The translations under genes and the position numbers were made by a program. A model generated the notes under the pieces. That model was not told where the DNA came from, did no database searches, and saw only the letters and a program-made list of their open reading frames with translations. 64,000 nt of DNA, taken from an uncultured virus (IMG/VR IMGVR_UViG_3300033075_001711). Lineage: Duplodnaviria > Heunggongvirae > Uroviricota > Caudoviricetes. Each line of letters begins with the position of its first letter. Positions within the stretch are counted from its first letter, which is position 1. The stretch lies in the IMG/VR virus record IMGVR_UViG_3300033075_001711; one strand, written 5' to 3'. Below, piece after piece: positions 1-64,000 of the stretch.

Positions 1-277
1 AACGTTTTAATTTACCTAAAGTATAGTGATAAATGTTAAGACCTAGAGGGAGATTTTCAATATACGAATTTGTATTTTCAGTTACAACACAGGGTTTAAA
101 ATCAAAACTATTAATTTTTAAAATTTCTTGAATATTTTCGATTTCATATTGTAAATCTTCTTTCACGAAAAATTCTTTAATTGCTGAATCTATTTGTTTT
201 TCGTTTTCAAAAATTCCTAAAAAATTATCAGTGTCATCAGTATCAACTGCGCGCAAAAAGAGAGTATAAATTTTCAT
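1..277 (-). CDS. Hypothetical protein, runs off the window start
   Basis: Read by hand: ATG at 277 after GGAG, MKIYTLFLRAVDTDDTDNFLGIFENE..., open to position 1; not in the ORF track. Confidence 0.6.
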   Translation of the reverse strand, partial: MKIYTLFLRAVDTDDTDNFLGIFENEKQIDSAIKEFFVKEDLQYEIENIQEILKINSFDFKPCVVTENTNSYIENLPLGLNIYHYTLGKLKR

Positions 278-851
278 ACTATTTCTCCTTCCTCTAATAC
301 ATAGAGATGTTCAGGAATATTGTCTGAGTAATGATACCAGGCATTTACATAGTCTTTTGACAAATGTTTATACCAAACAGATAAATTATTTTCAAAATCT
401 TTTTCTATAATCTCGATTTTATTTTTAGTGTGTGGATTATATACAATCATTCCAACTTGTAGTTGATCAAAATTATATTCTGACAATTTTTTCATACTTA
501 GTTTTTAACTCCTAGCTCTATTTACTAAATTTGTTGCTGTTTCAAACATTAAACGAACATCTGAGGTATTAGGATAAAATACTGGATTGTTTAGAATTTC
601 TGAATTGTTTCAATATTCATCTGAAAATTCCTCTAATCTAAAATTATTTAAAATGTAAATGGAGAAATCATTTTTCCTTTTTAGATCCGGAGTTACCTGA
701 ATTTACTAAAGCCATTAAAAAATCTCCAGATATGCACAAAAAAATAACACATAAAATAAAAATGCAAAAAGCTCCCAGAGAGCTTAAGCTTTGCCAAAAC
801 TGTAGTGCAATATTAAACAAATTAACAATAAATTCTAAAAAATTCATCTAT

Positions 852-1352
852 TTATTCTCCCATGAAATTTTTTATTTTTCCACTTACATAAGGTAGAGTA
901 GTTAATTTAGTCCCTATTAGAGATAAAATTACCTTTTTAACCCAGGCTGGATATGAATTTAAAGCTGCTCTTTCATTTTCTGATAAAAATATTTTTTCAA
1001 CACTATCTAATACTTTATCCATTAAAACAATTTGTTCTTGTGAAATGGGTTGAGGTTTAACATAATTATCTAGGCCCCAATTTTCTATGTTACCTAAAAA
1101 ATTCTCAGCATAATTAAACACTTTTTCATATGAGGGACATTCATTTTCACACTCAATTATTTCTCCAGTTTTAATATGTGGTTTAACTCCAAAATATCTT
1201 GAATATTTAGTTCGGGCATGTTCTAAAAATTGAGAAAGATAATTGTTTGGAATTAACACCCAAGGCCCTAGCCAAGGGCTCCCACCAGCCGCAATATCCG
1301 CTCTGTCGTTATACTCGTGAACAAACCAAACCTGAGTAGCTAAATAGGACAT
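852..1352 (-). CDS. Hypothetical protein
   Basis: 166 aa ORF with GGAG SD directly downstream of a consensus promoter. Confidence 0.7.
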   Translation of the reverse strand: MSYLATQVWFVHEYNDRADIAAGGSPWLGPWVLIPNNYLSQFLEHARTKYSRYFGVKPHIKTGEIIECENECPSYEKVFNYAENFLGNIENWGLDNYVKPQPISQEQIVLMDKVLDSVEKIFLSENERAALNSYPAWVKKVILSLIGTKLTTLPYVSGKIKNFMGE

Positions 1353-1380
1353 TTACGCACACTCCTTGTGATATGTTATG

Positions 1381-1409
1381 GTTATAACATTGAATGAGGG
1401 GGTTGTCAA
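1381..1409 (-). promoter_or_regulatory. Sigma70-type promoter
   Basis: TTGACA-17 nt-TATAAC with extended TG. Confidence 0.8.
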
Positions 1410-1429
1410 GAGGTTGTTAGTAAAAATTT

Positions 1430-2254
1430 TTAATCCACAAACTCTGTGTTTTTTGTTATCATATCATTGCTTTCAACAGTAACAACGGCATCATCTTCTG
1501 GGATGATTATTAATTCTTTTGCTTTGCAAGGTAAAAATACACCTGCCTTACCTTTAGGAGATTTAAGAACTTCTCCATCCCAATGCCACTCTTTATTTTT
1601 AACATATCCAGGAGCTAATGTTTTAAGTTTAGCTTTTCTTCCAGCATAGTTTCTAGTAGTTTGGTTAAAAGAGCTAGCAATTGTGTTTATTTTACAGAGT
1701 TCAGTAAACAATTCAGGATATTTCTCTTCTACTAATCGGAGTAGGATAGGAACTTCTTCTTTTTGATAAGTTGTAATTACATCTCCTGTAAAAAGAGCTG
1801 TTGGTCGGCCTTTGACAATTTTGTCTAATAGATTTAAATTCCAGATATTTTTAGGAATAAATTGTTTGTTTATGCACTCATTCTCATTTAGAACCATATG
1901 AATGTGAGCTGTGGGTAAGTAAATAAAATCTCCAATTTCATAGATTTTTTTGTTGTCAGAAGAAAGTACATTTAGATGATCTTTATATTTTGTTTCGGTA
2001 GCATCAAGCCAGTAATAGAATTTTCTGGCTTTTTTGGTAAAACCTTTTTCTATAGATTTTCTAATATATGGACATGAATTAAAAAATCCAATTCCAACAC
2101 AAGATTTATTTTTATAAGCCTCACAGGAGTTTTTGTTATTACAGAGATAAACTTGTGCTTCGGCAGCATCATTAGCAGTATTTTTAAAGATGCTTCTGGA
2201 AGGGTTGAAGACATTTACGTGAATGATTTCAAATGCATTTCCTGTGTTTGTCAC
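1430..2254 (-). CDS. Hypothetical phage protein with Cys-rich N-terminus
   Basis: 274 aa ORF with GGAG SD and several clustered Cys. Confidence 0.7.
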   Translation of the reverse strand: MTNTGNAFEIIHVNVFNPSRSIFKNTANDAAEAQVYLCNNKNSCEAYKNKSCVGIGFFNSCPYIRKSIEKGFTKKARKFYYWLDATETKYKDHLNVLSSDNKKIYEIGDFIYLPTAHIHMVLNENECINKQFIPKNIWNLNLLDKIVKGRPTALFTGDVITTYQKEEVPILLRLVEEKYPELFTELCKINTIASSFNQTTRNYAGRKAKLKTLAPGYVKNKEWHWDGEVLKSPKGKAGVFLPCKAKELIIIPEDDAVVTVESNDMITKNTEFVD

Positions 2255-2530
2255 ATTCTCTCCTTTAGGTAAGATAGAACATTTTGGACCAAAATTTCAG
2301 GGTCCACATTTCTTATATCGTGTTTTTTATTTTGAGTATCTATGTGGACGTAATAATCTTGAACCTCTAGATCTGCCACAAAAACAAGTCTTAGATCAAA
2401 ATCTTCAGTAAAAATTCTTTTGTCTTTAAAAACTATAAACATATATGATTTACAACTATCTCTGTATACCAGATCATATATTTTATTTTCAAAAAGATTA
2501 TAAATACCATCATAGATGTTTTGTAAATTT

Positions 2531-3435
2531 TTAAAGACAGCGTTTTTTAATTTTTCTTTTTTGATGTTGGGGCCTGGGTCTTGTTTTCGCAGCGTTCAAA
2601 TCACGATCCATTTCTATTAAACAATCCTGATTTAAACACCTATATATTCTATCTGATAAAGACAAGTCTTTCTTGACTTGTCCGCATCTACTACACAATT
2701 TAGATGAAGGATAAAATCTATCTATGTATTTTACAGACCCTCCATACCAATATGTCTTATATTCTAACATTGTCCTGAACATACCCCAGCCAGCGTCCAT
2801 TATGGACTTCGCTAAATTATGATTACGGACCATGTTTTCTATACTCAAATCCTCAATAACAAATATTGTTGGCTTGGTTTTCACCAACAAACTAGTTATC
2901 TTATTTAATATATCTTTTCTTATATTTTTTATTTTATAATGGATCCTAGAAACCACTTTTTTAGCTTTTTCTCTATTATTAGATCCTTTTTGTTTTCTAG
3001 ATAGGTTACGCTGCGCGTGTTTTAATTTATGTTCATATTTATTATATGTTTTAGGATTATCAAACGATTTTCCATCAGAACAAACTAATAATGTTTTTAA
3101 ACCCCTATCGATACCTAAAATATTAGGAGGATTGTCAAGAGCCTTTGGCTCAGGAATGTCTTCTTCAACACATACTGAAACAAAATATTTATAGTTTTCT
3201 TTAGAGACAGTTACACTAAGAAATTTAATATTTTTATTTTCTGTAGAAGGAATATATCCAGACTCTTTTATTTTTAATAAACCTATTTTAGGGATTTTTA
3301 TTTTATTATTTTCAATTTTTAAATTAACATTGTCAAATCGAAAAGATTGTTTTGATCCATGTTTGCTTTTAAATTTTGGATATCCTGGAACCCCACCCGT
3401 TTTTATTCTTCTTAAAAAATGTTGAATATATTTTT
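2531..3435 (-). pseudogene. tnpB: TnpB remnant truncated at both ends
   Basis: Frame is open without a start from ~3435 (FLRRIKTGGVPGYPKFKSK...ILGIDRGLK...VIEDL...CSRC...DRDLNAAK); core is near-identical to 38565..39842 but the N-terminal ~95 aa and the right end are absent. Confidence 0.85.
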
Positions 3436-4137
3436 TATTTACGAGATAGATTTTATATATTGTTCAGCTAATGATCTTCTCTCATTAGTTTTATTCACAT
3501 GTTTCATGCAAGCACCATCTTTTCTGGTCCCATCTTCATTCTCATTATCACATTTTCCTTCATGCTCCCCAGCCTTTAACAGTTCTTTTAAATGATGAAG
3601 TAACATTTTTTCTTTTATTACTTTAGCTTCAAGTTCTTCATTAGATAGGTTGTTGCAATAGTTTAAACAATTCATAATTCTTCTAGCATTAGATTTTGTG
3701 AAACAATCTGCTACACCTATTCCATAAGTATCTTCAGCTTTTTCATCATACTCATAAACAGATTTATTGTCTAAAGTATAATATTTAATTTCAACAGATT
3801 TTTCATTATCTTTAAATTGTTCTAGAAAATGTCCATAAGTTATTTTAAATGGTTTTCGCATTTCATTTCTCCAAATAAATAGAATAGCCTCACAAATTAT
3901 ATTTTGATTTTATCTGACTTTTCATATTCTGATATCTTTATAATTTTTGTATCTGTTAACTCTAAATTTTCTAGTTCTTTTTCAGTAACATACCCTAATT
4001 CTTCGTTATCCTCAAAATATTTTGCTTCTTCATATGTTTTAAATAGTTTTATATTTTTAAAATTATTTGTTAATTGATTTGTTTTACTCAAATAAACAGT
4101 TTTACCAGTTCCATAATTTCTTCTTACTCCTTCAAAC

Positions 4138-4630
4138 TTAATTAGATAGCTCATTTAGTTTTCCTACAAAATTAATGTTTTTAATTACTTCATTTTTCCA
4201 AATACAACCGCTTGAACAATCCCAGAAGGAGGTCCAAAAATATTTTGCTTTATATTTATACCTATCAAAATTTCTCAACTCTATCCCAGAAAAATCAGAC
4301 ATTACTTTTCGCCAATCTATACTCATTCTCCACATGTAGTATTTATATGATGGGTCCAGACTATAATTTTCATATAGTTTATCCAAATCTGAAAGTTTCT
4401 CAATTATAAATACATTATCTAAATCTATATCTAATTCAAATAAATAGGAACCACACCCCATTTCTCCTTCAGCCCACTCAATCCATGAATTATTTAAACC
4501 ATACCAAAATCCCATGTAAATCTGGATGAGAATAAAAAGTTTTAAATGGAAACTTATTCTTATTAAACTCAATTATATTCTCAAGACCTTTATCAAGATC
4601 TCGATTATTAGAGGTGTGAATTCTCTTCAT
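4138..4630 (-). pseudogene. Probably frameshifted hypothetical gene
   Basis: SD-led N-terminus (MKRIHTSNN...) and C-terminus (GFWYG...SWIEW...WDCSSGCIW) are in different frames overlapping near 4510. Confidence 0.4.
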
Positions 4631-5798
4631 TTTTAACTTTCCTCTTGTGGTGTTGTCACCCAAGCGTGCCACTCAGCTTCAGTCATATTCTCGGCATTAT
4701 GAATCCACTGTTTTAAAGCTTCTTTTCTTTTAATTTCTTTATCAATGTCAATTTGTTTTATCCTAGATATTTCATTATCAAAAGCTTCAGATCCTCCATT
4801 AATTCCCTGATCTAAAAGAGTTATCTTAAGATTTTCCAAAATACTTACAACATCTTCTGTATTATACCTTGCAAATTGCATTTTTACCCCACTATTATTT
4901 TCAAAAAAGGATATGCTAATGCAGCAACAAAAACCCACCACCAAATTTTGTCTATTATATCCGGCTTTTTTAACATTTCATGATGAGGGGGTGCCCATTT
5001 TCCCCGTAAATATCTTGCTTTCATTTATTTTTTTCTTGATCTAAATTTTTTGGCAAGAGCTTATATTCTCCATTTAAAGGTTGCCCATCTATATTAAATT
5101 TAAACCAACAAATATGTGTTCCTGAATTATCTTCGTATTTCCAAGTATCAATTTCAGTATCACCAATATTCATAAACACTTCATAGGGCTGACCAAAGTA
5201 TTTAAAAGACAAATCTCGCAATGGTTGGGAATTTACAGTATAATTAATTACGGAGAGTTCTCGAAAATCTTTTTGATTACAATGTGCTGGGGCAGCAGCA
5301 AAAAACAATTGTAAAATTTTAAAAACACTTAAAACTAAAATGCCATAGAATACATTATTTAAAAAATTTGATTTAGACATAGAAAAATCTCCCTTAAACT
5401 GCATAAACATTTTCTATTTTAACAGCAAAAGAATCTTGTGCATTCTCTTCACCTTCTTCATAGAGAACTGCCAAACCCTCTACAGCACTATCATATCCAA
5501 AATCATAAATTTTATTATCCCCAATAATTTTAACTTTTTGTTTATAATGAAAATTGCTCATTTGATAATTTCCTCCGAACTGAATTGGCTGTTAATTAAT
5601 TCTATTTCAGACAATAATTCCATTTTTCTATCTTTTAATGTTTCATTATACCATATTTCTAATTCTTCTAAATTTTTACATTCAAATACCGGAGTATGGA
5701 AAATGTCATTGTAAACTCTATATTTACCAGTTAAAAACCCCTTTTTAATTGTGTAAATAACATTTCCAATTTTTAAAATATGTTTTTGTTGATCTAAC

Positions 5799-6008
5799 TC
5801 AATTTTCATTATCAAACCCTTTCTTATAAAAATTAGTGGTAATAAAATCTATATTAGATAGCCCCGTAAAATCAAACCTTTTTACATTTCTTGGATCTAT
5901 TTTTAATTTTTCACCCTTCTCATAAAATTCAATATCCTCCAAAGGTGTTGAGTTAATAGAACGTCGTAAGGCTTGAATTAAATCTATTGTTTCTAAATCA
6001 ACTCTCAT
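5799..6008 (-). CDS. Hypothetical protein, paralog of 15399..15611
   Basis: MRVDLETIDLIQALRRSINSTPL...FTGLSN versus MRLDIETIELIKAIKNSVNSTPL...FTGLSN; GGAG SD before the ATG. Confidence 0.7.
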   Translation of the reverse strand: MRVDLETIDLIQALRRSINSTPLEDIEFYEKGEKLKIDPRNVKRFDFTGLSNIDFITTNFYKKGFDNEN

Positions 6009-6126
6009 TTTTTTTCTCCAAAAATTTAAAAATCTATAAATCTTCTTAACACCCAATTTGTGTTACATCCAGGGCATTTAATAGAGTAAAAATATCCTGT
6101 TGAATTTATATCTCGTATTATATTCG

Positions 6127-7478
6127 TTCATAAAGAATAATGTTATATAACATCGTTCCATGATATTTATATTACAATATCCTATTGTTAAAAACTAATA
6201 TTATAATGATAAAATCTTTAAAATTTCATATTAAAAATCTTAACTCTCATCAATTTGAGATGTTAAATAATATGTGCGTTAGCTCTCGTAAACTCTACAA
6301 TTGTGCTGTTTACGTTTGCAGGGCATATTTTGAAACTAATAAGAAATATATAGGTTATTTAAAACTTTATCACGAGATGAAGGATAATATGCATTATAAG
6401 GCTTTACCAGCCAAAATAGCGCAGCAAATCCTTAAACTACTAGATAAAAATTATATATCTTTTTTCAAGTTATTAAAGTTAAAGTTGGCAGGACAATATG
6501 ATAAGGATGTCTCGCCGCCTAAATTTAAAAAGAAAAATTCTAAATTTATTCTCATTCTACCAAATGACCAAATTAAATTTAGAGACTCTTATTTAAAAAT
6601 AACAAAAGATATTAAAATGCCATTTTCTTATCCTGGGTTAAATCCCAATGATATTAAACAGGCTATCATTATTCCTTCTAATTATGACCAGAAATATTTC
6701 ACTTTATGTTTAACATATCAAGCAGAATCTAGTTCTTCAGAAAAAGATAGTGCAAGGATGTTAAGCATAGATTTAGGAATAAATAATTTAGCATCATGTT
6801 TTTCAAATGTTGGGCCTTCATTTATTATGAATGGCAAACCTCTTAAATCTTATAACCAACTTTACAACAAAAGAAAATCTGCTTTTCAATCTGAATTGCA
6901 AATATGTAATAAATTAGACTATTCCAAAAAATTAGATCATCTTAGTGAAAACAGACATAATTGGATCAATAATTATTTCAATCAAACAATTTCTTATATT
7001 ATGAAGTTTTGCAAACAATATGATATAGGAAAAATCATTTTAGGTTATAACCAAGAATGGAAACAAGATATTAACATTGGCAAGAAGAACAATCAAGCCT
7101 TTTGTGATATTCCGTTTTTCAAATTTAAAAGAAAATTAATTTCTAAATGTTTGGAAAACAATATAGTTCTTGTTATTCAAGAAGAGAGTTATACATCTAA
7201 ATGCTCATTCCTGGATAATGAAAGGGTTGAAAAACATGATCAATATCTAGGAAAGAGAATAAGAAGAGGTTTATTTAAAACGAGTAAAGGAACCTTGTGC
7301 AATGCAGACGTGAATGGTGCTGCAAACACAATGGAAAAGCATGTAGTTTCCGAGTTAGGGTCTGTGGACAAGAACAAGGAAATAGAGGGCTATATAGTTA
7401 GTCCTGTAGTGTTAAAGACACCATTTAATAGGATGTCGTTAACCTGCGAAGCATAAAATTCATGATTTTTTGTAACTA
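6127..7478 (+). mobile_element. TnpB-only IS607-like insertion interrupting a Zn-ribbon gene
   Basis: Opposite strand to neighbours; TT at both junctions; removing it restores the frame ...CKCQCKFSYE-TNIIRDINSTGYFYSIKCPGC. Confidence 0.75.
6185..7456 (+). CDS. tnpB: TnpB RNA-guided nuclease with rearranged RuvC-II (likely start ATG 6206)
   Basis: SIDLGINN (RuvC-I), IILGYNQEWK (Gly at the usual Glu), QEESYTSKCS, NADVNGAAN (RuvC-III). Confidence 0.9.
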   Translation: MLKTNIIMIKSLKFHIKNLNSHQFEMLNNMCVSSRKLYNCAVYVCRAYFETNKKYIGYLKLYHEMKDNMHYKALPAKIAQQILKLLDKNYISFFKLLKLKLAGQYDKDVSPPKFKKKNSKFILILPNDQIKFRDSYLKITKDIKMPFSYPGLNPNDIKQAIIIPSNYDQKYFTLCLTYQAESSSSEKDSARMLSIDLGINNLASCFSNVGPSFIMNGKPLKSYNQLYNKRKSAFQSELQICNKLDYSKKLDHLSENRHNWINNYFNQTISYIMKFCKQYDIGKIILGYNQEWKQDINIGKKNNQAFCDIPFFKFKRKLISKCLENNIVLVIQEESYTSKCSFLDNERVEKHDQYLGKRIRRGLFKTSKGTLCNADVNGAANTMEKHVVSELGSVDKNKEIEGYIVSPVVLKTPFNRMSLTCEA

Positions 7479-8822
7479 TTTCATAAGAAAATTTACATTG
7501 ACATTTACAGCAATCATAAATTCTAGGAACACTATCAGCTATTATTTTTATCATAAAATTTATTTGCCCCACCCACACCAACAGGATTCTGAACTACATA
7601 TTGTCCAGGAATGGTTATTAGAACATCTATAGGGTGTAGTTGAAACATTACCATCATGGTTATGATATTTACCATTTTCATCATAAAATGGTTCATAATA
7701 TGATTGAGTAGTATAACACATTCCAGGATAAACATTACTAACTAAATTTTGTTCTTGACATTTTTCACATTTCATTTTCTAACCAAACTCCTTTAAAAAA
7801 TTTTCAATAAAAAAGATACTCCCACCTATAATTAAAACACCACAAATTACAGCAATAATAAAATGAAATGTTCCTGAATAGATTGCATAAGATAATAAAC
7901 AAATAACAATAAACATAATTAAACCACAACCTGCTATTGCTCGGTTTTCATTTGGTTTCATTTTCATCCCTCAACATTTTTTCTATTGCTTCTTTCATAT
8001 CAAACTATCTCATATAAAAATTCAGGTGATTTACATTTACACTGTCTCAATCTCTGTTTACATGTATCACAATTGTATCCACCATCGGAGACAATGCAAA
8101 CATCTTTTGGAGCTGGAGTTTTTAATCTAACTTCAGGTAATTTGGTTCCACAATGAGGACAAAACTCCACATCATATAATGAGTTAAATTCTTCAAAACC
8201 TAACTCATCAATTAATCTATCACAAATTTCTAAACCTTCTGAATAAGTTCTCCAAGTAGGGGGCTTTGGTACATCTTCAGGAAATGTGTTATAGACATTT
8301 ACATATAAATGCACTGCGTCGTTTTTTTGAATTTTATCACAGCATTTTGGTGTGAAAATTATGTCTTTTAATTTTCTTCTTTTAAAGTTTCCAATTGTAA
8401 ATATAAATTTTCTATAGGAATGCCTTGATTAATTTTTAAATATAAAAGTTTTTCAATTTCGGAAGTAATTTCTAAATCAAAAAATATCCAAACAGAATCG
8501 GGAACATTGTTAAACACATATGATTTTTCTTCCTCGTTTTGATTTTTAACTATTAAACTGATAATATCTGGGGCAGTAATTGTATATGTAAAAATATTGA
8601 TTTCACCCCAAATATTTTTATCCGAGTAAGACATAAAATATGATGCAGATTTTTTAAACATTTTAAAACTGAAAAATGTTTTTTTAGATAAATAACAATA
8701 TATTTTGAATAAATGGTTGAATTTTTCTTTAAAAGAAAACCCTACAGGTATTTTATTACATATATGTTTATTTAATAACATTTTTACGCTACAAAAAACA
8801 TCTATAGACATTTTAGATTCTC

Positions 8823-9068
8823 CTAAGCATATCTAACATTAAAACCTTGAATTTTATATGTACCTCTATGAATTTTATGGTAACTCATATCTTCAAATAC
8901 TTTAGCAATTAAACACCCCTGAATTTTTTCCCAATAACCTAAAGAATAATGATTATTTGACTCCATTACATATTTAACATATTTCAGTGCAGATTCCTCA
9001 TTCCCAAATAATTCAAGATTATCAGTTTTGTTTGTTAAAACATCAGTGTGAGATAATAAATAAAACAT
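8823..9068 (-). CDS. Hypothetical protein, paralog of 18634..18885
   Basis: MFYLLSHTDVLTNKTDNLELF...GTYKIQGF versus MFYLLSYTDMLTKTTDNIALF...GTYTIKGF. Confidence 0.7.
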   Translation of the reverse strand: MFYLLSHTDVLTNKTDNLELFGNEESALKYVKYVMESNNHYSLGYWEKIQGCLIAKVFEDMSYHKIHRGTYKIQGFNVRYA

Positions 9069-11551
9069 ATAAATCCTTTTTATTCATCGTTCCAACATTG
9101 ACAACCTCTGTCACTGTTCCAACAATGATTACAAATTTCTTGTAAAAGAGAAAGTGTTTTAATAACTTGAAATTTGTCCATATATTTTAACATAGAGGAA
9201 ATAAACAAATTGTCTTTTTCATAAATAGATATTTCTCTAGTCATTTCCAACAACACTTTATCTACTTCAGGCCCGAAATCTTGAGGTGGAATGTTATTAT
9301 AGTCACAATCATTCTCAAGATGGTTAGAATATTCACTGTATTCATATTTAGAATTACATAGTCCACAAGTTGTTAACATAGAATATCTACCTAAAAAATA
9401 AGTAACAAATTTAAATTGTTGGATATTTCAACTGCACTCCAACCAAGGTTTTTATAGTATTGAATAATAAATTTTTTTAAAGCTATCTCATTCTTTAAAA
9501 TTTCTAAAAATTTTGAATTTAGAATATTTTTTAAATCTATTTCAAATGTTAAAGCATAATTTTTATCAAATTCAAGTTTATTTTTAATATATTCGTTTAT
9601 TGGAATAACTCCATCTCTAATATCATATCCCAAATCATATTTCTTATTTAAGAGTCCACAAACAACTACGCTAGCATTTAACTCAGATTTATATCCTAAC
9701 ATATTACATCCTTTTTACTTTAAAGATTATTTTTTTGTAGAATATTATCAATGTTTAAAGGACATGATTTTTGTTCACAAACCATATCTGTGCTGTTTTC
9801 AGGATGCTTACATATAGCTGGAAATTTTAAATGAACACAATTTTTAAAACTATCTACAATTAACCAATCTGTTTTTGAATTAAAAGACATTTTTAATTTC
9901 CTTTATTTTTGAGTGTTAATTTGTTTTTATATTGTTCAATTGCAGAGGAAAGATCAGACACTAAATCTTCTGCAATATTAAGACTTTCCTCATAACCATT
10001 GCCGTCATATGCTCTTTTTCTAACAAAACCATGAAAGCATGAGTCAATATCAGATAATACTTCTTTTAACTCAGATTCATATTCCTCTTTCGTCAACCTT
10101 TCTTTAGATGGAATAAGGTTGTATGTACCTGCTAAATTTTTTTCTAATTTTCCTTTATTTATTTTAAAAGTATAAACTTCTACTTTTACAGGAACAGGAT
10201 TTTTTCTTGGAGTTCTCAGGTTAGATTTAAACCAAAGTGTGTCCTGAGCAAATTTTTTAAAATGTTCAGATAGAAAATCTTTTTCAATTGTATCAAAATA
10301 TTCTTCTGTTGTACCATCTGGTTTGTGAATAACTGCGGATACATCAATCATTGTTTTTTTCCTTTTCAGTTAATTTTACTACAACACAGGATAAAATTCA
10401 AGAGTATAACCTTCGGAAAGTGCTCTTGAATTAAAAATAGGTAAAATTAAAGTTCTGTCATCTTTTTTTAAATCCTCAAATTCAAAATTAAATTTTTTTG
10501 AAAGTTCTTCTAATAAAATAAAAGATAAAGATCCAGAAATGTTACCTAATATTTTAGCAACATAGCTTTTTGCTTCGTTAGGATCTCTGAAACATCCTAA
10601 AGTTTTACATACATGGGAATCTCCATAATATGGATCCCAATCAAATTTGAAATGTTTTAAAATAACTATTTCCATATTTTTATACTCCTAATTTAGAAGT
10701 TAATTTATCAAAATGCTCTTCTATGGTATAAACTAGCCATTTTGTTTTTGTAGGGCCTCTCCACATAAATTTATCTACTTCTACCACATCAGGATAATCT
10801 TCATGATATGTTCTAATTTCAATATTAGGATTTTCACCATCGAACATTTGTAAAGAAACTACAAATTTATTTTCCATATCTTGAGATATAATTTCATATT
10901 TTGAAACCTCTAATATTTTTATGTTTTTATTTTTTTCACAAAGATTTTCTAAAGCATTTACTACATAAAACAACATTTCTTGAAGTATAAACATTAATTA
11001 TTTCCTAAATGTTAAGGTGTAAAAATAAACCATATTTTTCATATATAGGCTTATATCCTGACATTCCGGTTGGCCGATGTTCTGTAACATTTCTGTTATT
11101 AGTCTCAATTTTAGATCCGATCCAGCCTTCACCATTAAAATAAATTTCTATCAGCTTTCTAAAAATGTCGTTATTAAAAAGTTTATAGTCTTTCTCAACA
11201 AATATTTCTTTTAAATCCAATGTAAATCCAGTTTGAATATCAAACTCCATTTTTTGGAGATGTTTTTCTATTTCATTTATTATCCTATCAAATTCTATTT
11301 TTAGTTGATCACCCAAAGATTCTTTGATAATGAAATAAGCTCGCATTTTTAATTTTCCTTTTGATAAGCAGGAGTTATTTCTCCAACAATTTTTGATTCA
11401 ATTGGGAACCCATAATATTCTAATGGTAAAGAATATTTTTGTTTTAGATAAGCATATATTTTACCCTCACCTATCCCAAACGCTACTACATATTCTTTAT
11501 TATAGAATGTTTGATATAAATCTCTAACAGCGTCTTCTATTGAACATAAAA

Positions 11552-11842
11552 TCATTTTAATTTTCCGTAAATTTTATTTCTAGATGTCCAGCCATTAATT
11601 TTTCCATGATTGTTTCCTATTAGGAATTTATCTCCAGCCCCATTTACGGCTTTCACTAAATGTAAGTAGATATTTCCTTTGACTTTACAAAAAACTATAT
11701 CATTTACATTTATTTTAGATTCAGGGGTTATGGGAGACACAGTAACTGTGTCTCCTGAATATATTAATGGAGTCATGGAATTTCCATGTGGTTTAAATGT
11801 AACTTCAGATCCAGATTGGAGTTTTGGAATTAAATGTTTCAT
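11552..11842 (-). CDS. S24/S26-type peptidase-like protein
   Basis: GNSMTPLIYSGD Ser motif followed by DIVFCKVKG..LHLVK. Confidence 0.7.
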   Translation of the reverse strand: MKHLIPKLQSGSEVTFKPHGNSMTPLIYSGDTVTVSPITPESKINVNDIVFCKVKGNIYLHLVKAVNGAGDKFLIGNNHGKINGWTSRNKIYGKLK

Positions 11843-12336
11843 GAATTATATTTATGCCACTCTGATAGGTACCAATCCCGAGCCATTTTTGATACTTGAG
11901 GCATAACATCTTTGACAGCAAAATTATTTCCTGTGATTGTGTCAGTTTCTTCTTTGATAATATCTTTGTTTACCCACTCTAAAAATTTACCTGTGCTTTT
12001 TTGTGTAATTTCAAAATTATTATCTTTAAGAAATTGAATTCCTTGTTCAAGTCTGGCTTTTGTCACAAAAGACTCTGCCAATTCTTTTACAGAATTAAGT
12101 TTTTCAATGTCAATAGATGCAATTGTGGTTACTTTCGAAATGCTGTGCTCACGACCCTTACATTTGAACGTTAGTGAATTTAGGTGATCTTGTGTGAGAT
12201 AATTTGCTGTAGTAGATATTGCACGTAGAACTAGTCCTTCCCCGCATAAATTTATTTCTATTTTTATTTTTTCATTTAATTTAGAGACTATTTTGTTATC
12301 ATTTCCAAATTCATTTAAATTTAATATATATTCCAT
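11839..12336 (-). CDS. Rnl2-like RNA ligase, C-terminal half of a split gene
   Basis: Motif IV GEGLVLR, motif V FKCKGREHS and the Rnl2-like C-domain (VTKARLEQG...DIIKEE). Confidence 0.8.
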   Translation of the reverse strand: MEYILNLNEFGNDNKIVSKLNEKIKIEINLCGEGLVLRAISTTANYLTQDHLNSLTFKCKGREHSISKVTTIASIDIEKLNSVKELAESFVTKARLEQGIQFLKDNNFEITQKSTGKFLEWVNKDIIKEETDTITGNNFAVKDVMPQVSKMARDWYLSEWHKYNS

Positions 12337-12339
12337 TTT

Positions 12340-13311
12340 TTATTTCTCCTTATCTAAACATCTGACTTTCCAACCATCTGTGGATTTTAATTTAAAAGGT
12401 TTCTTTTTAAATTTAATAATTCCATCTTCACATATATTTTTTGGTGCAGGTCTTTGTAATCCATTAACATTAAAAAATTTTCTAAAATTAAATGTTTTAT
12501 ACTCATTTCCTTCTAAATCTGTTATAACCCATCTAAAAGAGGTGGCACCCCCAAAAATTCCATTTTTGACACGATCATCTTCTTTATGCACTCTATGGAA
12601 GTTTCCTTCCCAATCTTTAACAGTTGTAAACCCTTTCCGCATCTCTGATAATTTATTCTTTAAAAGGTCATTATGTTTCCTATCCTCATTGGGGTGTTTA
12701 TATTTACTCCTATCTATTTCAAAATCTTTTTTGGCAATTCTAATTTTTTGCCCTGTAGTTCTATCTATAACTGATAAGAATCCGGAAGTGTGTCCAACTA
12801 AATTGGTATTTGAATCAAACTCTTTTCTATCTACCCTAATTTTTTCTTTTGTCAATGTGTTGATAGCTATAACCTCATTTTTCTTTCCAAACATAGGATT
12901 GGAGGTACCAGGCAGAGGGGGTAATCTATAAGCCTTACCTTTGGAATAATTCTCACTTGCTAATTTAGATAACATTTTTTTATGCTCATAAGATATTTCC
13001 ATCCCAAAAAACCCATTAACACATGCAAAAGACTCATTAAAATAATCTTTAGATTTAACAACATCTTTTTCTTTTTGTAATCTAAGTTCTTCAGATAGCG
13101 CCTCTTTTCGTGTTTTATGTGTTGATAGAATCTCTATATCAAATAAATGCCTGTTATTCTTAATTTCTTCTTGAAAAATTTTTTTCCATTTTTTAGACCT
13201 AACACTTCCCATATACCCTTTATCGATTTTATTTTTAGTTGTTGACCCAATATAATATTTAGGCAACTTGTCTCCACTATATGTCACCAAATAAACTACA
13301 AATATTTCCAT
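12340..13311 (-). CDS. GIY-YIG homing endonuclease (Seg-like)
   Basis: VVYLVTY...YYIGST, GYMGS, EALSEE, YFN, then NUMOD-like NPMFGKK and RKHND..KNKLSE. Confidence 0.85.
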   Translation of the reverse strand: MEIFVVYLVTYSGDKLPKYYIGSTTKNKIDKGYMGSVRSKKWKKIFQEEIKNNRHLFDIEILSTHKTRKEALSEELRLQKEKDVVKSKDYFNESFACVNGFFGMEISYEHKKMLSKLASENYSKGKAYRLPPLPGTSNPMFGKKNEVIAINTLTKEKIRVDRKEFDSNTNLVGHTSGFLSVIDRTTGQKIRIAKKDFEIDRSKYKHPNEDRKHNDLLKNKLSEMRKGFTTVKDWEGNFHRVHKEDDRVKNGIFGGATSFRWVITDLEGNEYKTFNFRKFFNVNGLQRPAPKNICEDGIIKFKKKPFKLKSTDGWKVRCLDKEK

Positions 13312-13313
13312 TT

Positions 13314-14162
13314 TTATCCAAAATTAAATTTAATATAATTAACCCCTTTTGGGTAATCTTTTCTTTTTTCTTTTAAAAAATTATCTATTTTAGTTTTAAT
13401 TATTTCTGTAAAATTGTTTTCTTTTTCAAACCATATTTTTCCTGACTCATCTTCAAAAGCTGTATTATTATACAATACATAATCTAAAAATTTTTTAGCA
13501 ACAGGACATTCTTTTTCTACTGCTAAAGTAAGTTCAGCAAAATAATTTTGACTAATTTTTGGATTTAAAAAATCTACTTCATGAGTCCAGGTTTGAAAAT
13601 CATAAATGGATTTGAAATTAGTCAAATTATAATTATGCATAACATCTTGAATATCTTCCCTTTTTAACCAAACCCATTTTCTGTGATTAGTATCTACATT
13701 TTCGGTTTCAGTGTCTTGAACACCTACCGCAAAAACAACAAACATTTTTGGAAGTTGACTAACGCCAACCCCCTGTTGCACCCCCGAACCTGCCCATTCC
13801 CCAAAAATATTTAAAATAAAAACTCGGTTAGGTAATAGGGTTTCAAGTTTATCTGCAAATGATTTTAGAAGAGATGCTACAGCTTCTTTTTGGGAATCTA
13901 CAAATTTAGCAAATCCATAATTGTCATTGGTTACAGTAAGAATCTGATTACGGGATTGACACCAAAAATTTTCTGGATCTGTGTGGGAATTATAGGCAGA
14001 AATTCCAGAATTTGTGCCATGCAACTTAACGGTACCTTCAAAAGTAATTTTGGGTAGTGGCTTCTGAGCCATTTTAGCAAAATGCTTTACATCATGGCAA
14101 GTGTTTCGGAATTGTTCAATAGACGGAAATGTGACATGAACAGGCTTCATTGTAAGATTCAT
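13314..14162 (-). CDS. Rnl2-like RNA ligase, N-terminal half of a split gene
   Basis: FPSIEQFR, motif I GTVKLHGTN, QSRN, motif III FGEWAG, IIIa FVVFAV, VEKECPV; motifs IV and V are absent. Confidence 0.85.
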   Translation of the reverse strand: MNLTMKPVHVTFPSIEQFRNTCHDVKHFAKMAQKPLPKITFEGTVKLHGTNSGISAYNSHTDPENFWCQSRNQILTVTNDNYGFAKFVDSQKEAVASLLKSFADKLETLLPNRVFILNIFGEWAGSGVQQGVGVSQLPKMFVVFAVGVQDTETENVDTNHRKWVWLKREDIQDVMHNYNLTNFKSIYDFQTWTHEVDFLNPKISQNYFAELTLAVEKECPVAKKFLDYVLYNNTAFEDESGKIWFEKENNFTEIIKTKIDNFLKEKRKDYPKGVNYIKFNFG

Positions 14163-14198
14163 AAAATATGTTCCTCGCTAAGTTTTGCTAACAAATAT

Positions 14199-14227
14199 TA
14201 TATAGCCTCTCTACAGTGGTTTGTCAA
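14199..14227 (-). promoter_or_regulatory. Sigma70-type promoter of the ligase/endonuclease unit
   Basis: CCTCTTGACA-17 nt-TATATA. Confidence 0.7.
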
Positions 14228-14481
14228 GAGGATCAATTTAAAAATTTTAAATATCCGTCATTATCCTCATGAAATTTAAAAAACTCTTCTTGTGCGGCTT
14301 TAATTTTATTATCCAGTTTTATTTTTTCTTTTTGTAATAATTTTATTGCTGTAGTGTATTTTACATAAGCATGTTGAGAAGGTGAGAGTTTTGATAAAAA
14401 AATATTAGGCATAGTATAACAATAAAAAGCATTAAAAGGATCATAAACAACTGTTTGTGTGCTTTCTATTTTATTGTTATA

Positions 14482-14750
14482 TAGAAATATATGTAAGATA
14501 CATATATTTCTAAAAAACTTTTTATCCCATAAAATAAATGTTTGAATTATTGTATATAAGAATATGGTAAATATGAAGTCAGGAGCTTCGCTCCCCATTA
14601 CATATTTACTGTTCCCGGAAGGTTTCCGGGAATGTTGAAAGATTAAGAATCTTTCAAATAGAACACTCAGGGAACAAATCGGAAAAGGATCCCAGGATCC
14701 CGAAAACCCGTAGAGTCCTATGAGGCACTAGACGCAGCTCTTACGGGGCG
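14482..14750. other. Non-coding cluster of perfect inverted repeats (candidate origin or structured ncRNA)
   Basis: Stems at 14482-14512, 14567-14609, 14612-14632, 14635-14657, 14687-14700, 14707-14747; locally GC-rich. Confidence 0.6.
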
Positions 14751-15398
14751 ATGTCAAGTGGGGAGGAGTTTACAGTCCCTCTTGTGAGTAAAGGGTATGA
14801 TAAAATGTATCATATTAATTCCAACTGTCGGACAGTATTTTATGAACTTGAACAATTTTTCCTAATCCATATCTATTAAAACAGTTATCGGATAAAATTA
14901 AAAACTCATCTTTTTCAAACATAGTTTTTTCCTTATTAAGATTCTAAATAGCTACATAACCACCAAGTAGGTTCAGGATTATTTGGCGCTAAATTATATT
15001 TAGAACAAAAATCCATTAAATATTTTTTATTTTCGGAATCAATTTCTAAATCACTAATTTCGATTTCTAATGGTTCTTCCCAATCTGATTTAATGCAAAG
15101 ATTAGGCAAAGTTAAAACTGGAGTATAATACTCATAACTTCCACATTTTACAATTTTTATTGGAATAGGATTCATTTCCTCCCATTCTTTTTTATGCTTA
15201 CAATATTGTTCTAATCTAGGATCAGAATATGAGTAACCGGGATTAAAATTTCCTCGTGCATTAAAAGGCTCAAAAATTGGCACAAAATTATTTTCTTTTT
15301 TCCACCAATTTTCTAGACCATCCTCTGTCCAAGGAAAAACATAATCTTCATTAAATTTAAATCCGTAAGCTAAAAAACTATTTGCTGATGAGGACATA

Positions 15399-15611
15399 CT
15401 ATTTCTCCTCAGATGTTATTGTTTCTAAATAAAAGCCATCTTCAAAAAACAAAAAATTAGAAAGTCCTGTAAACCTAAAATCTTTAATTAGTTTTTCTGA
15501 AACTTCTAATTTTTCTCCTTTTCTATATATTTCTATTTCATTTAAAGGTGTAGAATTAACAGAGTTTTTTATAGCTTTAATTAATTCAATTGTTTCAATA
15601 TCGAGTCTCAT
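15399..15611 (-). CDS. Hypothetical protein, paralog of 5799..6008
   Basis: Direct protein similarity between the two ORFs. Confidence 0.7.
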   Translation of the reverse strand: MRLDIETIELIKAIKNSVNSTPLNEIEIYRKGEKLEVSEKLIKDFRFTGLSNFLFFEDGFYLETITSEEK

Positions 15612-15641
15612 TGTATATATTCTCCGGTATTAAAATTAACC

Positions 15642-16430
15642 CTATTTGAATTTTTCTGAAAGTATTTGAACTAATTTATTTAAGTTACAACTATATAAAT
15701 CTGCTCCGCTAAAAGGATTTAACTCAATAACTTTCAAACCTTCTGGAGTATTACAAACATCCATAACATATAAACTTTCTGGAGCCTCTATGTTATTAAC
15801 TACACCATTAATATAATCATAAATATATTTTTCTGGCTTTATATTTAAACCTTCCCTATTTTCACTAGAATATTGACAACCTGTGATTACCTGATTATCA
15901 ACTACAATAAATCGATATTCTTCTAAAACTTTTTTCACAGGATTTAGAAGAATATCTATATTAGGATTGTCGTAATAATAACCATAATCAAAACTCTCAA
16001 AAGATAAATTCTGCCTATTAAGAATTCTCCCAGAAAAATGTTTTAAACAAGAAGTTGGGCGAGCAAAAAATTTATCTTTAATACCTAATTTTGACAAATA
16101 AATATCTGGATTGTTAACAAATTCAACTAAACTAATAAAATTCCAAGTATCATTTAAAAGATATTTTTGTAAAAAATTATAGTATGTTTTACAATCAAAG
16201 GCTCTGTCATTGCAAAAAGAACCTGGTTTAAAAGATGGTATTTGAGATAGTCTGCAAGCAGTTTCCAAACTACCATGAAATATCATTGGCTGATTTTCAA
16301 ATTTTTTAGGAAAATTCCAAAAAGAATCTTTCCATTCAATCCATTTTAAACCATTATTCTCTATTGCTTCTATTAATCTATTTTGATTATGTTTATAACA
16401 TTCCCTTTCAACTAACCAAATGAGTCCCAT
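15642..16430 (-). CDS. ATP-grasp domain protein (DUF4343/R2K-like)
   Basis: KFFARP, EYRFIVVDNQVITG, YVMDV, VIELNPFSGADLY. Confidence 0.8.
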   Translation of the reverse strand: MGLIWLVERECYKHNQNRLIEAIENNGLKWIEWKDSFWNFPKKFENQPMIFHGSLETACRLSQIPSFKPGSFCNDRAFDCKTYYNFLQKYLLNDTWNFISLVEFVNNPDIYLSKLGIKDKFFARPTSCLKHFSGRILNRQNLSFESFDYGYYYDNPNIDILLNPVKKVLEEYRFIVVDNQVITGCQYSSENREGLNIKPEKYIYDYINGVVNNIEAPESLYVMDVCNTPEGLKVIELNPFSGADLYSCNLNKLVQILSEKFK

Positions 16431-18633
16431 AATTTATATTTCCTCAATTTTGTTTTTTAATTTTATACGCATACATTCTTCTAAATATGATAGAAGACCT
16501 AATTTCTCTACTTTTGTCATTTCAGAATAATGCAAACTTGGGTGAGAAATAAACTCCTCAACTAAACTATCCATTTTAATTTGAGTTTCTTTAAATAAAG
16601 GGATCGCATTTAAAATTTCAAACACAAAAGAGTTGTTCATATTATATTTCCTCAATTTTAATGAGATTTTTAATTTTGTGCAGTAGAATTTCTTTGTTTG
16701 TTATATCTTCATGAAACTCTTCAGTTCCATTAGGATATGTAATTTTAAATTTCTTAACTCTAGGTGGACCATTCTCAAGATACTGTTGTAGATCTCTGTA
16801 ACTACTGAACACTCTACCTAAAATGTTTTTCTCTTTTAAACTCACCAGTTCATTATATATAACTTCACTCACAGAGATTATTTCTGCGTTTCCATCTGGT
16901 TTTGTGTACTCATGTGGAACTTCTTTTTCATTATTATGTTTAAGATTATATTCTTTATTATATTGAAGCATGTCTTCTTTAGACAAATGTAAAGATTCAC
17001 CATCTGCGCGGCAACCCCATCCCCGTTCATACTCAGTCCAGCCTTGATGAATTACAGGAAAAGTTTTCATTTCTCAGTCTCCTTTTAGATATTGTGATTC
17101 AAATCTATTTTCAGATGCTTCAAGAAAATCTGCTAATTCTCTAAGTTTGGTAGGGGTTAGTAATGTAACCCCAAACTCTACTTTACAATATAGAGAGTCT
17201 TCATTTTCTGGTTTACATAACAATTTAATATATTGTCGTGAGAGAATTAAATCATCCTCAGAATCATAATGAAATTCTGTGAATAATTTTAGATATTCGT
17301 GTGAAATATTAGAAGCTCTAAATTCATAATCAACAGTGTCAAGATATTTTTTCATATGCATATCTCATCTTTAAATTCGGATATTTTATTTTTACCTATA
17401 TGAATAGTAAATGTTTCTGGAAGATTATCTAAATTAATATTAACATCTTTAAATTTAATTTTTTGTTTAGATAGTTTTTGTAACACTAAATCAAATAAAT
17501 CTTCTCCAGACACATTATAATAATCAGGCAAATCACAACCTGAAGAAAATTTATTTAAAATAATATCTTCTAAATTCTTTTTTGTAAAAATAATTGTGTC
17601 TTTCATATTTAACACCCGTCCGCTGGATGACTGTCACTAAAATCTGATGTAAAAACAGATTTCATAAAAGCATAAGAAGTAAGAACAAATTGTTCTTTAT
17701 AAAACAAATATAAACTCCTTGGAATTGCTTTTTTTAACCATGAATCTACAGTTTCTAGTCTTGCTTTGGTATCTGTTTCCCATAAAAATATATTTCTTAC
17801 TTTTCCATATTCTTCAGATTCTGAATTGAGATCCGCTTTTTCTAATAATACAGCATCAGATAAAGATATATTTTCAAATAACAATGTTTGTGGATTAACT
17901 TTCATTTTTAGCCTCTCTTCGTTGTCTGCGGAGTTCTAAACCTCCACGAATTTTTATTTCAGCAAAATCACAATCAATGCTAGAATTAACATATTGTTGT
18001 AATTCTATAGTTTCTGGTAAAGAAACATTATGTTTTCGAATAATATCTTTTATAATTTTTCCGAATTTATTTATTTCGGAGTTTAACTCAATGATCACAG
18101 GCTGATTCTGTGGGAAACATCCAAATTCATTTACTAGAGACATTTTTATCTCCTATATTTTTTAGGAACAAATTGTTGAATTCCGTGTACTCGTGAATTT
18201 TTTCCCCATTTAAACTGATTTAGTTTTGGGTCATAATTCCATAAAAAACTTTTACCCCTATTTATACATTCATTTAACGGATGATTAAACTCCCCTTCAC
18301 CATCAGGATTCATAGGCTCACAATCTCGCATAATTGATCCACATTTGGTGCAAATCAATTTTCTATCCTGGTGTATTTCTCTGAGTCTTTTTTGTTTTGG
18401 AGATAGCATTTTTAAATCTCTTTATTATACAAGTTCAAAATAATTTTTTGGATAGCAATAATCCTCACCTGACTCATCTATAACTCTAAACCACCCAGCT
18501 TCCTCCTCAAGAATAGTATCAATTTTATCATACATTTTGCCCACTATTACTTCATGGCACTTCAGAATATATTCCGGATGCCCCCAAGTATGCCCAAAAA
18601 CTCCTACTTTAATACATTTAACTTTACTGGTTT

Positions 18634-18885
18634 TCAACTTTCCACCTCAAATCCTTTTATGGTGTATGTTCCAATATGTTCACTTGACTTATATCCTGGT
18701 TCAAAATGAATTTTACAGAAAAAAAGCACATCTCCAATTGTATCCCATGAACTTCTCAGGTATACAGAATTACAGTTATTAGTTAGTTTTTCAACATAAT
18801 CCATTGCTTTTTCTGGACTACTAAACAAAGCAATATTATCAGTAGTTTTGGTAAGCATATCTGTATAAGAAAGCAAATAAAACAT
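18634..18885 (-). CDS. Hypothetical protein, paralog of 8823..9068
   Basis: Direct protein similarity; GGAG SD. Confidence 0.7.
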   Translation of the reverse strand: MFYLLSYTDMLTKTTDNIALFSSPEKAMDYVEKLTNNCNSVYLRSSWDTIGDVLFFCKIHFEPGYKSSEHIGTYTIKGFEVES

Positions 18886-20372
18886 ATTTATCTCCCTATT
18901 AAATTTCTATTCCCCAGCGTACCAAACTATTTTCCCAAAATTTTTGTAAATTATCTTTTAAATTTAAAAAAAGATCTTTACAGTAATCTGCTATATCTGA
19001 TTCTGAACAATGTAATTTTTGTGATACCATAATAGGATTATCTCCAAAAATTGCCATACAAAATTCTTCTTGTTCATCATTTAACTCTACTCCAAGATTT
19101 GTGTTTCCATAATATTCAAAATCATATTTTAAATTTTTATGGAACCATGAACATAATTTTAAAGTGTCATAAAGTTTTTCATCATTAGTCCTGATTAACA
19201 TTTTTAAATCTCCTTTACCCATCTATCTCTAACTCAATAATTATATATCCATTAAACCAAACACCCAAAGGGTTGGTTGAGGTTATTCCATTACTTTTTA
19301 AATATGGTAAATCTTTTTCATAAAAATTAATTTCCCACATTTGATAATACTCAGATCCCCGATAATCTCCATATATGCTAAAAGGTAAATTTTTGTGGTT
19401 AACATTTTCAAATTTTCTAATATTTTTTTCTACAGCTTCCAACATAGCTATATATCTTTGTTTTTTCAAAAAATTTTTAAAAAATTCTTCTGCTGCGGAG
19501 TAAGATTTAAAAACCCCCAATAAAACATCTAAACTATCTTGATCTGAACCCATTTCTTGTAACAAAAAAATTGTTTCCATGATTTTCTCCTTTAAAAATA
19601 ATTGTTATTTAAACAATCTCTAAACCATTCCACATATTCCGGTAAATCTTTTTCAATCAAAGAAAATACTTTCTCTGAATCTGGTTTCACAAGATATTCC
19701 ACAAAAACTTTAAATACAAATTTTTGTGATAATTCAACATTTAGGTAATCTTGAAAAAGAATTGCGTGATCTAAAAGAAAGTTACTGGATATTTTAGGAT
19801 CTCTTAATCCTATATCGGCAACACGTATTTGCTTGACTCTGTTCCAGCAATCAATTTCAGGCCCTGGTTTATATAAATAAACATGATAATGTTTTAGCAA
19901 AATTACATAGATTGTCCATTCTGTAACTTCTAACACAAGTTCTCTTTTGAATTCTACTTCTTGTAGATCAAAATCTGACAGTTGTTTTTGATTTCTTTCC
20001 ATAGGAGATTTTGTGTCCGCATGACCTACTTCAGTTAATTGGTAGTGAATTTTTTTAACTACAGACATTTAAAAACCCCTATTAAAATTTTATAGACTAC
20101 AATAGGTTCGAGTAAAAAATAAAGAACTTTTAAAAAATCTTCAAAATTTTCAGAGAAATTCATAATTATTTCTCACAAAATTGAATCAAATTTTTCAAAT
20201 CCAAAAACTTTATTAAATTCTTTTGGATCATTTAAATCTAATTTTTTAAAAGTTCCATCTTCTTGCTCAATTAAATGATCAGGACAGTCATTTAATTCAA
20301 TTCCATATAGTTTAGCCAATTTCTGAACATATTTTGGTGTTAAATTTTTCATAATCTTTTCCTCCACACCAA

Positions 20373-20401
20373 TATATAACACCTCAAGACAGTGTTGTCA
20401 A
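20373..20401 (-). promoter_or_regulatory. Sigma70-type promoter
   Basis: TTGACA-17 nt-TATATA with extended TG, then GGAGG SD. Confidence 0.7.
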
Positions 20402-22094
20402 GTGGTGCGGGACGAATTTTTTCCATACCTATAAAACTGAAGCAGTAGTCCTACTAATAGCCTAACTTCTGAATTATAATATCTTTTACTAGGTTCTTGT
20501 GTTATTCCTTCAAACAATAATCCCATTAAACTATATGAAATATGTTCTCTCGCAAATGAAATAGCTTCATGAGCCATTTTAGGATTTTCTAACATTTCTC
20601 TTACATCTGAAATGCTGTAATCATCTCTATCTAAATTTCTTCCACTAAATTCTTCTAGCCACATTTTTTCTAATTCTTCAGCGGTTTTATTTTCAATCAT
20701 TTTAGTATAAACTTTTTGAAATAAAAGAAATATATAAACGATGTACACTGAGGCACACGTCCCAACCTTTATTTTCATAGATATATTTTAACATATGTAA
20801 AGAATTTTGAACCCCATTTAAAAATTGATATTGTTCCTCAGAAATTGGACAATTAAAACTAACTTTTATATGTCGATTACATCCAATTTCAGGAGTTATT
20901 GAATTTAACTGTTCATCCAATATTTTTTCTAATTCAGTTAAATATTTAGAGTGTTCTGTTGTTTCTTTTTCTATTAAACACAAATGTTTTGCAACAAAAT
21001 CTTTATAGTTCATTTTTTAATTCCTTGAAATAAATCCAAACATTTTTTATTAAAAAAACCATTTACAGTCCAACAATGTCTATCATCTTTATTAAATTCT
21101 AAAAACCCACCTAAACCAGAACTATTTCCTGGGCTAAAATCTATATAATATTCCCCTTCAATTCCTACAACTGTTCCTTGAATAATTTGACCCCAATAAT
21201 CAACATTAATTATTTCTCCGGGATATAACTGTTTAGTTAAAACTTTATTTTCTGAATCTAAACATTCTGTTCCTAAATATGTTTGAATATTGAAACCTAT
21301 TTTTCTATTTGAAGGTGGGTCTACAGATAATACTGTTAATTCCGTTCTTTCAGGAATTTTTCCAAAATATTCACATTCTATTTCTTTAGTCATTTGAATT
21401 AAACCCTATGAATTCTAATTTTTTAGGTGTATCGTTTTCAAAAAGAATTTTACATTTACATGTTTCTAAATTCAACATTTTAGGGTAAACTACAGTACCA
21501 CCTATATAGTCATAACCAGATAGATTATATTTTTCATTAAAAACATAAATTTGTGGATATTTAGAGGTCATTTCTATTTTTTCAACTTTACATGTGGAAA
21601 TCTCTTCTTTATTATATCTATGTCCAATATGATAGAAACATATACTTACTAAAATAATCCAAAAAGGAATCACAACAAAAAACAGTAATTTTTCAGAATC
21701 GCTAATTTTCATTTAAATCTCCAAAAAATCTAGTATTTTATCTAAATTCTCTATTTCGGTTTCACTTTGGATTTCATAGTTTATTTTATTACCTGAGTTG
21801 TTTATTAAATCAATCTGAAAATTTATGTTATTTTTTGTAAAAGAAACAGAACAGTTATCATCATATATATGTGGTGTTTCACCTGTTCGATTTAAAATTT
21901 TATTTACTATTTTATTTAAATTTTCTTTTCTATTTTTTTCAGTATCATATTTATCTAATAAATTTTCAATATATTTTTCTGATTGAACTATAAAATCTTT
22001 TTTAAATAAATTGTTCAAGAACTCAGGTGTTTCGTTACTTCATTAATAATATACATAAATACGAAATATATATAGTAATATAAGAAATATTTTC

Positions 22095-22670
22095 ATGAAA
22101 AAATTATCAGAATATGCAAAGCAACATGGCATCTCCTACAGAACTGCCCATAACCATTTTAAACGTGGACTTATCCAGGGAGCCTATCAACTCCCCACCG
22201 GAACTATTGTCATCCCTGATTCTTACTCTGCCAATAAACCAGAAATGGTTTATCTTTATGCCAGAGTTTCTAATCAATCTCGTAAAAATGAACTTCAATA
22301 CCAAATTGATAGACTCATTACATTTACTAATTCTAAAGGTTTAACTATAAATAAAATTTTTAAAGAGATTGCGTCGGGAATGAATGACTCTCGTAAAGAG
22401 CTTTCTAAAATACTCGCAAAGCCCCCAACTAAATTAATTGTGGAACATAAAGATAGATTAACACGTTTTGGTTTTAATTATCTTGAAACACTTCTTTCTC
22501 AATTAGGTTGCGAAATTATTGTTATGAGCAGAGATTCTAATGAAGAAACAGACTTAATGAATGATTTAGTCTCTATTATTACTTCTTTTTGTTGTAGATT
22601 GTATGGGCTTCGAAGAGGCTCTAAAAAAGCATTGGAATTAAAATCTAAATTAAATGATCCGATCCAGTAA
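22095..22670 (+). CDS. tnpA: IS607 TnpA serine recombinase
   Basis: N-terminal MerR-like HTH, YARVS catalytic motif, EIASG, VEHKDRLTRFGF, DLVSIITSFCCRLYG. Confidence 0.95.
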   Translation: MKKLSEYAKQHGISYRTAHNHFKRGLIQGAYQLPTGTIVIPDSYSANKPEMVYLYARVSNQSRKNELQYQIDRLITFTNSKGLTINKIFKEIASGMNDSRKELSKILAKPPTKLIVEHKDRLTRFGFNYLETLLSQLGCEIIVMSRDSNEETDLMNDLVSIITSFCCRLYGLRRGSKKALELKSKLNDPIQ

Positions 22671-23961
22671 ACATTCACTTAAATTCTCTAATCCCTCTAA
22701 ATTAGAGACATTTCATTCTTTCCTCAAAGAATACAGGCGTTGCGCCTCTATTCTCATAGATTATCTCTGGACTCATGACTACTCCTGGATTTATAAAGAT
22801 CAAGAAAAAATATTTTCCATAAAGAAAAATTTACTTGAACTTCCTTCCATGCTTACTTCCGATGTTATTCAAAAATCTGGTTTAGAAACATTTCTCTCTG
22901 GAAGAGTTCTTAAATGTTTATTGACTCAAATTGCAGGTATGATCTCTGCTGAAGTAGAACTCCAAAGAAAAAGAATCTTTGTATTAGAAAAAAAGAAATT
23001 TGAAAATACCCCTCGTAAAAAATTAAAACATCTTATAAAAAGTATAAAAACAAATATACCTCAGAAACCCTCTACAGAGAACATTAACCCGGAACTAAAT
23101 TCTATTTGTGCTGACTTTAAATTTACTGAAGGAGAGTTTAATGGGTTCCTTAAACTTAAATGTCTAATTAATACCGAGCGTGGTTTTCACATTAACTTAC
23201 CAATTAAATTTACTAAACATTCAAATAAACTTCACTCTAAAGGTGGAGTTATGAAACCTTCTTTTCTAATCAATAAAAATTCTGTAGATATACGGTGGGA
23301 AATTCCAGATCCTGTTAAAGTTTTAGATGGTAAAATAGTTGGCGCTGATCAAGGTTTAAAATCTGTTCTTACATTATCTGATAGTCAAGTAACTCCTAAT
23401 ACGGACATACATGGACATTCCCTGGACTCTATTTTAGATAAATTATCCAGAAAACAAAAAGGATCAGTTAAATTCAAGAAAGCACAAGATCATAGAACTA
23501 ATTTTATTAATTGGAGCATAAACCAGTTAAATTTTAATGGTATAAAACAGATAAATTTAGAAAGAATTTGGAATATAGGGTTTAGAAATAAAACAAGTAA
23601 AAAATTAAGTCATTGGACGAATACACTAATCAGAGACAAGGTTGAGTCAAGATGTGAAGAACTTGGGGTCCAAGTACAGCATCAAGATTCTACATACAGA
23701 AGTCAGAGGTGTAGTGGTTGTGGACAAGTACGTAAGTCAAATCGGAAAGGGAAACTATATGAATGTATGAATTGCGGATTTATTTTAGATGCAGATCTAA
23801 ATGCTGCGAAGAATCATGAAACATTGTTGCCTGAAATCCCGAGGAATTTACAGAAACTCAGAATGAACATAGGAGCGGGATTCTATTGGTTAGAGTCAGG
23901 GTTTTATGATTCTGGGGGCAGGAGCCTTCAGTCTCTGCTGTCGAAAAAGGAAGTTTCATAA
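22654..23961 (+). CDS. tnpB: IS607 TnpB RNA-guided nuclease
   Basis: VGADQG, INLERI, SQRCSGCG...CMNCG Zn finger, DADLNAAKN; RuvC triad intact. Confidence 0.9.
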   Translation: MIRSSKHSLKFSNPSKLETFHSFLKEYRRCASILIDYLWTHDYSWIYKDQEKIFSIKKNLLELPSMLTSDVIQKSGLETFLSGRVLKCLLTQIAGMISAEVELQRKRIFVLEKKKFENTPRKKLKHLIKSIKTNIPQKPSTENINPELNSICADFKFTEGEFNGFLKLKCLINTERGFHINLPIKFTKHSNKLHSKGGVMKPSFLINKNSVDIRWEIPDPVKVLDGKIVGADQGLKSVLTLSDSQVTPNTDIHGHSLDSILDKLSRKQKGSVKFKKAQDHRTNFINWSINQLNFNGIKQINLERIWNIGFRNKTSKKLSHWTNTLIRDKVESRCEELGVQVQHQDSTYRSQRCSGCGQVRKSNRKGKLYECMNCGFILDADLNAAKNHETLLPEIPRNLQKLRMNIGAGFYWLESGFYDSGGRSLQSLLSKKEVS

Positions 23962-25237
23962 TTTACTATGAGATTCTTAACTGTAAGAAAGTTCTATTTC
24001 TTTAGGTTTTCCTGTAATAGGATCAAACCTAATTACATTTTCTTTAAAATATTTATATTCAGGTTTAAAACTCACCCCATAAATAATGTGTAAAATTGCC
24101 ATCACATTCTCCTTATTTAATAAACTCTAGCCCAATAATTTCTTTTGTAATTTAAATCATATTTAAACATAATATGTGTTTTTTGATCATTTAATGTGGT
24201 TATTTCGAAATAAAAATCATTAATGAAATCAATTCTACATTTATTTTTAGGATTTTCAATTGGAAATATTACATCTCCTATTGAAATATTTTCGGCTCTA
24301 TCGAAAGCAAAAAATCCTTCTTTATTAGCAAAATAATTAAATCCTGTGTAACCATGAATATAAAATATTCTTTGTTGAAATTGGATATTGAATTTCTTTT
24401 TATCCTGTTTTAAATCAAATTCTCTATCACTAAAAGAAGCACCACATTTATCACAATCATTACATTCTTTTATAGTATATTCACAAATTGGGCAAGGGTA
24501 TTTTTTTATTGGAAATTTTTTATTTAAAAAATACACCGTAGCTATAGAAATCAAATAAACACACCAAGAGTAAAATTCCATAGTAACTCCATATAAATCC
24601 TGTTTATTTAAAATATATTTTCTAGTGAGCTTAAAAATTCAATTAGAGTATTTAATTTTTCTTTTCTAACATTTCCAAGCCAAGTAAAACCTAAATATGC
24701 TTCATCATCAACTGCAAAAATATCACCATGTCCCAGCAGAGATCCTAAAAATTCAAACGGAACACAATTAACATCTCCAAATTCTTCTTTAAGTAATTTA
24801 AAATCTTTTGGATATTTAAAATTACTTAGTGCGGGTTTAGAATTTAAAAGATCCAAAATTTCTTTAGTTTTTTGTTCATCTTTCTTTTTTAAAATTTCTA
24901 CCTGCCTAATTCTTTCTACCTCATTTAACATTATAGGAGAAAGATCATTTTTAAAAATATTGGCTAGAAACTCTACAGAAAGCATCTCAAGATTAAAACG
25001 ATGTTGTCTTAATTCCATAGCATATTCTGAACACTTTAATACAATTACAAGTTCAGGAATATTTTGATTATATTCAGGAATCGAATATATATTCAAATAT
25101 ACTCTGAAATCATCAAACCCATCTTTTTTCAGAACAAAAGAATCTTCTGTTTCATTATAAACACCCCAACCTGTTTGATTTGCAACCTCAATAATCATTG
25201 TCTTAATTTCAGGAAATGTTTTCATTTTTTCTCCTTT

Positions 25238-25861
25238 TTATTTTCTAATTTCGAACTCAGAATCTGATTTACAGATATTTTTTAATTTCACATACCATTC
25301 AAAATTTTTAATTTTAAACATATGAATTTGTTTATGTTTGTTTAGTTTTTTGGCCTTACATATAACTCCCTCGAATGTCATGCCAGGAAAAATGAAGCTG
25401 TTCACTTGCTCTATTAGTGTTTGATTCACTCTACCATCATAAAGTTTAGGAGTCACATTGTCAAGTAGGGGTTTACACAATTTATAAAAATCTTGTGGGA
25501 GCATAAATCCTTTTTTATAAACATGGATATCAAACAACATAACATCTTTAATATCTGATTCCTCGTGATATCCAGCAAAAGAGTTCGGCCCAAAAAATTC
25601 AAAAAAAGCAGTTACTTCTTCAAACCTATTATCTGAGAATATTTTAGATAAAGGTTCAGAGTATTTGTTTAAAAACAATTCTGGAATTTTACCAAAAACT
25701 GGATCAGAGTTATCCACTAATCTATGTCTGGTCCCAAATTTAGAAAAACCTTTCTTCCTTGTCCAGGTACTTCTGCCACTAGACCCATCATATTTAGGCT
25801 GGACTATATAATCTTCATCAAAACAATATTTATTATCAGATATTGAAGGATATTCAATCAT
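25238..25861 (-). CDS. ATP-dependent ligase-like nucleotidyltransferase (probable RNA ligase)
   Basis: YPSI, motif I KYDGS, FGTR, FFEFFG, LFDI, FEGVICK, FKIK. Confidence 0.75.
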   Translation of the reverse strand: MIEYPSISDNKYCFDEDYIVQPKYDGSSGRSTWTRKKGFSKFGTRHRLVDNSDPVFGKIPELFLNKYSEPLSKIFSDNRFEEVTAFFEFFGPNSFAGYHEESDIKDVMLFDIHVYKKGFMLPQDFYKLCKPLLDNVTPKLYDGRVNQTLIEQVNSFIFPGMTFEGVICKAKKLNKHKQIHMFKIKNFEWYVKLKNICKSDSEFEIRK

Positions 25862-26771
25862 TTATATATTCCTTTAAAATGTTTGGATCAACATTGTAAA
25901 ATCCAACATTTTTCCAAACATGGTCTAAAAAACATTTTTCTACACAAGAAAAATTTTTAAATTCATTTTGAAGATCCGACATATCAGAATATACCAAATT
26001 AAAATCTCTTCCTAATGGATCATCAACATATAACTCATAATAAACGTTATTTAATCTAGTCTGATAATCCACACATAAATTTAAATCTAATTTGTGTCCA
26101 ACTATTTTAGCGTAAAGTTTAACAACTTTATATCTTAAATATCCATAAAGAGTGTTTCTATTTATTCTCACTTCTCTTGTATTATATATCATATTAAATC
26201 AACCTCTATTGTTTTTCGCACATTTATTATTTTATGGTTTATTTCAAACACTACTAGTTTAGATAAACGAGTTTCTTCTTTATTTTCGTAATAAACTATA
26301 AGATTTTTTAAATCATCTAAATTTTCACAAACATAGTGGTCTAATATTTGTATTTTTCTATTTTCAAAATCATATGTTGTGGTTGGAACTATCAACATAT
26401 ATTTAAATTTTGAAAGATCTTGCATTACTTCTAAAGATTCAGAAGTTAATAATTTAGCCATTTTTGGACCCTTTGTCAATAATTTCGTGAATAATAATTT
26501 TGTATAAAATATCTGAGTTTAAATATTTTTGCTCTATTTGTTGCCGTTCAATCTCATTGTGCGCGGGTATCATATTTATACAGTGATTATTTTTATATAC
26601 AAAAATCCAGTATTTTGCATTTGCAATACTCATATTTTTTAAAAAATCCAAGTTAAAAGTAAAACTATTTCTATAATGGATATTAGATATTCCATAGGAG
26701 AAAAATTAGCTCTTTTGCGTTTTTGTAGTAGAGAATAAACTTCTTGAGCAATTACACACAAAATGCAGAGT

Positions 26772-29450
26772 TTAATGATTAGGCTCATGGATTTGTTTCC
26801 TTTGAGTGTTAGGGTTCAATTTATTTATGTTTTTAGAGATTAATGCCCCACCTAACATAAATAAAGCAATATCCAATCCTGTTATATTTGTATTTAAAGG
26901 AATATCTTTATTTGGATCAATTACATTTATCGGTGTCCCAACAATTTCTAAAGGTTTATTTTTAGTTATTTGATCTATAACTAGATTTTGTAAATTTGTA
27001 ATTTTATATTTTTTATTTTCATATGTAATGGTGTTATTATAACAATCAAATTCAATTCCAGGAAATAAATCTCGAAATTTTTCTACATTCAATTTATCTA
27101 TATAAATATATTGTAACTCTTTTAAAAACTCATGGGCTGGATATTCATACCATTTTCCATACCCATTTTTACCATCTAAAGAGTAATCTGAAAAAGGATT
27201 TTTTGCTTCTAAATTATATGAGTTATTATTTCTAGAAGTAAGAATAGTTATGTTATAGAAGTTAGAACTTTTTTTATCTATTTCATCTATAAACAGAAAC
27301 ATTTCTTTTGATTCGTGTCCAAATATTTTACCAACCCTATTAGGTGTTGTATCTATTTTTAGATTTGTTTTTATATTTGAGATTTGATTTTCATTTCTAA
27401 AATTAAATGTTTTTGATTCTACTATATCGATAAAATCTTTTTCTGATATTTCTACATATTCTTCTAATAATTCTTTTTCAGCTACAGGATATGCGTAAAT
27501 TCCTTTATTATCAGTGACAAACCCTTTAGTTGAAGATGCTAAAATATCTGAAAAATATCTTTTATCTGAAAACGAATTCCAGTCATCTAAAATTTTAAGA
27601 TACATACTTTTAGAATTTTTGTGCTCAAAAATTTTACCAATAAATTTATCTTTATTTCTAATAGGCTCTGGAAAGAATATTTGTTTATCATATATTGACA
27701 AACGAATATTCTTTTTAAATTTCTCTTTTACTTCTTCTGGCACACTATATGTTGTATTTTTATCTGCTAATGTTTTATAAATGTGGTCCCATTTCAAACC
27801 TGTATATTTTAAAATATTTGTAATAACTATATTTTGTGGAGGATTTTTAGTAATTAATTCTGCAAATTCAGAATCAGAAAGTATTTCAAATTCATTAGAT
27901 GAATACCCTGTAAAACTAACTTCTCTATATTTTTCTCTTATTAGAGAATTACACGCTAAAGTTACATATTTTCCTTTAACATTATTTGGGTTACTAGAAT
28001 CCACCTCTGTAAGAAACAAATACTCTTGTTTCCCTTTAAGCACAACAATTTTATTGGTATAATCAATTGATTTAGGACCAATTATATTTGTTATTTCGGG
28101 CTCAAATTTAAGTTTATTCCCATCCACAAAGATTGTTTTAGTGTCGGGAAAATATTTAAAATCTGAATGAATTTTTAATATTTCTTCTATATTTAACACA
28201 GAAATTTTATCTAATTTATTTAATTCACTAAACATAGTCTCTATAGAGTATTTAGATCTAAGATTATCAACATGCTCAGTGATTTTAAAAAATTCTCTAT
28301 TTTCCTTATCTGATAAAACTGTAACGTTAAAAATATCAGGATTATTTTCAAACTCGTTTTCTATTTTAACAAATAATCCTGAAGAAAGTCTAGCTATTTT
28401 ATAATCTCGTTTAAATACTTTTAAAAGGTTTAAAGTATCCCAAATTTCATTTAAAATTTTTCTTTTTTGTTTGAGAAAAAGTTTTTTATTATTAGGCAAT
28501 TTTAAATATAAATCCCCATAATCCCATCCGGCAGAGATATTTTTAAATTTACAAATTTCTTTTTCATTTAAATATTCAAAAACAATATCTGAATCTACTA
28601 CACTCTCTAAAAAACTAGATATAGATATAGTTTCTGCATTAATATCCTCTAGATTGATTTTAAAAACATCCCTATCATCTAAATTTTCCATTTCTCCCCA
28701 TCTATTTTTTTCACTTCCTATTACCTGAGCATAAATGGTTTGAGTTTTACAATCTATGTTTAGTATTTTAAAAAACACATTTTCATTTTTATGTTTAACA
28801 ATACTATCTTTTATTAGGAAATTTGTTTTCTCATCAAAATCAAAAATATTTTTGATTTCTAAAGGCAATTGATTTTTTAAATCTGGATTTTCTTTAAGAT
28901 ATTTAGGAGTAAGTGCCTCACCCTTTAAAAATTTAAAACAATTTATATCTAAATTTTTATCATATTTATCTTGTTCTTGAGCTTTATCCTCAACAAAAAT
29001 AGTTCGACTATATTTTTCTTTCTCTTCTACATAAACTGATTTTGCTAACCAAAAAACATTTTTGTAATTATAGTTATAATGATCTCTAATTACAAATGTC
29101 CCATATTTGGACATATGTTTTTCAAAACTCTCAATATGTCTTTGCCAAATATCTGTTATCTCTGAATCCACATAATTAATATTTTCTTTAAAAGCTAGAT
29201 ATTGAATTGCTTCATCTAAATTATCAACTTTAAAATAATTGAATCTTCTGTGATCCCGTTCCATCTTTAAAATGTTTTTTTGAAGTGGAACTTTATAAGT
29301 TAAAATAGGAATAAAAATTAAATTGTTAGAATTTTCTGGTAAATCTGTAATTTTATAGATTCCCGGCCCACAGAAATCCATTTCATCATATGAAAAATAA
29401 TCTCCTACTTTCAATTCTTTAGGTGGAAAAGATCTATCATAACAAATCAT
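26772..29450 (-). CDS. Large SH3/KOW-like repeat protein with C-terminal hydrophobic tail
   Basis: 892 aa; recurring modules (LKVGDYF, FIGKIFEH, RVGKIFGH); tail LDIALFMLGGALISKNINK. Confidence 0.7.
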   Translation of the reverse strand: MICYDRSFPPKELKVGDYFSYDEMDFCGPGIYKITDLPENSNNLIFIPILTYKVPLQKNILKMERDHRRFNYFKVDNLDEAIQYLAFKENINYVDSEITDIWQRHIESFEKHMSKYGTFVIRDHYNYNYKNVFWLAKSVYVEEKEKYSRTIFVEDKAQEQDKYDKNLDINCFKFLKGEALTPKYLKENPDLKNQLPLEIKNIFDFDEKTNFLIKDSIVKHKNENVFFKILNIDCKTQTIYAQVIGSEKNRWGEMENLDDRDVFKINLEDINAETISISSFLESVVDSDIVFEYLNEKEICKFKNISAGWDYGDLYLKLPNNKKLFLKQKRKILNEIWDTLNLLKVFKRDYKIARLSSGLFVKIENEFENNPDIFNVTVLSDKENREFFKITEHVDNLRSKYSIETMFSELNKLDKISVLNIEEILKIHSDFKYFPDTKTIFVDGNKLKFEPEITNIIGPKSIDYTNKIVVLKGKQEYLFLTEVDSSNPNNVKGKYVTLACNSLIREKYREVSFTGYSSNEFEILSDSEFAELITKNPPQNIVITNILKYTGLKWDHIYKTLADKNTTYSVPEEVKEKFKKNIRLSIYDKQIFFPEPIRNKDKFIGKIFEHKNSKSMYLKILDDWNSFSDKRYFSDILASSTKGFVTDNKGIYAYPVAEKELLEEYVEISEKDFIDIVESKTFNFRNENQISNIKTNLKIDTTPNRVGKIFGHESKEMFLFIDEIDKKSSNFYNITILTSRNNNSYNLEAKNPFSDYSLDGKNGYGKWYEYPAHEFLKELQYIYIDKLNVEKFRDLFPGIEFDCYNNTITYENKKYKITNLQNLVIDQITKNKPLEIVGTPINVIDPNKDIPLNTNITGLDIALFMLGGALISKNINKLNPNTQRKQIHEPNH

Positions 29451-29461
29451 AATTTACCTTT

Positions 29462-30301
29462 CTAATTAAACTCAGACATCTGATCAGGAAACATTTCATT
29501 TAACATTGAAAATAAAATTTCAACATCACAATTATATCTAGAATAATTAGTGTAGCTGCCATAATAGCCGGACTCTGTATAACTATCTATTTCAACAGAA
29601 TTTCCCCATATTTTTTTATATTGAAGAAAAGTGAGATCAGGTTTAATTTCCCCCATTAAAGAATCAAATTCTTCCCAAGTACTCGGAGCTTCTGAACCTG
29701 AAGAAACTCCCCTATCTCCCCAACAATTTCCCCACTCTCCGCCTGTAGACCACGGACTAGAATAAAAATGGAATTTTTTATCGTTATCTGAATCCTCGTT
29801 ATTTAATTTAAATTTGTCAATAAACAATTGGAGATTAGATTTTTTAACAACATCATGTAATTCCAAAGATAATTTTCCTTTTGATTTTAATTCTAAAATA
29901 TTGGGAATTTCTAATTGGATATGTTGAATATCTATGACTGCCGCCTTTCTCCTTCTATAGGTATCATTAAATATACATGTTTCAATATCAGGTTGCCAAT
30001 AATGGAAAACAATTTCAGTGTCTGATTTAATTTTATCTTCTAAAGTATCTATTAACCATTGGTATGATTTATTTGTAACAAACAATCCATCCAACACTAA
30101 ATTTTCCATATAATTATAGTCAAAATTATATGAAAGAGTATACTCTAAATCTTTTTTAGCCTTATATTTATCGCAATCAATAATTACATTTTTAGAGCCG
30201 TGTCTTCTAGAAAACCAATCTTTTTTATCTATTCCATAATTTTCTTTCGCCCAAGTTGTTTTTCCGGAGCCTGGTAAACCACAAGTAATATGAACTTTCA
30301 T
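29462..30301 (-). CDS. P-loop kinase (AAA_33/PNK-like) with an extra C-terminal domain
   Basis: ITCGLPGSGKTTWAK Walker A, IIDCD, VLDG. Confidence 0.75.
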   Translation of the reverse strand: MKVHITCGLPGSGKTTWAKENYGIDKKDWFSRRHGSKNVIIDCDKYKAKKDLEYTLSYNFDYNYMENLVLDGLFVTNKSYQWLIDTLEDKIKSDTEIVFHYWQPDIETCIFNDTYRRRKAAVIDIQHIQLEIPNILELKSKGKLSLELHDVVKKSNLQLFIDKFKLNNEDSDNDKKFHFYSSPWSTGGEWGNCWGDRGVSSGSEAPSTWEEFDSLMGEIKPDLTFLQYKKIWGNSVEIDSYTESGYYGSYTNYSRYNCDVEILFSMLNEMFPDQMSEFN

Positions 30302-30304
30302 TTT

Positions 30305-30646
30305 TTAATACCTTTCCTCATAATTACAGTCTTCACAATCGTATTCTTGGAGTGCAGTCATATTGACAACATCACAATCTTTACCTCTATATTTGCATCC
30401 ATGTTCTATACAACAATGAGAAGTATGAACGTTTTTTAATTTTGGATCTATGTATGTAAATATTTTTTTCAAATCTGTCCTATATTTTTCTAAATTTAGT
30501 CTTCTACATACAGGGCAAACCCAAACAATATTTTTATTAAGTGTATTGATGCGTAAATCTGAATTTTTTAGTCTTAATTCAGATTTACAAAATTCACAGT
30601 TCCTTTCAAATTTATTTGGATTTCTTTTTACTACTATTTCTATCAT
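30305..30646 (-). CDS. Zn-ribbon hypothetical protein
   Basis: CEFC...CPVC and HCCIEHGC...CEDC. Confidence 0.6.
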   Translation of the reverse strand: MIEIVVKRNPNKFERNCEFCKSELRLKNSDLRINTLNKNIVWVCPVCRRLNLEKYRTDLKKIFTYIDPKLKNVHTSHCCIEHGCKYRGKDCDVVNMTALQEYDCEDCNYEERY

Positions 30647-33282
30647 TAGATTTCCCCTTTTATTTCTTTAACAGGATTTGATTTAAGATATTTATTACTT
30701 TTTATAACTAACCAAGAGGCTAACCCAGCTAATCCTAGATTCCATAAATTTATAGGCTCTTCTGTTATATTTTCGGCTATTTTAAAATCATAAGTATATT
30801 GAAAATTTATATACGCATATTTTTGAGTTCGGAGTAAGTGTTTAACTTCATCTTCAGAAATAACTTTATCTATTTTTAAATCAGATGTTTCATTAGATAC
30901 TCTAGCTATTGGATCATAAATAGTCAGAAGGTTTATTTCAGATTCAATAGGTAAAAATCTAAAAATATCTCCATTTTTACATAACACAAAATCTCTGGGT
31001 TTAATATTGGAGGTATTTTTAGAAGCAATATAAGCTATTAAATTTTTATCATAATTTTCCCACACACAATTTAATACATCACATTCATAAATAAAAGTAT
31101 TCATCTCTAAAAAAGATCCAAACTCATAAATTCTATCTAATTGAGATATGGAATCAATATGTTCCTTTAATCCAGGCTCTTTTGAATTTTTAGTCTGAAA
31201 CATTTCAGCATAAAATTTATATGTATTATCTTGTTTGGAATAAATTAGATAGTTATATTTTCTAGGATCACGAAATAAATAATATTTAATAGGCGGGTTT
31301 TCTGCTGTTGATTTTTCTGTTTGTTCTAAAATCTTTTTTATGTTGTCAACAGAAAATTTATTGTGTGTTCTATACACATCTAAATCTTTAGATATTTCTA
31401 TAGTTTTTGCAGCTTTATTTTTAGGGTGTAAAGTAATATTTGAATTAAATGAAACAAATTCTAATTTTTTAGACTCATTAAAACTATCAAAATCAATAAA
31501 TTTTAATTTTTCTTTGTTCTCATCAATAAAATCAAAAATCTCTATGTCTGACATTGGAGATAAATTTTTATCTTTATAGAGATAAAAAGATTTGAGATTT
31601 TTTGTATGTTGTGATAAATGATCCGTTGTTGTGGCAATAATTTTACAATCATAATTATCTGCATCAAGTACTTCTAGTAAATATTTTTCTTTGTCTATAT
31701 CTAGAACACAAAAATCCTCATTTTTAAGTTTTAATTCGATTTTTGGTAAAACATTTAAAGGAATAGTTTCAACTATTTCAGGAATTTCAAGTTGTAGTTT
31801 CTCAGGAAATTTTTCTATATATTGTTTAATCGGCTCAACAAACTCCCCATCTTTTATTTCATAGCTTTTTTCTTTATTACATATTTTAAAATTCCCTTCT
31901 TTAGTTTTTAAAATTGAAAGGTCTTTTACTGTAGACAACAACAAATTAATATCAATACTTTTAATTCCTTTTGTTTTATTCATTCCATCTAAAATTTTAT
32001 TAGATGAATCTTCTACAGAAATACATAATTGACTTAATTCATACTCTAAATTTAATTGATGAAACATGTCTGAATATAAACATTTCCCATAAATATCGTT
32101 TCCAATTACTTTTGTAATAAAATAAGTTCCATAAGAATTTTTAACAATTTTACCAAAATATTTGTGTTCATTAATATATTTATCTAGTTTGGAATTTAAT
32201 TGATATAACTTTTTATTTAATTTAAAAAATTTTTCGCCCCATAAATTTGAAACAATTTCCAAATTTTTATAATGTTTGAGAAGTAAATCTACGTCAATAA
32301 ATTGAGGTTTTCTTGAGTCTGTAGATGTAAGAATATCAAATATATCTGACTCACTTTTAATTTGGAGGGCATTATCTTTAAAATACAAAGTATATTCTTC
32401 ATCTTTGACACTAATATCTCCTCCTATATTAGCTAATACACATTTTCCTAAAATAGTATTATCAGATATTTTAGTAATTTCATATATAGAACAATCATTT
32501 CCTACAATATCTCCAACTTTAAATTTGGAAACAAAATCTTTTTCTATCATTTTACTTAAAAACCCTTTTTTAACAGGTTTAATATAGCCACAGTTCTCAT
32601 GAAAAATGGTTCCGTTTTCCACTACTATTTTTGAATTTATAGACTTCATTACATCTAAATTTAGATATTTTAATTGCCCTGTTTTGTCTAAATTATCAAT
32701 GTATTTAAACATTCCTGTAATACTAACTAATTCGGCTTTTAAATTTTTAGAAATTTCAAAATTTTCATTTTGATTTCCAGGTAATTCACTTGCAATTACA
32801 TTAACATAAATTTTATTGTTTTCTATTTTAGATACTGTAAAACAGGTAAATTCAGTTGTATAAATATTACCAACTATATAGTGACTAGGGTTAAACTCTA
32901 AATATTTTTTTATTTCTGTTTCTAGTAAACTGTTAGGTTTTGGGACATAACTGATCATGTCAAAATTTATAGCTGTTGGATTTTTTTCACTAGATAAATT
33001 TAAAAAAATATTTCTATGTAAATTAAAAATAGCAGGCAAATCAACATATTTTAAATTTTTAGTTACTATAAATTCTAGAACATCTTCAATACCACACTTT
33101 GTTCCAGCCCCAACCATATTTTGAATTGGAACTTTATGTTTTGAAGCATCATCCACAGGTGCCCCAGAAGCTAAATACTTTAGAAAACAATCCCCGGAAT
33201 CTTCAATATCTTCTAAAGTGTATACACAAAGATCATTTTTGTAAATTTTTCTCATTTTCTTTTCCTCTACTATAAGTAGCAA
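30646..33282 (-). CDS. Large SH3/KOW-like repeat protein with C-terminal hydrophobic tail (likely start at MRKIYKND)
   Basis: About 870 aa; modules IVGNIY, FKVGDIV, YFGKIV, IKPRDFV; tail LWNLGLAGLASWLVIKSNK. Confidence 0.7.
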   Translation of the reverse strand: MLLIVEEKKMRKIYKNDLCVYTLEDIEDSGDCFLKYLASGAPVDDASKHKVPIQNMVGAGTKCGIEDVLEFIVTKNLKYVDLPAIFNLHRNIFLNLSSEKNPTAINFDMISYVPKPNSLLETEIKKYLEFNPSHYIVGNIYTTEFTCFTVSKIENNKIYVNVIASELPGNQNENFEISKNLKAELVSITGMFKYIDNLDKTGQLKYLNLDVMKSINSKIVVENGTIFHENCGYIKPVKKGFLSKMIEKDFVSKFKVGDIVGNDCSIYEITKISDNTILGKCVLANIGGDISVKDEEYTLYFKDNALQIKSESDIFDILTSTDSRKPQFIDVDLLLKHYKNLEIVSNLWGEKFFKLNKKLYQLNSKLDKYINEHKYFGKIVKNSYGTYFITKVIGNDIYGKCLYSDMFHQLNLEYELSQLCISVEDSSNKILDGMNKTKGIKSIDINLLLSTVKDLSILKTKEGNFKICNKEKSYEIKDGEFVEPIKQYIEKFPEKLQLEIPEIVETIPLNVLPKIELKLKNEDFCVLDIDKEKYLLEVLDADNYDCKIIATTTDHLSQHTKNLKSFYLYKDKNLSPMSDIEIFDFIDENKEKLKFIDFDSFNESKKLEFVSFNSNITLHPKNKAAKTIEISKDLDVYRTHNKFSVDNIKKILEQTEKSTAENPPIKYYLFRDPRKYNYLIYSKQDNTYKFYAEMFQTKNSKEPGLKEHIDSISQLDRIYEFGSFLEMNTFIYECDVLNCVWENYDKNLIAYIASKNTSNIKPRDFVLCKNGDIFRFLPIESEINLLTIYDPIARVSNETSDLKIDKVISEDEVKHLLRTQKYAYINFQYTYDFKIAENITEEPINLWNLGLAGLASWLVIKSNKYLKSNPVKEIKGEI

Positions 33283-33463
33283 AAACCAATCTACCTATTT
33301 GTCCACAAGAAATTCCTAAAAGCATGTATAAATTTAATGTGTTACCTTCTGTAAAATACCCTACAATAGATATAAATGAAAATAGTTCTGGTAAGGCAGG
33401 GGCTTTATCAGTAATAAAGCCCATAAAAAATCCCACACAGAACATAAAGATTTTAAAAAACAT
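33233..33463 (-). CDS. Small membrane protein
   Basis: 76 aa, mostly hydrophobic. Confidence 0.5.
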   Translation of the reverse strand: MFFKIFMFCVGFFMGFITDKAPALPELFSFISIVGYFTEGNTLNLYMLLGISCGQIGRLVFATYSRGKENEKNLQK

Positions 33464-33469
33464 ATTTTT

Positions 33470-34669
33470 TCAATCTCCAATCACAAATTGATTAGCTATA
33501 TCTACAGCTTCTTCAGTATTTAATAACCCGTGCCCGTACATGATATTTGGATATTTATATCCTTTTAATTTAGAAGTAGTAGAATATAAACAATATTTTA
33601 TGATGCTAGGTCTAGTGATTCCTAGCCCCATAATTAAAGCTACGGTTGCTGATACGTGTGGCGCAGCCATAGACGTTCCGGCCTCGTAAAGATATAAATT
33701 TTTGGATAAATCAAGGTAATCTACAGTGTTTTCGACAATCCCGTCACGTCGATTGTCTGAATTTAGATCTGCATCTAAATCACCTCCTGGAGCTACAATA
33801 TCTAATTGTCTTCCCATTGAACTATACCAAGTATGTCTATTTCTTACATTAGTGGCTCCAACAGAAATTACTTCAGAATATTTTGCTGGGTATGTTAAAT
33901 TTCCAAATGGATTATTTCCAGCCGCACAAACTATAATAATTCCACGTTTACTAGCATATTGAATAGCTTTATATAGTTCATAGGAATCTTCTTCACCACC
34001 TAATGACATGTTAATAACATTAACTTTATATTTTCCAGATCTCCAATTACTAGCAAAATAAATTCCAGCCGCTACTGAAGAGTAAGACCCGTTTCCTGAC
34101 CTATCTAAAACTTTCACAGGTAATATTTTTATACCCGGAGCTATTCCCACTACTCCTTTATTATTGTGAGGTTGAGCTACAATTGTAGAAGTGACATGCG
34201 TACCATGACCATGATCGTCATTGGCGTGCCTATCCCAATTTATAAAATCGTAACCTTGAAAAAAAGAATTTTTATTTAAATCTTCAGCTTTGTAATAGTT
34301 TTTAAAATTTTCATAGGCTACTCCAGTATCTAAAACAGCTACAACAATGTCTTTCTGACCTGGAACTTTTTCTAATAAACTGTCAGGGTCTGCATGAATA
34401 TTTTTTAGGTTCCATTGATATTTATAATAAGGATCATTATAACCTAAAATAGTAATTGAATGATCCGGCTCTTGACTAGAGATTAGTGTGGAATAAAGTA
34501 ATTTGTTTGAAACATAAATATTTTTATGAATCTGTTTTAATTCCGCACCAGATCTCTCTAAAAAACAAAGTTGTGAATAAGTAGGTTCTTGTTTAAATCT
34601 AACAATATATGTATCAGCAAAAACAATATTTATATTTAACAGAAATAAAACAAATAAATTTTTTAACAT
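33470..34669 (-). CDS. Secreted subtilisin-like S8 serine protease
   Basis: Signal peptide ending VFA-D, prodomain, VAVLDTG, HGHGTHV, AAGN, GTSMAAPHV. Confidence 0.95.
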   Translation of the reverse strand: MLKNLFVLFLLNINIVFADTYIVRFKQEPTYSQLCFLERSGAELKQIHKNIYVSNKLLYSTLISSQEPDHSITILGYNDPYYKYQWNLKNIHADPDSLLEKVPGQKDIVVAVLDTGVAYENFKNYYKAEDLNKNSFFQGYDFINWDRHANDDHGHGTHVTSTIVAQPHNNKGVVGIAPGIKILPVKVLDRSGNGSYSSVAAGIYFASNWRSGKYKVNVINMSLGGEEDSYELYKAIQYASKRGIIIVCAAGNNPFGNLTYPAKYSEVISVGATNVRNRHTWYSSMGRQLDIVAPGGDLDADLNSDNRRDGIVENTVDYLDLSKNLYLYEAGTSMAAPHVSATVALIMGLGITRPSIIKYCLYSTTSKLKGYKYPNIMYGHGLLNTEEAVDIANQFVIGD

Positions 34670-34787
34670 TTAATTTATCTCCTTAAACTAGAGCACAAAA
34701 TTTCTTCATTTGTGATTCATTCCAGAAAATTAGAGTTTTATTTGTTACCCCATCTGGGTATTAATATTTGATTTATATAAAATATAT

Positions 34788-34910
34788 GTAGCATCACTTT
34801 TTAAAGTTTGCTACACTAGGGATGGTTCAGCCCGAAGTTAAGCTTGTGGAGAGTTACAGAATTCTGAGAAACAAGAAAGGAACATCCGGAATGAATAAGT
34901 TTCCTAGAAC
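34788..34910 (+). ncRNA. Orphan IS607 TnpB omegaRNA-like scaffold
   Basis: 20-nt identity (AAGCTTGTGGAGAGTTACAG) and colinear similarity to the right end of the 38.5-39.9 kb element, ending TAGAAC; no adjacent tnpB. Confidence 0.7.
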
Positions 34911-34964
34911 AAAAACACCATTGCACTATTTACATGTGTGTTTAAATTTTTACACAATATTTTT

Positions 34965-34999
34965 AATGCCTTCATAATATGAAGGCATTTTGTTTTTTT
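34965..34999 (+). terminator. Intrinsic terminator-like hairpin
   Basis: AATGCCTTCAT-AAT-ATGAAGGCATT followed by TTGTTTTTTT. Confidence 0.6.
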
Positions 35000-35035
35000 C
35001 ATATCACAATTCTCCTGTGTTAGGTTGACTATTAT

Positions 35036-35064
35036 GTTATACCTCTTGATTCATGGTTTGTCAA
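35036..35064 (-). promoter_or_regulatory. Sigma70-type promoter, back-to-back with a plus-strand TTGACA at 35070
   Basis: TTGACA-17 nt-TATAAC. Confidence 0.75.
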
Positions 35065-35148
35065 GCCTCTTGACAAAAATGTTTTTTGATATTAGGTATA
35101 CTGTAATTAGTTTTATATTGGTAAATTTTAGATGAAGGAGAATATTTT

Positions 35149-35493
35149 ATGCGTTTATTGCGAAAACACAGAAAATCTTTAGTATTGAATCTTAAAAAAA
35201 TGTTGTATCATTTTAAAAAGAATGAGCTTGAAAATTTTGCAGATACTGAAGATTGGATTAAAGTTTCAGAATATTGTTGGAATGCTGTAGAGGAAATTAA
35301 AAATTTAGGATTTAGATTTAAAGAGGTATCTAATGAAGAACCTAAAACAACATTAGAAAAACTTTACAGGTTACTGTTTAAATTTATAGCTAATTTTCAT
35401 CCTACAATGGAATTCCATGAATTTTATGTTCCTGAAACAATTCCTGAATTTTATAATATAATAGATCTTTTAGATAGTGAGAAAGATTTATGA
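35149..35493 (+). CDS. Hypothetical protein
   Basis: 114 aa ORF with AAGGAG SD. Confidence 0.7.
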   Translation: MRLLRKHRKSLVLNLKKMLYHFKKNELENFADTEDWIKVSEYCWNAVEEIKNLGFRFKEVSNEEPKTTLEKLYRLLFKFIANFHPTMEFHEFYVPETIPEFYNIIDLLDSEKDL

Positions 35494-36074
35494 ACATTAT
35501 AATTTCAACAAAATCTGATTTTCAGAAAATAACGTCAAATTATGCAGCCGCAGAATTAACTATTAAAGGATATAAAGATTCTCCAAAAGAAATTTATAAA
35601 ATAGAAGGAACACCATATTGGTTATCCATAGTTACTTCTTTTTGGGAAACGCATACAAAACCACATTTTAGAAAAACATATCAAAATAAATCTATTTTTA
35701 GTATTTCTGAATCAGATGTTAAAAATTTAATTCAAAAAGCTATAAAAGATACAAAACCAGTCAAACAAAATAATGGAGGCATTTCAACATATAGATTTGT
35801 TTATGACACAGGTAAAATTATTGGTAAAGATGCTTCTGAAAATCATGCCAGTACTCAAACTCTGACTGTTGTATGTGCTATATTAGATAAAATTCTCGTG
35901 GATGGTAAAAAAGTAAAAGATCCAAATAAAACAGTATTACATTTCATTTCTTGTTATCCTGGAAAACCGGCCGCCCAAGCTTCTTTTGATAGAACATCAT
36001 ATTTAAATTTATTAAAAATTAAAATCGCAATAAGCGTTTTAAAACAAAGAATTAATAATTATTTCTTTAATTAA
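35490..36074 (+). CDS. Possible EndoU/toxin-type ribonuclease-like protein
   Basis: H-x3-H...KSIF...DTGKIIG...LTVV...ISCYPG pattern resembles polymorphic-toxin RNase domains. Confidence 0.4.
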   Translation: MNIIISTKSDFQKITSNYAAAELTIKGYKDSPKEIYKIEGTPYWLSIVTSFWETHTKPHFRKTYQNKSIFSISESDVKNLIQKAIKDTKPVKQNNGGISTYRFVYDTGKIIGKDASENHASTQTLTVVCAILDKILVDGKKVKDPNKTVLHFISCYPGKPAAQASFDRTSYLNLLKIKIAISVLKQRINNYFFN

Positions 36075-36109
36075 GATAATAGATATAACTCATTTCAGAA
36101 ATATACAAT

Positions 36110-36757
36110 ATGTCTAACATAAAAACAGCAACAAACAACATTATAAAAATAGGAAAACTATTAGAAAAATCTAATAGTTTAATTAAAAAAGCCCAACAAC
36201 CTGTTACTTTAACAGATGTTGCTCCAGATGCTGATGATACTATGTTTAAAGATTTATCTACAGGTGTTAAATCTTTAGATGGTATTATTACTAGTATTCA
36301 AACCAACATAACAAAATTTAAACAGTCTCTAAAACAATTAGAAAATGTTCAAAAATTACATAGTTTTGTTACTAGTTTTAAAACTAGTTTAAAAACATAT
36401 TTGGCTAATTTTAATAAAGCTTTTGAGATTCTATCTTCTAAAGGTGAAGAAGAAATTAAAAAATTAAAAGGTCCAAATTCTCAATCATTTTTAAGAAAAC
36501 GATTGAATCAAGTTTTAGAAGTTTTAAAAATTGAGAGGGGATTTATAATAACTCTTTATGATAACCTTTCTAGATTAGAGGGAGATTTAGATCTTGCCCG
36601 TGGAGTTAAAAAATATAATCCTTTATCAGATATAGAGAAACAAAGATCAGACGCTAAAAAAGAGAGAATGTTGCCATATCAAAAAACAGATATTTTACCT
36701 CAAAATCAAAAAACAGATATTTTACCTCAAAATATGGATACAGTTACTTTGAGATAA
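36110..36757 (+). CDS. Helical hypothetical protein, possibly virion-associated
   Basis: 215 aa; KTA/KKA near the N-terminus; duplicated QKTDILPQN. Confidence 0.65.
   Translation: MSNIKTATNNIIKIGKLLEKSNSLIKKAQQPVTLTDVAPDADDTMFKDLSTGVKSLDGIITSIQTNITKFKQSLKQLENVQKLHSFVTSFKTSLKTYLANFNKAFEILSSKGEEEIKKLKGPNSQSFLRKRLNQVLEVLKIERGFIITLYDNLSRLEGDLDLARGVKKYNPLSDIEKQRSDAKKERMLPYQKTDILPQNQKTDILPQNMDTVTLR
36680..36733 (+). repeat. Exact 27-bp tandem duplication
   Basis: CAAAAAACAGATATTTTACCTCAAAAT x2. Confidence 0.9.
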
Positions 36758-36796
36758 TTTTTGTAATTCAAACACTTTTCCTAGAGTCATTTCTTT

Positions 36797-36829
36797 AAAA
36801 GGCAAATTTTTAACTAAATTTGCCTTTTT
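36797..36829. terminator. Bidirectional terminator between convergent genes
   Basis: AAAAGGCAAATTT...AAATTTGCCTTTT inverted repeat. Confidence 0.7.
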
Positions 36830-36895
36830 CTTATCTACATGAAGGATTCGGCAAAAATCGGTGTCTTTTTCCATATGCTTTCCTCCAACAAATAT

Positions 36896-36924
36896 GTTAT
36901 AGTATCAAACTACCTAGTTGTCAA
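36896..36924 (-). promoter_or_regulatory. Sigma70-type promoter ahead of an unlisted ~50 aa ORF (MEKDTDFCR...)
   Basis: TTGACA-17 nt-TATAAC, then GGAGG SD and ATG. Confidence 0.7.
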
Positions 36925-37594
36925 TAGACAGTTTGATTTTTATTTTTTCTATTAAAGGTTTAAAAACAAAATTGATATTTGATAAAATATATTGTTTTCT
37001 TTCTAGTTGAGTTGGTTTGTATTCAGAAATAGAAATTTTTGTTAATTTTATTCTAGTTTTAGAACTAGCTGCTTTTTCATAATGAGCGTATTTAAGAAGT
37101 TGAAGTAAACTAAATGTACCTATTTGTTTTTTAGCAACATTAATAGGCTCACCATTTTCATCAAATTGTGTGTCTTTTTTAATTTCTAAAGTTGAAACAA
37201 TAACTTCAGAATTAGGATGCCCTATATCTTTAATTTTAGGTTTCTCTTTGCTATTAGAAGTTAATTTTTCATATGTTGCAGGCAATAGGTATTCCGCAAA
37301 ACCTTGAAGATATTCTTGTGTTTTACTGGAATAATTTCCGGCCTCTACATAATATTGATCAGATCTTGAGTAATGTCTAATCCGAATCCACCTATTTGCT
37401 AACACTTTAGCTAGAATTTCTTTTCTTGCTTTACCCTCATGCCCTCTACCTTCATGGTATTTCTCGTATAGAGAATCAATTTCGGCATTAGAAAAACCAA
37501 ATTTTTCAGGTTCAGATAAAACTTCATTAATATGAAAAGTTTTTACTTCAATAATGTCTCCACGAGGACTGATAAAATAACCTTCGCCAGCCAT
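36914..37594 (-). CDS. Conserved-looking phage hypothetical protein
   Basis: 226 aa; GYFISPRG...H...PEKFG...EGKAR...WIRIR. Confidence 0.65.
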   Translation of the reverse strand: MAGEGYFISPRGDIIEVKTFHINEVLSEPEKFGFSNAEIDSLYEKYHEGRGHEGKARKEILAKVLANRWIRIRHYSRSDQYYVEAGNYSSKTQEYLQGFAEYLLPATYEKLTSNSKEKPKIKDIGHPNSEVIVSTLEIKKDTQFDENGEPINVAKKQIGTFSLLQLLKYAHYEKAASSKTRIKLTKISISEYKPTQLERKQYILSNINFVFKPLIEKIKIKLSIDN

Positions 37595-37595
37595 A

Positions 37596-38129
37596 TTAAA
37601 TATTCCTATTTTTATTATAAATGTCCAGTATATTTACAATTTTTGATCTCTCAGAAGATAATTTAAATCCTTTAGCTTTATATTCGGAATAAGCTTCCGC
37701 AACATCTTTATCAAAATTAGCATTAAAAGATGTTCCTCCTGTAATTGCTTTAGTGTCTCCTGTTTTGTAAAGAAACCATTCTCCTTTTTCCCCCCAAATA
37801 AATGCTTCTTGCTCATATTTCTTAGCTAACTGCTCTGCATGTTCAAAAGAACAATTTGGGATATAATAGGATGGTTCATCATAAACGGCTTCTGAATCTG
37901 TAGATTTCCAAACTCCTCTAACAGGAGTAAAGCCATAATTAAGATCTCGAATATCTTTACCTAAAAAAGCCGCTCGGCGTAAATTATCCTGGCTTTTTTC
38001 AACTCCTTTAAATGCTCCAACTAAAGCAAAAGATCCATTTTGAAAATGATTAAAAATTCTAGATAATCCTGAAGCATTTTTAGCCCTCTCTTCATAAGAC
38101 CCATAATGTCTAAATTTTTCAGACAACAT
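37596..38129 (-). CDS. Conserved-looking phage hypothetical protein (DUF3293-like)
   Basis: SGLSRIFNH...GAF...N...VRGVW...EPSYYIP...KYEQEAFIW. Confidence 0.55.
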   Translation of the reverse strand: MLSEKFRHYGSYEERAKNASGLSRIFNHFQNGSFALVGAFKGVEKSQDNLRRAAFLGKDIRDLNYGFTPVRGVWKSTDSEAVYDEPSYYIPNCSFEHAEQLAKKYEQEAFIWGEKGEWFLYKTGDTKAITGGTSFNANFDKDVAEAYSEYKAKGFKLSSERSKIVNILDIYNKNRNI

Positions 38130-38174
38130 AATATTTTTTCCTTTCTTTTATGTTTTTTATAAATAGTATATAAA

Positions 38175-38189
38175 GGGGCACTCTGCCCC
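38175..38189 (-). terminator. Terminator-like hairpin
   Basis: GGGGCA-GAG-TGCCCC then TTTAT, just after a stop codon. Confidence 0.55.
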
Positions 38190-38542
38190 CAACTTCTATT
38201 TTTTAAAATTTAACTCATAAAGTTGAATTAAAAATCTTCCCACATCTTTAGTAAAAGATTCATGCAAATCTACAGAAAAAGTAATTGTTTGTTTAGCTGA
38301 ACCTACTTCTGTGTATTGTGTTACATTAATTTTATTTTCATTTATTAAATGTAAAGTAAAATTACTGGTTGTGTTTTGTTTTAGAGAAACTTCAACACTC
38401 TCGGGACCTTGGGTTCTTCCCGACCTAACTTTATAAAATAAATCCATTAGGGGTTGAAAAGTTTCTAGTAATTTAACAGCTAAACTACTATATTTCTCGG
38501 TTTGACCAAGACTAGAAATTAAACCTAGTAACATCATAATTT

Positions 38543-39895
38543 CGTTCTAAAAGATTTACTCAAATTATAATTCCATTCCTGAAATTTCTAACTCATTACT
38601 TTTTTCTTGCTTCTCAGAGTCCTGTAACTCTCCACAAGCTTTAAACTCAGAGCCATCAGGCTCCTGTTTTCGGACGGAACTCGCCCTAGTTTTGCCCAAA
38701 CTACACGCCTGAGCCAAATTCTTCGCAGCGTTCAAATCACGATCCATTTCTAAACTGCATATTTCACAACGATATGTCCTCTCGGACAAATCTAATTTAT
38801 CTTTCTTATTATTACAATTACTACACAATTTAGATGAAGGATAAAATCTATCTACATATCTTACAGACCCTCCATACCAATATGTCTTATATTCTAACAT
38901 TGTCCTGAACATGCCCCAGCCCGCGTCCATTATGGACTTGGCAAGATTATGGTTACGGACCATGTTCTCTATACCTAAATCTTCTAACACGAATATTGTT
39001 GGTTTGGTTTTCACCAACAAACTAGTTATCTTATTTAACACATCTTTTCTTATATTTCTTATTTTATAATGGATCCTAGAGACAACCTTTTTAGCTTTTT
39101 CTCTATTATTAGACCCTTTTTGTTTTCTAGAAAGAAAACGCTGTGCGTGTTTTAATCTTTTCTCATATTTATTATATGTTTTAGGATTATCAAACGATTT
39201 TCCATCAGAACAAACTAATAATGTTTTTAAACCTCTATCGATGCCTAAAATTTCTGGAGGATCGTCCAGAGCCTTTGGCTCAGGAATATTGAGTTCAGTT
39301 TGAACAGACACAAAATATTTATAGTTCTCTTTTGATATAGTTAAATTAAATATTTTATGCGTTTTATGTTCAGAAAAAGGGAGATAATTCTTTTCTTTTA
39401 ATCTAACCCACCCTATTTTAGGAATCTGAATGTGAGATTCTGTTATATTTATAGGATTAACATTAGAGATTCTAAAAGATTGTTTAGATCCGTGTTTACT
39501 CTTAAATTTAGGAAACCCAGATTTTTCTTTGTTTTTGACCCGTCTAAAGAAATTTTTAAAGGCTGAGTCCAAGTCGGAGAGAGCTTCTTGAGGAATACAT
39601 TTAGAGACTTCGTAAATCCAAGGAAACTCAGATTTCTTTTTTGAACATAAAATTTTATGAAGATCATAATTAGATAAATATTTCAGTTTAGAACTATCTA
39701 ATTTATGATTTTCATAAGATTGTTTGAGGAGGTTGAGGCCCCAATTGTAGGTGAACCTTGAGGTACCGAAGGCTTTCTCGAAGAGAGAAGCCTGTTTGTT
39801 GTTGGGCCTGAGTTCGGATTTATAAGATTTGTTAATTTTCACTTATTATAATATACAAATTATTTCTCTTTTTTAACATAATAAATTTATACTTT
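38543..39895 (-). mobile_element. TnpB-only non-autonomous IS607-like element (left end approximate)
   Basis: tnpB followed by an IS607-style right end (AAGCTTGTGGAG...TTTGAGTAAATCTTTTAGAACG); no tnpA. Confidence 0.75.
38565..39842 (-). CDS. tnpB: TnpB RNA-guided nuclease
   Basis: HTH_OrfB N-terminus (FGTSRFTYNWGL), GIDRG, VLEDL, PSSKLCSNC, DRDLNAAKN. Confidence 0.95.
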   Translation of the reverse strand: MKINKSYKSELRPNNKQASLFEKAFGTSRFTYNWGLNLLKQSYENHKLDSSKLKYLSNYDLHKILCSKKKSEFPWIYEVSKCIPQEALSDLDSAFKNFFRRVKNKEKSGFPKFKSKHGSKQSFRISNVNPINITESHIQIPKIGWVRLKEKNYLPFSEHKTHKIFNLTISKENYKYFVSVQTELNIPEPKALDDPPEILGIDRGLKTLLVCSDGKSFDNPKTYNKYEKRLKHAQRFLSRKQKGSNNREKAKKVVSRIHYKIRNIRKDVLNKITSLLVKTKPTIFVLEDLGIENMVRNHNLAKSIMDAGWGMFRTMLEYKTYWYGGSVRYVDRFYPSSKLCSNCNNKKDKLDLSERTYRCEICSLEMDRDLNAAKNLAQACSLGKTRASSVRKQEPDGSEFKACGELQDSEKQEKSNELEISGMEL

Positions 39896-40499
39896 ATTTT
39901 ATGTCCAAATGTGCCAATCGGCCAATTTACAATGTTTTAAAACAAACCGCATTATTTTAAAAATTTGTTCTTTTTTAGGTAAAAGTTCAGGGAAATATTC
40001 AAGTTCATGATTAAATCTTTCTTCGATAGAAAAATCTGGATAAAGCCCTTGAATTGGAACGCCCCAACAAGTAGAATAATAAACAGTTAACAATTGTTTT
40101 TCAGGATTATGTAAATCTTCTTGAATGTAGCCACCTAAAACACGACTAATTTCAGGGTCTGTTTTAACTTCAGGAAATTTTTCAAGAATTTTACTGTAGT
40201 CATAAATAGCTATATATCCGTCTGCGCCCATTAACTTTCTCCTTTAAAATCATAAATAATAGCTTTTCCTTTTAGTTTTCCTGTATAGATCCTTTTTTCA
40301 ATGCAAACAGGTAAACCTGTTTTTCTAACCATGTATCTGGCCCACTCTAAAGCTTTTTTAATAGTTTTAGCTGTTTCAAATCCTTTAAACATAACCCCGT
40401 GTTTTAGTTTTTTAATTCGGGTATATTTTGCTAATTCAGAAAAAATAGTGTAAGAGACATGTCGTTTTGCTTTCATGTAGGTTGACCCTCCACGTTTTA

Positions 40500-40528
40500 G
40501 ATATAACACTGAGCCATCTAATTGTCAA
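40500..40528 (-). promoter_or_regulatory. Sigma70-type promoter
   Basis: CCTCTTGACA-17 nt-TATATC with extended TG. Confidence 0.7.
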
Positions 40529-42042
40529 GAGGCAACTTAAATTTTTTGTTCGGACTCTATTATAGCACGCAATTCATTTTTAAAATCAATCCAAAAAAGA
40601 TCCCACATATGATTCCATGACTTATCATATTCTTCAACAACATCATACCAGGGTTCATCTAATTTAATGTTGTCACATAAATATTCCAAAGAAATATCTT
40701 GATTTTCAAAACTAATAACTAAATCTAATTGATCAAGATGTTCATACTCTAAATTTAAATTTTCATATTTTTCTTGTAATGAGATTTTTAATGCTTCAGC
40801 AGTTTTATTTATATCTACTTCTTTTTTCACATTAAATTTAGAACTTAAATAATCTAAATCAGTGGATATTAAAAATTTAGATGTAGAAACATCTCCACGA
40901 CCTTTTCGATTCCAATTAAAACACCAGGATCCAAAACTAGAATAAATAGACACAATGCCTTGATCTTCACTATCATCCAGTAAACAAATAAACCAGTCAT
41001 GTTTTTTATGTAAAGTTATTTTTGTTATCTCACAAATTTTAAACATATCTACCTCTAATAATGATTCCAACATCATATATATTTGTTATTATTATGTTTT
41101 CTAAAGGAAACTCCACATCAACCCAATTATGATTTTTATCCAATTGAATTGATGTGGAGGGGTCTTGATTTGCTACTTTTAGTAATAATCTTTGTTGTTT
41201 CGAAATTTGAATATTTGAAACAATAGCAAATTTTTTTTCACCAAGATATTTTTCTTGATAGATTATTAAACTAAAAGATTGCATAATCTTTTCCTTAAAG
41301 ATAAATTTTTTTCAAATCTGCTAAAAGCGTGCCAAAATCAGGGTTAGTTCTTAAATTACTAAATCCACCTAAATTTTCTATAAAATGTTTCAGAGGAATA
41401 TTTTTTAATTTTGCTTCCATAGCTTCAAGTATGATAGCATCTGAATTAAGATTTAGAGGGGAGGGATTACTATTTTCATTTGTTTCGGAAACAGCCGCAT
41501 TTGATTCAGAATTTTTTTCTAGTTCTGTTTTTTGTGTGGAAAGTAGTGAAGATATTTCAGAAAAATACTCTTTAAATATTACTGTTTTTTCACTATAAAA
41601 TTTGAGAGCTTCTAAAATATCATTTCTAAATTCATTTGAAATATTTGCTGTCTTTAAAATATTTAAAGTCGTAGGATAAAAACAAGGTCGTGAAAAATTA
41701 AACTTCTCAGGCCAAGTATCCATAATCTGTATTATAGTTTCTAAATGTTTTCTATTAAATTCAGATTTAATTATGTTTGTTGGAATTTCAAGCTCTGTAT
41801 ACTCTTTACTTAATGTGATTAAATCTTGTAGTAATTTCTTGTCTACTTTAGACAAAACTGAATAATGTCTATTGTGTTTAGTATCTTTTAAACTTTGAAG
41901 TTGATTGTTATTTTTTCGGAGAATTTCTAAAACATTATTAGATCTAGTAGATCGCATTAGTTTTCCTCTAATTAAAAATTTTAAAACAATAATATAGTTA
42001 TAACTGAATATTTTTAGATATGTAAAATAAGGAAATTTTAAA

Positions 42043-42534
42043 ATGAACGCAGCTAAAATTCGTAATTTTTATTTTAATTTAAAAAAGAATGCCTGTGGTT
42101 GTGATGGTTTAGAAGATATTTATGATTCAGAAATGCCACAAGAATTAATCCCATATGCTGAAAACCAAGACACTGAAAAATCTGAAGAAAATAGTTTAGA
42201 GGCAGAAATAGATAGTTTAGAACATGAAATGGTGGGACTAGAAAAATCTGAAACTCCAGAAGATCAAATTCAAAATCAAAAACAGTCTATTGTGAGAGAA
42301 ATTAAAAAAATGTTTTTTAATTTAAATAAAATAGAAAACATGTGTTCTGAAATAAATTCAATGAAACCTGTTTTAACTCAAATTGTTATGAGTGATTCTT
42401 TTCAAGACCTAGATACTGTAATTGATGAAATAACTTCAAAAATTAATATAATGTATGATTTTACAAATAAAATGCGAGAAATTGATTCTGTTTCTGAAAC
42501 TTTAACAGAAATGTTTTTTCCTTATCCTAATTAA
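42043..42534 (+). CDS. Acidic coiled-coil hypothetical protein
   Basis: 163 aa isolated plus-strand ORF; basic leader ending KKNA then acidic body. Confidence 0.65.
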   Translation: MNAAKIRNFYFNLKKNACGCDGLEDIYDSEMPQELIPYAENQDTEKSEENSLEAEIDSLEHEMVGLEKSETPEDQIQNQKQSIVREIKKMFFNLNKIENMCSEINSMKPVLTQIVMSDSFQDLDTVIDEITSKINIMYDFTNKMREIDSVSETLTEMFFPYPN

Positions 42535-42944
42535 TGTTTTAACATTTTATAATTTTTAGTAGATATCAATTTATTTGATTTAATAGCACTAATTCCTAAA
42601 ACTCCTAGTAACAGATAATCTAAACTAGGAGTTTTTTCATTTGTAGTTACGGGTTTAAATTTTTCTAAAATTTCAGGGGCAATACATTTCCAAGTTTTGG
42701 AACAAATTAATTCATGTGTTACGGGTAAATATGTGAATTTGTAGGGGTTATTTGAAAAAAATGTTTTTTCATCATAAATATCGAAACAATTGGAAGCTTT
42801 ACGAGTAAAATATTGAGTAAGGAACGTTTCACTATGTTTAATAAACTCGTATATTCCATAGCATTCTCTATTATCTGTTTCTGTTATCCAAGAAACAAAC
42901 ACCAAATCACCTTTTTTTAATCTATTTAGGTCTATTTTTTCCAC
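42531..42944 (-). CDS. Single SH3-like module with C-terminal hydrophobic tail
   Basis: LKKGDLVFV; tail LDYLLLGVLGISAIKSNK. Confidence 0.65.
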   Translation of the reverse strand: MEKIDLNRLKKGDLVFVSWITETDNRECYGIYEFIKHSETFLTQYFTRKASNCFDIYDEKTFFSNNPYKFTYLPVTHELICSKTWKCIAPEILEKFKPVTTNEKTPSLDYLLLGVLGISAIKSNKLISTKNYKMLKH

Positions 42945-43121
42945 GTAAAACCACTTTTGTTGGAGAATTTCTAGAACAATCCTCTATAGATTTAAAAATC
43001 TTTTTATCAAAAAACATCCATCCAACTTTAGAAGACATAACAAAATAATCAGAAAACTCCATTATTTTTGTTAAATTTTCTTTGTTTGTATTCTTTTGAA
43101 TTATTTTATATTTTTTTGACA

Positions 43122-43940
43122 TCACATTTTCCAAGGCAAAACTTTAACTTTACACCCACTACTTCTAGCATGTCCGAACCCCCCACCCACTTTTTTAGCT
43201 ATCTCAGAAACATCTACACCATTCTCATCTGATCTAAAAGATAGTTTATATTCTTTTGATTTTCCATCAAAATAATATAGCACCGCAAATGGATTTTTTT
43301 GAGCTAACACATTTCCTAACTCAGAAACAAAACAAGTAGTGTTTAATACCGGAACATTATATCCTTCTAAATCTACTCTATATGCTGCTTTTAATTGAAA
43401 TTGCAACATACTATTCCTCTGCTCTACCATAGCAAAACCTTTGATTAAATAATAAGGAAAATTTGTTTTCCAACTTCTTAAAACAGCTAAATAAGAATCA
43501 AAAGTTTTTTCAACAGACATTAAATATGTAGAAATTTCATCTGAAAACTCTAGTTTCCACGCCCATAAATCTCTGTCTTCAATATATCTAATCATATCCG
43601 GAACTTTTATGTTTGGTTGGAAATATTCCCAAGCAATGTAAGCCCCCGAATGATTATTATTAAAATGAAACCCAGGATAATTTGAATAAGGGGGTCTGTT
43701 ATTACCTGAGTGGTGGTCGAGAATAGTTAAATTTCTATGTTTAATTCTCTCAAAAAGCTCTTCTTTCGGAACACTATCTAAAAAGAAAATACCTTCATAT
43801 TTTTCTAAACCTTCAACATCAGTATTTGGAACATATGGCAAATAATCCACATCATTACCATATTTAAGATATGCAGCTAACGCCGCACCCATACCATCAC
43901 AACAATCTTTATGGTAACATACTACTGTGTCATTCTGCAT
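43122..43940 (-). CDS. DHH/DHHA1 phosphoesterase (nanoRNase-like)
   Basis: YHKDCCDG, FLD, LDHH, EDRDLW, SFRS, GGGFGH. Confidence 0.9.
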   Translation of the reverse strand: MQNDTVVCYHKDCCDGMGAALAAYLKYGNDVDYLPYVPNTDVEGLEKYEGIFFLDSVPKEELFERIKHRNLTILDHHSGNNRPPYSNYPGFHFNNNHSGAYIAWEYFQPNIKVPDMIRYIEDRDLWAWKLEFSDEISTYLMSVEKTFDSYLAVLRSWKTNFPYYLIKGFAMVEQRNSMLQFQLKAAYRVDLEGYNVPVLNTTCFVSELGNVLAQKNPFAVLYYFDGKSKEYKLSFRSDENGVDVSEIAKKVGGGFGHARSSGCKVKVLPWKM

Positions 43941-44691
43941 AATTTATATTAATCTCCGGATCTAGAATAGATTTTAATTGTTCAGTTTTTTGTTTTAATT
44001 TTTCTTGAAAAACAGGTTCTTTTTTAACTTGCTCTAGTATTTTTAATAAATCATATAAAGATACGTTTTCTTTTACATAATCTTTTAATAATATTTGTTG
44101 TGCTAAATTTCTAGCCCGCTCTTCTAGTGTAGGCAAAAATTTAGCTATGTCTTCTGGATGTAACGTAGGTAAATATTCTTTATTACATTCAAAAATCATC
44201 CCATTTAAACTAGGGGTGCTATCAAAATTATTTAATGCTTTAGTCCAAACTTTATATCTACGTTTCCAGGTACGGTAATTAATCCCTTTTGGGCACTCTA
44301 TATTAGAAATATATTTGTAATCTTTTACTATAGAGTATCCATACCAAATATCTTCAAAACGTTTAAATTCTGTCTGTAACATACCTAAAAATTTATTTTC
44401 TTGAGCTAAAGGCAATACAAGTATTTTACAATTTAATTTATAAGGAAATGTTTTTGTTTTTGTTTGTTGAAACATTTCCTCTAAAATTTGAATATGTAAT
44501 CTAGTGTTTGCACTAGGTAAATTTCTAAATGTGTTTGTATCATAAGCCAAACTATACCGAACAGAAAAAGTGTTACAATAAATTTCATAGCTAATATCCA
44601 CAACACTTTTTCTGAATTCGTTAATTACATCATTTATTTTAAAAATGTTTGGTGTTGTAAAAATAAAACCATTAGGAATTTTTATTGACAT
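43930..44691 (-). CDS. Hypothetical protein
   Basis: 253 aa ORF coupled to its neighbours. Confidence 0.65.
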   Translation of the reverse strand: MSIKIPNGFIFTTPNIFKINDVINEFRKSVVDISYEIYCNTFSVRYSLAYDTNTFRNLPSANTRLHIQILEEMFQQTKTKTFPYKLNCKILVLPLAQENKFLGMLQTEFKRFEDIWYGYSIVKDYKYISNIECPKGINYRTWKRRYKVWTKALNNFDSTPSLNGMIFECNKEYLPTLHPEDIAKFLPTLEERARNLAQQILLKDYVKENVSLYDLLKILEQVKKEPVFQEKLKQKTEQLKSILDPEININYAE

Positions 44692-44982
44692 CTCTAACCA
44701 CTTTTAACATATTTTCATAAGTATTTACTATTTCTTTAGTAGCATTATCATAGAGAGTTTCAAATTCTTTTATATCTGAAATTTCAACATATTTTTCATT
44801 AGATAATTGTTTTAGCTCTGTTTGTTTTTGAACTTCTATTTTCTCTCTCCATAAATCTAAAACAATTTTAAAAAATCCAGGATTTTTAGATTCATATTCT
44901 AAAGCTAACATTAGGGATAGATGTTGATTAAAACTAGTATTTAGACTGATTTTAATATCTTCATATAATTTTTTCATTATTT

Positions 44983-46218
44983 TTACCTCTTTCGAATTAC
45001 ACAGCCTAGTGTAACAGGTTCGTTATCTACTATATCACCTACAGAACTGAACACAACATCCGATCTTAAATCTTTAACTGCTTCAAAAACTATTTGTTTA
45101 AATTCTCCTGAAGTAGGTTCAAATTTATGATCATCATGTCTTTTATCATTTTCTTCAAAACCATAATATTTATTAAAATTTTTATTTGGGACTGTAATTA
45201 CAATAGAACCAAAATCCATTTTACAAAGATTTTTAAGTAATTTATATGCTTCTTCTAACTCATTATGTTCTAATACTTCAGTTAAAATAATATCTACTTT
45301 TCCTGAAATATTTTGTAATGAATCTAATAAAATAACATTCTCTTCTTTCTTTGACTCTAATTTTTCTTGCAATTTATACATGTCCCTATCATATGCAAAA
45401 TAAAAATTTGGACATTTACGAGCCAAATAAAAATAATTCCCTTCCCCACACCCAAAATCTAAAATGTTATTAACAAAATTTAAATTAGATTCAACATATT
45501 TTTGTCTAGCTAATAAAGTATTTCCAGATACAAGAGAAATTTTATATCTACCTGATTTCTCTAATACGGATTTATTGCTTTCAAACTCTTTTCCTGATTT
45601 AAAGAAATGAGTTTTAAACATATATCTAACAAAATATGGGGGGTCAATAATCTCCAAACATCGCATATATTTTTTAATTGCTTCAGTATCAATATACTCT
45701 GCATTATATTGAGTTCCTACTGCATAAATAAGAAAAAGTAGTGTAAAATTTAGAAGCTCATAAATACCTTGTGTTGTTGAAATTGTTACCTCATAGTTGT
45801 GAAAAACAATTTCTTTGTAATTTATATCAAATTGATTTTCAAAATGCTTCTTAAAAATCTCCAAAGTTTTTCTTTTAATATCTAGAATAGGAAATTTAAT
45901 ACTGTAATTACAGCCCTCAATATCCTCATCTATTTTTTGTTTAAACGCAGAAGCCAATAACTCAGTAATAGACGAAATCGCCGCCATAGGCGAGTTATAT
46001 CTTGTTTTATTCATGTACTCAAAAGTTTCTTCTGAGTTTTCTCTAAAAGAAATCTCATTAGCAGCATCTTTGAAATATAGTAAATATTTTGAATTGTCTT
46101 TATTATACAAACCAAAAACATTACCTTTTCTTACTGGTTTAACAACCATTCCTGAGCTAGGGTTTTTTCTAATAATAAAAGATAAATTTGTATTGTTAGT
46201 TTCTAGAATTGTTAACAT
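44983..46218 (-). CDS. hen1: Hen1-like RNA 2'-O-methyltransferase
   Basis: N-terminal NLSFIIRKNP ligase-activating region, LDFGCGEG SAM motif, TEVLEH, TVPN, RHDDHKFE; directly after pnkp. Confidence 0.85.
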   Translation of the reverse strand: MLTILETNNTNLSFIIRKNPSSGMVVKPVRKGNVFGLYNKDNSKYLLYFKDAANEISFRENSEETFEYMNKTRYNSPMAAISSITELLASAFKQKIDEDIEGCNYSIKFPILDIKRKTLEIFKKHFENQFDINYKEIVFHNYEVTISTTQGIYELLNFTLLFLIYAVGTQYNAEYIDTEAIKKYMRCLEIIDPPYFVRYMFKTHFFKSGKEFESNKSVLEKSGRYKISLVSGNTLLARQKYVESNLNFVNNILDFGCGEGNYFYLARKCPNFYFAYDRDMYKLQEKLESKKEENVILLDSLQNISGKVDIILTEVLEHNELEEAYKLLKNLCKMDFGSIVITVPNKNFNKYYGFEENDKRHDDHKFEPTSGEFKQIVFEAVKDLRSDVVFSSVGDIVDNEPVTLGCVIRKR

Positions 46219-46234
46219 CTAAACTTTCTCCTTT

Positions 46235-48772
46235 TTAGAGTCGTGGGTCAAGTGATTTTTCTTTATTTTCTTCTTGAACAAAATAGGATAACAATCTAAC
46301 ATATTCCAAATTATCTTTAGTTAGTTTAGAATATGGAATCTCTAGCATTTTATTTCCTAATTCGGCCTCTTTAATTGAAATATTAAGTTTAGATTTAATT
46401 CCTTTTTCTTTGATTAATTTAGAATACTTATCTTTATCTAGGTAATCATATCCATACACTAAAGTTAGATAGTTACTGTTTCTAACTTTCATATATGGAG
46501 CTACACCAGGCCGGTTAAATCTGGGTTTTAAAACAATTCCTTCCATTTTATGCTCTGTAGTTACAGAATGATAAAATTCTCTAGCTTTCAATAAATCTTG
46601 TTCGGAGTTTAGATTTACAACCAAACAAGTATCATTAGAAATTAACCTAAACACTTGCTCAGTGGGCTCATTGTGATACAATCGTTCTTGCCCATTTAAT
46701 ACAAGTTTGAGAATATTAAAGGGTTTAAATTCCACTTCTCCCTCGGACCCAAAAATTTGGAGTTGTTCTTTATAGACATCTAAATATTTTTGTTGAGAAT
46801 CTAAATCTGTTTTTTTAACATTTCTGAGATTCATATATGTTTCATATTTAGAGCCATATTTAGAAAGTAATCCTTTTTTAGGCATGTTGTTAACATCACT
46901 CAAAAACCCTGAATTTTGCATTTCAACAAAACTAGAATCATATTGTGAATTAAACTCAAACTCTTGTAAAGTTTTTAGTTCAGACTCTACTCCGAACTCA
47001 ACTGCTTTAAAAGTTTGATCAATTAATCCTTTACCTAACACACTCCAAGGACATAATTCCCCATCTAGAACAATTAAATCATAAAACATTCCTTGAAAAT
47101 TTTCTGCTAATTTTTCATAGATTTTATTTAGTTCTGGTACATTTTTAATAACAAAACCATTTCTAGACACAGCATATGAATTTGCGATGTCCTTGAAAAG
47201 GTAAATGTTACATCTACTGCCCATATATTTTTTCTGAATAACAATTTCAGAAATACCTTTTGATTTAAAATACTCAAATCCTTTGTCTAATGACTCAAGA
47301 ATATTTGTATCTAAATCTTTGTCGGCTGGGCACATAGTTCCTGAAATAAAATTGATTTTGTTTTTGATGTAGGAATCAATTTTCTTTTGTTCAGTAGGAT
47401 CTAAAGTAGACAAATCTACTTCATTCTTTTTAAACAAAGAAATGAAAGATTTGTCTACTTTAGGTAAAATGCTTTGAACAGAACTCCAGAAAAGTTTTCC
47501 TTCTGGAGTAACAGATAAACAAGTTAACTCATTACCATAAACACATCCAGTATCAATGCCAAACTTGTTTTTATGAACTAGTTTGCGTTCAAATGTAATG
47601 TGTCCAAAAACATGGTAAGGATAACTTTGTTCACTATCTTGTCTTAAAAAATCAAAAATTTTGTCATAATCAAGATTTTCCTCTCTTGCAACTACAAAAT
47701 TACGTTGAGATTTAATCGCTTTTCCATTAACTTTTCCAAGATATTTATTGAGACATGGAGCATGTGTAACAATAAATTGTTTTGTTCTAACAAAAGGATA
47801 TGAAATATCCACTAATTGTTTTAACAAATTTACTTTATCTTGAAATTCAGGAATGGAAGTGAAATAGGACTTCTCTAGTTCATCAGAAACTTTTGTAAAT
47901 TTAGGCACTGTAAGCCTTTGGAATACATAATTTTCATGATTTCCTAGAACAAAAATGCAATGTTCTTGATTGTTTAAAACAAACTCAACCACTTGTACAG
48001 AGTCTGTCCCTTTATCAATAATGTCTCCTAGAAAAATAACTTTTGTGTTAGCTGGAGCAGAAACAATTTTTCCTCTCTCAACCTTAAAATTATTTTTTTC
48101 TAGAAGATTAATCATGTCCTGATAACAACCATGAACATCCCCAAAAATTTTGTAGTCCAAAGAACTATCTAAAAAATTTCTTAAATAGTTCTTTACATTA
48201 GAAATAGAAACTTGAATATTTTCAAAATCTGGAGTTTTAATTTTATGAATTTTGTTGAAAGATTTCCTATCCAAATTTTTATAAACTTCAGTTCTTAATC
48301 TTTCTACATGTTTTACTACAACACGTTTTGGAATTGAGGGGTCCAGGTGGGCAAAAAATTCAGAGGTATTCTCATAATCAAAAATCAACATCTCAAGATT
48401 ATATTGATTTTCTAAAGCAATACTAGCAATTTTATCTCTGAATTCTTTGTTAAGACCTGTGGTATCTACAATAACAAAATCAGCATTAATAGGAAAACTT
48501 GTAACCTGATTAAGTTTAGAATAGAGAGTGTCATAAGCAAGTTTAGAGGCTTGCAACATTAGAGGGTCGCCTTTTTCAGAAGTATACCCTAGAAGGTCTG
48601 CTCTAATTTGATCCGAAGAGATATGTTGAATATTTGCCTTATGATTAGGGGAAGTGAAAAGATTCTGTAGTTGTGGGATTAGGAAATTTGTTGTAAAATG
48701 GGTTTTACCTGAACAAGAAGGCCCAACTAACAACAACACTGTTTGTGGTTTAGTCTCTAGCTCTAGTGACAT
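46235..48772 (-). CDS. pnkp: Bacterial-type Pnkp: kinase + metallophosphoesterase + RNA ligase
   Basis: GPSCSGKT, VDTT; GDVHG, GDIIDKG, GNHE, FGH, IDTGCVYG; KKYMGSR, LDGEL, EGIVLKP, MKVR. ATG at 48772 has a GGAG SD. Confidence 0.92.
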   Translation of the reverse strand: MSLELETKPQTVLLLVGPSCSGKTHFTTNFLIPQLQNLFTSPNHKANIQHISSDQIRADLLGYTSEKGDPLMLQASKLAYDTLYSKLNQVTSFPINADFVIVDTTGLNKEFRDKIASIALENQYNLEMLIFDYENTSEFFAHLDPSIPKRVVVKHVERLRTEVYKNLDRKSFNKIHKIKTPDFENIQVSISNVKNYLRNFLDSSLDYKIFGDVHGCYQDMINLLEKNNFKVERGKIVSAPANTKVIFLGDIIDKGTDSVQVVEFVLNNQEHCIFVLGNHENYVFQRLTVPKFTKVSDELEKSYFTSIPEFQDKVNLLKQLVDISYPFVRTKQFIVTHAPCLNKYLGKVNGKAIKSQRNFVVAREENLDYDKIFDFLRQDSEQSYPYHVFGHITFERKLVHKNKFGIDTGCVYGNELTCLSVTPEGKLFWSSVQSILPKVDKSFISLFKKNEVDLSTLDPTEQKKIDSYIKNKINFISGTMCPADKDLDTNILESLDKGFEYFKSKGISEIVIQKKYMGSRCNIYLFKDIANSYAVSRNGFVIKNVPELNKIYEKLAENFQGMFYDLIVLDGELCPWSVLGKGLIDQTFKAVEFGVESELKTLQEFEFNSQYDSSFVEMQNSGFLSDVNNMPKKGLLSKYGSKYETYMNLRNVKKTDLDSQQKYLDVYKEQLQIFGSEGEVEFKPFNILKLVLNGQERLYHNEPTEQVFRLISNDTCLVVNLNSEQDLLKAREFYHSVTTEHKMEGIVLKPRFNRPGVAPYMKVRNSNYLTLVYGYDYLDKDKYSKLIKEKGIKSKLNISIKEAELGNKMLEIPYSKLTKDNLEYVRLLSYFVQEENKEKSLDPRL

Positions 48773-48794
48773 AGGTGTTTCTCCAATCTCTCCT

Positions 48795-48823
48795 CTAATA
48801 ACATCAAACTTTGGTTTTGTCAA
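48795..48823 (-). promoter_or_regulatory. Sigma70-type promoter of pnkp-hen1
   Basis: TTGACA-17 nt-TATTAG with extended TG. Confidence 0.6.
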
Positions 48824-48833
48824 TAGGGAGGAT

Positions 48834-49007
48834 TTAAATTAACAATTTTCGAAGATAGTTTTTATCTTTGGTTATGATAGGCATTTCACGATCTGTGATC
48901 CAAAGATTTCTTTCATATTTTAAACCATCTTTTTCAAATTCTTGTGTTGTTTTATAAAAAGCAGTTCCACGTTTAAGGTGAGTTTCTAGATTATTCCAAT
49001 TTATTTT
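48834..49007 (-). pseudogene. 3' remnant of a Thg1-like (tRNA-His guanylyltransferase) gene
   Basis: Startless frame KINWNNLETHLKRGTAFYK...RNLWITDREMPIITKDKNYLRKLLI matches the recalled Thg1 C-terminal pattern INWN-x6-KRG...W-x2-D-x3-P. Confidence 0.7.
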
Positions 49008-49947
49008 TTATTTTTCGCATCCACTTATTTCCGGCACTTGCTATATTGTCCTCTGTTTTCTCATTATAAATTGCAGCTATTTCTTTCCAAGTTTTATTTT
49101 CTTCTCTAAGAATTGAGATATGTTTTAATTGATCTTCAGAAAATTTTATTTCATATTTATCCCTACCCGGAACATATATTTTTATTTTTTTTAAATGATA
49201 TCGGACTAAACTATGATCACAACCTATTGTTTTTGATATTTTATATATAGAAAAACTTTTATTATATAACTCACAAATTTCAATGATTTCATCCTGAGTT
49301 AAGTGTTTTACAGTATTGTTTTTATATTTTAAACTTTTATATTCTCGATAGTTCCACCTGTATTTGTAACATTCCACTGGACAATTTCCAATATATTTTA
49401 GAAATTTTTCACTATGTTTTCTTGGAATAATAATTATAGGTTGATTTTTTTTCTTGTCAACGTATATTTTTGGTTCCAATTCAGATAGTTGTGGAGATAT
49501 TATATTCACAAGCTCTTGTTCTTTAAAACAATTTGTTGCTATACCTAAACTACTATATTTTTTATCTATATAACCATCCCCTAAATACAAAAATAAACAA
49601 TTTGCCGGAGTTAATATTAAATTTTTTGGGATTTTAGTTTTTTTACCGTTTTCATACCATTCCGAATATATTTTAGTATACTCATAGTTAACTTTTGTGT
49701 TAAAATAGTATCTTGAATATTCTTTCTGAGTTCTTTTATCAAAATATGAAACGTGTTTTATCACATAATTAAAATTATGAAATTGATTGTATACAAATTG
49801 AACTGCTTCTTTATATTTTGAGGTATAGGAAAAATATGGTGTTTTACACCTAGGAGCTAGATGAAGGCAACCATCTCCCAATAGACACCCTTCTAAAACT
49901 TCTCTCTCGTACTGTGTTAACATATAATAATTTCTATTAAAAAACAC
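48991..49947 (-). CDS. LAGLIDADG homing endonuclease with C-terminal HTH
   Basis: VLEGCLLGDGCL and LFLYLGDGYI; SIYKISKTIGCDHSLVRYHLKK. Confidence 0.9.
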   Translation of the reverse strand: MFFNRNYYMLTQYEREVLEGCLLGDGCLHLAPRCKTPYFSYTSKYKEAVQFVYNQFHNFNYVIKHVSYFDKRTQKEYSRYYFNTKVNYEYTKIYSEWYENGKKTKIPKNLILTPANCLFLYLGDGYIDKKYSSLGIATNCFKEQELVNIISPQLSELEPKIYVDKKKNQPIIIIPRKHSEKFLKYIGNCPVECYKYRWNYREYKSLKYKNNTVKHLTQDEIIEICELYNKSFSIYKISKTIGCDHSLVRYHLKKIKIYVPGRDKYEIKFSEDQLKHISILREENKTWKEIAAIYNEKTEDNIASAGNKWMRKIKNKLE

Positions 49948-50317
49948 TGCCTACTAATAATATACAAATCTCCTTTACTTAAGATTCAAACATAATGTTG
50001 TTAAAAATAACTCTCAAATTTTTTAATTCTGGGGCATTAAATTCATCTAACATTGTTTGAAACACCATAGGTAAATACATCTGAATATTTTCTTTATTAA
50101 TAGTATTGTCCACGACTAAACAGAGATGTTGGCACTCCATTTTTTTAGATGCTGTTTGAGCTAAAAGACCCTTCATTGTATTAAAAACATACTCTTTTCG
50201 GTCTGCATTATGAGTGGGCTTGTTACGGAACAGCTTGTAAATTTCAGTAAAAAAATTAACTAGTTTTTGTTGAAATACGTTTTTCATTTTTTAGCTCCTA
50301 TATTTTGTAACTCTTTT

Positions 50318-50346
50318 TATTTAACTCTAAAAAATGAAGTTGTCAA
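50318..50346 (-). promoter_or_regulatory. Sigma70-type promoter
   Basis: TTGACA-17 nt-TAAATA, then AGGAG SD. Confidence 0.55.
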
Positions 50347-50420
50347 GTAGGTGTTGGAAAATTTTTTGTTTAATAGTTTTAAATGTTAGTAAAAACTATT
50401 TTTGAGAACACTTTGAATCT

Positions 50421-50999
50421 ATGGATAAAATAGCAATAAAAAATATAATAAGTAAAAGATTAGAAATGGTTAAAAAATCTTTTGATGCAAGAACAATTGA
50501 TTTTTTAATTGCGAGTATTTTAAAAACAAAACACCAATTTATAGAGCAAATCGGAGGTGGACAAGCACAGGCAACTTTAAAAATAAATGGAGTGGATGTT
50601 TTTGTTTGTAAAATAAGTCGAATGAGTGCTACAACTGGAAGTGAAATATCTGATCCTGTTATAGTTAACATACTCGCTATGCAATCTCCAGAATTGACTT
50701 TAGAAACTGGGGGTCAAAACACAATGTCGCAAATAAATGATCTAAATAAACTATCACATTTGTTTGGACTAATTGTTGTTAGATTAATAATGAAAGCAAA
50801 TCCTAAAATTAAAGAATTTAAGAAACTATTTTTTAAAGTGGTAGGAAAAACAGATATAAAATTAATGCAAGGTTTTGATTTAAAATTAGAAGATGGAAAT
50901 AATAAAGTTTATTCTGTAACTAATTTAGCAGTCCAAACTAATACATTAGCAAAAAAATTGGATCAACTAAAATTAGTTGCTCCTGCCCAAGCTGCTTAA
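50421..50999 (+). CDS. Hypothetical protein
   Basis: 192 aa isolated plus-strand ORF. Confidence 0.65.
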   Translation: MDKIAIKNIISKRLEMVKKSFDARTIDFLIASILKTKHQFIEQIGGGQAQATLKINGVDVFVCKISRMSATTGSEISDPVIVNILAMQSPELTLETGGQNTMSQINDLNKLSHLFGLIVVRLIMKANPKIKEFKKLFFKVVGKTDIKLMQGFDLKLEDGNNKVYSVTNLAVQTNTLAKKLDQLKLVAPAQAA

Positions 51000-51926
51000 T
51001 CTCATCCAAGAAACAACTTGAATAGCTGAAGATCCACTGTCTATATATTGTTGGGCAGTGGATTTATTTATTATTCCACCACAACCAATTATTTCAATTT
51101 TAGAATTAAAATTTTTAATTTTTTCTATTTTTTTAAAATTTCTTTTTCTTAATTCAGCACAATCCCCTGACACTCCGCCTGGTAAATTCGATAAATTATA
51201 TTTATTTTTTATATAATTATTTTTAGTTGTGTTTCCTACAATTAACCCAACGTTATTATACATAGAAATTAGCTCTAAAATTTTAAACAGAAATTTATTA
51301 GGAATGTCCGGGGATATTTTTATAAATAGTGGTTTTTTAGAATTACAAGAATAGTGTTTTAATAACTCAGGTAAATCAATTATATTTTTAGAATTAATGT
51401 TTGGGCAAGATATGTTTAAAGTATAATATTTTATATGTTTTAATAATTCTAAATATGATACCATATGAAAAAATTCAACCATTTCTTCGGTGTATAAATT
51501 TACACCTATGGGAGAAAAATTATAATTTTCTATATTATAATATATTGAAGGAAATCCTTCTGAGGGTAAACCTAAATTATTTACTATTTTATTTTTAATT
51601 ACCCATTGTCTAGGTAAACTATTTCCAGAATTAGGATAAAATAATACCGAGCCTATTTCAATGGCTCCGAAATTAAATAATTTATGGAGAGTGTTTGTAC
51701 ACTCTCCATTTTTATCCCAACCTGCACCTAAAATAACAGGATTTTGTAATTCCATTCCATATATATTTATAGGAATATTTGGTAATAAATTATGTTGAAA
51801 ACAGTTTTTTAATATATTTAAAATTCTTTTTTTGTTATTTAAAAATTTAAATCCTGTTTTGATTTGATTATGTGTTTGTTCTGAATCAAATTTATTTAGA
51901 ATCTTTTCTATTATCTGATGAAGCAT
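50973..51926 (-). CDS. pyrD: Dihydroorotate dehydrogenase (class 2-like), C-terminus clipped
   Basis: NPVILGAGWDKNG, IEIGSV, NISCPN, KISPD, NTT, GGVSG, IIGCGGI, AIQV. Confidence 0.88.
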   Translation of the reverse strand: MLHQIIEKILNKFDSEQTHNQIKTGFKFLNNKKRILNILKNCFQHNLLPNIPINIYGMELQNPVILGAGWDKNGECTNTLHKLFNFGAIEIGSVLFYPNSGNSLPRQWVIKNKIVNNLGLPSEGFPSIYYNIENYNFSPIGVNLYTEEMVEFFHMVSYLELLKHIKYYTLNISCPNINSKNIIDLPELLKHYSCNSKKPLFIKISPDIPNKFLFKILELISMYNNVGLIVGNTTKNNYIKNKYNLSNLPGGVSGDCAELRKRNFKKIEKIKNFNSKIEIIGCGGIINKSTAQQYIDSGSSAIQVVSWMRLSSLGRSN

Positions 51927-53154
51927 TAAGTTCCCGTTTTTTACTAGTTTTGTCTAGAAATTTTTGAGCATTATTAGATTTAGATAAAAGAAAAGCGCCC
52001 AAACCTAGATACAACATATCGAGATAGTTTGTTTCAGTTTTAATTTCTGTAGTAGTAATATTTGTGTTTGTGAGTTCTTTTGTAACAAAATCAGGTAAAG
52101 TATTATTTTTAGCATATTCTTCAGTTATAATTATTCTTTCATCATCATTTTTCAATGTTAAAAGAAAAACAGGATATGTAGTATCTGTATTTAGATCTTT
52201 AGCAATAATAATATTTTTATTTTTTGGGTCATGATTTAATACTTTTACATATTTATTTTTTGATTTATTAAAATAAATATTTCCTATTTTAAATGCTGCT
52301 AACCTATTTTTACTTTTAATAAAAGAATCAGATTTAATATAATTATATTCTAGGTCATAATCTTCGGCGTTTAATTTTCTAAAATTACATAAAGTGTTGA
52401 GAAAATTATTATCTATTTCTACTGGAAATTTTGAATTTAAACTAATAACTTTAAAAGTTTTTATTTTATTATCTTGTATATTTTCAATATAACCTATTCC
52501 ATAAGTAGTGTCAATGTTATTATGGGTAAAAAATACTAAATCTTTATTCATAAATATATGTTCATTTTGTCTAAACATTTTAGATAAATGTGGAAAATCT
52601 TTGTTCATAATTTTTATAGTTTGCTCAGATAAATTATTTTCTTTTAGTCTTTTTTGAATATAAAAAGTATCTATTTCTGTTTCTGTTAAAGGATTAAAAT
52701 CACCAAACATTTTAAGAGGATAAGATATACTTATATTATTAAAATGTTTATTTTCGTGATAAATTGTATCTACTTCTATGAACTGGTTGTTAATACTAGA
52801 TATTTTAAAATAAATTCCATTTTTTTCAATATATTTATTTTTTGTAAAAAATTTATTTTTGTATTCTTCAACAGATTTATTTATTTCTGTACTGGTTTTA
52901 AGTAAACCCGCTAGATATGTTTTATCTGTTTTATCAAAAGTTAAAAAACTACATTTATAATTTTTAAATTCTTCCCAATTTAGAGTTTGTGTTGTGAGTA
53001 AATTATTTTCAGAATCTATGGTTTCGTAGCCTAGAATTTTAAATTTTACTGTTTTTAAATTGTCTTTATTTGTTTTTTCTTTTATTTGTATAATTCCTTT
53101 AACGGAATTTTTTTCAAAATAATATAACTGATTTGAAAGAGACTCAAAATCCAT
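51892..53154 (-). CDS. SH3/KOW-like repeat protein with C-terminal hydrophobic tail
   Basis: FKIGNIYFNKSKNKYVKVL module; Thr-rich linker; tail LDMLYLGLGAFLLSKSNN. Confidence 0.7.
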   Translation of the reverse strand: MDFESLSNQLYYFEKNSVKGIIQIKEKTNKDNLKTVKFKILGYETIDSENNLLTTQTLNWEEFKNYKCSFLTFDKTDKTYLAGLLKTSTEINKSVEEYKNKFFTKNKYIEKNGIYFKISSINNQFIEVDTIYHENKHFNNISISYPLKMFGDFNPLTETEIDTFYIQKRLKENNLSEQTIKIMNKDFPHLSKMFRQNEHIFMNKDLVFFTHNNIDTTYGIGYIENIQDNKIKTFKVISLNSKFPVEIDNNFLNTLCNFRKLNAEDYDLEYNYIKSDSFIKSKNRLAAFKIGNIYFNKSKNKYVKVLNHDPKNKNIIIAKDLNTDTTYPVFLLTLKNDDERIIITEEYAKNNTLPDFVTKELTNTNITTTEIKTETNYLDMLYLGLGAFLLSKSNNAQKFLDKTSKKRELNASSDNRKDSK

Positions 53155-53220
53155 TTATCTTCACCTTTATTAGTTGATTGCTATGATATAATAATAGTTA
53201 GTTAAAATTGTAAATGTGTT

Positions 53221-54108
53221 ATGATTATAGTATCTAAAAACCCAAATAACAAAAAGCTTTTTGAACATTTTGCTCAGTATATTAAAGAGCAAGTATTATC
53301 ACAACATAGGTTATGGCATTTAATAGACTGTGTTATCTACCTAGATAGTAATACAACTTATTATGATCCAAAACAAGATCAAATTAATATATTTTACCCT
53401 GATTTTATATATTATATAGCTAATTTTAAAAATTCTACACTTGACCATTATTTTCTTACACTTTTTTTACATATTTTAGGGGAGAGATTTTATATCAATT
53501 TTCTGAGTTTAAAACAGAAAGAATATATAATTTCTATTTATCCGTATTTTCCTAAAAAGAATTTTAAAGTTAACGCTCCAATTTCTGTTTTTGCTTTTTT
53601 GTTTCAAAATTTTATAATGAACTGTTTAGATGAACAATTTTATGATTCTTGGAATACGTTAGCTAAATTAGGTAGCGATACTTCTGATTCCAAACCTAAT
53701 TTAGATTTCAAAATATTCATTTACGAAAGTAATGGTAGAATTTCATTCACTTCTTTAGGAAACAATCTTGAGCCTTCTGAAAATGATTTATCCGGTTTTG
53801 TAGTTATACAGAAAAGTGCATGTGGTGATTATTATTGTTTACATTATGTAGATGGTTTAAACACAAAATTACTTTTAGATTTAGCTTTAGAATGGTCTTC
53901 TTTTTTTGCTAAAGGATTAGTTGCGGATAAAAATTACACTTCTAAAGAATCTTTAGTATTTTTTAAAAATCTTTTTCTATCTGATAGCGTGGTAAAAAAA
54001 GATTTGGACCAAACATATAATTGTGGTTTTGATAAAAAATATACTTTTTTGAATAAAGTATATTCCAAACCTATTTATTTTTTAAAAATTTTTGAGTTAC
54101 ATATATGA
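53221..54108 (+). CDS. Hypothetical protein, possibly degenerate zincin + GNAT
   Basis: HILGERFY resembles a decayed HExxH; LLLDLALEW...GLVAD resembles GNAT. Confidence 0.4.
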   Translation: MIIVSKNPNNKKLFEHFAQYIKEQVLSQHRLWHLIDCVIYLDSNTTYYDPKQDQINIFYPDFIYYIANFKNSTLDHYFLTLFLHILGERFYINFLSLKQKEYIISIYPYFPKKNFKVNAPISVFAFLFQNFIMNCLDEQFYDSWNTLAKLGSDTSDSKPNLDFKIFIYESNGRISFTSLGNNLEPSENDLSGFVVIQKSACGDYYCLHYVDGLNTKLLLDLALEWSSFFAKGLVADKNYTSKESLVFFKNLFLSDSVVKKDLDQTYNCGFDKKYTFLNKVYSKPIYFLKIFELHI

Positions 54109-55001
54109 TATCTCCAGATAAAATTTTAGATATTTTTGATAAATTTAAAGTTAGGTTTTTAAATTTAGAATACCCTTACGCTATTAAAGATAAAGAGCGT
54201 GAAAGTTTGGTTGTTTTTTTAAAAAAATTTAATACTTTAAAAAACTTTTTTTCTGATTTTCAAAAAAAAGTAGCTAGTTTTTGTGAGTATAATGAATTGG
54301 GTAATTTTGATTTTGACCCGAATTTAATTTTTCCTGAAAAAGATGGAGTTCCTTTAGTAGATAAATTTTTTAAATCTAAAAAATATCTTTTTGATTATGA
54401 ATCAAATTTAAAAAAACTGTTTAGTGAATTTATCCCCGAGGGTCCGGATTTAACTAAAAAATTAGAATCAGTAGGATTTACTAAACATTTAGATGAAAAT
54501 TTAAATTCTATAGAAGATATAGCATCTTTTTATTTTGATAATTTATCAGAAAGTTTAAAAATAGAGTGGGATGATATTGTAAAGTATAGTAGTTTTAAAG
54601 TTACATCAGAAAATATTGATTCTTTTTTTGCTAAATTTTTAAGTGATTTTAGTATAGGTATTGGAAAATTAAGAAATAATATATTGGATTCTGATTTAAA
54701 TAAATTTGGTAAATTATTTTGTATTCATTTAAATGAAAGATATCCAAAATTTAATATTTCAGACAATAAAGATAAAAATGTAAATTACTACAAAAAATAT
54801 CTATCTGAAAATCTTAAAGATAAAGACTTTACTTTGGATTATTTTTTAAGTAAAAACAAAGAAGATTCAAGACAAGCTTTTATTTTTTGTTTTGAAAAAT
54901 TTGTGGATCATGGTTTAAAATCTTTGGGTTTGTTAGGACAGTATTTTTTTAAAAAATATGTACACTCTGGAAAATATGACGCATTGATTCAGAAAAATTA
55001 A
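54105..55001 (+). CDS. Hypothetical protein
   Basis: 298 aa ORF with ATGA coupling. Confidence 0.65.
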   Translation: MISPDKILDIFDKFKVRFLNLEYPYAIKDKERESLVVFLKKFNTLKNFFSDFQKKVASFCEYNELGNFDFDPNLIFPEKDGVPLVDKFFKSKKYLFDYESNLKKLFSEFIPEGPDLTKKLESVGFTKHLDENLNSIEDIASFYFDNLSESLKIEWDDIVKYSSFKVTSENIDSFFAKFLSDFSIGIGKLRNNILDSDLNKFGKLFCIHLNERYPKFNISDNKDKNVNYYKKYLSENLKDKDFTLDYFLSKNKEDSRQAFIFCFEKFVDHGLKSLGLLGQYFFKKYVHSGKYDALIQKN

Positions 55002-55043
55002 ATTTATATACACACAACCTTTTTATTTAGAGAGGCTTATTAT

Positions 55044-55643
55044 ATGCAATATATAGAGTTGTTGACATTTTACAGAAATAAAAAAGATAAAAAGTCTTTA
55101 TTTATTTTAAACAAAAAATCAGTAAAAATTTGGTTTGATAAAATCGCCACGTTTTCGGGCCTTTATAAAAAAATAGTGTTAAATATCACAGAATGTTTAA
55201 CACACCCTCTCATATTATCAAATTTGAATAAAATAGGTTTTTTTAGATTTAACTATTTATCTGGAAATTTAATTAAATTAAATCACATGTTTCTGGATAT
55301 CTCTAAACAAGATTTTAATGTTTTGAAGTCAAAGATAGAAAATAAATTTGAAATTGAAGATTTTGGGATGTTAATTGTTAACAAAAATAAACTGAAATTT
55401 ATTTTGCTTGCCATGCTTTATTTTATAAAGTTCAATATTTTTATACCAACAATTCAAATTTTGAATAAATTTTTAAATCCAGTTAGTTATTTTCAATTCA
55501 TAGAATTATTACTGTTTAACCAAAAACAGATGTTTTTAGAATTTAAAACTGCATATAAACTGTTTCAATCTAATAAAAAGATTATATCTACACTAGATGT
55601 AGAAACACAGAATAATTTTTTAAAATATGTTAGTATGGTGTAA
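55044..55643 (+). CDS. Hypothetical protein
   Basis: 199 aa ORF with GAGG SD. Confidence 0.6.
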   Translation: MQYIELLTFYRNKKDKKSLFILNKKSVKIWFDKIATFSGLYKKIVLNITECLTHPLILSNLNKIGFFRFNYLSGNLIKLNHMFLDISKQDFNVLKSKIENKFEIEDFGMLIVNKNKLKFILLAMLYFIKFNIFIPTIQILNKFLNPVSYFQFIELLLFNQKQMFLEFKTAYKLFQSNKKIISTLDVETQNNFLKYVSMV

Positions 55644-56557
55644 GATTCATGATGCCTTTCCCGGATTATTGGAAATCATCTATTTTATTAGTTCAACAAG
55701 CATTAGATAGTCTTAAAAATTTGAGGCTATCTAATGCTAGAGACGAGCTTTTAGAGTTGAGTAAATTTATTGATAGTTATATAGAACAATATGAAAATGA
55801 TTTAACAGACATAACTTCGGATAGAGATACAACATCTACAAATCTATACGAGGTTTATGATATCTCAATAAATTTGAAATATATTGTGAAAAGCCTGAAT
55901 TTATTAATTAAGGTTTTTGATTTATATTTAGATGATACAAGGAAAAAACTACATGTAGTTGAGATAAGTTTCCCAAAAGTTTTTAAAGAGTTTATAAAAG
56001 ATTTTTCAGTTTAGAGGAAAAACATGGATTTAAAATATATATTTAGTAAAAATGCTGGCAATGATTTTTACATTGATCAGGACCTATTGGATAAAATAGG
56101 AGCTTCAGATAAAAATGATCCTGATGAATGGAAATCTCCTGTTCCAGTTCCACCTAATAAAGTTAAAAATTTAAAAATTCAGAAACCTACTGATTACGCA
56201 AAAAAATAATGATCTCGAAGGTTTCTCAGAGAGAAAAGATTCTAATTCGAGAGAATTGGATGAAAAATTTTGATTATGAAGATTTAGTTGAATCGAAAAC
56301 TTTAGAAATTCAACTAAATCTTCTTTATCATTTTTGCCCTACTACTATAAAATTAAAAAAAATATCATTTAGACCCGGAACTATAGGATCTCTTTTTCTT
56401 TTTTTAAGAGTTTTTGTGTTTATTAAAAAAGCAATTTTAGGGCAAAAATTTTCAAAAAAAGAAAATTTATTATTATATTCTAAATTTTTGAGTTATTCTT
56501 TTTATATATTTAGTAGATTAAAAGCCTTATACCTAAAAACACGAGTTAAATTAACAT

Positions 56558-57835
56558 ATGATTAAACAAGCAACTAAACTTTCAGATTTAGAATCAAAAC
56601 TGAAAACATTATCAAATATGGTTCCTTGTGTTATTACATCAAGTTTTTTGAATTTGGTGGATCATTTTAAATTAAATAAACAAGCTGATATTTTTCATAT
56701 CATTAAAAATGACTTAAATGATTTACTCTATTTAGTTAACAAAGATAGTAGTTTTCATTATGAGGATAGATTTAAAATTAATGACCTTTGTAAAAAAATA
56801 GGTTCAGTAATATCTGATCTGTCTAAAACTGAAGAGTCAAGCGTATTTTTTTCTGAAAAAGAAATTAAAATATCCAAACAAAATATTTTAGATATTAGTA
56901 TTCGAAAACCACCTAAAAAAGTAAAAGATTTAAAATTACGTGGGGATTTAAGTAAGTATGCGTATTACAGTCCAGGAGATATTCAGTATTTACATAAACT
57001 CGCTTCATTAGGTTTTAATACTAAAATTAAAATAGGAAAAGTTTCTTTTGAAATTTCTGATTTAAAAAATAAACTTCAATTTAACTGTGATGGGCAAAAA
57101 TTTAAACCTTCTTATAAAAATGCATCCGAATATTTGAATGCATTCTATAATATAAATCTATACAAAATAGCTGCTAATTCAGGTCTTTATGATTTAGATG
57201 TTCCACCAAGCAAAATAAAAGATTTAAAATTAGACACAGATAAAACGCTAGTTAAAAAATGGGAAAAACAAGAAAAAGATTTAAACAAAGATTATTCTCC
57301 AAAACAAATCAAAAAGAAAGCTGCGGATTCAGAAAATCCAACTGAAACAGAATCTAAATTAGATTTTTCTATTGAAAAAAATGGAGCTGGTTTAAATTTG
57401 TTGTTAAAAAAACAAAAAGAACCTTTAGGAACAGTTCTTGAAACAACTTTAAATTCTATTGCTTCTTTAAATGATCCTATAAATAACAGTATTTCTAATG
57501 TTACTGATGATCCTAAAATTTTATCTGAAATTAGTAAAAATTTAAAATTAAAAAACCAAGAAATTTTAAATTTACTCTCTAGATATAATAATGTATATAT
57601 ACATGTTGATATTTCTAATAATAAAATAGAATTAAAACCTGGTGTGGAAAGCCCTATAGTTGCTAATAGTAACATAGTAGCTAAACCAAAAAAACAACCT
57701 CCTCCAGGTGGATATAAATATAATCCTTTTGCTGTTTGTAAATCAAAAGAATTATCTAAAGATAAAGAAGAGGCATGTATTAAAGATCTTCATAAAAAAG
57801 AATGGTCCAGATATAAAGATGATTCCAGAAAATAG
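56558..57835 (+). CDS. Lys-rich hypothetical protein, possible internal head protein
   Basis: 425 aa; several K-x-A sites; two PP-x-K-[VI]-KDLKL repeats. Confidence 0.65.
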   Translation: MIKQATKLSDLESKLKTLSNMVPCVITSSFLNLVDHFKLNKQADIFHIIKNDLNDLLYLVNKDSSFHYEDRFKINDLCKKIGSVISDLSKTEESSVFFSEKEIKISKQNILDISIRKPPKKVKDLKLRGDLSKYAYYSPGDIQYLHKLASLGFNTKIKIGKVSFEISDLKNKLQFNCDGQKFKPSYKNASEYLNAFYNINLYKIAANSGLYDLDVPPSKIKDLKLDTDKTLVKKWEKQEKDLNKDYSPKQIKKKAADSENPTETESKLDFSIEKNGAGLNLLLKKQKEPLGTVLETTLNSIASLNDPINNSISNVTDDPKILSEISKNLKLKNQEILNLLSRYNNVYIHVDISNNKIELKPGVESPIVANSNIVAKPKKQPPPGGYKYNPFAVCKSKELSKDKEEACIKDLHKKEWSRYKDDSRK

Positions 57836-58214
57836 TCTTTATCTAAATTCAGTAGACAATGAAAATAGAGGTCTTTTTTGTTATAATGAGATAAAACAAG
57901 GCGACATTATAATAAAAGGAAAAGAAAATTTAAATTTTAAAAGATATTCTTTAGATAAAGATCCGGATCTTTTTGCTAAAGATTTAGATATTATAATGTT
58001 ATGGGATGGATCTTTAGTTGGAAAAATATCCGAAACTAAAAAAAGATTTGTAGATTTTATAAACCATTCTTTGAATCCAAACGCAGCATTTGATAATGGA
58101 TTTAATTTATTTTCTCTTAAAAACATTTCACCTCTAACTGAAATAACTATAGATTATAGAGTATATACTCACCCATATGATTGTATGTGGGAGAAACGTT
58201 TTATGAGTTTTTAA
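57819..58214 (+). CDS. SET-domain protein (start corrected to MIPENS)
   Basis: RGLF, IKQGDII, FINHSLNPNA, EITIDY. Confidence 0.85.
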   Translation: MIPENSLYLNSVDNENRGLFCYNEIKQGDIIIKGKENLNFKRYSLDKDPDLFAKDLDIIMLWDGSLVGKISETKKRFVDFINHSLNPNAAFDNGFNLFSLKNISPLTEITIDYRVYTHPYDCMWEKRFMSF

Positions 58215-58215
58215 C

Positions 58216-58881
58216 ATGATTTTTAATTCAAATAAAATATTATATTTAGCTAAAATGATAGAATCTATTGCTGTTGATTTATTTGATAAAGATGATTCTG
58301 ATGATAATTTAAAAGATAAAATTTTTGAATTAAAAGATAAATTGAAAAAAATTCAAAATGGCTTTTTAAAGATTTCTCCAAATAAAACTGCTGAGTTAGT
58401 AATATTTCCATATCATTCTTATCCTGTTAAATATGATCCAACATATATTGAACAAAAAAATCATTCCTACAATGATCCTACAAAACATTTTGATTTAAGA
58501 AGAGATAAAGTTGTTTGGGAATTTAAACCTATGATTCCAAATCAACCTTTAAAACCATTTCAAAAATTCGATAAGGATCCAAAATCACATTTACCGGGTG
58601 AAAATCCCTACCATGATTTTTATAAAGATGATGCTTTTCTTTATAAAGGAATGCCAGAAAATAAAGTAAAAAGTTATTTAATAAGAAAAAATAATAAAAT
58701 TGCTTTCTTAAACAAAGAAAAAATATCTGAGTTAGTTTCAAAAGTACAGGCAGGAGAAATAACATCAGAATTTATTAAAAATGTTCCTGTACCACAACAT
58801 ATTGATTTAGATTCAGATGAATTTGTTTCTTTTTTAAAGATATTTAAAGAAAAATTAGACTTGGTTTTTAAACATGCCTGA
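58216..58881 (+). CDS. Hypothetical protein
   Basis: 221 aa ORF in the plus-strand run. Confidence 0.65.
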   Translation: MIFNSNKILYLAKMIESIAVDLFDKDDSDDNLKDKIFELKDKLKKIQNGFLKISPNKTAELVIFPYHSYPVKYDPTYIEQKNHSYNDPTKHFDLRRDKVVWEFKPMIPNQPLKPFQKFDKDPKSHLPGENPYHDFYKDDAFLYKGMPENKVKSYLIRKNNKIAFLNKEKISELVSKVQAGEITSEFIKNVPVPQHIDLDSDEFVSFLKIFKEKLDLVFKHA

Positions 58882-59221
58882 AAATAATAAAGAGTTACTT
58901 TTAAAATTAAGACGCGAAACTAGAGATCCTGATGGAGATCATCATAGTTATAAACGAAGAGTGGATTGGTACAAAGAAGGGGATGTTACAAAACAAGAGT
59001 TAATTTATATTTATATTTTGCAGGAAGGAAAATGTTTTTATTGTGATGTTCCTGTAGAAGAGCCACGATTTAATCCAACAGATATAAGAGGTTTTGACCA
59101 TATTTATCCCAGAGAAAAAGGTGGAAAACATACTCTTAGTAATTTAGTGCTTTGCTGTGGTTCGTGCAATGAACAAAAAGGTGGCTATAAACAACACCCA
59201 CAAGAGGAAGTAGAGGTTTAA
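58874..59221 (+). CDS. HNH endonuclease
   Basis: CFYC...DHIYP..KGG...SNLVLCCGSCN..K. Confidence 0.9.
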   Translation: MPENNKELLLKLRRETRDPDGDHHSYKRRVDWYKEGDVTKQELIYIYILQEGKCFYCDVPVEEPRFNPTDIRGFDHIYPREKGGKHTLSNLVLCCGSCNEQKGGYKQHPQEEVEV

Positions 59222-59222
59222 A

Positions 59223-59726
59223 GTGTTATATTATTTAAACAATTTTTATAATTGGTTAAAAACAAACAAATTTACTTGGGGAATAAGTTGGGTTTTTTTG
59301 TTTTTTATAGGTTTAATTTTATTTTTAATTTTTAGAGGTAAATTTAATTTAGGTGGATTTTTATCTAGAAAAACATCTGATCCAAATAAAGTAAAAATTG
59401 GAAATACTATTGTAGAAAAAAGAAAAGATGATACAGGAAATATTATAGGTATAGGTGTTCCAGATAAACAGGAATTTGTTCAGGTAGAACAAAAGAAAAT
59501 TATTCCTAGTATTAATCCTTTTAGAGATAAATCTGTTATAAAAACAGAAGATGGCGAAAAAATAAAACTTCCTACAGGAGTGGAAGATAAAGATGTAGAT
59601 TTAGTTTTAAAAACGAAAACTAAAGAAATTCATGTTATTAAATTAAAAAATGATATTGAACATGATAAAAAATATTCTAAATCTTTAGATGATCTTATAT
59701 CTGATTTGGAGAAACTAGATGTTTAA
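59223..59726 (+). CDS. N-terminally membrane-anchored protein
   Basis: TM segment WGISWVFLFFIGLILFLIF then soluble domain. Confidence 0.65.
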   Translation: MLYYLNNFYNWLKTNKFTWGISWVFLFFIGLILFLIFRGKFNLGGFLSRKTSDPNKVKIGNTIVEKRKDDTGNIIGIGVPDKQEFVQVEQKKIIPSINPFRDKSVIKTEDGEKIKLPTGVEDKDVDLVLKTKTKEIHVIKLKNDIEHDKKYSKSLDDLISDLEKLDV

Positions 59727-60288
59727 AAAATTATTTTGTTATTTGTTTTGTTTTAATTTAATGTTTTCTACAATTCCTAATAGTTTTTCAGAAAACACTA
59801 TCTCTATTCCTAAAGTAAATTTTGTAGAGATGCTATCAAGATTGAAAGATCTTAAAAAAATTGAGTCTAGTTTTCCTATTGTTGAAATCGTTGAAACTCC
59901 AACAATAGTTGTAGATTTTGATGGTAGAGTTTATTTTAAACCTGAAGTTTTAAAATTAAAATTTAAATTGGAATATTTAAATTATGAAATTTCTATTCCT
60001 TTGGAAGCTCAAGTTTATAGAAATAAGCCACCTAAAAAGTTTTTTGATTTAAAATTTAAAGTTGGATTTTTAAAATCTTTAAAACAAGATAGTATTTCAG
60101 GAGTTTTTTTGGTATCACCCTTTAGCTATAGAAATTTCTCACCCAATATTTATTTAGGAAATAAATCTGCAGGTTTAGTAATTTCTATGGATGTATTAAA
60201 AAATACTGGCCCGTATATAGGTACTGGGTATGATTATGAATATTCAAATTTAGATTTAGTTTTTGGTGTTTTTTTTAATTTAAATTGA
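59719..60288 (+). CDS. Exported protein with beta-rich aromatic C-terminus
   Basis: Signal-peptide-like N-terminus; ends DLVFGVFFNLN. Confidence 0.55.
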   Translation: MFKKLFCYLFCFNLMFSTIPNSFSENTISIPKVNFVEMLSRLKDLKKIESSFPIVEIVETPTIVVDFDGRVYFKPEVLKLKFKLEYLNYEISIPLEAQVYRNKPPKKFFDLKFKVGFLKSLKQDSISGVFLVSPFSYRNFSPNIYLGNKSAGLVISMDVLKNTGPYIGTGYDYEYSNLDLVFGVFFNLN

Positions 60289-60299
60289 GGTTTAATTAA

Positions 60300-60878
60300 A
60301 TGTCTACTTTGACTCTGTTTTTGAATAATAAAAATTTTGAAGTTTATTATAACAGTCAAAAAGTAAAGATTTTAGATAATTTTGAAATTTCAATAGAAAA
60401 TACTCCTGGAGTTATTTCGTTACCATCTAGTGATATGTTTGAAATTTTATCTCCGGTTCAAACAGAGCCAAGTATTTTGCATAATTTAGATTGGAAATAT
60501 GTTGTAAAAATTAATGATTCAGTTTCTCAAGAAATTGGATCATTAATTTTTAATAGACATAATTCTGGTTTAGATGTTTTGGCTTTTAGGCCAGATAATA
60601 ACATTTTTAAATTTAAAATAAAAATTGAAACTAGTAAAATAACATTAAGTTACTACTCCTACTATGTATATTCAGAGTATAGAAGTTATAGCGCACCTTC
60701 AATATATCAAGACGATATTGAAATTTTTAGATTAAATTCTGGACAATTTGAAATGGTAGATGGGGATAAAAAAATTTATACCAAATATTTTGTTTCAAAT
60801 TCTATTTCAGATAGTTCTAAATATATGTTGGTGCCATATGATACAATGTTAGATTCGGAAAAATTTTTATCAATATGA
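60300..60878 (+). CDS. Hypothetical beta-rich protein
   Basis: 192 aa ORF with GAGG SD. Confidence 0.6.
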   Translation: MSTLTLFLNNKNFEVYYNSQKVKILDNFEISIENTPGVISLPSSDMFEILSPVQTEPSILHNLDWKYVVKINDSVSQEIGSLIFNRHNSGLDVLAFRPDNNIFKFKIKIETSKITLSYYSYYVYSEYRSYSAPSIYQDDIEIFRLNSGQFEMVDGDKKIYTKYFVSNSISDSSKYMLVPYDTMLDSEKFLSI

Positions 60879-61741
60879 AATTAGCTTTATTTTTAGAACC
60901 TAGAGACGCCATATCCTATGTGGAAGATTTGTCTAAAGCGGGCCATGTTATAGATTCTGTGATACTTACACATCCTACAGCATACCCGCAAACTCATCTT
61001 AATTTAATTAAAAAATATGTTTCACAAGTTATATTTTTAGAAATTTCTAAATGGAAAGGTTTAAGAGTTCTATTGAAAAATAGAGGTTTAGATTATCTTG
61101 GAGTTATAAATTTTTATTTAAATGACTCTTATTTATCTGAATTACAAGAATTAGTAACTGATTTGAATCTTAAAACTTTGCGAGTATTTTATTCAGATTT
61201 TATAGATGATTCTGGATATGATGTTTTATTTTGGCAAATAAGAAATTCATATAAAAATTTAGGATCTTTTTGTTTTTATGATTTTACAAATAAGAAGGTA
61301 TTAAATTTAGATTATGAATTAGTTGGAAGATTGTCTAATTTAAATTATGGTTTAATTTTAAAAGAAATACAAGAGCGAGCTATATACCATTTTGCAGCCT
61401 TTTTAGGATTTTTAAATTCAGGAAATGATTTAACAGAATTTACTCCTGTTTTAAACACAGATTTTAAATCTAAAACAATTGATTTAAATGATACTCAGAT
61501 AAAATCTGATATGACAGTTGAAGAGGCTTTAAATTTAATAAAAGCTTGTAACCCAAATTATGGGGCATGGTATTTTTATAGAACTGGATCTATTATTATT
61601 TGGGATGCTTCTTTAGAAGAAGACACAGATAAATTTTGTATAGAATTGTCTAACGGAAAAATATATGTAGAATGTGCTCAATTAGAGTATGGGTATTTTA
61701 ATGGGAAAGACGCTTTAAAATTAAAGGAAATTTATGGCTAA
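60875..61741 (+). CDS. Formyltransferase-fold (Fmt-like) protein, probably catalytically degenerate
   Basis: GHVIDSVILT and C-terminal NLIKACNPNYGAW...IIIWDA fit Fmt; NxHxSLLP motif absent. Confidence 0.55.
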   Translation: MKLALFLEPRDAISYVEDLSKAGHVIDSVILTHPTAYPQTHLNLIKKYVSQVIFLEISKWKGLRVLLKNRGLDYLGVINFYLNDSYLSELQELVTDLNLKTLRVFYSDFIDDSGYDVLFWQIRNSYKNLGSFCFYDFTNKKVLNLDYELVGRLSNLNYGLILKEIQERAIYHFAAFLGFLNSGNDLTEFTPVLNTDFKSKTIDLNDTQIKSDMTVEEALNLIKACNPNYGAWYFYRTGSIIIWDASLEEDTDKFCIELSNGKIYVECAQLEYGYFNGKDALKLKEIYG

Positions 61742-62378
61742 AAAAACAAAATTAAATTTAAGTCTAGAAATAGATTCAGATATATTAACAGAAAAAGAAT
61801 GTGAGATTATTTTAGATCTTTTAAAAGAATATATTAACGTTCCAAATTTTCCTAAAAAATATGATGGTATAAAAAATGGACGTACCATGTCTTGGGAATT
61901 TGTAAATGAGACAACCGAAAAAATGGAAAATTCACAAACTCATTTACCTAAACAAGTTAGAACTAAAAAAGCAGCAGCTACATATCTTGGTATAACTGAG
62001 AGTGAGGCTATGTCTTTAGGTATAGATTCTTCTACTGGATATGTTTCTCCAGGCCCCAAAAAATAGTTTTATTCAAATAAATTTATGTATAAAAACCCAA
62101 CAGAGACGGGTTTAATTTCTAGATTAAGTGTATTAGTAGATATATTTAATAAAATTAAATACCCAGGAAATATAAAATTAACTCAAAAATATATGTTAGA
62201 TAGTGTTGAAATTCCAAAAGGGACTGAGTTAAAAATTAAAAAGAAATATATAATGGGAGACGTTATTAGGGTTAGAGTTCTAAATCCTATAACACAAGAA
62301 GATTCTATTTTTAATTTTTCTCCTAGTTTTAATTTGGATACATTACCTTTTGAATTTGTATAACAAAAACTGATTTTG

Positions 62379-62436
62379 ATATTCCTCTATATATTGCTTT
62401 TTTTCTCCTTTGAAATATATAGAGGAATATTTTTTT
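62379..62436 (+). terminator. 17-bp perfect inverted repeat with T-run before the topoisomerase gene
   Basis: ATATTCCTCTATATATT-18 nt-AATATATAGAGGAATAT-TTTTTT. Confidence 0.6.
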
Positions 62437-62457
62437 ATTATAAACTAAGGTTTAAAA

Positions 62458-64000
62458 ATGTTTGATGAAAAATTAACTGAAGTAGAAATACAAGATAAAC
62501 TTGAGTCTGACTATCTGGATTATTCTGTATATGTAATTCATGATAGAGCATTACCCAGAGTAGAAGATGGTTTAAAACCTGTTCAACGTAGAATCCTATA
62601 CTCTTTTTATAAACAAAATAGTACTCCAACTAGTTCATATAAAAAATGCGCTTCTATTGTTGGGGATTGTATTAAATTACATCCACACGGAGAAACATCT
62701 ATTTTTGATGCTTTGTGCAAAATGGCTTTAGATTGGGGATATAGGTATCCTTTAGTAGACCCCCAAGGAAGTTTTGGCTCTAGAGATGGTGATGGGCCAG
62801 CAGCTATGCGATATGTTGAAGCTCGATTAACTAAATTTGGAAGTCTATTTTTTGATGGTATAGATAAAAAAAATGTTGATATGTTTCTTAATTATACACA
62901 TGAAATAGAGGAACCAGATTTATTACCTGTTAGGTTTCCTAACCTATTAGTTAATCCTGTTAAAGGGATTGCTGTAGGTATGGCTACAGATATTCCCTCG
63001 CATAATTTAAAAGATGTGTGTACTCTAACTCAAGAATACATTAAACGAGAAATTAATATAGATGATGTTTTATCTATATTGAAAGGACCAGATTTTCCTA
63101 CAGGTGGTTTAGTTGAAGGTAAAGAAAAATTAAAAAATATTTATTTAACGGGTTCAGGACAAGTTAGTATTAAAGCTCGATATGAAATTGTAAAACAAAA
63201 AAATAAAACTATGATTTTATTTAGAGAGCTTCCTTTTAGAGTATTAAAATCTGAGTTAATTGCTAAAATAGCTAAAAAAATTGAAGCTAAAGAAATTTCA
63301 GGAATTAGTGAAATTCATGACCTTTCAGATAGAAATAATCCTCTATTGATAGAAATAACATTACAAAAAGATGCTAATCCTGAAGTAGTTATAAATAATT
63401 TATATCAAAAAACACATTTACAAACCACACATAATGCTAACTATACTGTACTAGTTGGTAAAGAACCTAAAGTATTAGATATTTTCTCTATTTTAAAATA
63501 TTGGTTAGAATTTAGAAAAAATGTTTTAAAACGAGAATTTACTTTTGATTTAAATAAAATAATTGAGCAGCTTATTACTTTAGAAGCTTATTTGGTTGCT
63601 TTAGGAAATATAGCTAAAGTAATTGAAATTATCCAAAACTCTGAATCTGTTCAAGTTGCTTTAGACTCTTTAAAAGAATCTTTAAATATTTCTGAGAAAT
63701 TTGCTAAAATTATATTAGATATGAAAATATCTAAATTAGTAAAATTAGAGAGATCTAAAATAGAAGAAGATAGTAAAAAATTACAAGATCGTAAGATTAG
63801 ATTAGAGAGTTTGTTAAATAACAAATCAGATTTGGATCAATATATTATTGATGATTTAGAAGATGTTAAAAAGCAGTGTGGCGATTCTAGAGTTAGTGAA
63901 ATAAGTTATACAGAACCAAAAGAAATTTCAGATATAGATTTAGTTCCAAAAGAAGATTTTCAACTAGTTATAACAAAAAATTCTCAATATTATAAAGAAG
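62458..64000 (+). CDS. gyrA: DNA gyrase/topoisomerase IV subunit A, runs off the window end
   Basis: Read by hand: MFDEKL...DYLDYSVYVIHDRALPRVEDGLKPVQRRILY...HPHGE...AAMRYVEARL...GPDFPTGG; GyrA versus ParC cannot be resolved without the C-terminus. Confidence 0.93.
   Translation, partial: MFDEKLTEVEIQDKLESDYLDYSVYVIHDRALPRVEDGLKPVQRRILYSFYKQNSTPTSSYKKCASIVGDCIKLHPHGETSIFDALCKMALDWGYRYPLVDPQGSFGSRDGDGPAAMRYVEARLTKFGSLFFDGIDKKNVDMFLNYTHEIEEPDLLPVRFPNLLVNPVKGIAVGMATDIPSHNLKDVCTLTQEYIKREINIDDVLSILKGPDFPTGGLVEGKEKLKNIYLTGSGQVSIKARYEIVKQKNKTMILFRELPFRVLKSELIAKIAKKIEAKEISGISEIHDLSDRNNPLLIEITLQKDANPEVVINNLYQKTHLQTTHNANYTVLVGKEPKVLDIFSILKYWLEFRKNVLKREFTFDLNKIIEQLITLEAYLVALGNIAKVIEIIQNSESVQVALDSLKESLNISEKFAKIILDMKISKLVKLERSKIEEDSKKLQDRKIRLESLLNNKSDLDQYIIDDLEDVKKQCGDSRVSEISYTEPKEISDIDLVPKEDFQLVITKNSQYYKE

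Follow-up and report, generated by a model that had tools for sequence, protein, structure and literature searches.

To our knowledge, the ribonucleotide reductase of the Aeromonas phage Aeh1 is the only experimentally supported case in which a mobile endonuclease brings with it peptide tails that neutralize the break in its host gene. The Aeh1 NrdA tails are reported to be essential for activity, yet they are unneeded for binding of one fragment to the other and are required for a later dimerization step (Crona et al., 2011, PMC3045599). Because this case is known from a single phage, the evolution of such tails could not be addressed. The same paper discusses T4 topoisomerase gp39/gp60 with mobA, another phage enzyme that is interrupted at an endonuclease gene and whose tail-like extensions have been speculated to aid assembly (via PMC3045599). 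Dassa et al. (2009, PMC2677866) reportedly describe ‘fractured genes’ with split inteins and free-standing endonucleases, likewise in uncultured phage-like DNA, in which an N-fragment with an appendage is followed by an endonuclease ORF and then by an appendage with the C-fragment.

We analyzed a stretch of 64,000 nucleotides from an uncultured virus (IMG/VR record IMGVR_UViG_3300033075_001711; hereafter the window), in which a phage RNA-repair gene, that of an Rnl2-like ATP-dependent RNA ligase, is split by an endonuclease ORF. Three ORFs follow one another on the minus strand: a ligase N-half of 282 amino acids carrying motifs I through IIIa (13314..14162), a free-standing GIY-YIG-type homing endonuclease of 323 amino acids that we term ‘type A’ (12340..13311), and a ligase C-half of 165 amino acids carrying motifs IV and V and the C-domain (11839..12336). 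Only 2 nucleotides separate the stop codon of the N-half (13314..13316, minus strand) from the endonuclease ATG, and 3 nucleotides separate the endonuclease stop codon from the ATG of the C-half. The ORFs, the profile matches and the sequence itself bear out this order, the partition of the motifs and the gaps of 2 to 3 nucleotides, all of which had been claimed in an earlier note on this DNA. The endonuclease ORF contains, in its 3′ end, a Shine-Dalgarno-like AAGGAG (12346..12351, minus strand; read from the sequence) that stands 9 nucleotides before the C-half ATG. A scan of 11400..14700 returned 19 promoter-like sites versus 17.6 expected and one terminator-like site versus 1.9 expected, and tblastn found no second ligase and no paralogous endonuclease within the window.

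The N-half matches the Pfam family RNA_ligase (PF09414, E 7.9e-11, 42.8 bits, above the cut-off of 27) and the RNA ligase profile phrog_548 (1.7e-30), which the C-half matches as well (1.9e-18). An unsplit allele of the gene, P0002, scores 35.7 bits against the narrower equivalog TIGR02307, below its cut-off of 197. Since the PF09414 cut-off is passed and that of TIGR02307 is not, the ligase is assigned to the Pfam family and not to the T4 Rnl2 equivalog. Invariant alignment columns cover nucleotidyltransferase motifs in both halves: the lysine region of motif I together with motifs III and IIIa in the N-half, and GEG (motif IV) and K-x-K-G (motif V) in the C-half. No PDB match was found for the ligase by sequence. 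The AlphaFold2 model of the N-half superposes on the nucleotidyltransferase domains of T4 RNA ligase 2 (PDB 2HVR, 1S68, 2HVQ) and Trypanosoma REL1 (1XDN), with Z 11.0-12.0, rmsd 3.3-3.5 and 175-180 aligned residues (Foldseek E 1e-7); over residues 0-201 of T4 Rnl2, Z is 11.1 and rmsd is 3.5 with 175 aligned. Both reference enzymes are single chains of low sequence similarity to the split ligase, and the break falls directly before motif IV.

Comparison with the unsplit allele delimits what the split ligase has gained. P0002 is identical at 222 of 225 residues (99%) to the body of the N-half (residues 1-225, with motifs I, III and IIIa up to the ECPV..F segment; 13488..14162, minus strand), and all three differences lie within 15 residues of the junction. 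It is also identical at 126 of 134 residues to the body of the C-half (motif IV, motif V, the helical C-domain and the stop codon; 11839..12246, minus strand). Only five residues stand between ...AKAF and GEG in P0002, and this spacing assigns the extra segments to residues 226-282 of the N-half and residues 1-30 or 1-31 of the C-half. We refer to the former, of 57 amino acids, as the tail (13317..13487, minus strand) and to the latter, taken as the 30 amino acids of residues 1-30, as the head (12247..12336, minus strand); unsplit ligases carry neither. The earlier note had correctly seen an appendage on each side of the break, although its sizes of ~50 and ~25 residues fall short of these lengths. 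As delimited through P0002, the appendages are not residues of an ordinary insertion shared by unsplit ligases.

The site is polymorphic for the cassette between otherwise near-identical phages, the empty allele being 99% identical on the N side. In the empty-site allele of these close phages, 45 other letters take the place of 12220..13493 (no strand assigned), and contigs from all four runs examined (two studies) show the empty site by joining 12219 to 13494. A profile search with the tail among 1.84 billion representatives gave 13 true matches, every one at the C-terminus of a ligase N-half; none was internal to an unsplit protein, and none was on a gene family other than the ligase. With the tail confined to the ligase, nothing points to a general clasp around endonucleases in other split genes, where the earlier note had suggested looking for the appendages. 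The corresponding search with the C-half recovered, at similar lengths, only the protein of the window itself and a single unsplit ligase in truncated form, and heads were therefore collected from related loci instead.

The same site and the same appendages recur in all 12 loci of an IMG/VR set and in 12 of the 14 loci of a metagenome set, the other two being cut by contig ends; the two sets overlap, with some loci coming from the same contigs. In a tree of 56 ligase N-terminal bodies, the split label requires 10 changes, and well-supported branches force at least four. The window ligase groups with P0002 and P0003 in a clade of 15 rows whose other members are unsplit, and on this phylogeny the split forms are dispersed among the ligase lineages. 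We conclude that sequence comparison supports the tail and head as true additions, without counterpart in unsplit homologs, that move with the endonuclease as one cassette. The proposal that the endonuclease cassette carries the appendages had already been made for this locus, and it agrees with the empty allele, with the restriction of tail matches to C-termini and with the scatter of split forms.

Two candidate sources of the appendages were rejected. A degenerate partial duplication of neighboring ligase segments was considered because the two halves cover overlapping stretches of phrog_548 (profile positions 5-239 and 170-337) and a few tblastn matches run into the tail; aligned by hhalign to 34 unsplit ligases, the appendages stayed below a probability of 1% (0.5% for the tail and 0.1% for the head). 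Derivation from the endonuclease fared no better, as evident by hhalign probabilities of 0.1% each for tail and head against eight type-A endonucleases.

The endonuclease itself scores 19.8 bits against Pfam GIY-YIG, under the cut-off of 22.6, and matches phrog_10820 (2.3e-29) and phrog_314, annotated ‘homing endonuclease’ (1.5e-14). Within its family, four of eight members match Pfam GIY-YIG at E <= 0.01 (best 1.1e-4), and NUMOD3 is present in two of the eight at the same threshold. It is 54-66% identical to the copies in six of the eight endonuclease-bearing related loci compared, 47% identical to that of locus L010, and 23% identical to the ‘type B’ enzyme of L007. In the latter locus, the endonuclease has been swapped for an I-TevI-like GIY-YIG type (TIGR01453, E 1.3e-33) while the tail and head are kept; the endonucleases of L019, L024 and L026 are, judged by eye, also of the I-TevI-like type. 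In L005, the endonuclease is absent apart from a remnant of its 3′ end, and the ligase halves, tail and head are all intact. A separate arrangement occurs in L003, where the ligase is in three pieces and a further endonuclease cassette, bringing appendages of its own, interrupts the gene at a second site.

Codon comparisons reveal strong purifying selection on the tail, with dN/dS of 0.03-0.13 in seven close pairs. The ligase bodies of close pairs of split loci give 0.02-0.20. For the head, values of 0.28-0.83 come from only 30 codons, such that selection there is weak or unmeasurable; the head is conserved in all 14 sequences aligned. Synonymous divergence in pairs among L001, L002 and L005 is lower in the tail and head than in the flanking ligase bodies, which could reflect a constraint at the DNA or RNA level. 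Heads are acidic in all 10 cases measured (pI 4.1-5.0), and tails range from pI 5.4 to 9.1, that of the window having a net charge of 0.

The tail is predicted to be a small folded unit. Within the N-half model (mean pLDDT 86.7), the tail blocks reach 90-93, and the tail folded alone gives a strand-strand-helix-strand arrangement with pLDDT 90.9 and pTM 0.74. Structure searches with the isolated tail produced no match by Foldseek at E <= 0.001 (best 0.8) and none at Z >= 5 among 48,161 chains by VIA-align (best 4.4), where only common strand-helix arrangements were returned. The ESM Atlas likewise offered no usable lead for the tail, with feature scores of 0.91-0.92, only 89-96 of 256 features shared, and TM of at most 0.51. 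When tail and head were predicted as a complex, the ipSAE was 0.38 (runs of 0.38, 0.41 and 0.38), a passing value in the low range of 0.60 or under, into which fall 18 of 157 solved complexes and both of the mismatched pairs that pass; in all, 116 of the 157 solved complexes reach the mark, whereas of 215 mismatched pairs just 2 do. Between the tail-head runs, contacts agree to at least 92%, and partner pLDDT is at least 69. Three complexes with unrelated controls gave 0.00-0.01 (best 0.01). These models weakly support the folding together of tail and head as the clasp envisaged in the earlier note, by which the added peptides would hold the two ligase pieces together. That the enzyme needs its appendages for activity or assembly is indicated indirectly, by the purifying selection and by this weak complex prediction.

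Other functions for the appendages were weighed against a clasp. The tail and head might be essential while serving to cap or stabilize the surfaces exposed by the break, or to drive higher-order assembly as in the Aeh1 dimer of heterodimers, and we consider this unlikely but deserving of attention. In Aeh1, the tails are reported to be dispensable for binding between NrdA-a and NrdA-b (Crona et al., 2011, PMC3045599); if the ligase tails, too, acted only at a later step, they could be essential and ‘clasp’ might still misdescribe them. The confident folding of the tail without the head and the weak pass of the tail-head prediction also fit this alternative. However, the tail ends and the head starts at precisely the point where the unsplit ligase runs on without a break, as would be expected of a joint domain, and the unrelated controls stay at 0.00-0.01 when the tail-head pair reaches 0.38. 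Rnl2-type ligases are also not known to need oligomerization, which speaks against a role in assembly of that kind. It is a good deal less probable that the two-piece ligase is inactive and that the conserved appendages serve the selfish element through expression signals, homing homology or target-site protection. The reduced synonymous divergence of tail and head would fit nucleotide-level constraint or a recent transfer, and the putative ribosome-binding site of the C-half does lie inside the cassette. Against inactivity, purifying selection acts on both bodies of split loci (dN/dS 0.02-0.20) and no catalytic motif varies, the constraint on the tail operates at the protein level (0.03-0.13), and the L005 halves and appendages have stayed intact after loss of the endonuclease.

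Routes that restore a continuous product are less probable again. It would be very surprising if the appendages joined the halves covalently as a split intein, or something like one, of non-canonical type and exceptionally small size, even with a gene order that matches the fractured genes reported by Dassa et al. (2009, PMC2677866). True inteins do occur in this ligase family at other sites. The candidates for an intein at the same site were rejected: a LAGLIDADG intein is present in the five longer homologs found, and in the two examined, P0136 and P0140, the intein lies in motif III, which is another site. Mini-inteins comprise ~130 amino acids, and tail and head together amount to ~87, well below that size. 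Moreover, across 29 N-halves and 15 C-halves no conserved Cys, Ser or Thr opens the tail or follows the head, neither half matches a Pfam intein or Hint profile at E <= 0.1, and the tail model carries a helix of 18-20 residues; the lack of any intein among the best 50 rows of each tail fold search points the same way, though it is inconclusive alone. The statement in the earlier note that intein motifs are lacking agrees with these profile and junction results. Finally, it is barely credible that a group I intron excises the interruption from the RNA or that translation bypasses it, with the appendages being intron sequence that is open by chance. The type-B endonuclease family of L007 is named for group I intron endonucleases, but Rfam yields no match at E <= 1 on either strand of 11000..15000, consistent with the prior claim of no intron; the gaps are 2-3 nucleotides in the window and at most ~60 in most related loci, and the tail evolves as protein under purifying selection.

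We regard it as rather probable that a mobile cassette breaks an Rnl2-like ligase just before motif IV and that the tail and head reassemble the halves without splicing. The cassette would comprise the 57-residue tail fused to the N-half, the free-standing GIY-YIG endonuclease gene, and the 30-residue head fused to the C-half. Its spread would begin when the endonuclease cuts an unsplit ligase allele in a mixed infection and the cut is repaired from the cassette-bearing genome; because homology begins only outside the tail and head, these and the endonuclease would be copied together. The three proteins are presumably translated separately, with AAGGAG as the putative ribosome-binding site of the C-half. 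By analogy with Aeh1 NrdA, the tail and head would act as assembly pieces at the protein level, the tail with the head tying the fragments at the position of the five-residue loop of the unsplit enzyme. In this way, both chains would contribute to a single reconstituted active site, the one supplying the adenylylated lysine and the other motifs IV and V, with neither RNA nor protein splicing.

A bolder version, which we put forward tentatively and with somewhat more doubt than conviction, makes the tail-head pair an autonomous two-chain mini-domain that arose within the selfish cassette. Like an ‘intein without chemistry’, it would move between ligase lineages, outlive or exchange its endonuclease, and render the insertion harmless. 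Given the second-site cassette with its own appendages in L003, mobile elements with a clasp could make up a general class that has been overlooked and, if so, a source of natural split-protein connectors. A short, natural heterodimerizing pair, if real, might itself find use in split-protein engineering. The ligase arrangement is a family in which an unsplit allele exists, carriers are many and diverged, the endonuclease is of two types, and one descendant has lost it. This makes testable whether the tails are selected (for the tail, the codon data show that they are), whether they move with the endonuclease, and whether they persist after its loss. The enzyme is small and its assays (self-adenylylation and nick sealing) are simple, making it a convenient system for biochemistry. 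Our literature search, among sources outside subscription journals, found no other endonuclease-split RNA ligase with tails.

The principle of endonuclease-borne tails at a gene break is not new; it has already been shown for Aeh1 NrdA and mobE, and the RNA ligase is a new example of it and not the ‘third solution’ besides introns and inteins that the earlier note had announced (Crona et al., 2011, PMC3045599). The nrdA-a/mobE/nrdA-b arrangement resembles the ligase locus in several respects (PMC3045599). In both, a free-standing homing endonuclease gene cuts the catalytic core, such that the catalytic residues are divided over two chains. At the break, each fragment ends in a tail of its own for which unsplit homologs have no equivalent, the tails are thought to have come with the endonuclease, and neither RNA nor protein splicing is involved, which for the ligase is our reading. 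Relative to the fractured genes of Dassa et al., the ligase has no intein features, no junction nucleophiles and only ~87 added residues, and covalent ligation is not expected. The two tail-bearing systems differ in the host gene (an RNA ligase here, a ribonucleotide reductase in Aeh1) and in the endonuclease (GIY-YIG here, HNH in Aeh1). The opposite charges of the Aeh1 tails are only half matched by the ligase cassette, with its acidic heads and varied tails. The Aeh1 tail is a short charged peptide, whereas the ligase tail is predicted to be a folded mini-domain; and whereas the Aeh1 split has been described as unique, the ligase tails form a conserved family across many diverged phages and ligase lineages (PMC3045599).

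In the window, the RNA ligase gene is split by an endonuclease gene. The three ORFs, all on the minus strand and directly adjacent, encode an N-half of 282 amino acids (13314..14162), an endonuclease of 323 amino acids (12340..13311) and a C-half of 165 amino acids (11839..12336). Only 2 nucleotides separate the N-half stop codon from the endonuclease ATG, and 3 nucleotides separate the endonuclease stop codon from the C-half ATG, ahead of which the sequence AAGGAG can be read at a distance of 9 nucleotides. The N-half scores above the cut-off for Pfam RNA_ligase (PF09414, E = 7.9e-11) and also matches phrog_548 ‘RNA ligase’ (1.7e-30), and the C-half matches phrog_548 as well (1.9e-18). The AlphaFold2 structure predicted for the N-half (mean pLDDT 86.7) aligns with the nucleotidyltransferase domain of T4 Rnl2 (Foldseek E = 1e-7), with VIA-align placing model residues 7-221 on Rnl2 residues 0-201 (Z = 11.1, rmsd 3.5, 175 aligned). 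These family matches and this superposition locate the gene break directly ahead of motif IV. The N-half chain has the lysine motif and motif III, the C-half chain has motifs IV and V, and the residues of all these motifs are invariant alignment columns. The split ligase with an endonuclease ORF between its halves, as described in the earlier note, is thereby confirmed.

A protein search with the ligase yielded 1250 matches, of which 120 were listed. Among these is P0002, an unsplit ligase of 364 amino acids that is identical to the N-half at 222 of 225 positions and to the C-half body (the C-half without its appendage) at 126 of 134. Five residues lead from AKAF to GEG in P0002; at this place the window carries a 57-residue tail (N-half residues 226-282), the endonuclease gene and a 30-residue head on the C-half. 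Each of the three N-side differences from P0002 is found no more than 15 residues from the junction. In contigs from all four sequencing runs searched (two studies, sludge-type metagenomes), window positions 12219 and 13494 are likewise joined by a stretch of 45 different letters. The unsplit contig differs from the window at 9 of 907 letters on the N side, where the listed differences adjoin the joint, and at 41 of 620 letters on the C side, where they are scattered over the ligase end and reach the next gene. Such asymmetry would fit an exchange boundary at the endonuclease, without proving one. The divergence runs on through a 96-amino-acid ORF (11552..11842, minus strand) that overlaps the ligase stop by 4 nucleotides and gives a Peptidase_S24 match (E = 9.3e-6; 25.8 bits, cut-off 23.3). 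The appendages are true additions, as had been proposed, given that unsplit homologs lack them; the tail profile search described below did not encounter the tail as an ordinary insertion in any unsplit homolog.

Among the 120 listed matches, at least 21 are proteins of 255-284 amino acids whose matches span 95-98% of the N-half with 35-42% identity, and their alignment reveals a tail common to all except P0058. A tail profile made from six sequences and searched against 1.84 billion representatives gave 17 matches, comprising four repeat proteins and 13 proteins with a C-terminal tail behind the ligase ECPV segment. None of these matches places the tail inside an unsplit protein or on another gene family. 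The earlier note had looked to other split genes for such appendages around endonucleases, and this search finds the tail on ligase N-halves only. The same profile was used to fetch 12 IMG/VR and 14 metagenome loci, two sets that share some contigs. An N-half with tail is followed by a C-half with head in 12 of 12 IMG/VR loci, with a GIY-YIG ORF between them in 11, and the whole arrangement is present in 12 of the 14 metagenome loci; the other two end at a contig edge.

The endonuclease ORF of the window scores slightly under the Pfam GIY-YIG cut-off (19.8 bits versus 22.6) and matches two PHROG endonuclease families strongly, and a family scan of eight relatives (E <= 0.01) detects GIY-YIG in four and NUMOD3 in two. 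Two unrelated GIY-YIG types occupy the same slot across loci. The type found in the window (type A) is 54-66% identical to the window enzyme in six of the eight endonuclease-bearing loci compared, and 47% identical in locus L010. The other, I-TevI-like type (type B, 257-271 amino acids) is present in L007 (TIGR01453, E = 1.3e-33; 23% identical to the window enzyme) and, judged by eye, in L019, L024 and L026. Locus L005 carries no endonuclease gene. Approximately 120 nucleotides encoding the last residues of type A are left at 4172..4291, and the deletion has left the two ligase halves, along with tail and head, intact. Separately, the predicted 189-amino-acid protein P0125 joins the middle of a type A endonuclease straight to the last part of a tailed N-half, and represents a rearrangement or, alternatively, an assembly chimera. 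Elsewhere in the window, a further mobile endonuclease of the LAGLIDADG family (48991..49947, minus strand; phrog_11023, E = 7.8e-24) includes a D5-like regulator segment. Three ORFs match the PHROG ‘transposase’ phrog_506 (6185..7456, plus strand, E = 1.3e-47; 22654..23961, plus strand, 1.7e-18; 38565..39842, minus strand, 2.7e-121), and therefore several copies of one insertion-element-type gene are present in 64 kb of phage-like contig.

Values of dN/dS from close pairs of loci (L001/L002/L005/L006 and L008/L020) are 0.03-0.13 for the tail, 0.02-0.20 for the ligase bodies and 0.28-0.83 for the head, whose 30 codons are too few to judge. The tail is thus constrained at least as strongly as the ligase bodies. 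For the L001/L002/L005 pairs, synonymous divergence is lower in tail and head than in the flanking bodies, which suggests more recent sharing of the cassette (tail, endonuclease and head) or extra constraint at the nucleotide level. A maximum-likelihood tree of 56 N-bodies, each truncated at the CPV motif (23 split, 33 unsplit), leaves out the near-duplicates P0011 and P0014 as well as P0058 and P0114, whose tails are divergent; the unsplit rows are 33 of 34 hand-picked from the listing, P0040 having no CPV motif. The split label requires 10 changes on this tree, at least four of them forced by well-supported branches, while shuffled labels require 18 on average and none of 500 shuffles is as low as 10. 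The window ligase groups with P0002 and P0003 in a clade of 15 rows, the rest of which is unsplit. Because the tails are homologous throughout while the split label changes repeatedly, the cassette has been repeatedly gained or lost, moving as a unit. This bears out the proposal that the appendages travel with the endonuclease.

An intron is rejected by the absence of Rfam matches over 11000..15000 on both strands, by the lack of non-coding room and by a tail that evolves as protein. A canonical split intein would require more than is present, as evident by the absence of a conserved nucleophile at either junction or of any intein profile match, and by a combined length of only ~87 amino acids for both pieces. 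The tail model contains a long helix, and no intein is among the fold-search rows shown for it, which by itself does not decide the matter. Descent of tail or head from a copy of the ligase or endonuclease is likewise undetectable (hhalign probabilities <1%). Inteins proper are found in this ligase family, but at other sites: P0136-P0140 are unsplit ligases of 694-715 amino acids with an intein splicing domain (PF14890) and a LAGLIDADG domain (PF03161), and motif III is where the intein sits in P0136 and P0140, the two sequences read. The 244-amino-acid fragment P0128, which starts with what resembles an intein C-terminal end directly ahead of the motif I region and ends with the tail, looks like a ligase with two different kinds of interruption. 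In L003 (2269..4171), and in the same arrangement in L015, the ligase is in three pieces. The first (2269..2631, 120 amino acids) runs through motif I and ends with its own unrelated tail of ~40 amino acids; next comes a GIY-YIG ORF in antisense orientation (2618..3448, minus strand, 276 amino acids), and the second piece (3533..4171) has a short new head at its start and the studied tail at its end. The same gene therefore holds a second endonuclease cassette that has appendages of its own. Mobile elements of several classes share the ligase gene as a hotspot.

We propose that the endonuclease cuts the unsplit allele and that repair copies tail, endonuclease and head together. The three proteins would then be translated separately, and tail and head would bring or hold the fragments together such that the strands of motifs IV and V return to the nucleotidyltransferase core. 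Confident predictions give the tail a strand-strand-helix-strand fold, both within the N-half and alone (pLDDT 90.9), and the alternating hydrophobic pattern of the head hints that it may add strands to the tail. Prediction of a complex between the appendages only gives an ipSAE of 0.38 (best of three controls, 0.01), which lies in the range (<=0.60) where the mark used for such predictions is reached by only 18 of 157 solved complexes yet by both mismatched pairs that pass; overall, it is reached by 116 of the 157 solved complexes and by 2 of the 215 mismatched pairs. The runs agree in at least 92% of contacts, with partner pLDDT of at least 69. Thus, of the earlier claim, the cassette and the added appendages hold, and the predicted clasp is plausible but weakly supported.

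The claim that such a clasp is a new third solution besides introns and inteins fails, as Crona et al., 2011 (PMC3045599) already presents the concept. In Aeromonas phage Aeh1, according to that paper, NrdA-a's C-terminal tail and NrdA-b's N-terminal tail originated with the mobE insertion; they are required for activity, but are dispensable for fragment binding and needed only for dimerisation of the heterodimer. A clasp is therefore one of two live readings for the ligase. Our literature search found no published report of this ligase split, which involves another enzyme and another endonuclease family than Aeh1, and whose tail looks like a folded mini-domain in the models. The chief difference is that carriers of the ligase split make up an entire family, for which an unsplit allele, turnover of the endonuclease and a descendant without it are all seen. 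What had been a one-off curiosity thus becomes an evolving family open to testing with a simple enzyme.

Follow-up and report, generated by a model that had tools for sequence, protein, structure and literature searches.

RAGATH-18 RNAs have been described as forming the core of the reRNA, which guides IS607-type TnpB nucleases (Ren et al. 2024, PMC11061315), and in that account 64% of them (10,258 of 16,029) adjoin an IS607-type TnpB. The loop of the 5′ hairpin of the reRNA pairs with the 3′ end of the scaffold and a guide of 20 nt was reported to be optimal (PMC11061315); the RAGATH-18 kink-turn has been crystallised (PMC8191799). Guide RNAs without a nuclease gene of their own have been described as well. 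Stand-alone omegaRNAs (Altae-Tran et al. 2021, as related in PMC10691335) come without effector or transposase, are found beside effector loci and reportedly work in trans with compatible effectors; their role is called unknown in that source. PATEs are protein-less derivatives of IS200/IS605 elements; many of them encode omegaRNAs, for which TnpB has to be supplied by another element (Meers et al. 2023, PMC10055086). Some viruses carry CRISPR mini-arrays and single repeat units, which serve to attack related viruses or act as decoys, as reviewed in PMC11656645. A literature search at the level of titles and abstracts found no report of phage-borne stand-alone TnpB guides.

Here we describe a gene-less guide-RNA module, hereafter the solo, in a 64,000-nt stretch of DNA from an uncultured virus of the Caudoviricetes (IMG/VR record IMGVR_UViG_3300033075_001711), which is referred to as the window. 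The window is AT-rich (GC 0.23-0.32) and phage-like, with small ORFs in long co-oriented blocks and strong Shine-Dalgarno sites. Its other genes include a Pnkp/Hen1 RNA-repair pair, a LAGLIDADG endonuclease and a subtilase. Three full-length tnpB-like genes are present, at 6185-7456 (+), at 22654-23961 (+) and at 38565-39842 (-). The second of these is preceded by a serine recombinase (22095-22670), which makes an IS607-like pair, and no Y1 transposase was found among the 27 of 91 ORFs (of at least 90 aa) that were scanned with Pfam. The third gene is an intact tnpB of 425 aa with the Pfam domains HTH_OrfB_IS605, OrfB_IS605 and Cas12f1-like_TNB, and its element extends over 38544-39859. The RuvC residues D202, E287 and D369 and four zinc-finger cysteines, all of them invariant in the family, are present in this TnpB. 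Its tail reads ACGE, of which C-G-E, encoded by UGUGGAGA, is nearly invariant in 26 aligned homologues. The best solved relative is an AI-designed RNA-guided nuclease (9yyg, E 2.7e-76) and the best natural one is ISDra2 TnpB (E 1.2e-64); chain 8iaz, which we take to be ISFba1, matched with an E-value of 1.9e-51. The same protein is recorded in a protein database on a contig of 195,833 nt. The right end of the element carries the cognate scaffold at 38544-38689 (-), which overlaps the last ~40 codons of tnpB and scores 90.6 bits with our covariance model R1 (see below) and 31.5 bits with the Rfam model RAGATH-18; its boundary was set by comparison with a relative, G001. This TnpB is the only nuclease in the window that bears a cognate scaffold.

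The solo scaffold occupies positions 34786-34910 (+), 125 bases with no nuclease gene beside them, 3.6 kb from the intact tnpB. In a MAFFT alignment, 34780-35000 (+) was colinear with 38520-38720 (-), the homologous spans being 34786-34910 and 38712-38544, respectively. The motif ACTAGGG, the GTTC loop, TCTGAGAA-x-CAAGAAA and TAGAAC are common to the solo and the copy at 38544-38712 (-). Overall identity to this tnpB-linked copy is ~74%, and the alignment contains two gaps in the solo, of 24 and 27 nt, the longer of which falls in the 3′ stem-loop. Even with three mismatches allowed, the window contains the 20-mer AAGCTTGTGGAGAGTTACAG at just two places, namely 34840-34859 (+) and 38622-38641 (-); two matches were obtained in 0 of 100 shuffles. 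Upstream of the solo, tblastn with the TnpB sequence detected no tnpB; the sole match was the tail encoded by the scaffold itself (34821-34883, E 0.054). The solo is flanked by the subtilase gene at 33470-34669 (-) and by ORFs without family assignment from 35149 on (+), with no effector or transposase adjacent, and the region 34700-35100 had no match in the phage collection.

A sequence-only reading of this DNA had noted the colinearity with the tnpB right end, the 20 identical nucleotides, the absence of a preceding tnpB, a 5′ hairpin (GTAGCA...TGCTAC) and a downstream 11-bp hairpin with a T-run. Each of these observations holds: the shared motifs lie at the positions that it had given, AAGCTTGTGGAGAGTTACAG is confined to the two sites, tblastn found nothing upstream, folding recovers the 5′ hairpin, and the downstream hairpin lies at 34965-34989. 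It had also described an internal hairpin as missing. This hairpin (24 nt) is indeed absent from the solo, but its loss is not specific to it, since the tnpB-linked copy of G001 lacks the hairpin as well, so that it can be called dispensable in that family; in addition, the second segment of 27 nt is gone. We consider it near certain that the solo is a gene-less right-end module of a TnpB guide RNA (omegaRNA/reRNA). Beyond this, we favour, with a probability of roughly 55%, that it is a guide module which the intact TnpB (38565-39842) can use in trans.

A related sequence, G001, is an IMG/VR viral contig of 45 kb with an estimated completeness of 12%, whose tnpB element is 85% identical in DNA to that of the window. 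It harbors a second scaffold, ~24 kb from its tnpB and with no tnpB upstream. This G001 solo follows a 63-codon ORF and a palindrome and precedes a long ORF; a hairpin is found at the same place as in the window, in a different register. Besides the two elements and a subtilase (43% amino acid identity), the window and G001 have nothing detectable in common. The two solos are 81% identical with 7 gapped columns, compared to 66-75% identity and 27-58 gapped columns between solos and tnpB-linked copies; the two tnpB-linked copies are 79.5% identical to each other. The solos are thus each other's closest relatives, and two lineages can be told apart, a gene-linked type A and a gene-less type B.

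The fold and the alignments place the left boundary of the module at a 5′ stem-loop, 34786-34815 (+), with the arms GTAGCA and TGCTAC. Within it, TGTAG and TTTG are common to the solo and the tnpB-linked copy and flank an insert of 15 nt. The fold of the solo 5′ hairpin has a minimum free energy of -35.7 kcal/mol (z = -2.93); an equally good fold was obtained for 2 of 200 shuffles. The guide-RNA scaffold proper, 34816-34910 (+), scored 111.1 bits with R1, whose training set contains this sequence, and 27.7 bits with RAGATH-18. It comprises hairpin P1 (34819-34833) with the loop GGUUC (34824-34828), a kink-turn core (34843-34877) with a CUUGU/ACAAG stem and a GAGUU-ACAG-AAUUC hairpin, and a 3′ stem formed by 34878-34883 with 34899-34905, which belongs to the scaffold 3′ stem-loop. 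Base complementarity of GAAC (34907-34910) with the P1 loop allows for a potential pseudoknot.

At relaxed thresholds, the only RAGATH-18 (RF03064) matches in the 64-kb window were 38604-38638 (-) with 31.5 bits and 34843-34877 (+) with 27.7 bits. The E-value of the latter was 0.0042 in a search of 501 nt and 0.53 over the whole window. Neither copy reached the gathering score of the family (44.9 bits), and a scan of the window at the gathering threshold was empty. We attribute these low scores to the long distal stem of the model, which is reduced to a 5-bp hairpin here (37 model positions correspond to a single base). The cmscan alignment of the solo covers model positions 1-71 and retains both kink-turn stems. 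An Rfam scan by E-value of eight loci, the two G001 copies included, gave no RAGATH-18 match.

The structure model consists of five helices and the pseudoknot between loop and 3′ end, and it was derived from the same four sequences (two from the window, two from G001) on which it was scored. In the alignment of these copies, 96% of the cells are standard pairs and 10 of the 25 pairs are changed on both sides. None of 500 column shuffles reached the observed value, and sliding the partners by 1-3 columns left at most two double-changed pairs. Two-sided changes across the four copies occur in both the outer and the inner core stem (pairs 82-121 and 91-109). In the tnpB copy of G001, a C-G pair of the outer core stem is replaced by U-A. 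Among the four copies, the inner hairpin GAGUU-ACAG-AAUUC is swapped for the longer GGGCC-AAUA-GGCCC with pairing kept, and in the 3′ stem G-C pairs alternate with A-U pairs between the lineages. The pseudoknot can pair at all four positions in all four sequences and shows one two-sided change, from C-G to U-A in the G001 solo (GUUC/GAAC to GUUU/AAAC), which is a single event in four sequences. The differences that preserve pairing and the retained pseudoknot potential, both of which had been read from the window sequence, are also seen in this set of four. The covariation could predate the detachment from tnpB and is therefore no proof of selection on the solo state.

The same data bear on the idea that the locus is a gene for a small protein, which draws on an ATG-started open frame of 51 aa that spans the element (34822-34977, +). 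We rejected the 51-codon ORF as a conserved gene and regard this idea as very improbable: in G001 the ATG is changed to ATA and a TAG follows two codons later, conservation tracks base pairing and not codons, and the frame detected by tblastn is just that of the tnpB tail (E 0.054).

To what extent such gene-less copies recur was addressed by pattern and covariance searches. The exact 20-mer AAGCTTGTGGAGAGTTACAG was absent from viral contigs, and a degenerate scaffold pattern matched only G001 among the viral contigs and nothing in metagenome and genome contigs. When the core pattern was relaxed, 42 viral loci matched, most of them by chance, and a P0001-like tnpB is present at just 2 of these. 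The covariance model R1 was built from the four copies of the window and G001; when 26 of the 42 loosely matching loci were searched with it, none was better than E 0.5, apparent duplicates and the loci of G001 and of a second viral record, G002, having been set aside and these two records searched whole. A covariance search, which had been suggested as a means of finding further copies, thus yielded only the two known sites in the window itself, but it did reveal gene-less copies in other viral records. G002 (147 kb) contains two gene-less copies of a related family with R1 scores of 44.6 and 43.4 bits, each ending exactly at an ORF start. It has two TnpB genes, one of which was compared and showed 35% identity; a scaffold of this kind is missing from the 3′ ends of both. 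Across 78 viral tnpB loci, R1 gave 24 matches with E ≤ 0.01, 21 of which lie at tnpB 3′ ends; the other three (L085, L109 and L136) are on the other strand and have no tnpB of their own within their 1.2-kb flanks.

In the course of this analysis, we identified a truncated tnpB paralogue at 2572-3427 (-), whose breakpoint abuts that of the solo and which had not been noticed before. It covers aa 95-374 with 76% amino acid identity to the intact TnpB and has a frame that is open for ~300 codons, without the N-terminus and without a scaffold. Its homology stops at the equivalent of 38707 (...CAGGC), and the homology of the solo starts at the equivalent of 38706 (GTGTAG compared to ATGTAG at 34786); the last aligned bases on each side are weak, so that the positions of the breakpoints could be off by up to 16 nt. 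With the intact TnpB and its 86% relative P0002, the fragment shares 72-76% identity, compared to 85-86% between those two, and both fragment and solo are outgroups to this 85-86% cluster (intact tnpB, P0002 and P0003). The abutting breakpoints and the matching outgroup positions make the fragment and the solo look like parts of one type B element. Judging from these alignments, the truncated tnpB probably once belonged to the solo as its nuclease gene, the two being halves of one older sister element, and the solo may have arisen by breakage of this second element. The abutting breakpoints accord equally with such an accident and with a module that was retained.

The same observations would fit an inert rearrangement remnant, that is, a second tnpB element in which a break separated the coding part (2572-3427) from the right end (34786-34910), the latter being undecayed and idle. 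The breakpoints at 38707 and 38706 and the common outgroup position, as expected for one source element, speak for it. Against it stands a gene-less copy of the same lineage, with intact fold, in the unrelated context of G001, as well as the recurrence of gene-less copies, with two in G002 and three among the 78 tnpB loci. Moreover, a single recent inversion of 2572-34785, which would rejoin fragment and solo, is not evident: it needs a strand switch, and neither gene orientation nor GC skew changes at either point. We regard an idle remnant as possible and as the most serious competitor of a module usable in trans, with a probability well short of even.

Signals for transcription bear on both readings. 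An intrinsic-terminator-like hairpin follows the solo at 34965-34999 (+), with 11 pairs (hairpin 34965-34989) and a T-run, after which TTGTTTTTTT is found; its inverted repeat has arms of 12 nt that are 100% complementary. A second terminator-like hairpin, 35057-35087 (+; site 35057-35077), precedes the operon on the + strand that starts at 35149. In the region 34400-35300, three terminator-like sites were counted, compared to 0.1 expected. Between 23961 and the solo or the terminator at 34965, no ORF of at least 90 aa lies on the + strand, which suggests that the terminators have little but a solo transcript to stop. Such dedicated + strand terminators after the solo argue against an idle remnant. 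In favour of the remnant, no sigma-70-like promoter (+) was predicted within 280 nt before 34786, and the region has 6 promoter-like sites compared to 6.1 expected; the phage may use other promoters.

The 3′ boundary of the scaffold lies where a guide would be expected to start. All four copies, the two of the window and the two of G001, end in AAC and then diverge, and the likeness between the two solos ends at 34910, which is the scaffold/guide junction. The first non-conserved bases after the scaffold, 34911-34930 (+), represent the putative guide AAAAACACCATTGCACTATT, for which a length of 20 nt was adopted from Ren et al. (PMC11061315). The cis guide of the intact tnpB element runs from 38543 downwards and begins with GAAATTATGATG. 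No direct repeats bracket 34911-34930, and an Rfam match to CRISPR-DR21 at the terminator has an E-value of 1.2. Contigs of four public runs were compared with positions 32000-42000 of the window. Several of them agree up to 34910/34911 and continue with different sequence (two contigs of X2, two of X5 and one of X20); the X20 contig has the G001-type hairpin, but its flank is unlike that of G001. Near-identical contigs of X2 and X5 also span the arrangement of solo and flank seen in the window. Together with the two solos, the diverging contigs indicate a scaffold type with at least four different 3′ flanks, whereby the metagenome copies could be tnpB-linked. An empty site, i.e. a joint that skips the solo or the tnpB element, was not among the joints listed from the run contigs.

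A conserved scaffold with a non-conserved flank would also be compatible with an RNA decoy, in which the 3′ flank is irrelevant and the scaffold titrates TnpB, be it that of the phage, of the host or of a rival element; virus-encoded single repeat units have been described as dominant-negative RNAs (PMC11656645). However, a variable flank is equally guide-like, the phage retains an intact cognate TnpB, which a decoy would blunt, and no specific sign of inhibition was seen. We therefore judge a decoy to be quite unlikely.

A search with the putative guide gave no convincing target. Neither the window nor G001 contains a second site for any of the four guides with 3-4 mismatches allowed, and an 18-mer of the guide was absent from viral contigs. 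The 19-mer was found at seven loci in 596 Gb of genomes, in unrelated phyla, compared to a chance estimate of ~4 or more. The sequence-only reading had proposed to look for the guide in related phages and candidate hosts; the viral contigs searched here held no match, and the genomes held matches at chance level. Two of these loci (L062 and L063), in two metagenome-assembled genomes (MAGs) of Bacteroidales and in one homologous gene, match the guide at 20 of 20 positions. Both are preceded by CATTTGGACA, and the same 10 bases occur ~40 nt outside the conserved tnpB left end in the window. The odds of this double coincidence are roughly 1 in 1000, judged after the fact. In the window, CATTTGGACA codes for the C-terminus (DW.VWT) of the phage gene next to the element, and this C-terminus is native and conserved. 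Among 301 sampled genomes of Bacteroidales, one has a perfect site, and with up to two mismatches 22 sites were found compared to 11 for the reversed control; a P0001-like TnpB was not detected in the five MAGs searched with the TnpB query. For these reasons, we rate the Bacteroidales site as a weak lead. An arrangement in which the left flank of tnpB and the right flank of the solo are halves of one ancestral insertion site was rejected, as homologues of the neighbour gene end at the same conserved C-terminus; the tnpB element thus sits after a native stop.

These data also weigh on the view that the solo carries a domesticated guide, i.e. one selected against a competitor phage or a bacterial gene and not an accidental flank, similar to virus-borne CRISPR mini-arrays. 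The two 20/20 matches preceded by CATTTGGACA would be in line with it. Seven 19-mer matches at about the chance number, one perfect genome in 301, only twice as many near matches as in the reversed control, and the origin of CATTTGGACA in a native phage C-terminus are not, and neither are the strong Shine-Dalgarno sites of the phage, which are untypical of Bacteroidota hosts. A domesticated guide is therefore unlikely. We hold equally doubtful the broader speculation that large phages keep guide modules after decay of tnpB and let a paralogous TnpB use them in trans, as a one-spacer, repeat-less forerunner of CRISPR arrays against non-self DNA, with the Bacteroidales gene as candidate target. 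That no target was found is, in turn, in keeping with an idle remnant.

The favoured reading, a module that the intact TnpB can use in trans, would work as follows. The solo, which is a member of a lineage sister to the intact element (38544-39859) and whose nuclease was probably once encoded by the truncated tnpB (2572-3427), would be transcribed rightwards from ~34786, with termination at 34965-34999 and 35057-35087. Trimming of the transcript at the 3′ side would follow, and the trimmed RNA would be bound in trans by the TnpB encoded at 38565-39842. The complex would cut DNA that has the TAM of the family beside AAAAACACCATTGCACTATT, and the single active nuclease of the phage would gain a second specificity besides that of its cis guide. 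Since the solo lacks two segments and is ~74% identical to the cognate scaffold, its compatibility with the TnpB of the window is an assumption. The sequence-only reading had likewise proposed a minimal guide RNA acting in trans, either as a MITE that guards its own site or as a domesticated weapon against other DNA. A scaffold copy without tnpB, the intact fold, the 3′ boundary at the expected guide start and the one cognate nuclease in the window agree with the trans-acting part of this proposal. The MITE part could not be substantiated, because neither a left end nor a TAM could be defined: in neither the window nor G001 does the 5′ flank of the solo resemble the left end of the tnpB element (TTTGTATAT...), so that both ends and a TAM, by which PATEs and MITEs are recognised, were not found, and no TAM was readable from the two tnpB left ends of the window and G001, where neither AGGAG nor GAGGG was seen. 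A full tnpB element at the site of the solo in relatives, the observation that had been named as speaking against a trans-acting guide, was not encountered.

Compared to the ISFba1 reRNA as described by Ren et al. 2024 (PMC11061315), the window copies have the same CUUGU..ACAAG stem around a GGAG-hairpin-GAGAA kink-turn core, the same potential pairing of the 5′ hairpin loop with the scaffold 3′ end, a 3′ stem-loop and a variable guide directly after the scaffold. In contrast, their distal core stem is a 5-bp hairpin, and while the ISFba1 reRNA starts 13 nt after the gene in that description, the tnpB-linked scaffold of the window overlaps the tnpB frame. The left end of the window element also differs in that no AGGAG or GAGGG TAM is readable. 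As for the TnpB itself, ISDra2 TnpB is a better match than chain 8iaz. In its position away from a nuclease gene, the solo resembles the 36% of RAGATH-18 RNAs that are not beside an IS607 TnpB in the set reported in PMC11061315.

With PATEs, as described in PMC10055086, the solo shares the protein-less state and the need for a TnpB from another element; PATEs retain both hairpin-bearing transposon ends and the TAM, whereas the solo has no detectable left end. With the viral mini-arrays reviewed in PMC11656645, it has in common that a virus carries a minimal guide unit relying on a nuclease encoded elsewhere. It differs from them in that no CRISPR repeats surround the guide, the nuclease is a phage-encoded TnpB and not a host Cas protein, and viral contigs yielded no matching protospacer.

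With the stand-alone omegaRNAs in the description of PMC10691335, the solo shares a scaffold and flank without effector or transposase and an effector locus with a homologous scaffold in the same genome, whose compatibility is presumed. Three features set it apart from the cases described there: its host is a large uncultured phage, its lineage is sister to the intact element of the same phage so that it is not a near-identical copy, and the gene that probably once encoded its nuclease can still be recognised at a distance of 32 kb. Should the RNA be made and loaded, a single phage nuclease would be served by a cis guide and a trans guide, which would be the simplest way for a selfish transposon nuclease to move in the direction of several guides. 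The solo also provides a natural test of the degree to which a scaffold may diverge and be trimmed and still be tolerated by a TnpB, with ~74% identity and two missing stem segments. Overall, stand-alone omegaRNAs, PATEs and RAGATH-18 RNAs not beside tnpB are already in print, and the solo is a well-documented case rather than a new system; to a phenomenon whose role is called unknown in PMC10691335, it adds a phage example in which the probable parent gene is still visible.

The putative 20-nt guide of the solo, as we term the gene-less TnpB guide-RNA scaffold at window positions 34786-34910 (+), is matched 20/20 by a Bacteroidales MAG gene (two loci, L062 and L063, around position 290-320), where it falls in the signal-peptide region ...FSITSFGQKNTIALLKYSGGGDWY. 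The match is preceded in both loci by CATTTGGACA, a sequence also present next to the tnpB element, at window positions 39911-39902. On its other side, the solo's 5' boundary abuts, in tnpB coordinates, the 3' breakpoint of a truncated tnpB paralogue at 2572-3427 (-). This paralogue spans aa 95-374, retains about 300 codons of open frame and carries a new C-terminal tail, TRPRPQHQKRKIKKRCL. We also noted a 16-nt direct repeat (88%), AATATATGTA.CA..CA, of which one copy lies within the subtilase gene (34604-34619) and the other at the solo's left boundary (34781-34796); this repeat is probably due to chance.

Two contigs of a public sequencing run (X2) depart from the window at or inside the intact tnpB element. 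One contig of 2,078 nt matches window 36938-38543 and continues with 469 nt unlike the window, the divergence point (38543) being the exact right boundary of the tnpB element, and a second contig skips 66 nt inside tnpB (window 38753-38820). Among 26 TnpB homologues (alignment A8), C-G-E and K-Q-E residues are nearly invariant in the C-terminal tails. The evident reason is that this segment also encodes the guide-RNA core, which places the tail under RNA rather than protein constraint.

Gene-less scaffolds were also identified in other viral sequences. Two copies of related type, spaced 2.4 kb apart, are present in the 147-kb viral record G002 (locus L069; 3346-3464 and 5715-5833, both (-)), and each ends exactly at the start of a TTG-started ORF, one of which is GroEL-like with an N-terminus that agrees with the TTG start. 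G002's two TnpB genes are without a scaffold of this type. Two related viral contigs carry a gene-less scaffold divergently upstream of tnpB (L109, 906-1035 (-); L136, 915-1044 (-)), so that tnpB is bracketed by two outward-facing guide modules; the two copies are similar in their 5' side and scaffold, whereas their 3' flanks are unrelated. At locus L085, a tnpB-linked and a gene-less scaffold (2291-2412 (+) and 3005-3128 (-)) face each other across about 600 nt, and the sequences directly after them are similar.

Several other genes were annotated in the window. The operon directly after the solo includes an ORF with a weak Ntox50 match (35490-36074 (+); E 5.7e-4, under the cut-off), and an S-adenosylmethionine-lyase-like ORF (37596-38129 (-)) is located between the solo and tnpB. 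Further along lie two paired RNA-repair genes, Hen1 and Pnkp (44983-46218 and 46235-48823, both (-)), as well as a homing endonuclease of the LAGLIDADG type that also contains an HTH domain (48991-49947 (-)). Neither of the tnpB-like genes at 6185-7456 (+) and 22654-23961 (+) is followed 3' by a scaffold resembling RAGATH-18 (Rfam RF03064) or R1, our covariance model from four scaffold copies; the gene at 22654-23961 forms an IS607-like pair with a serine recombinase (22095-22670 (+)).
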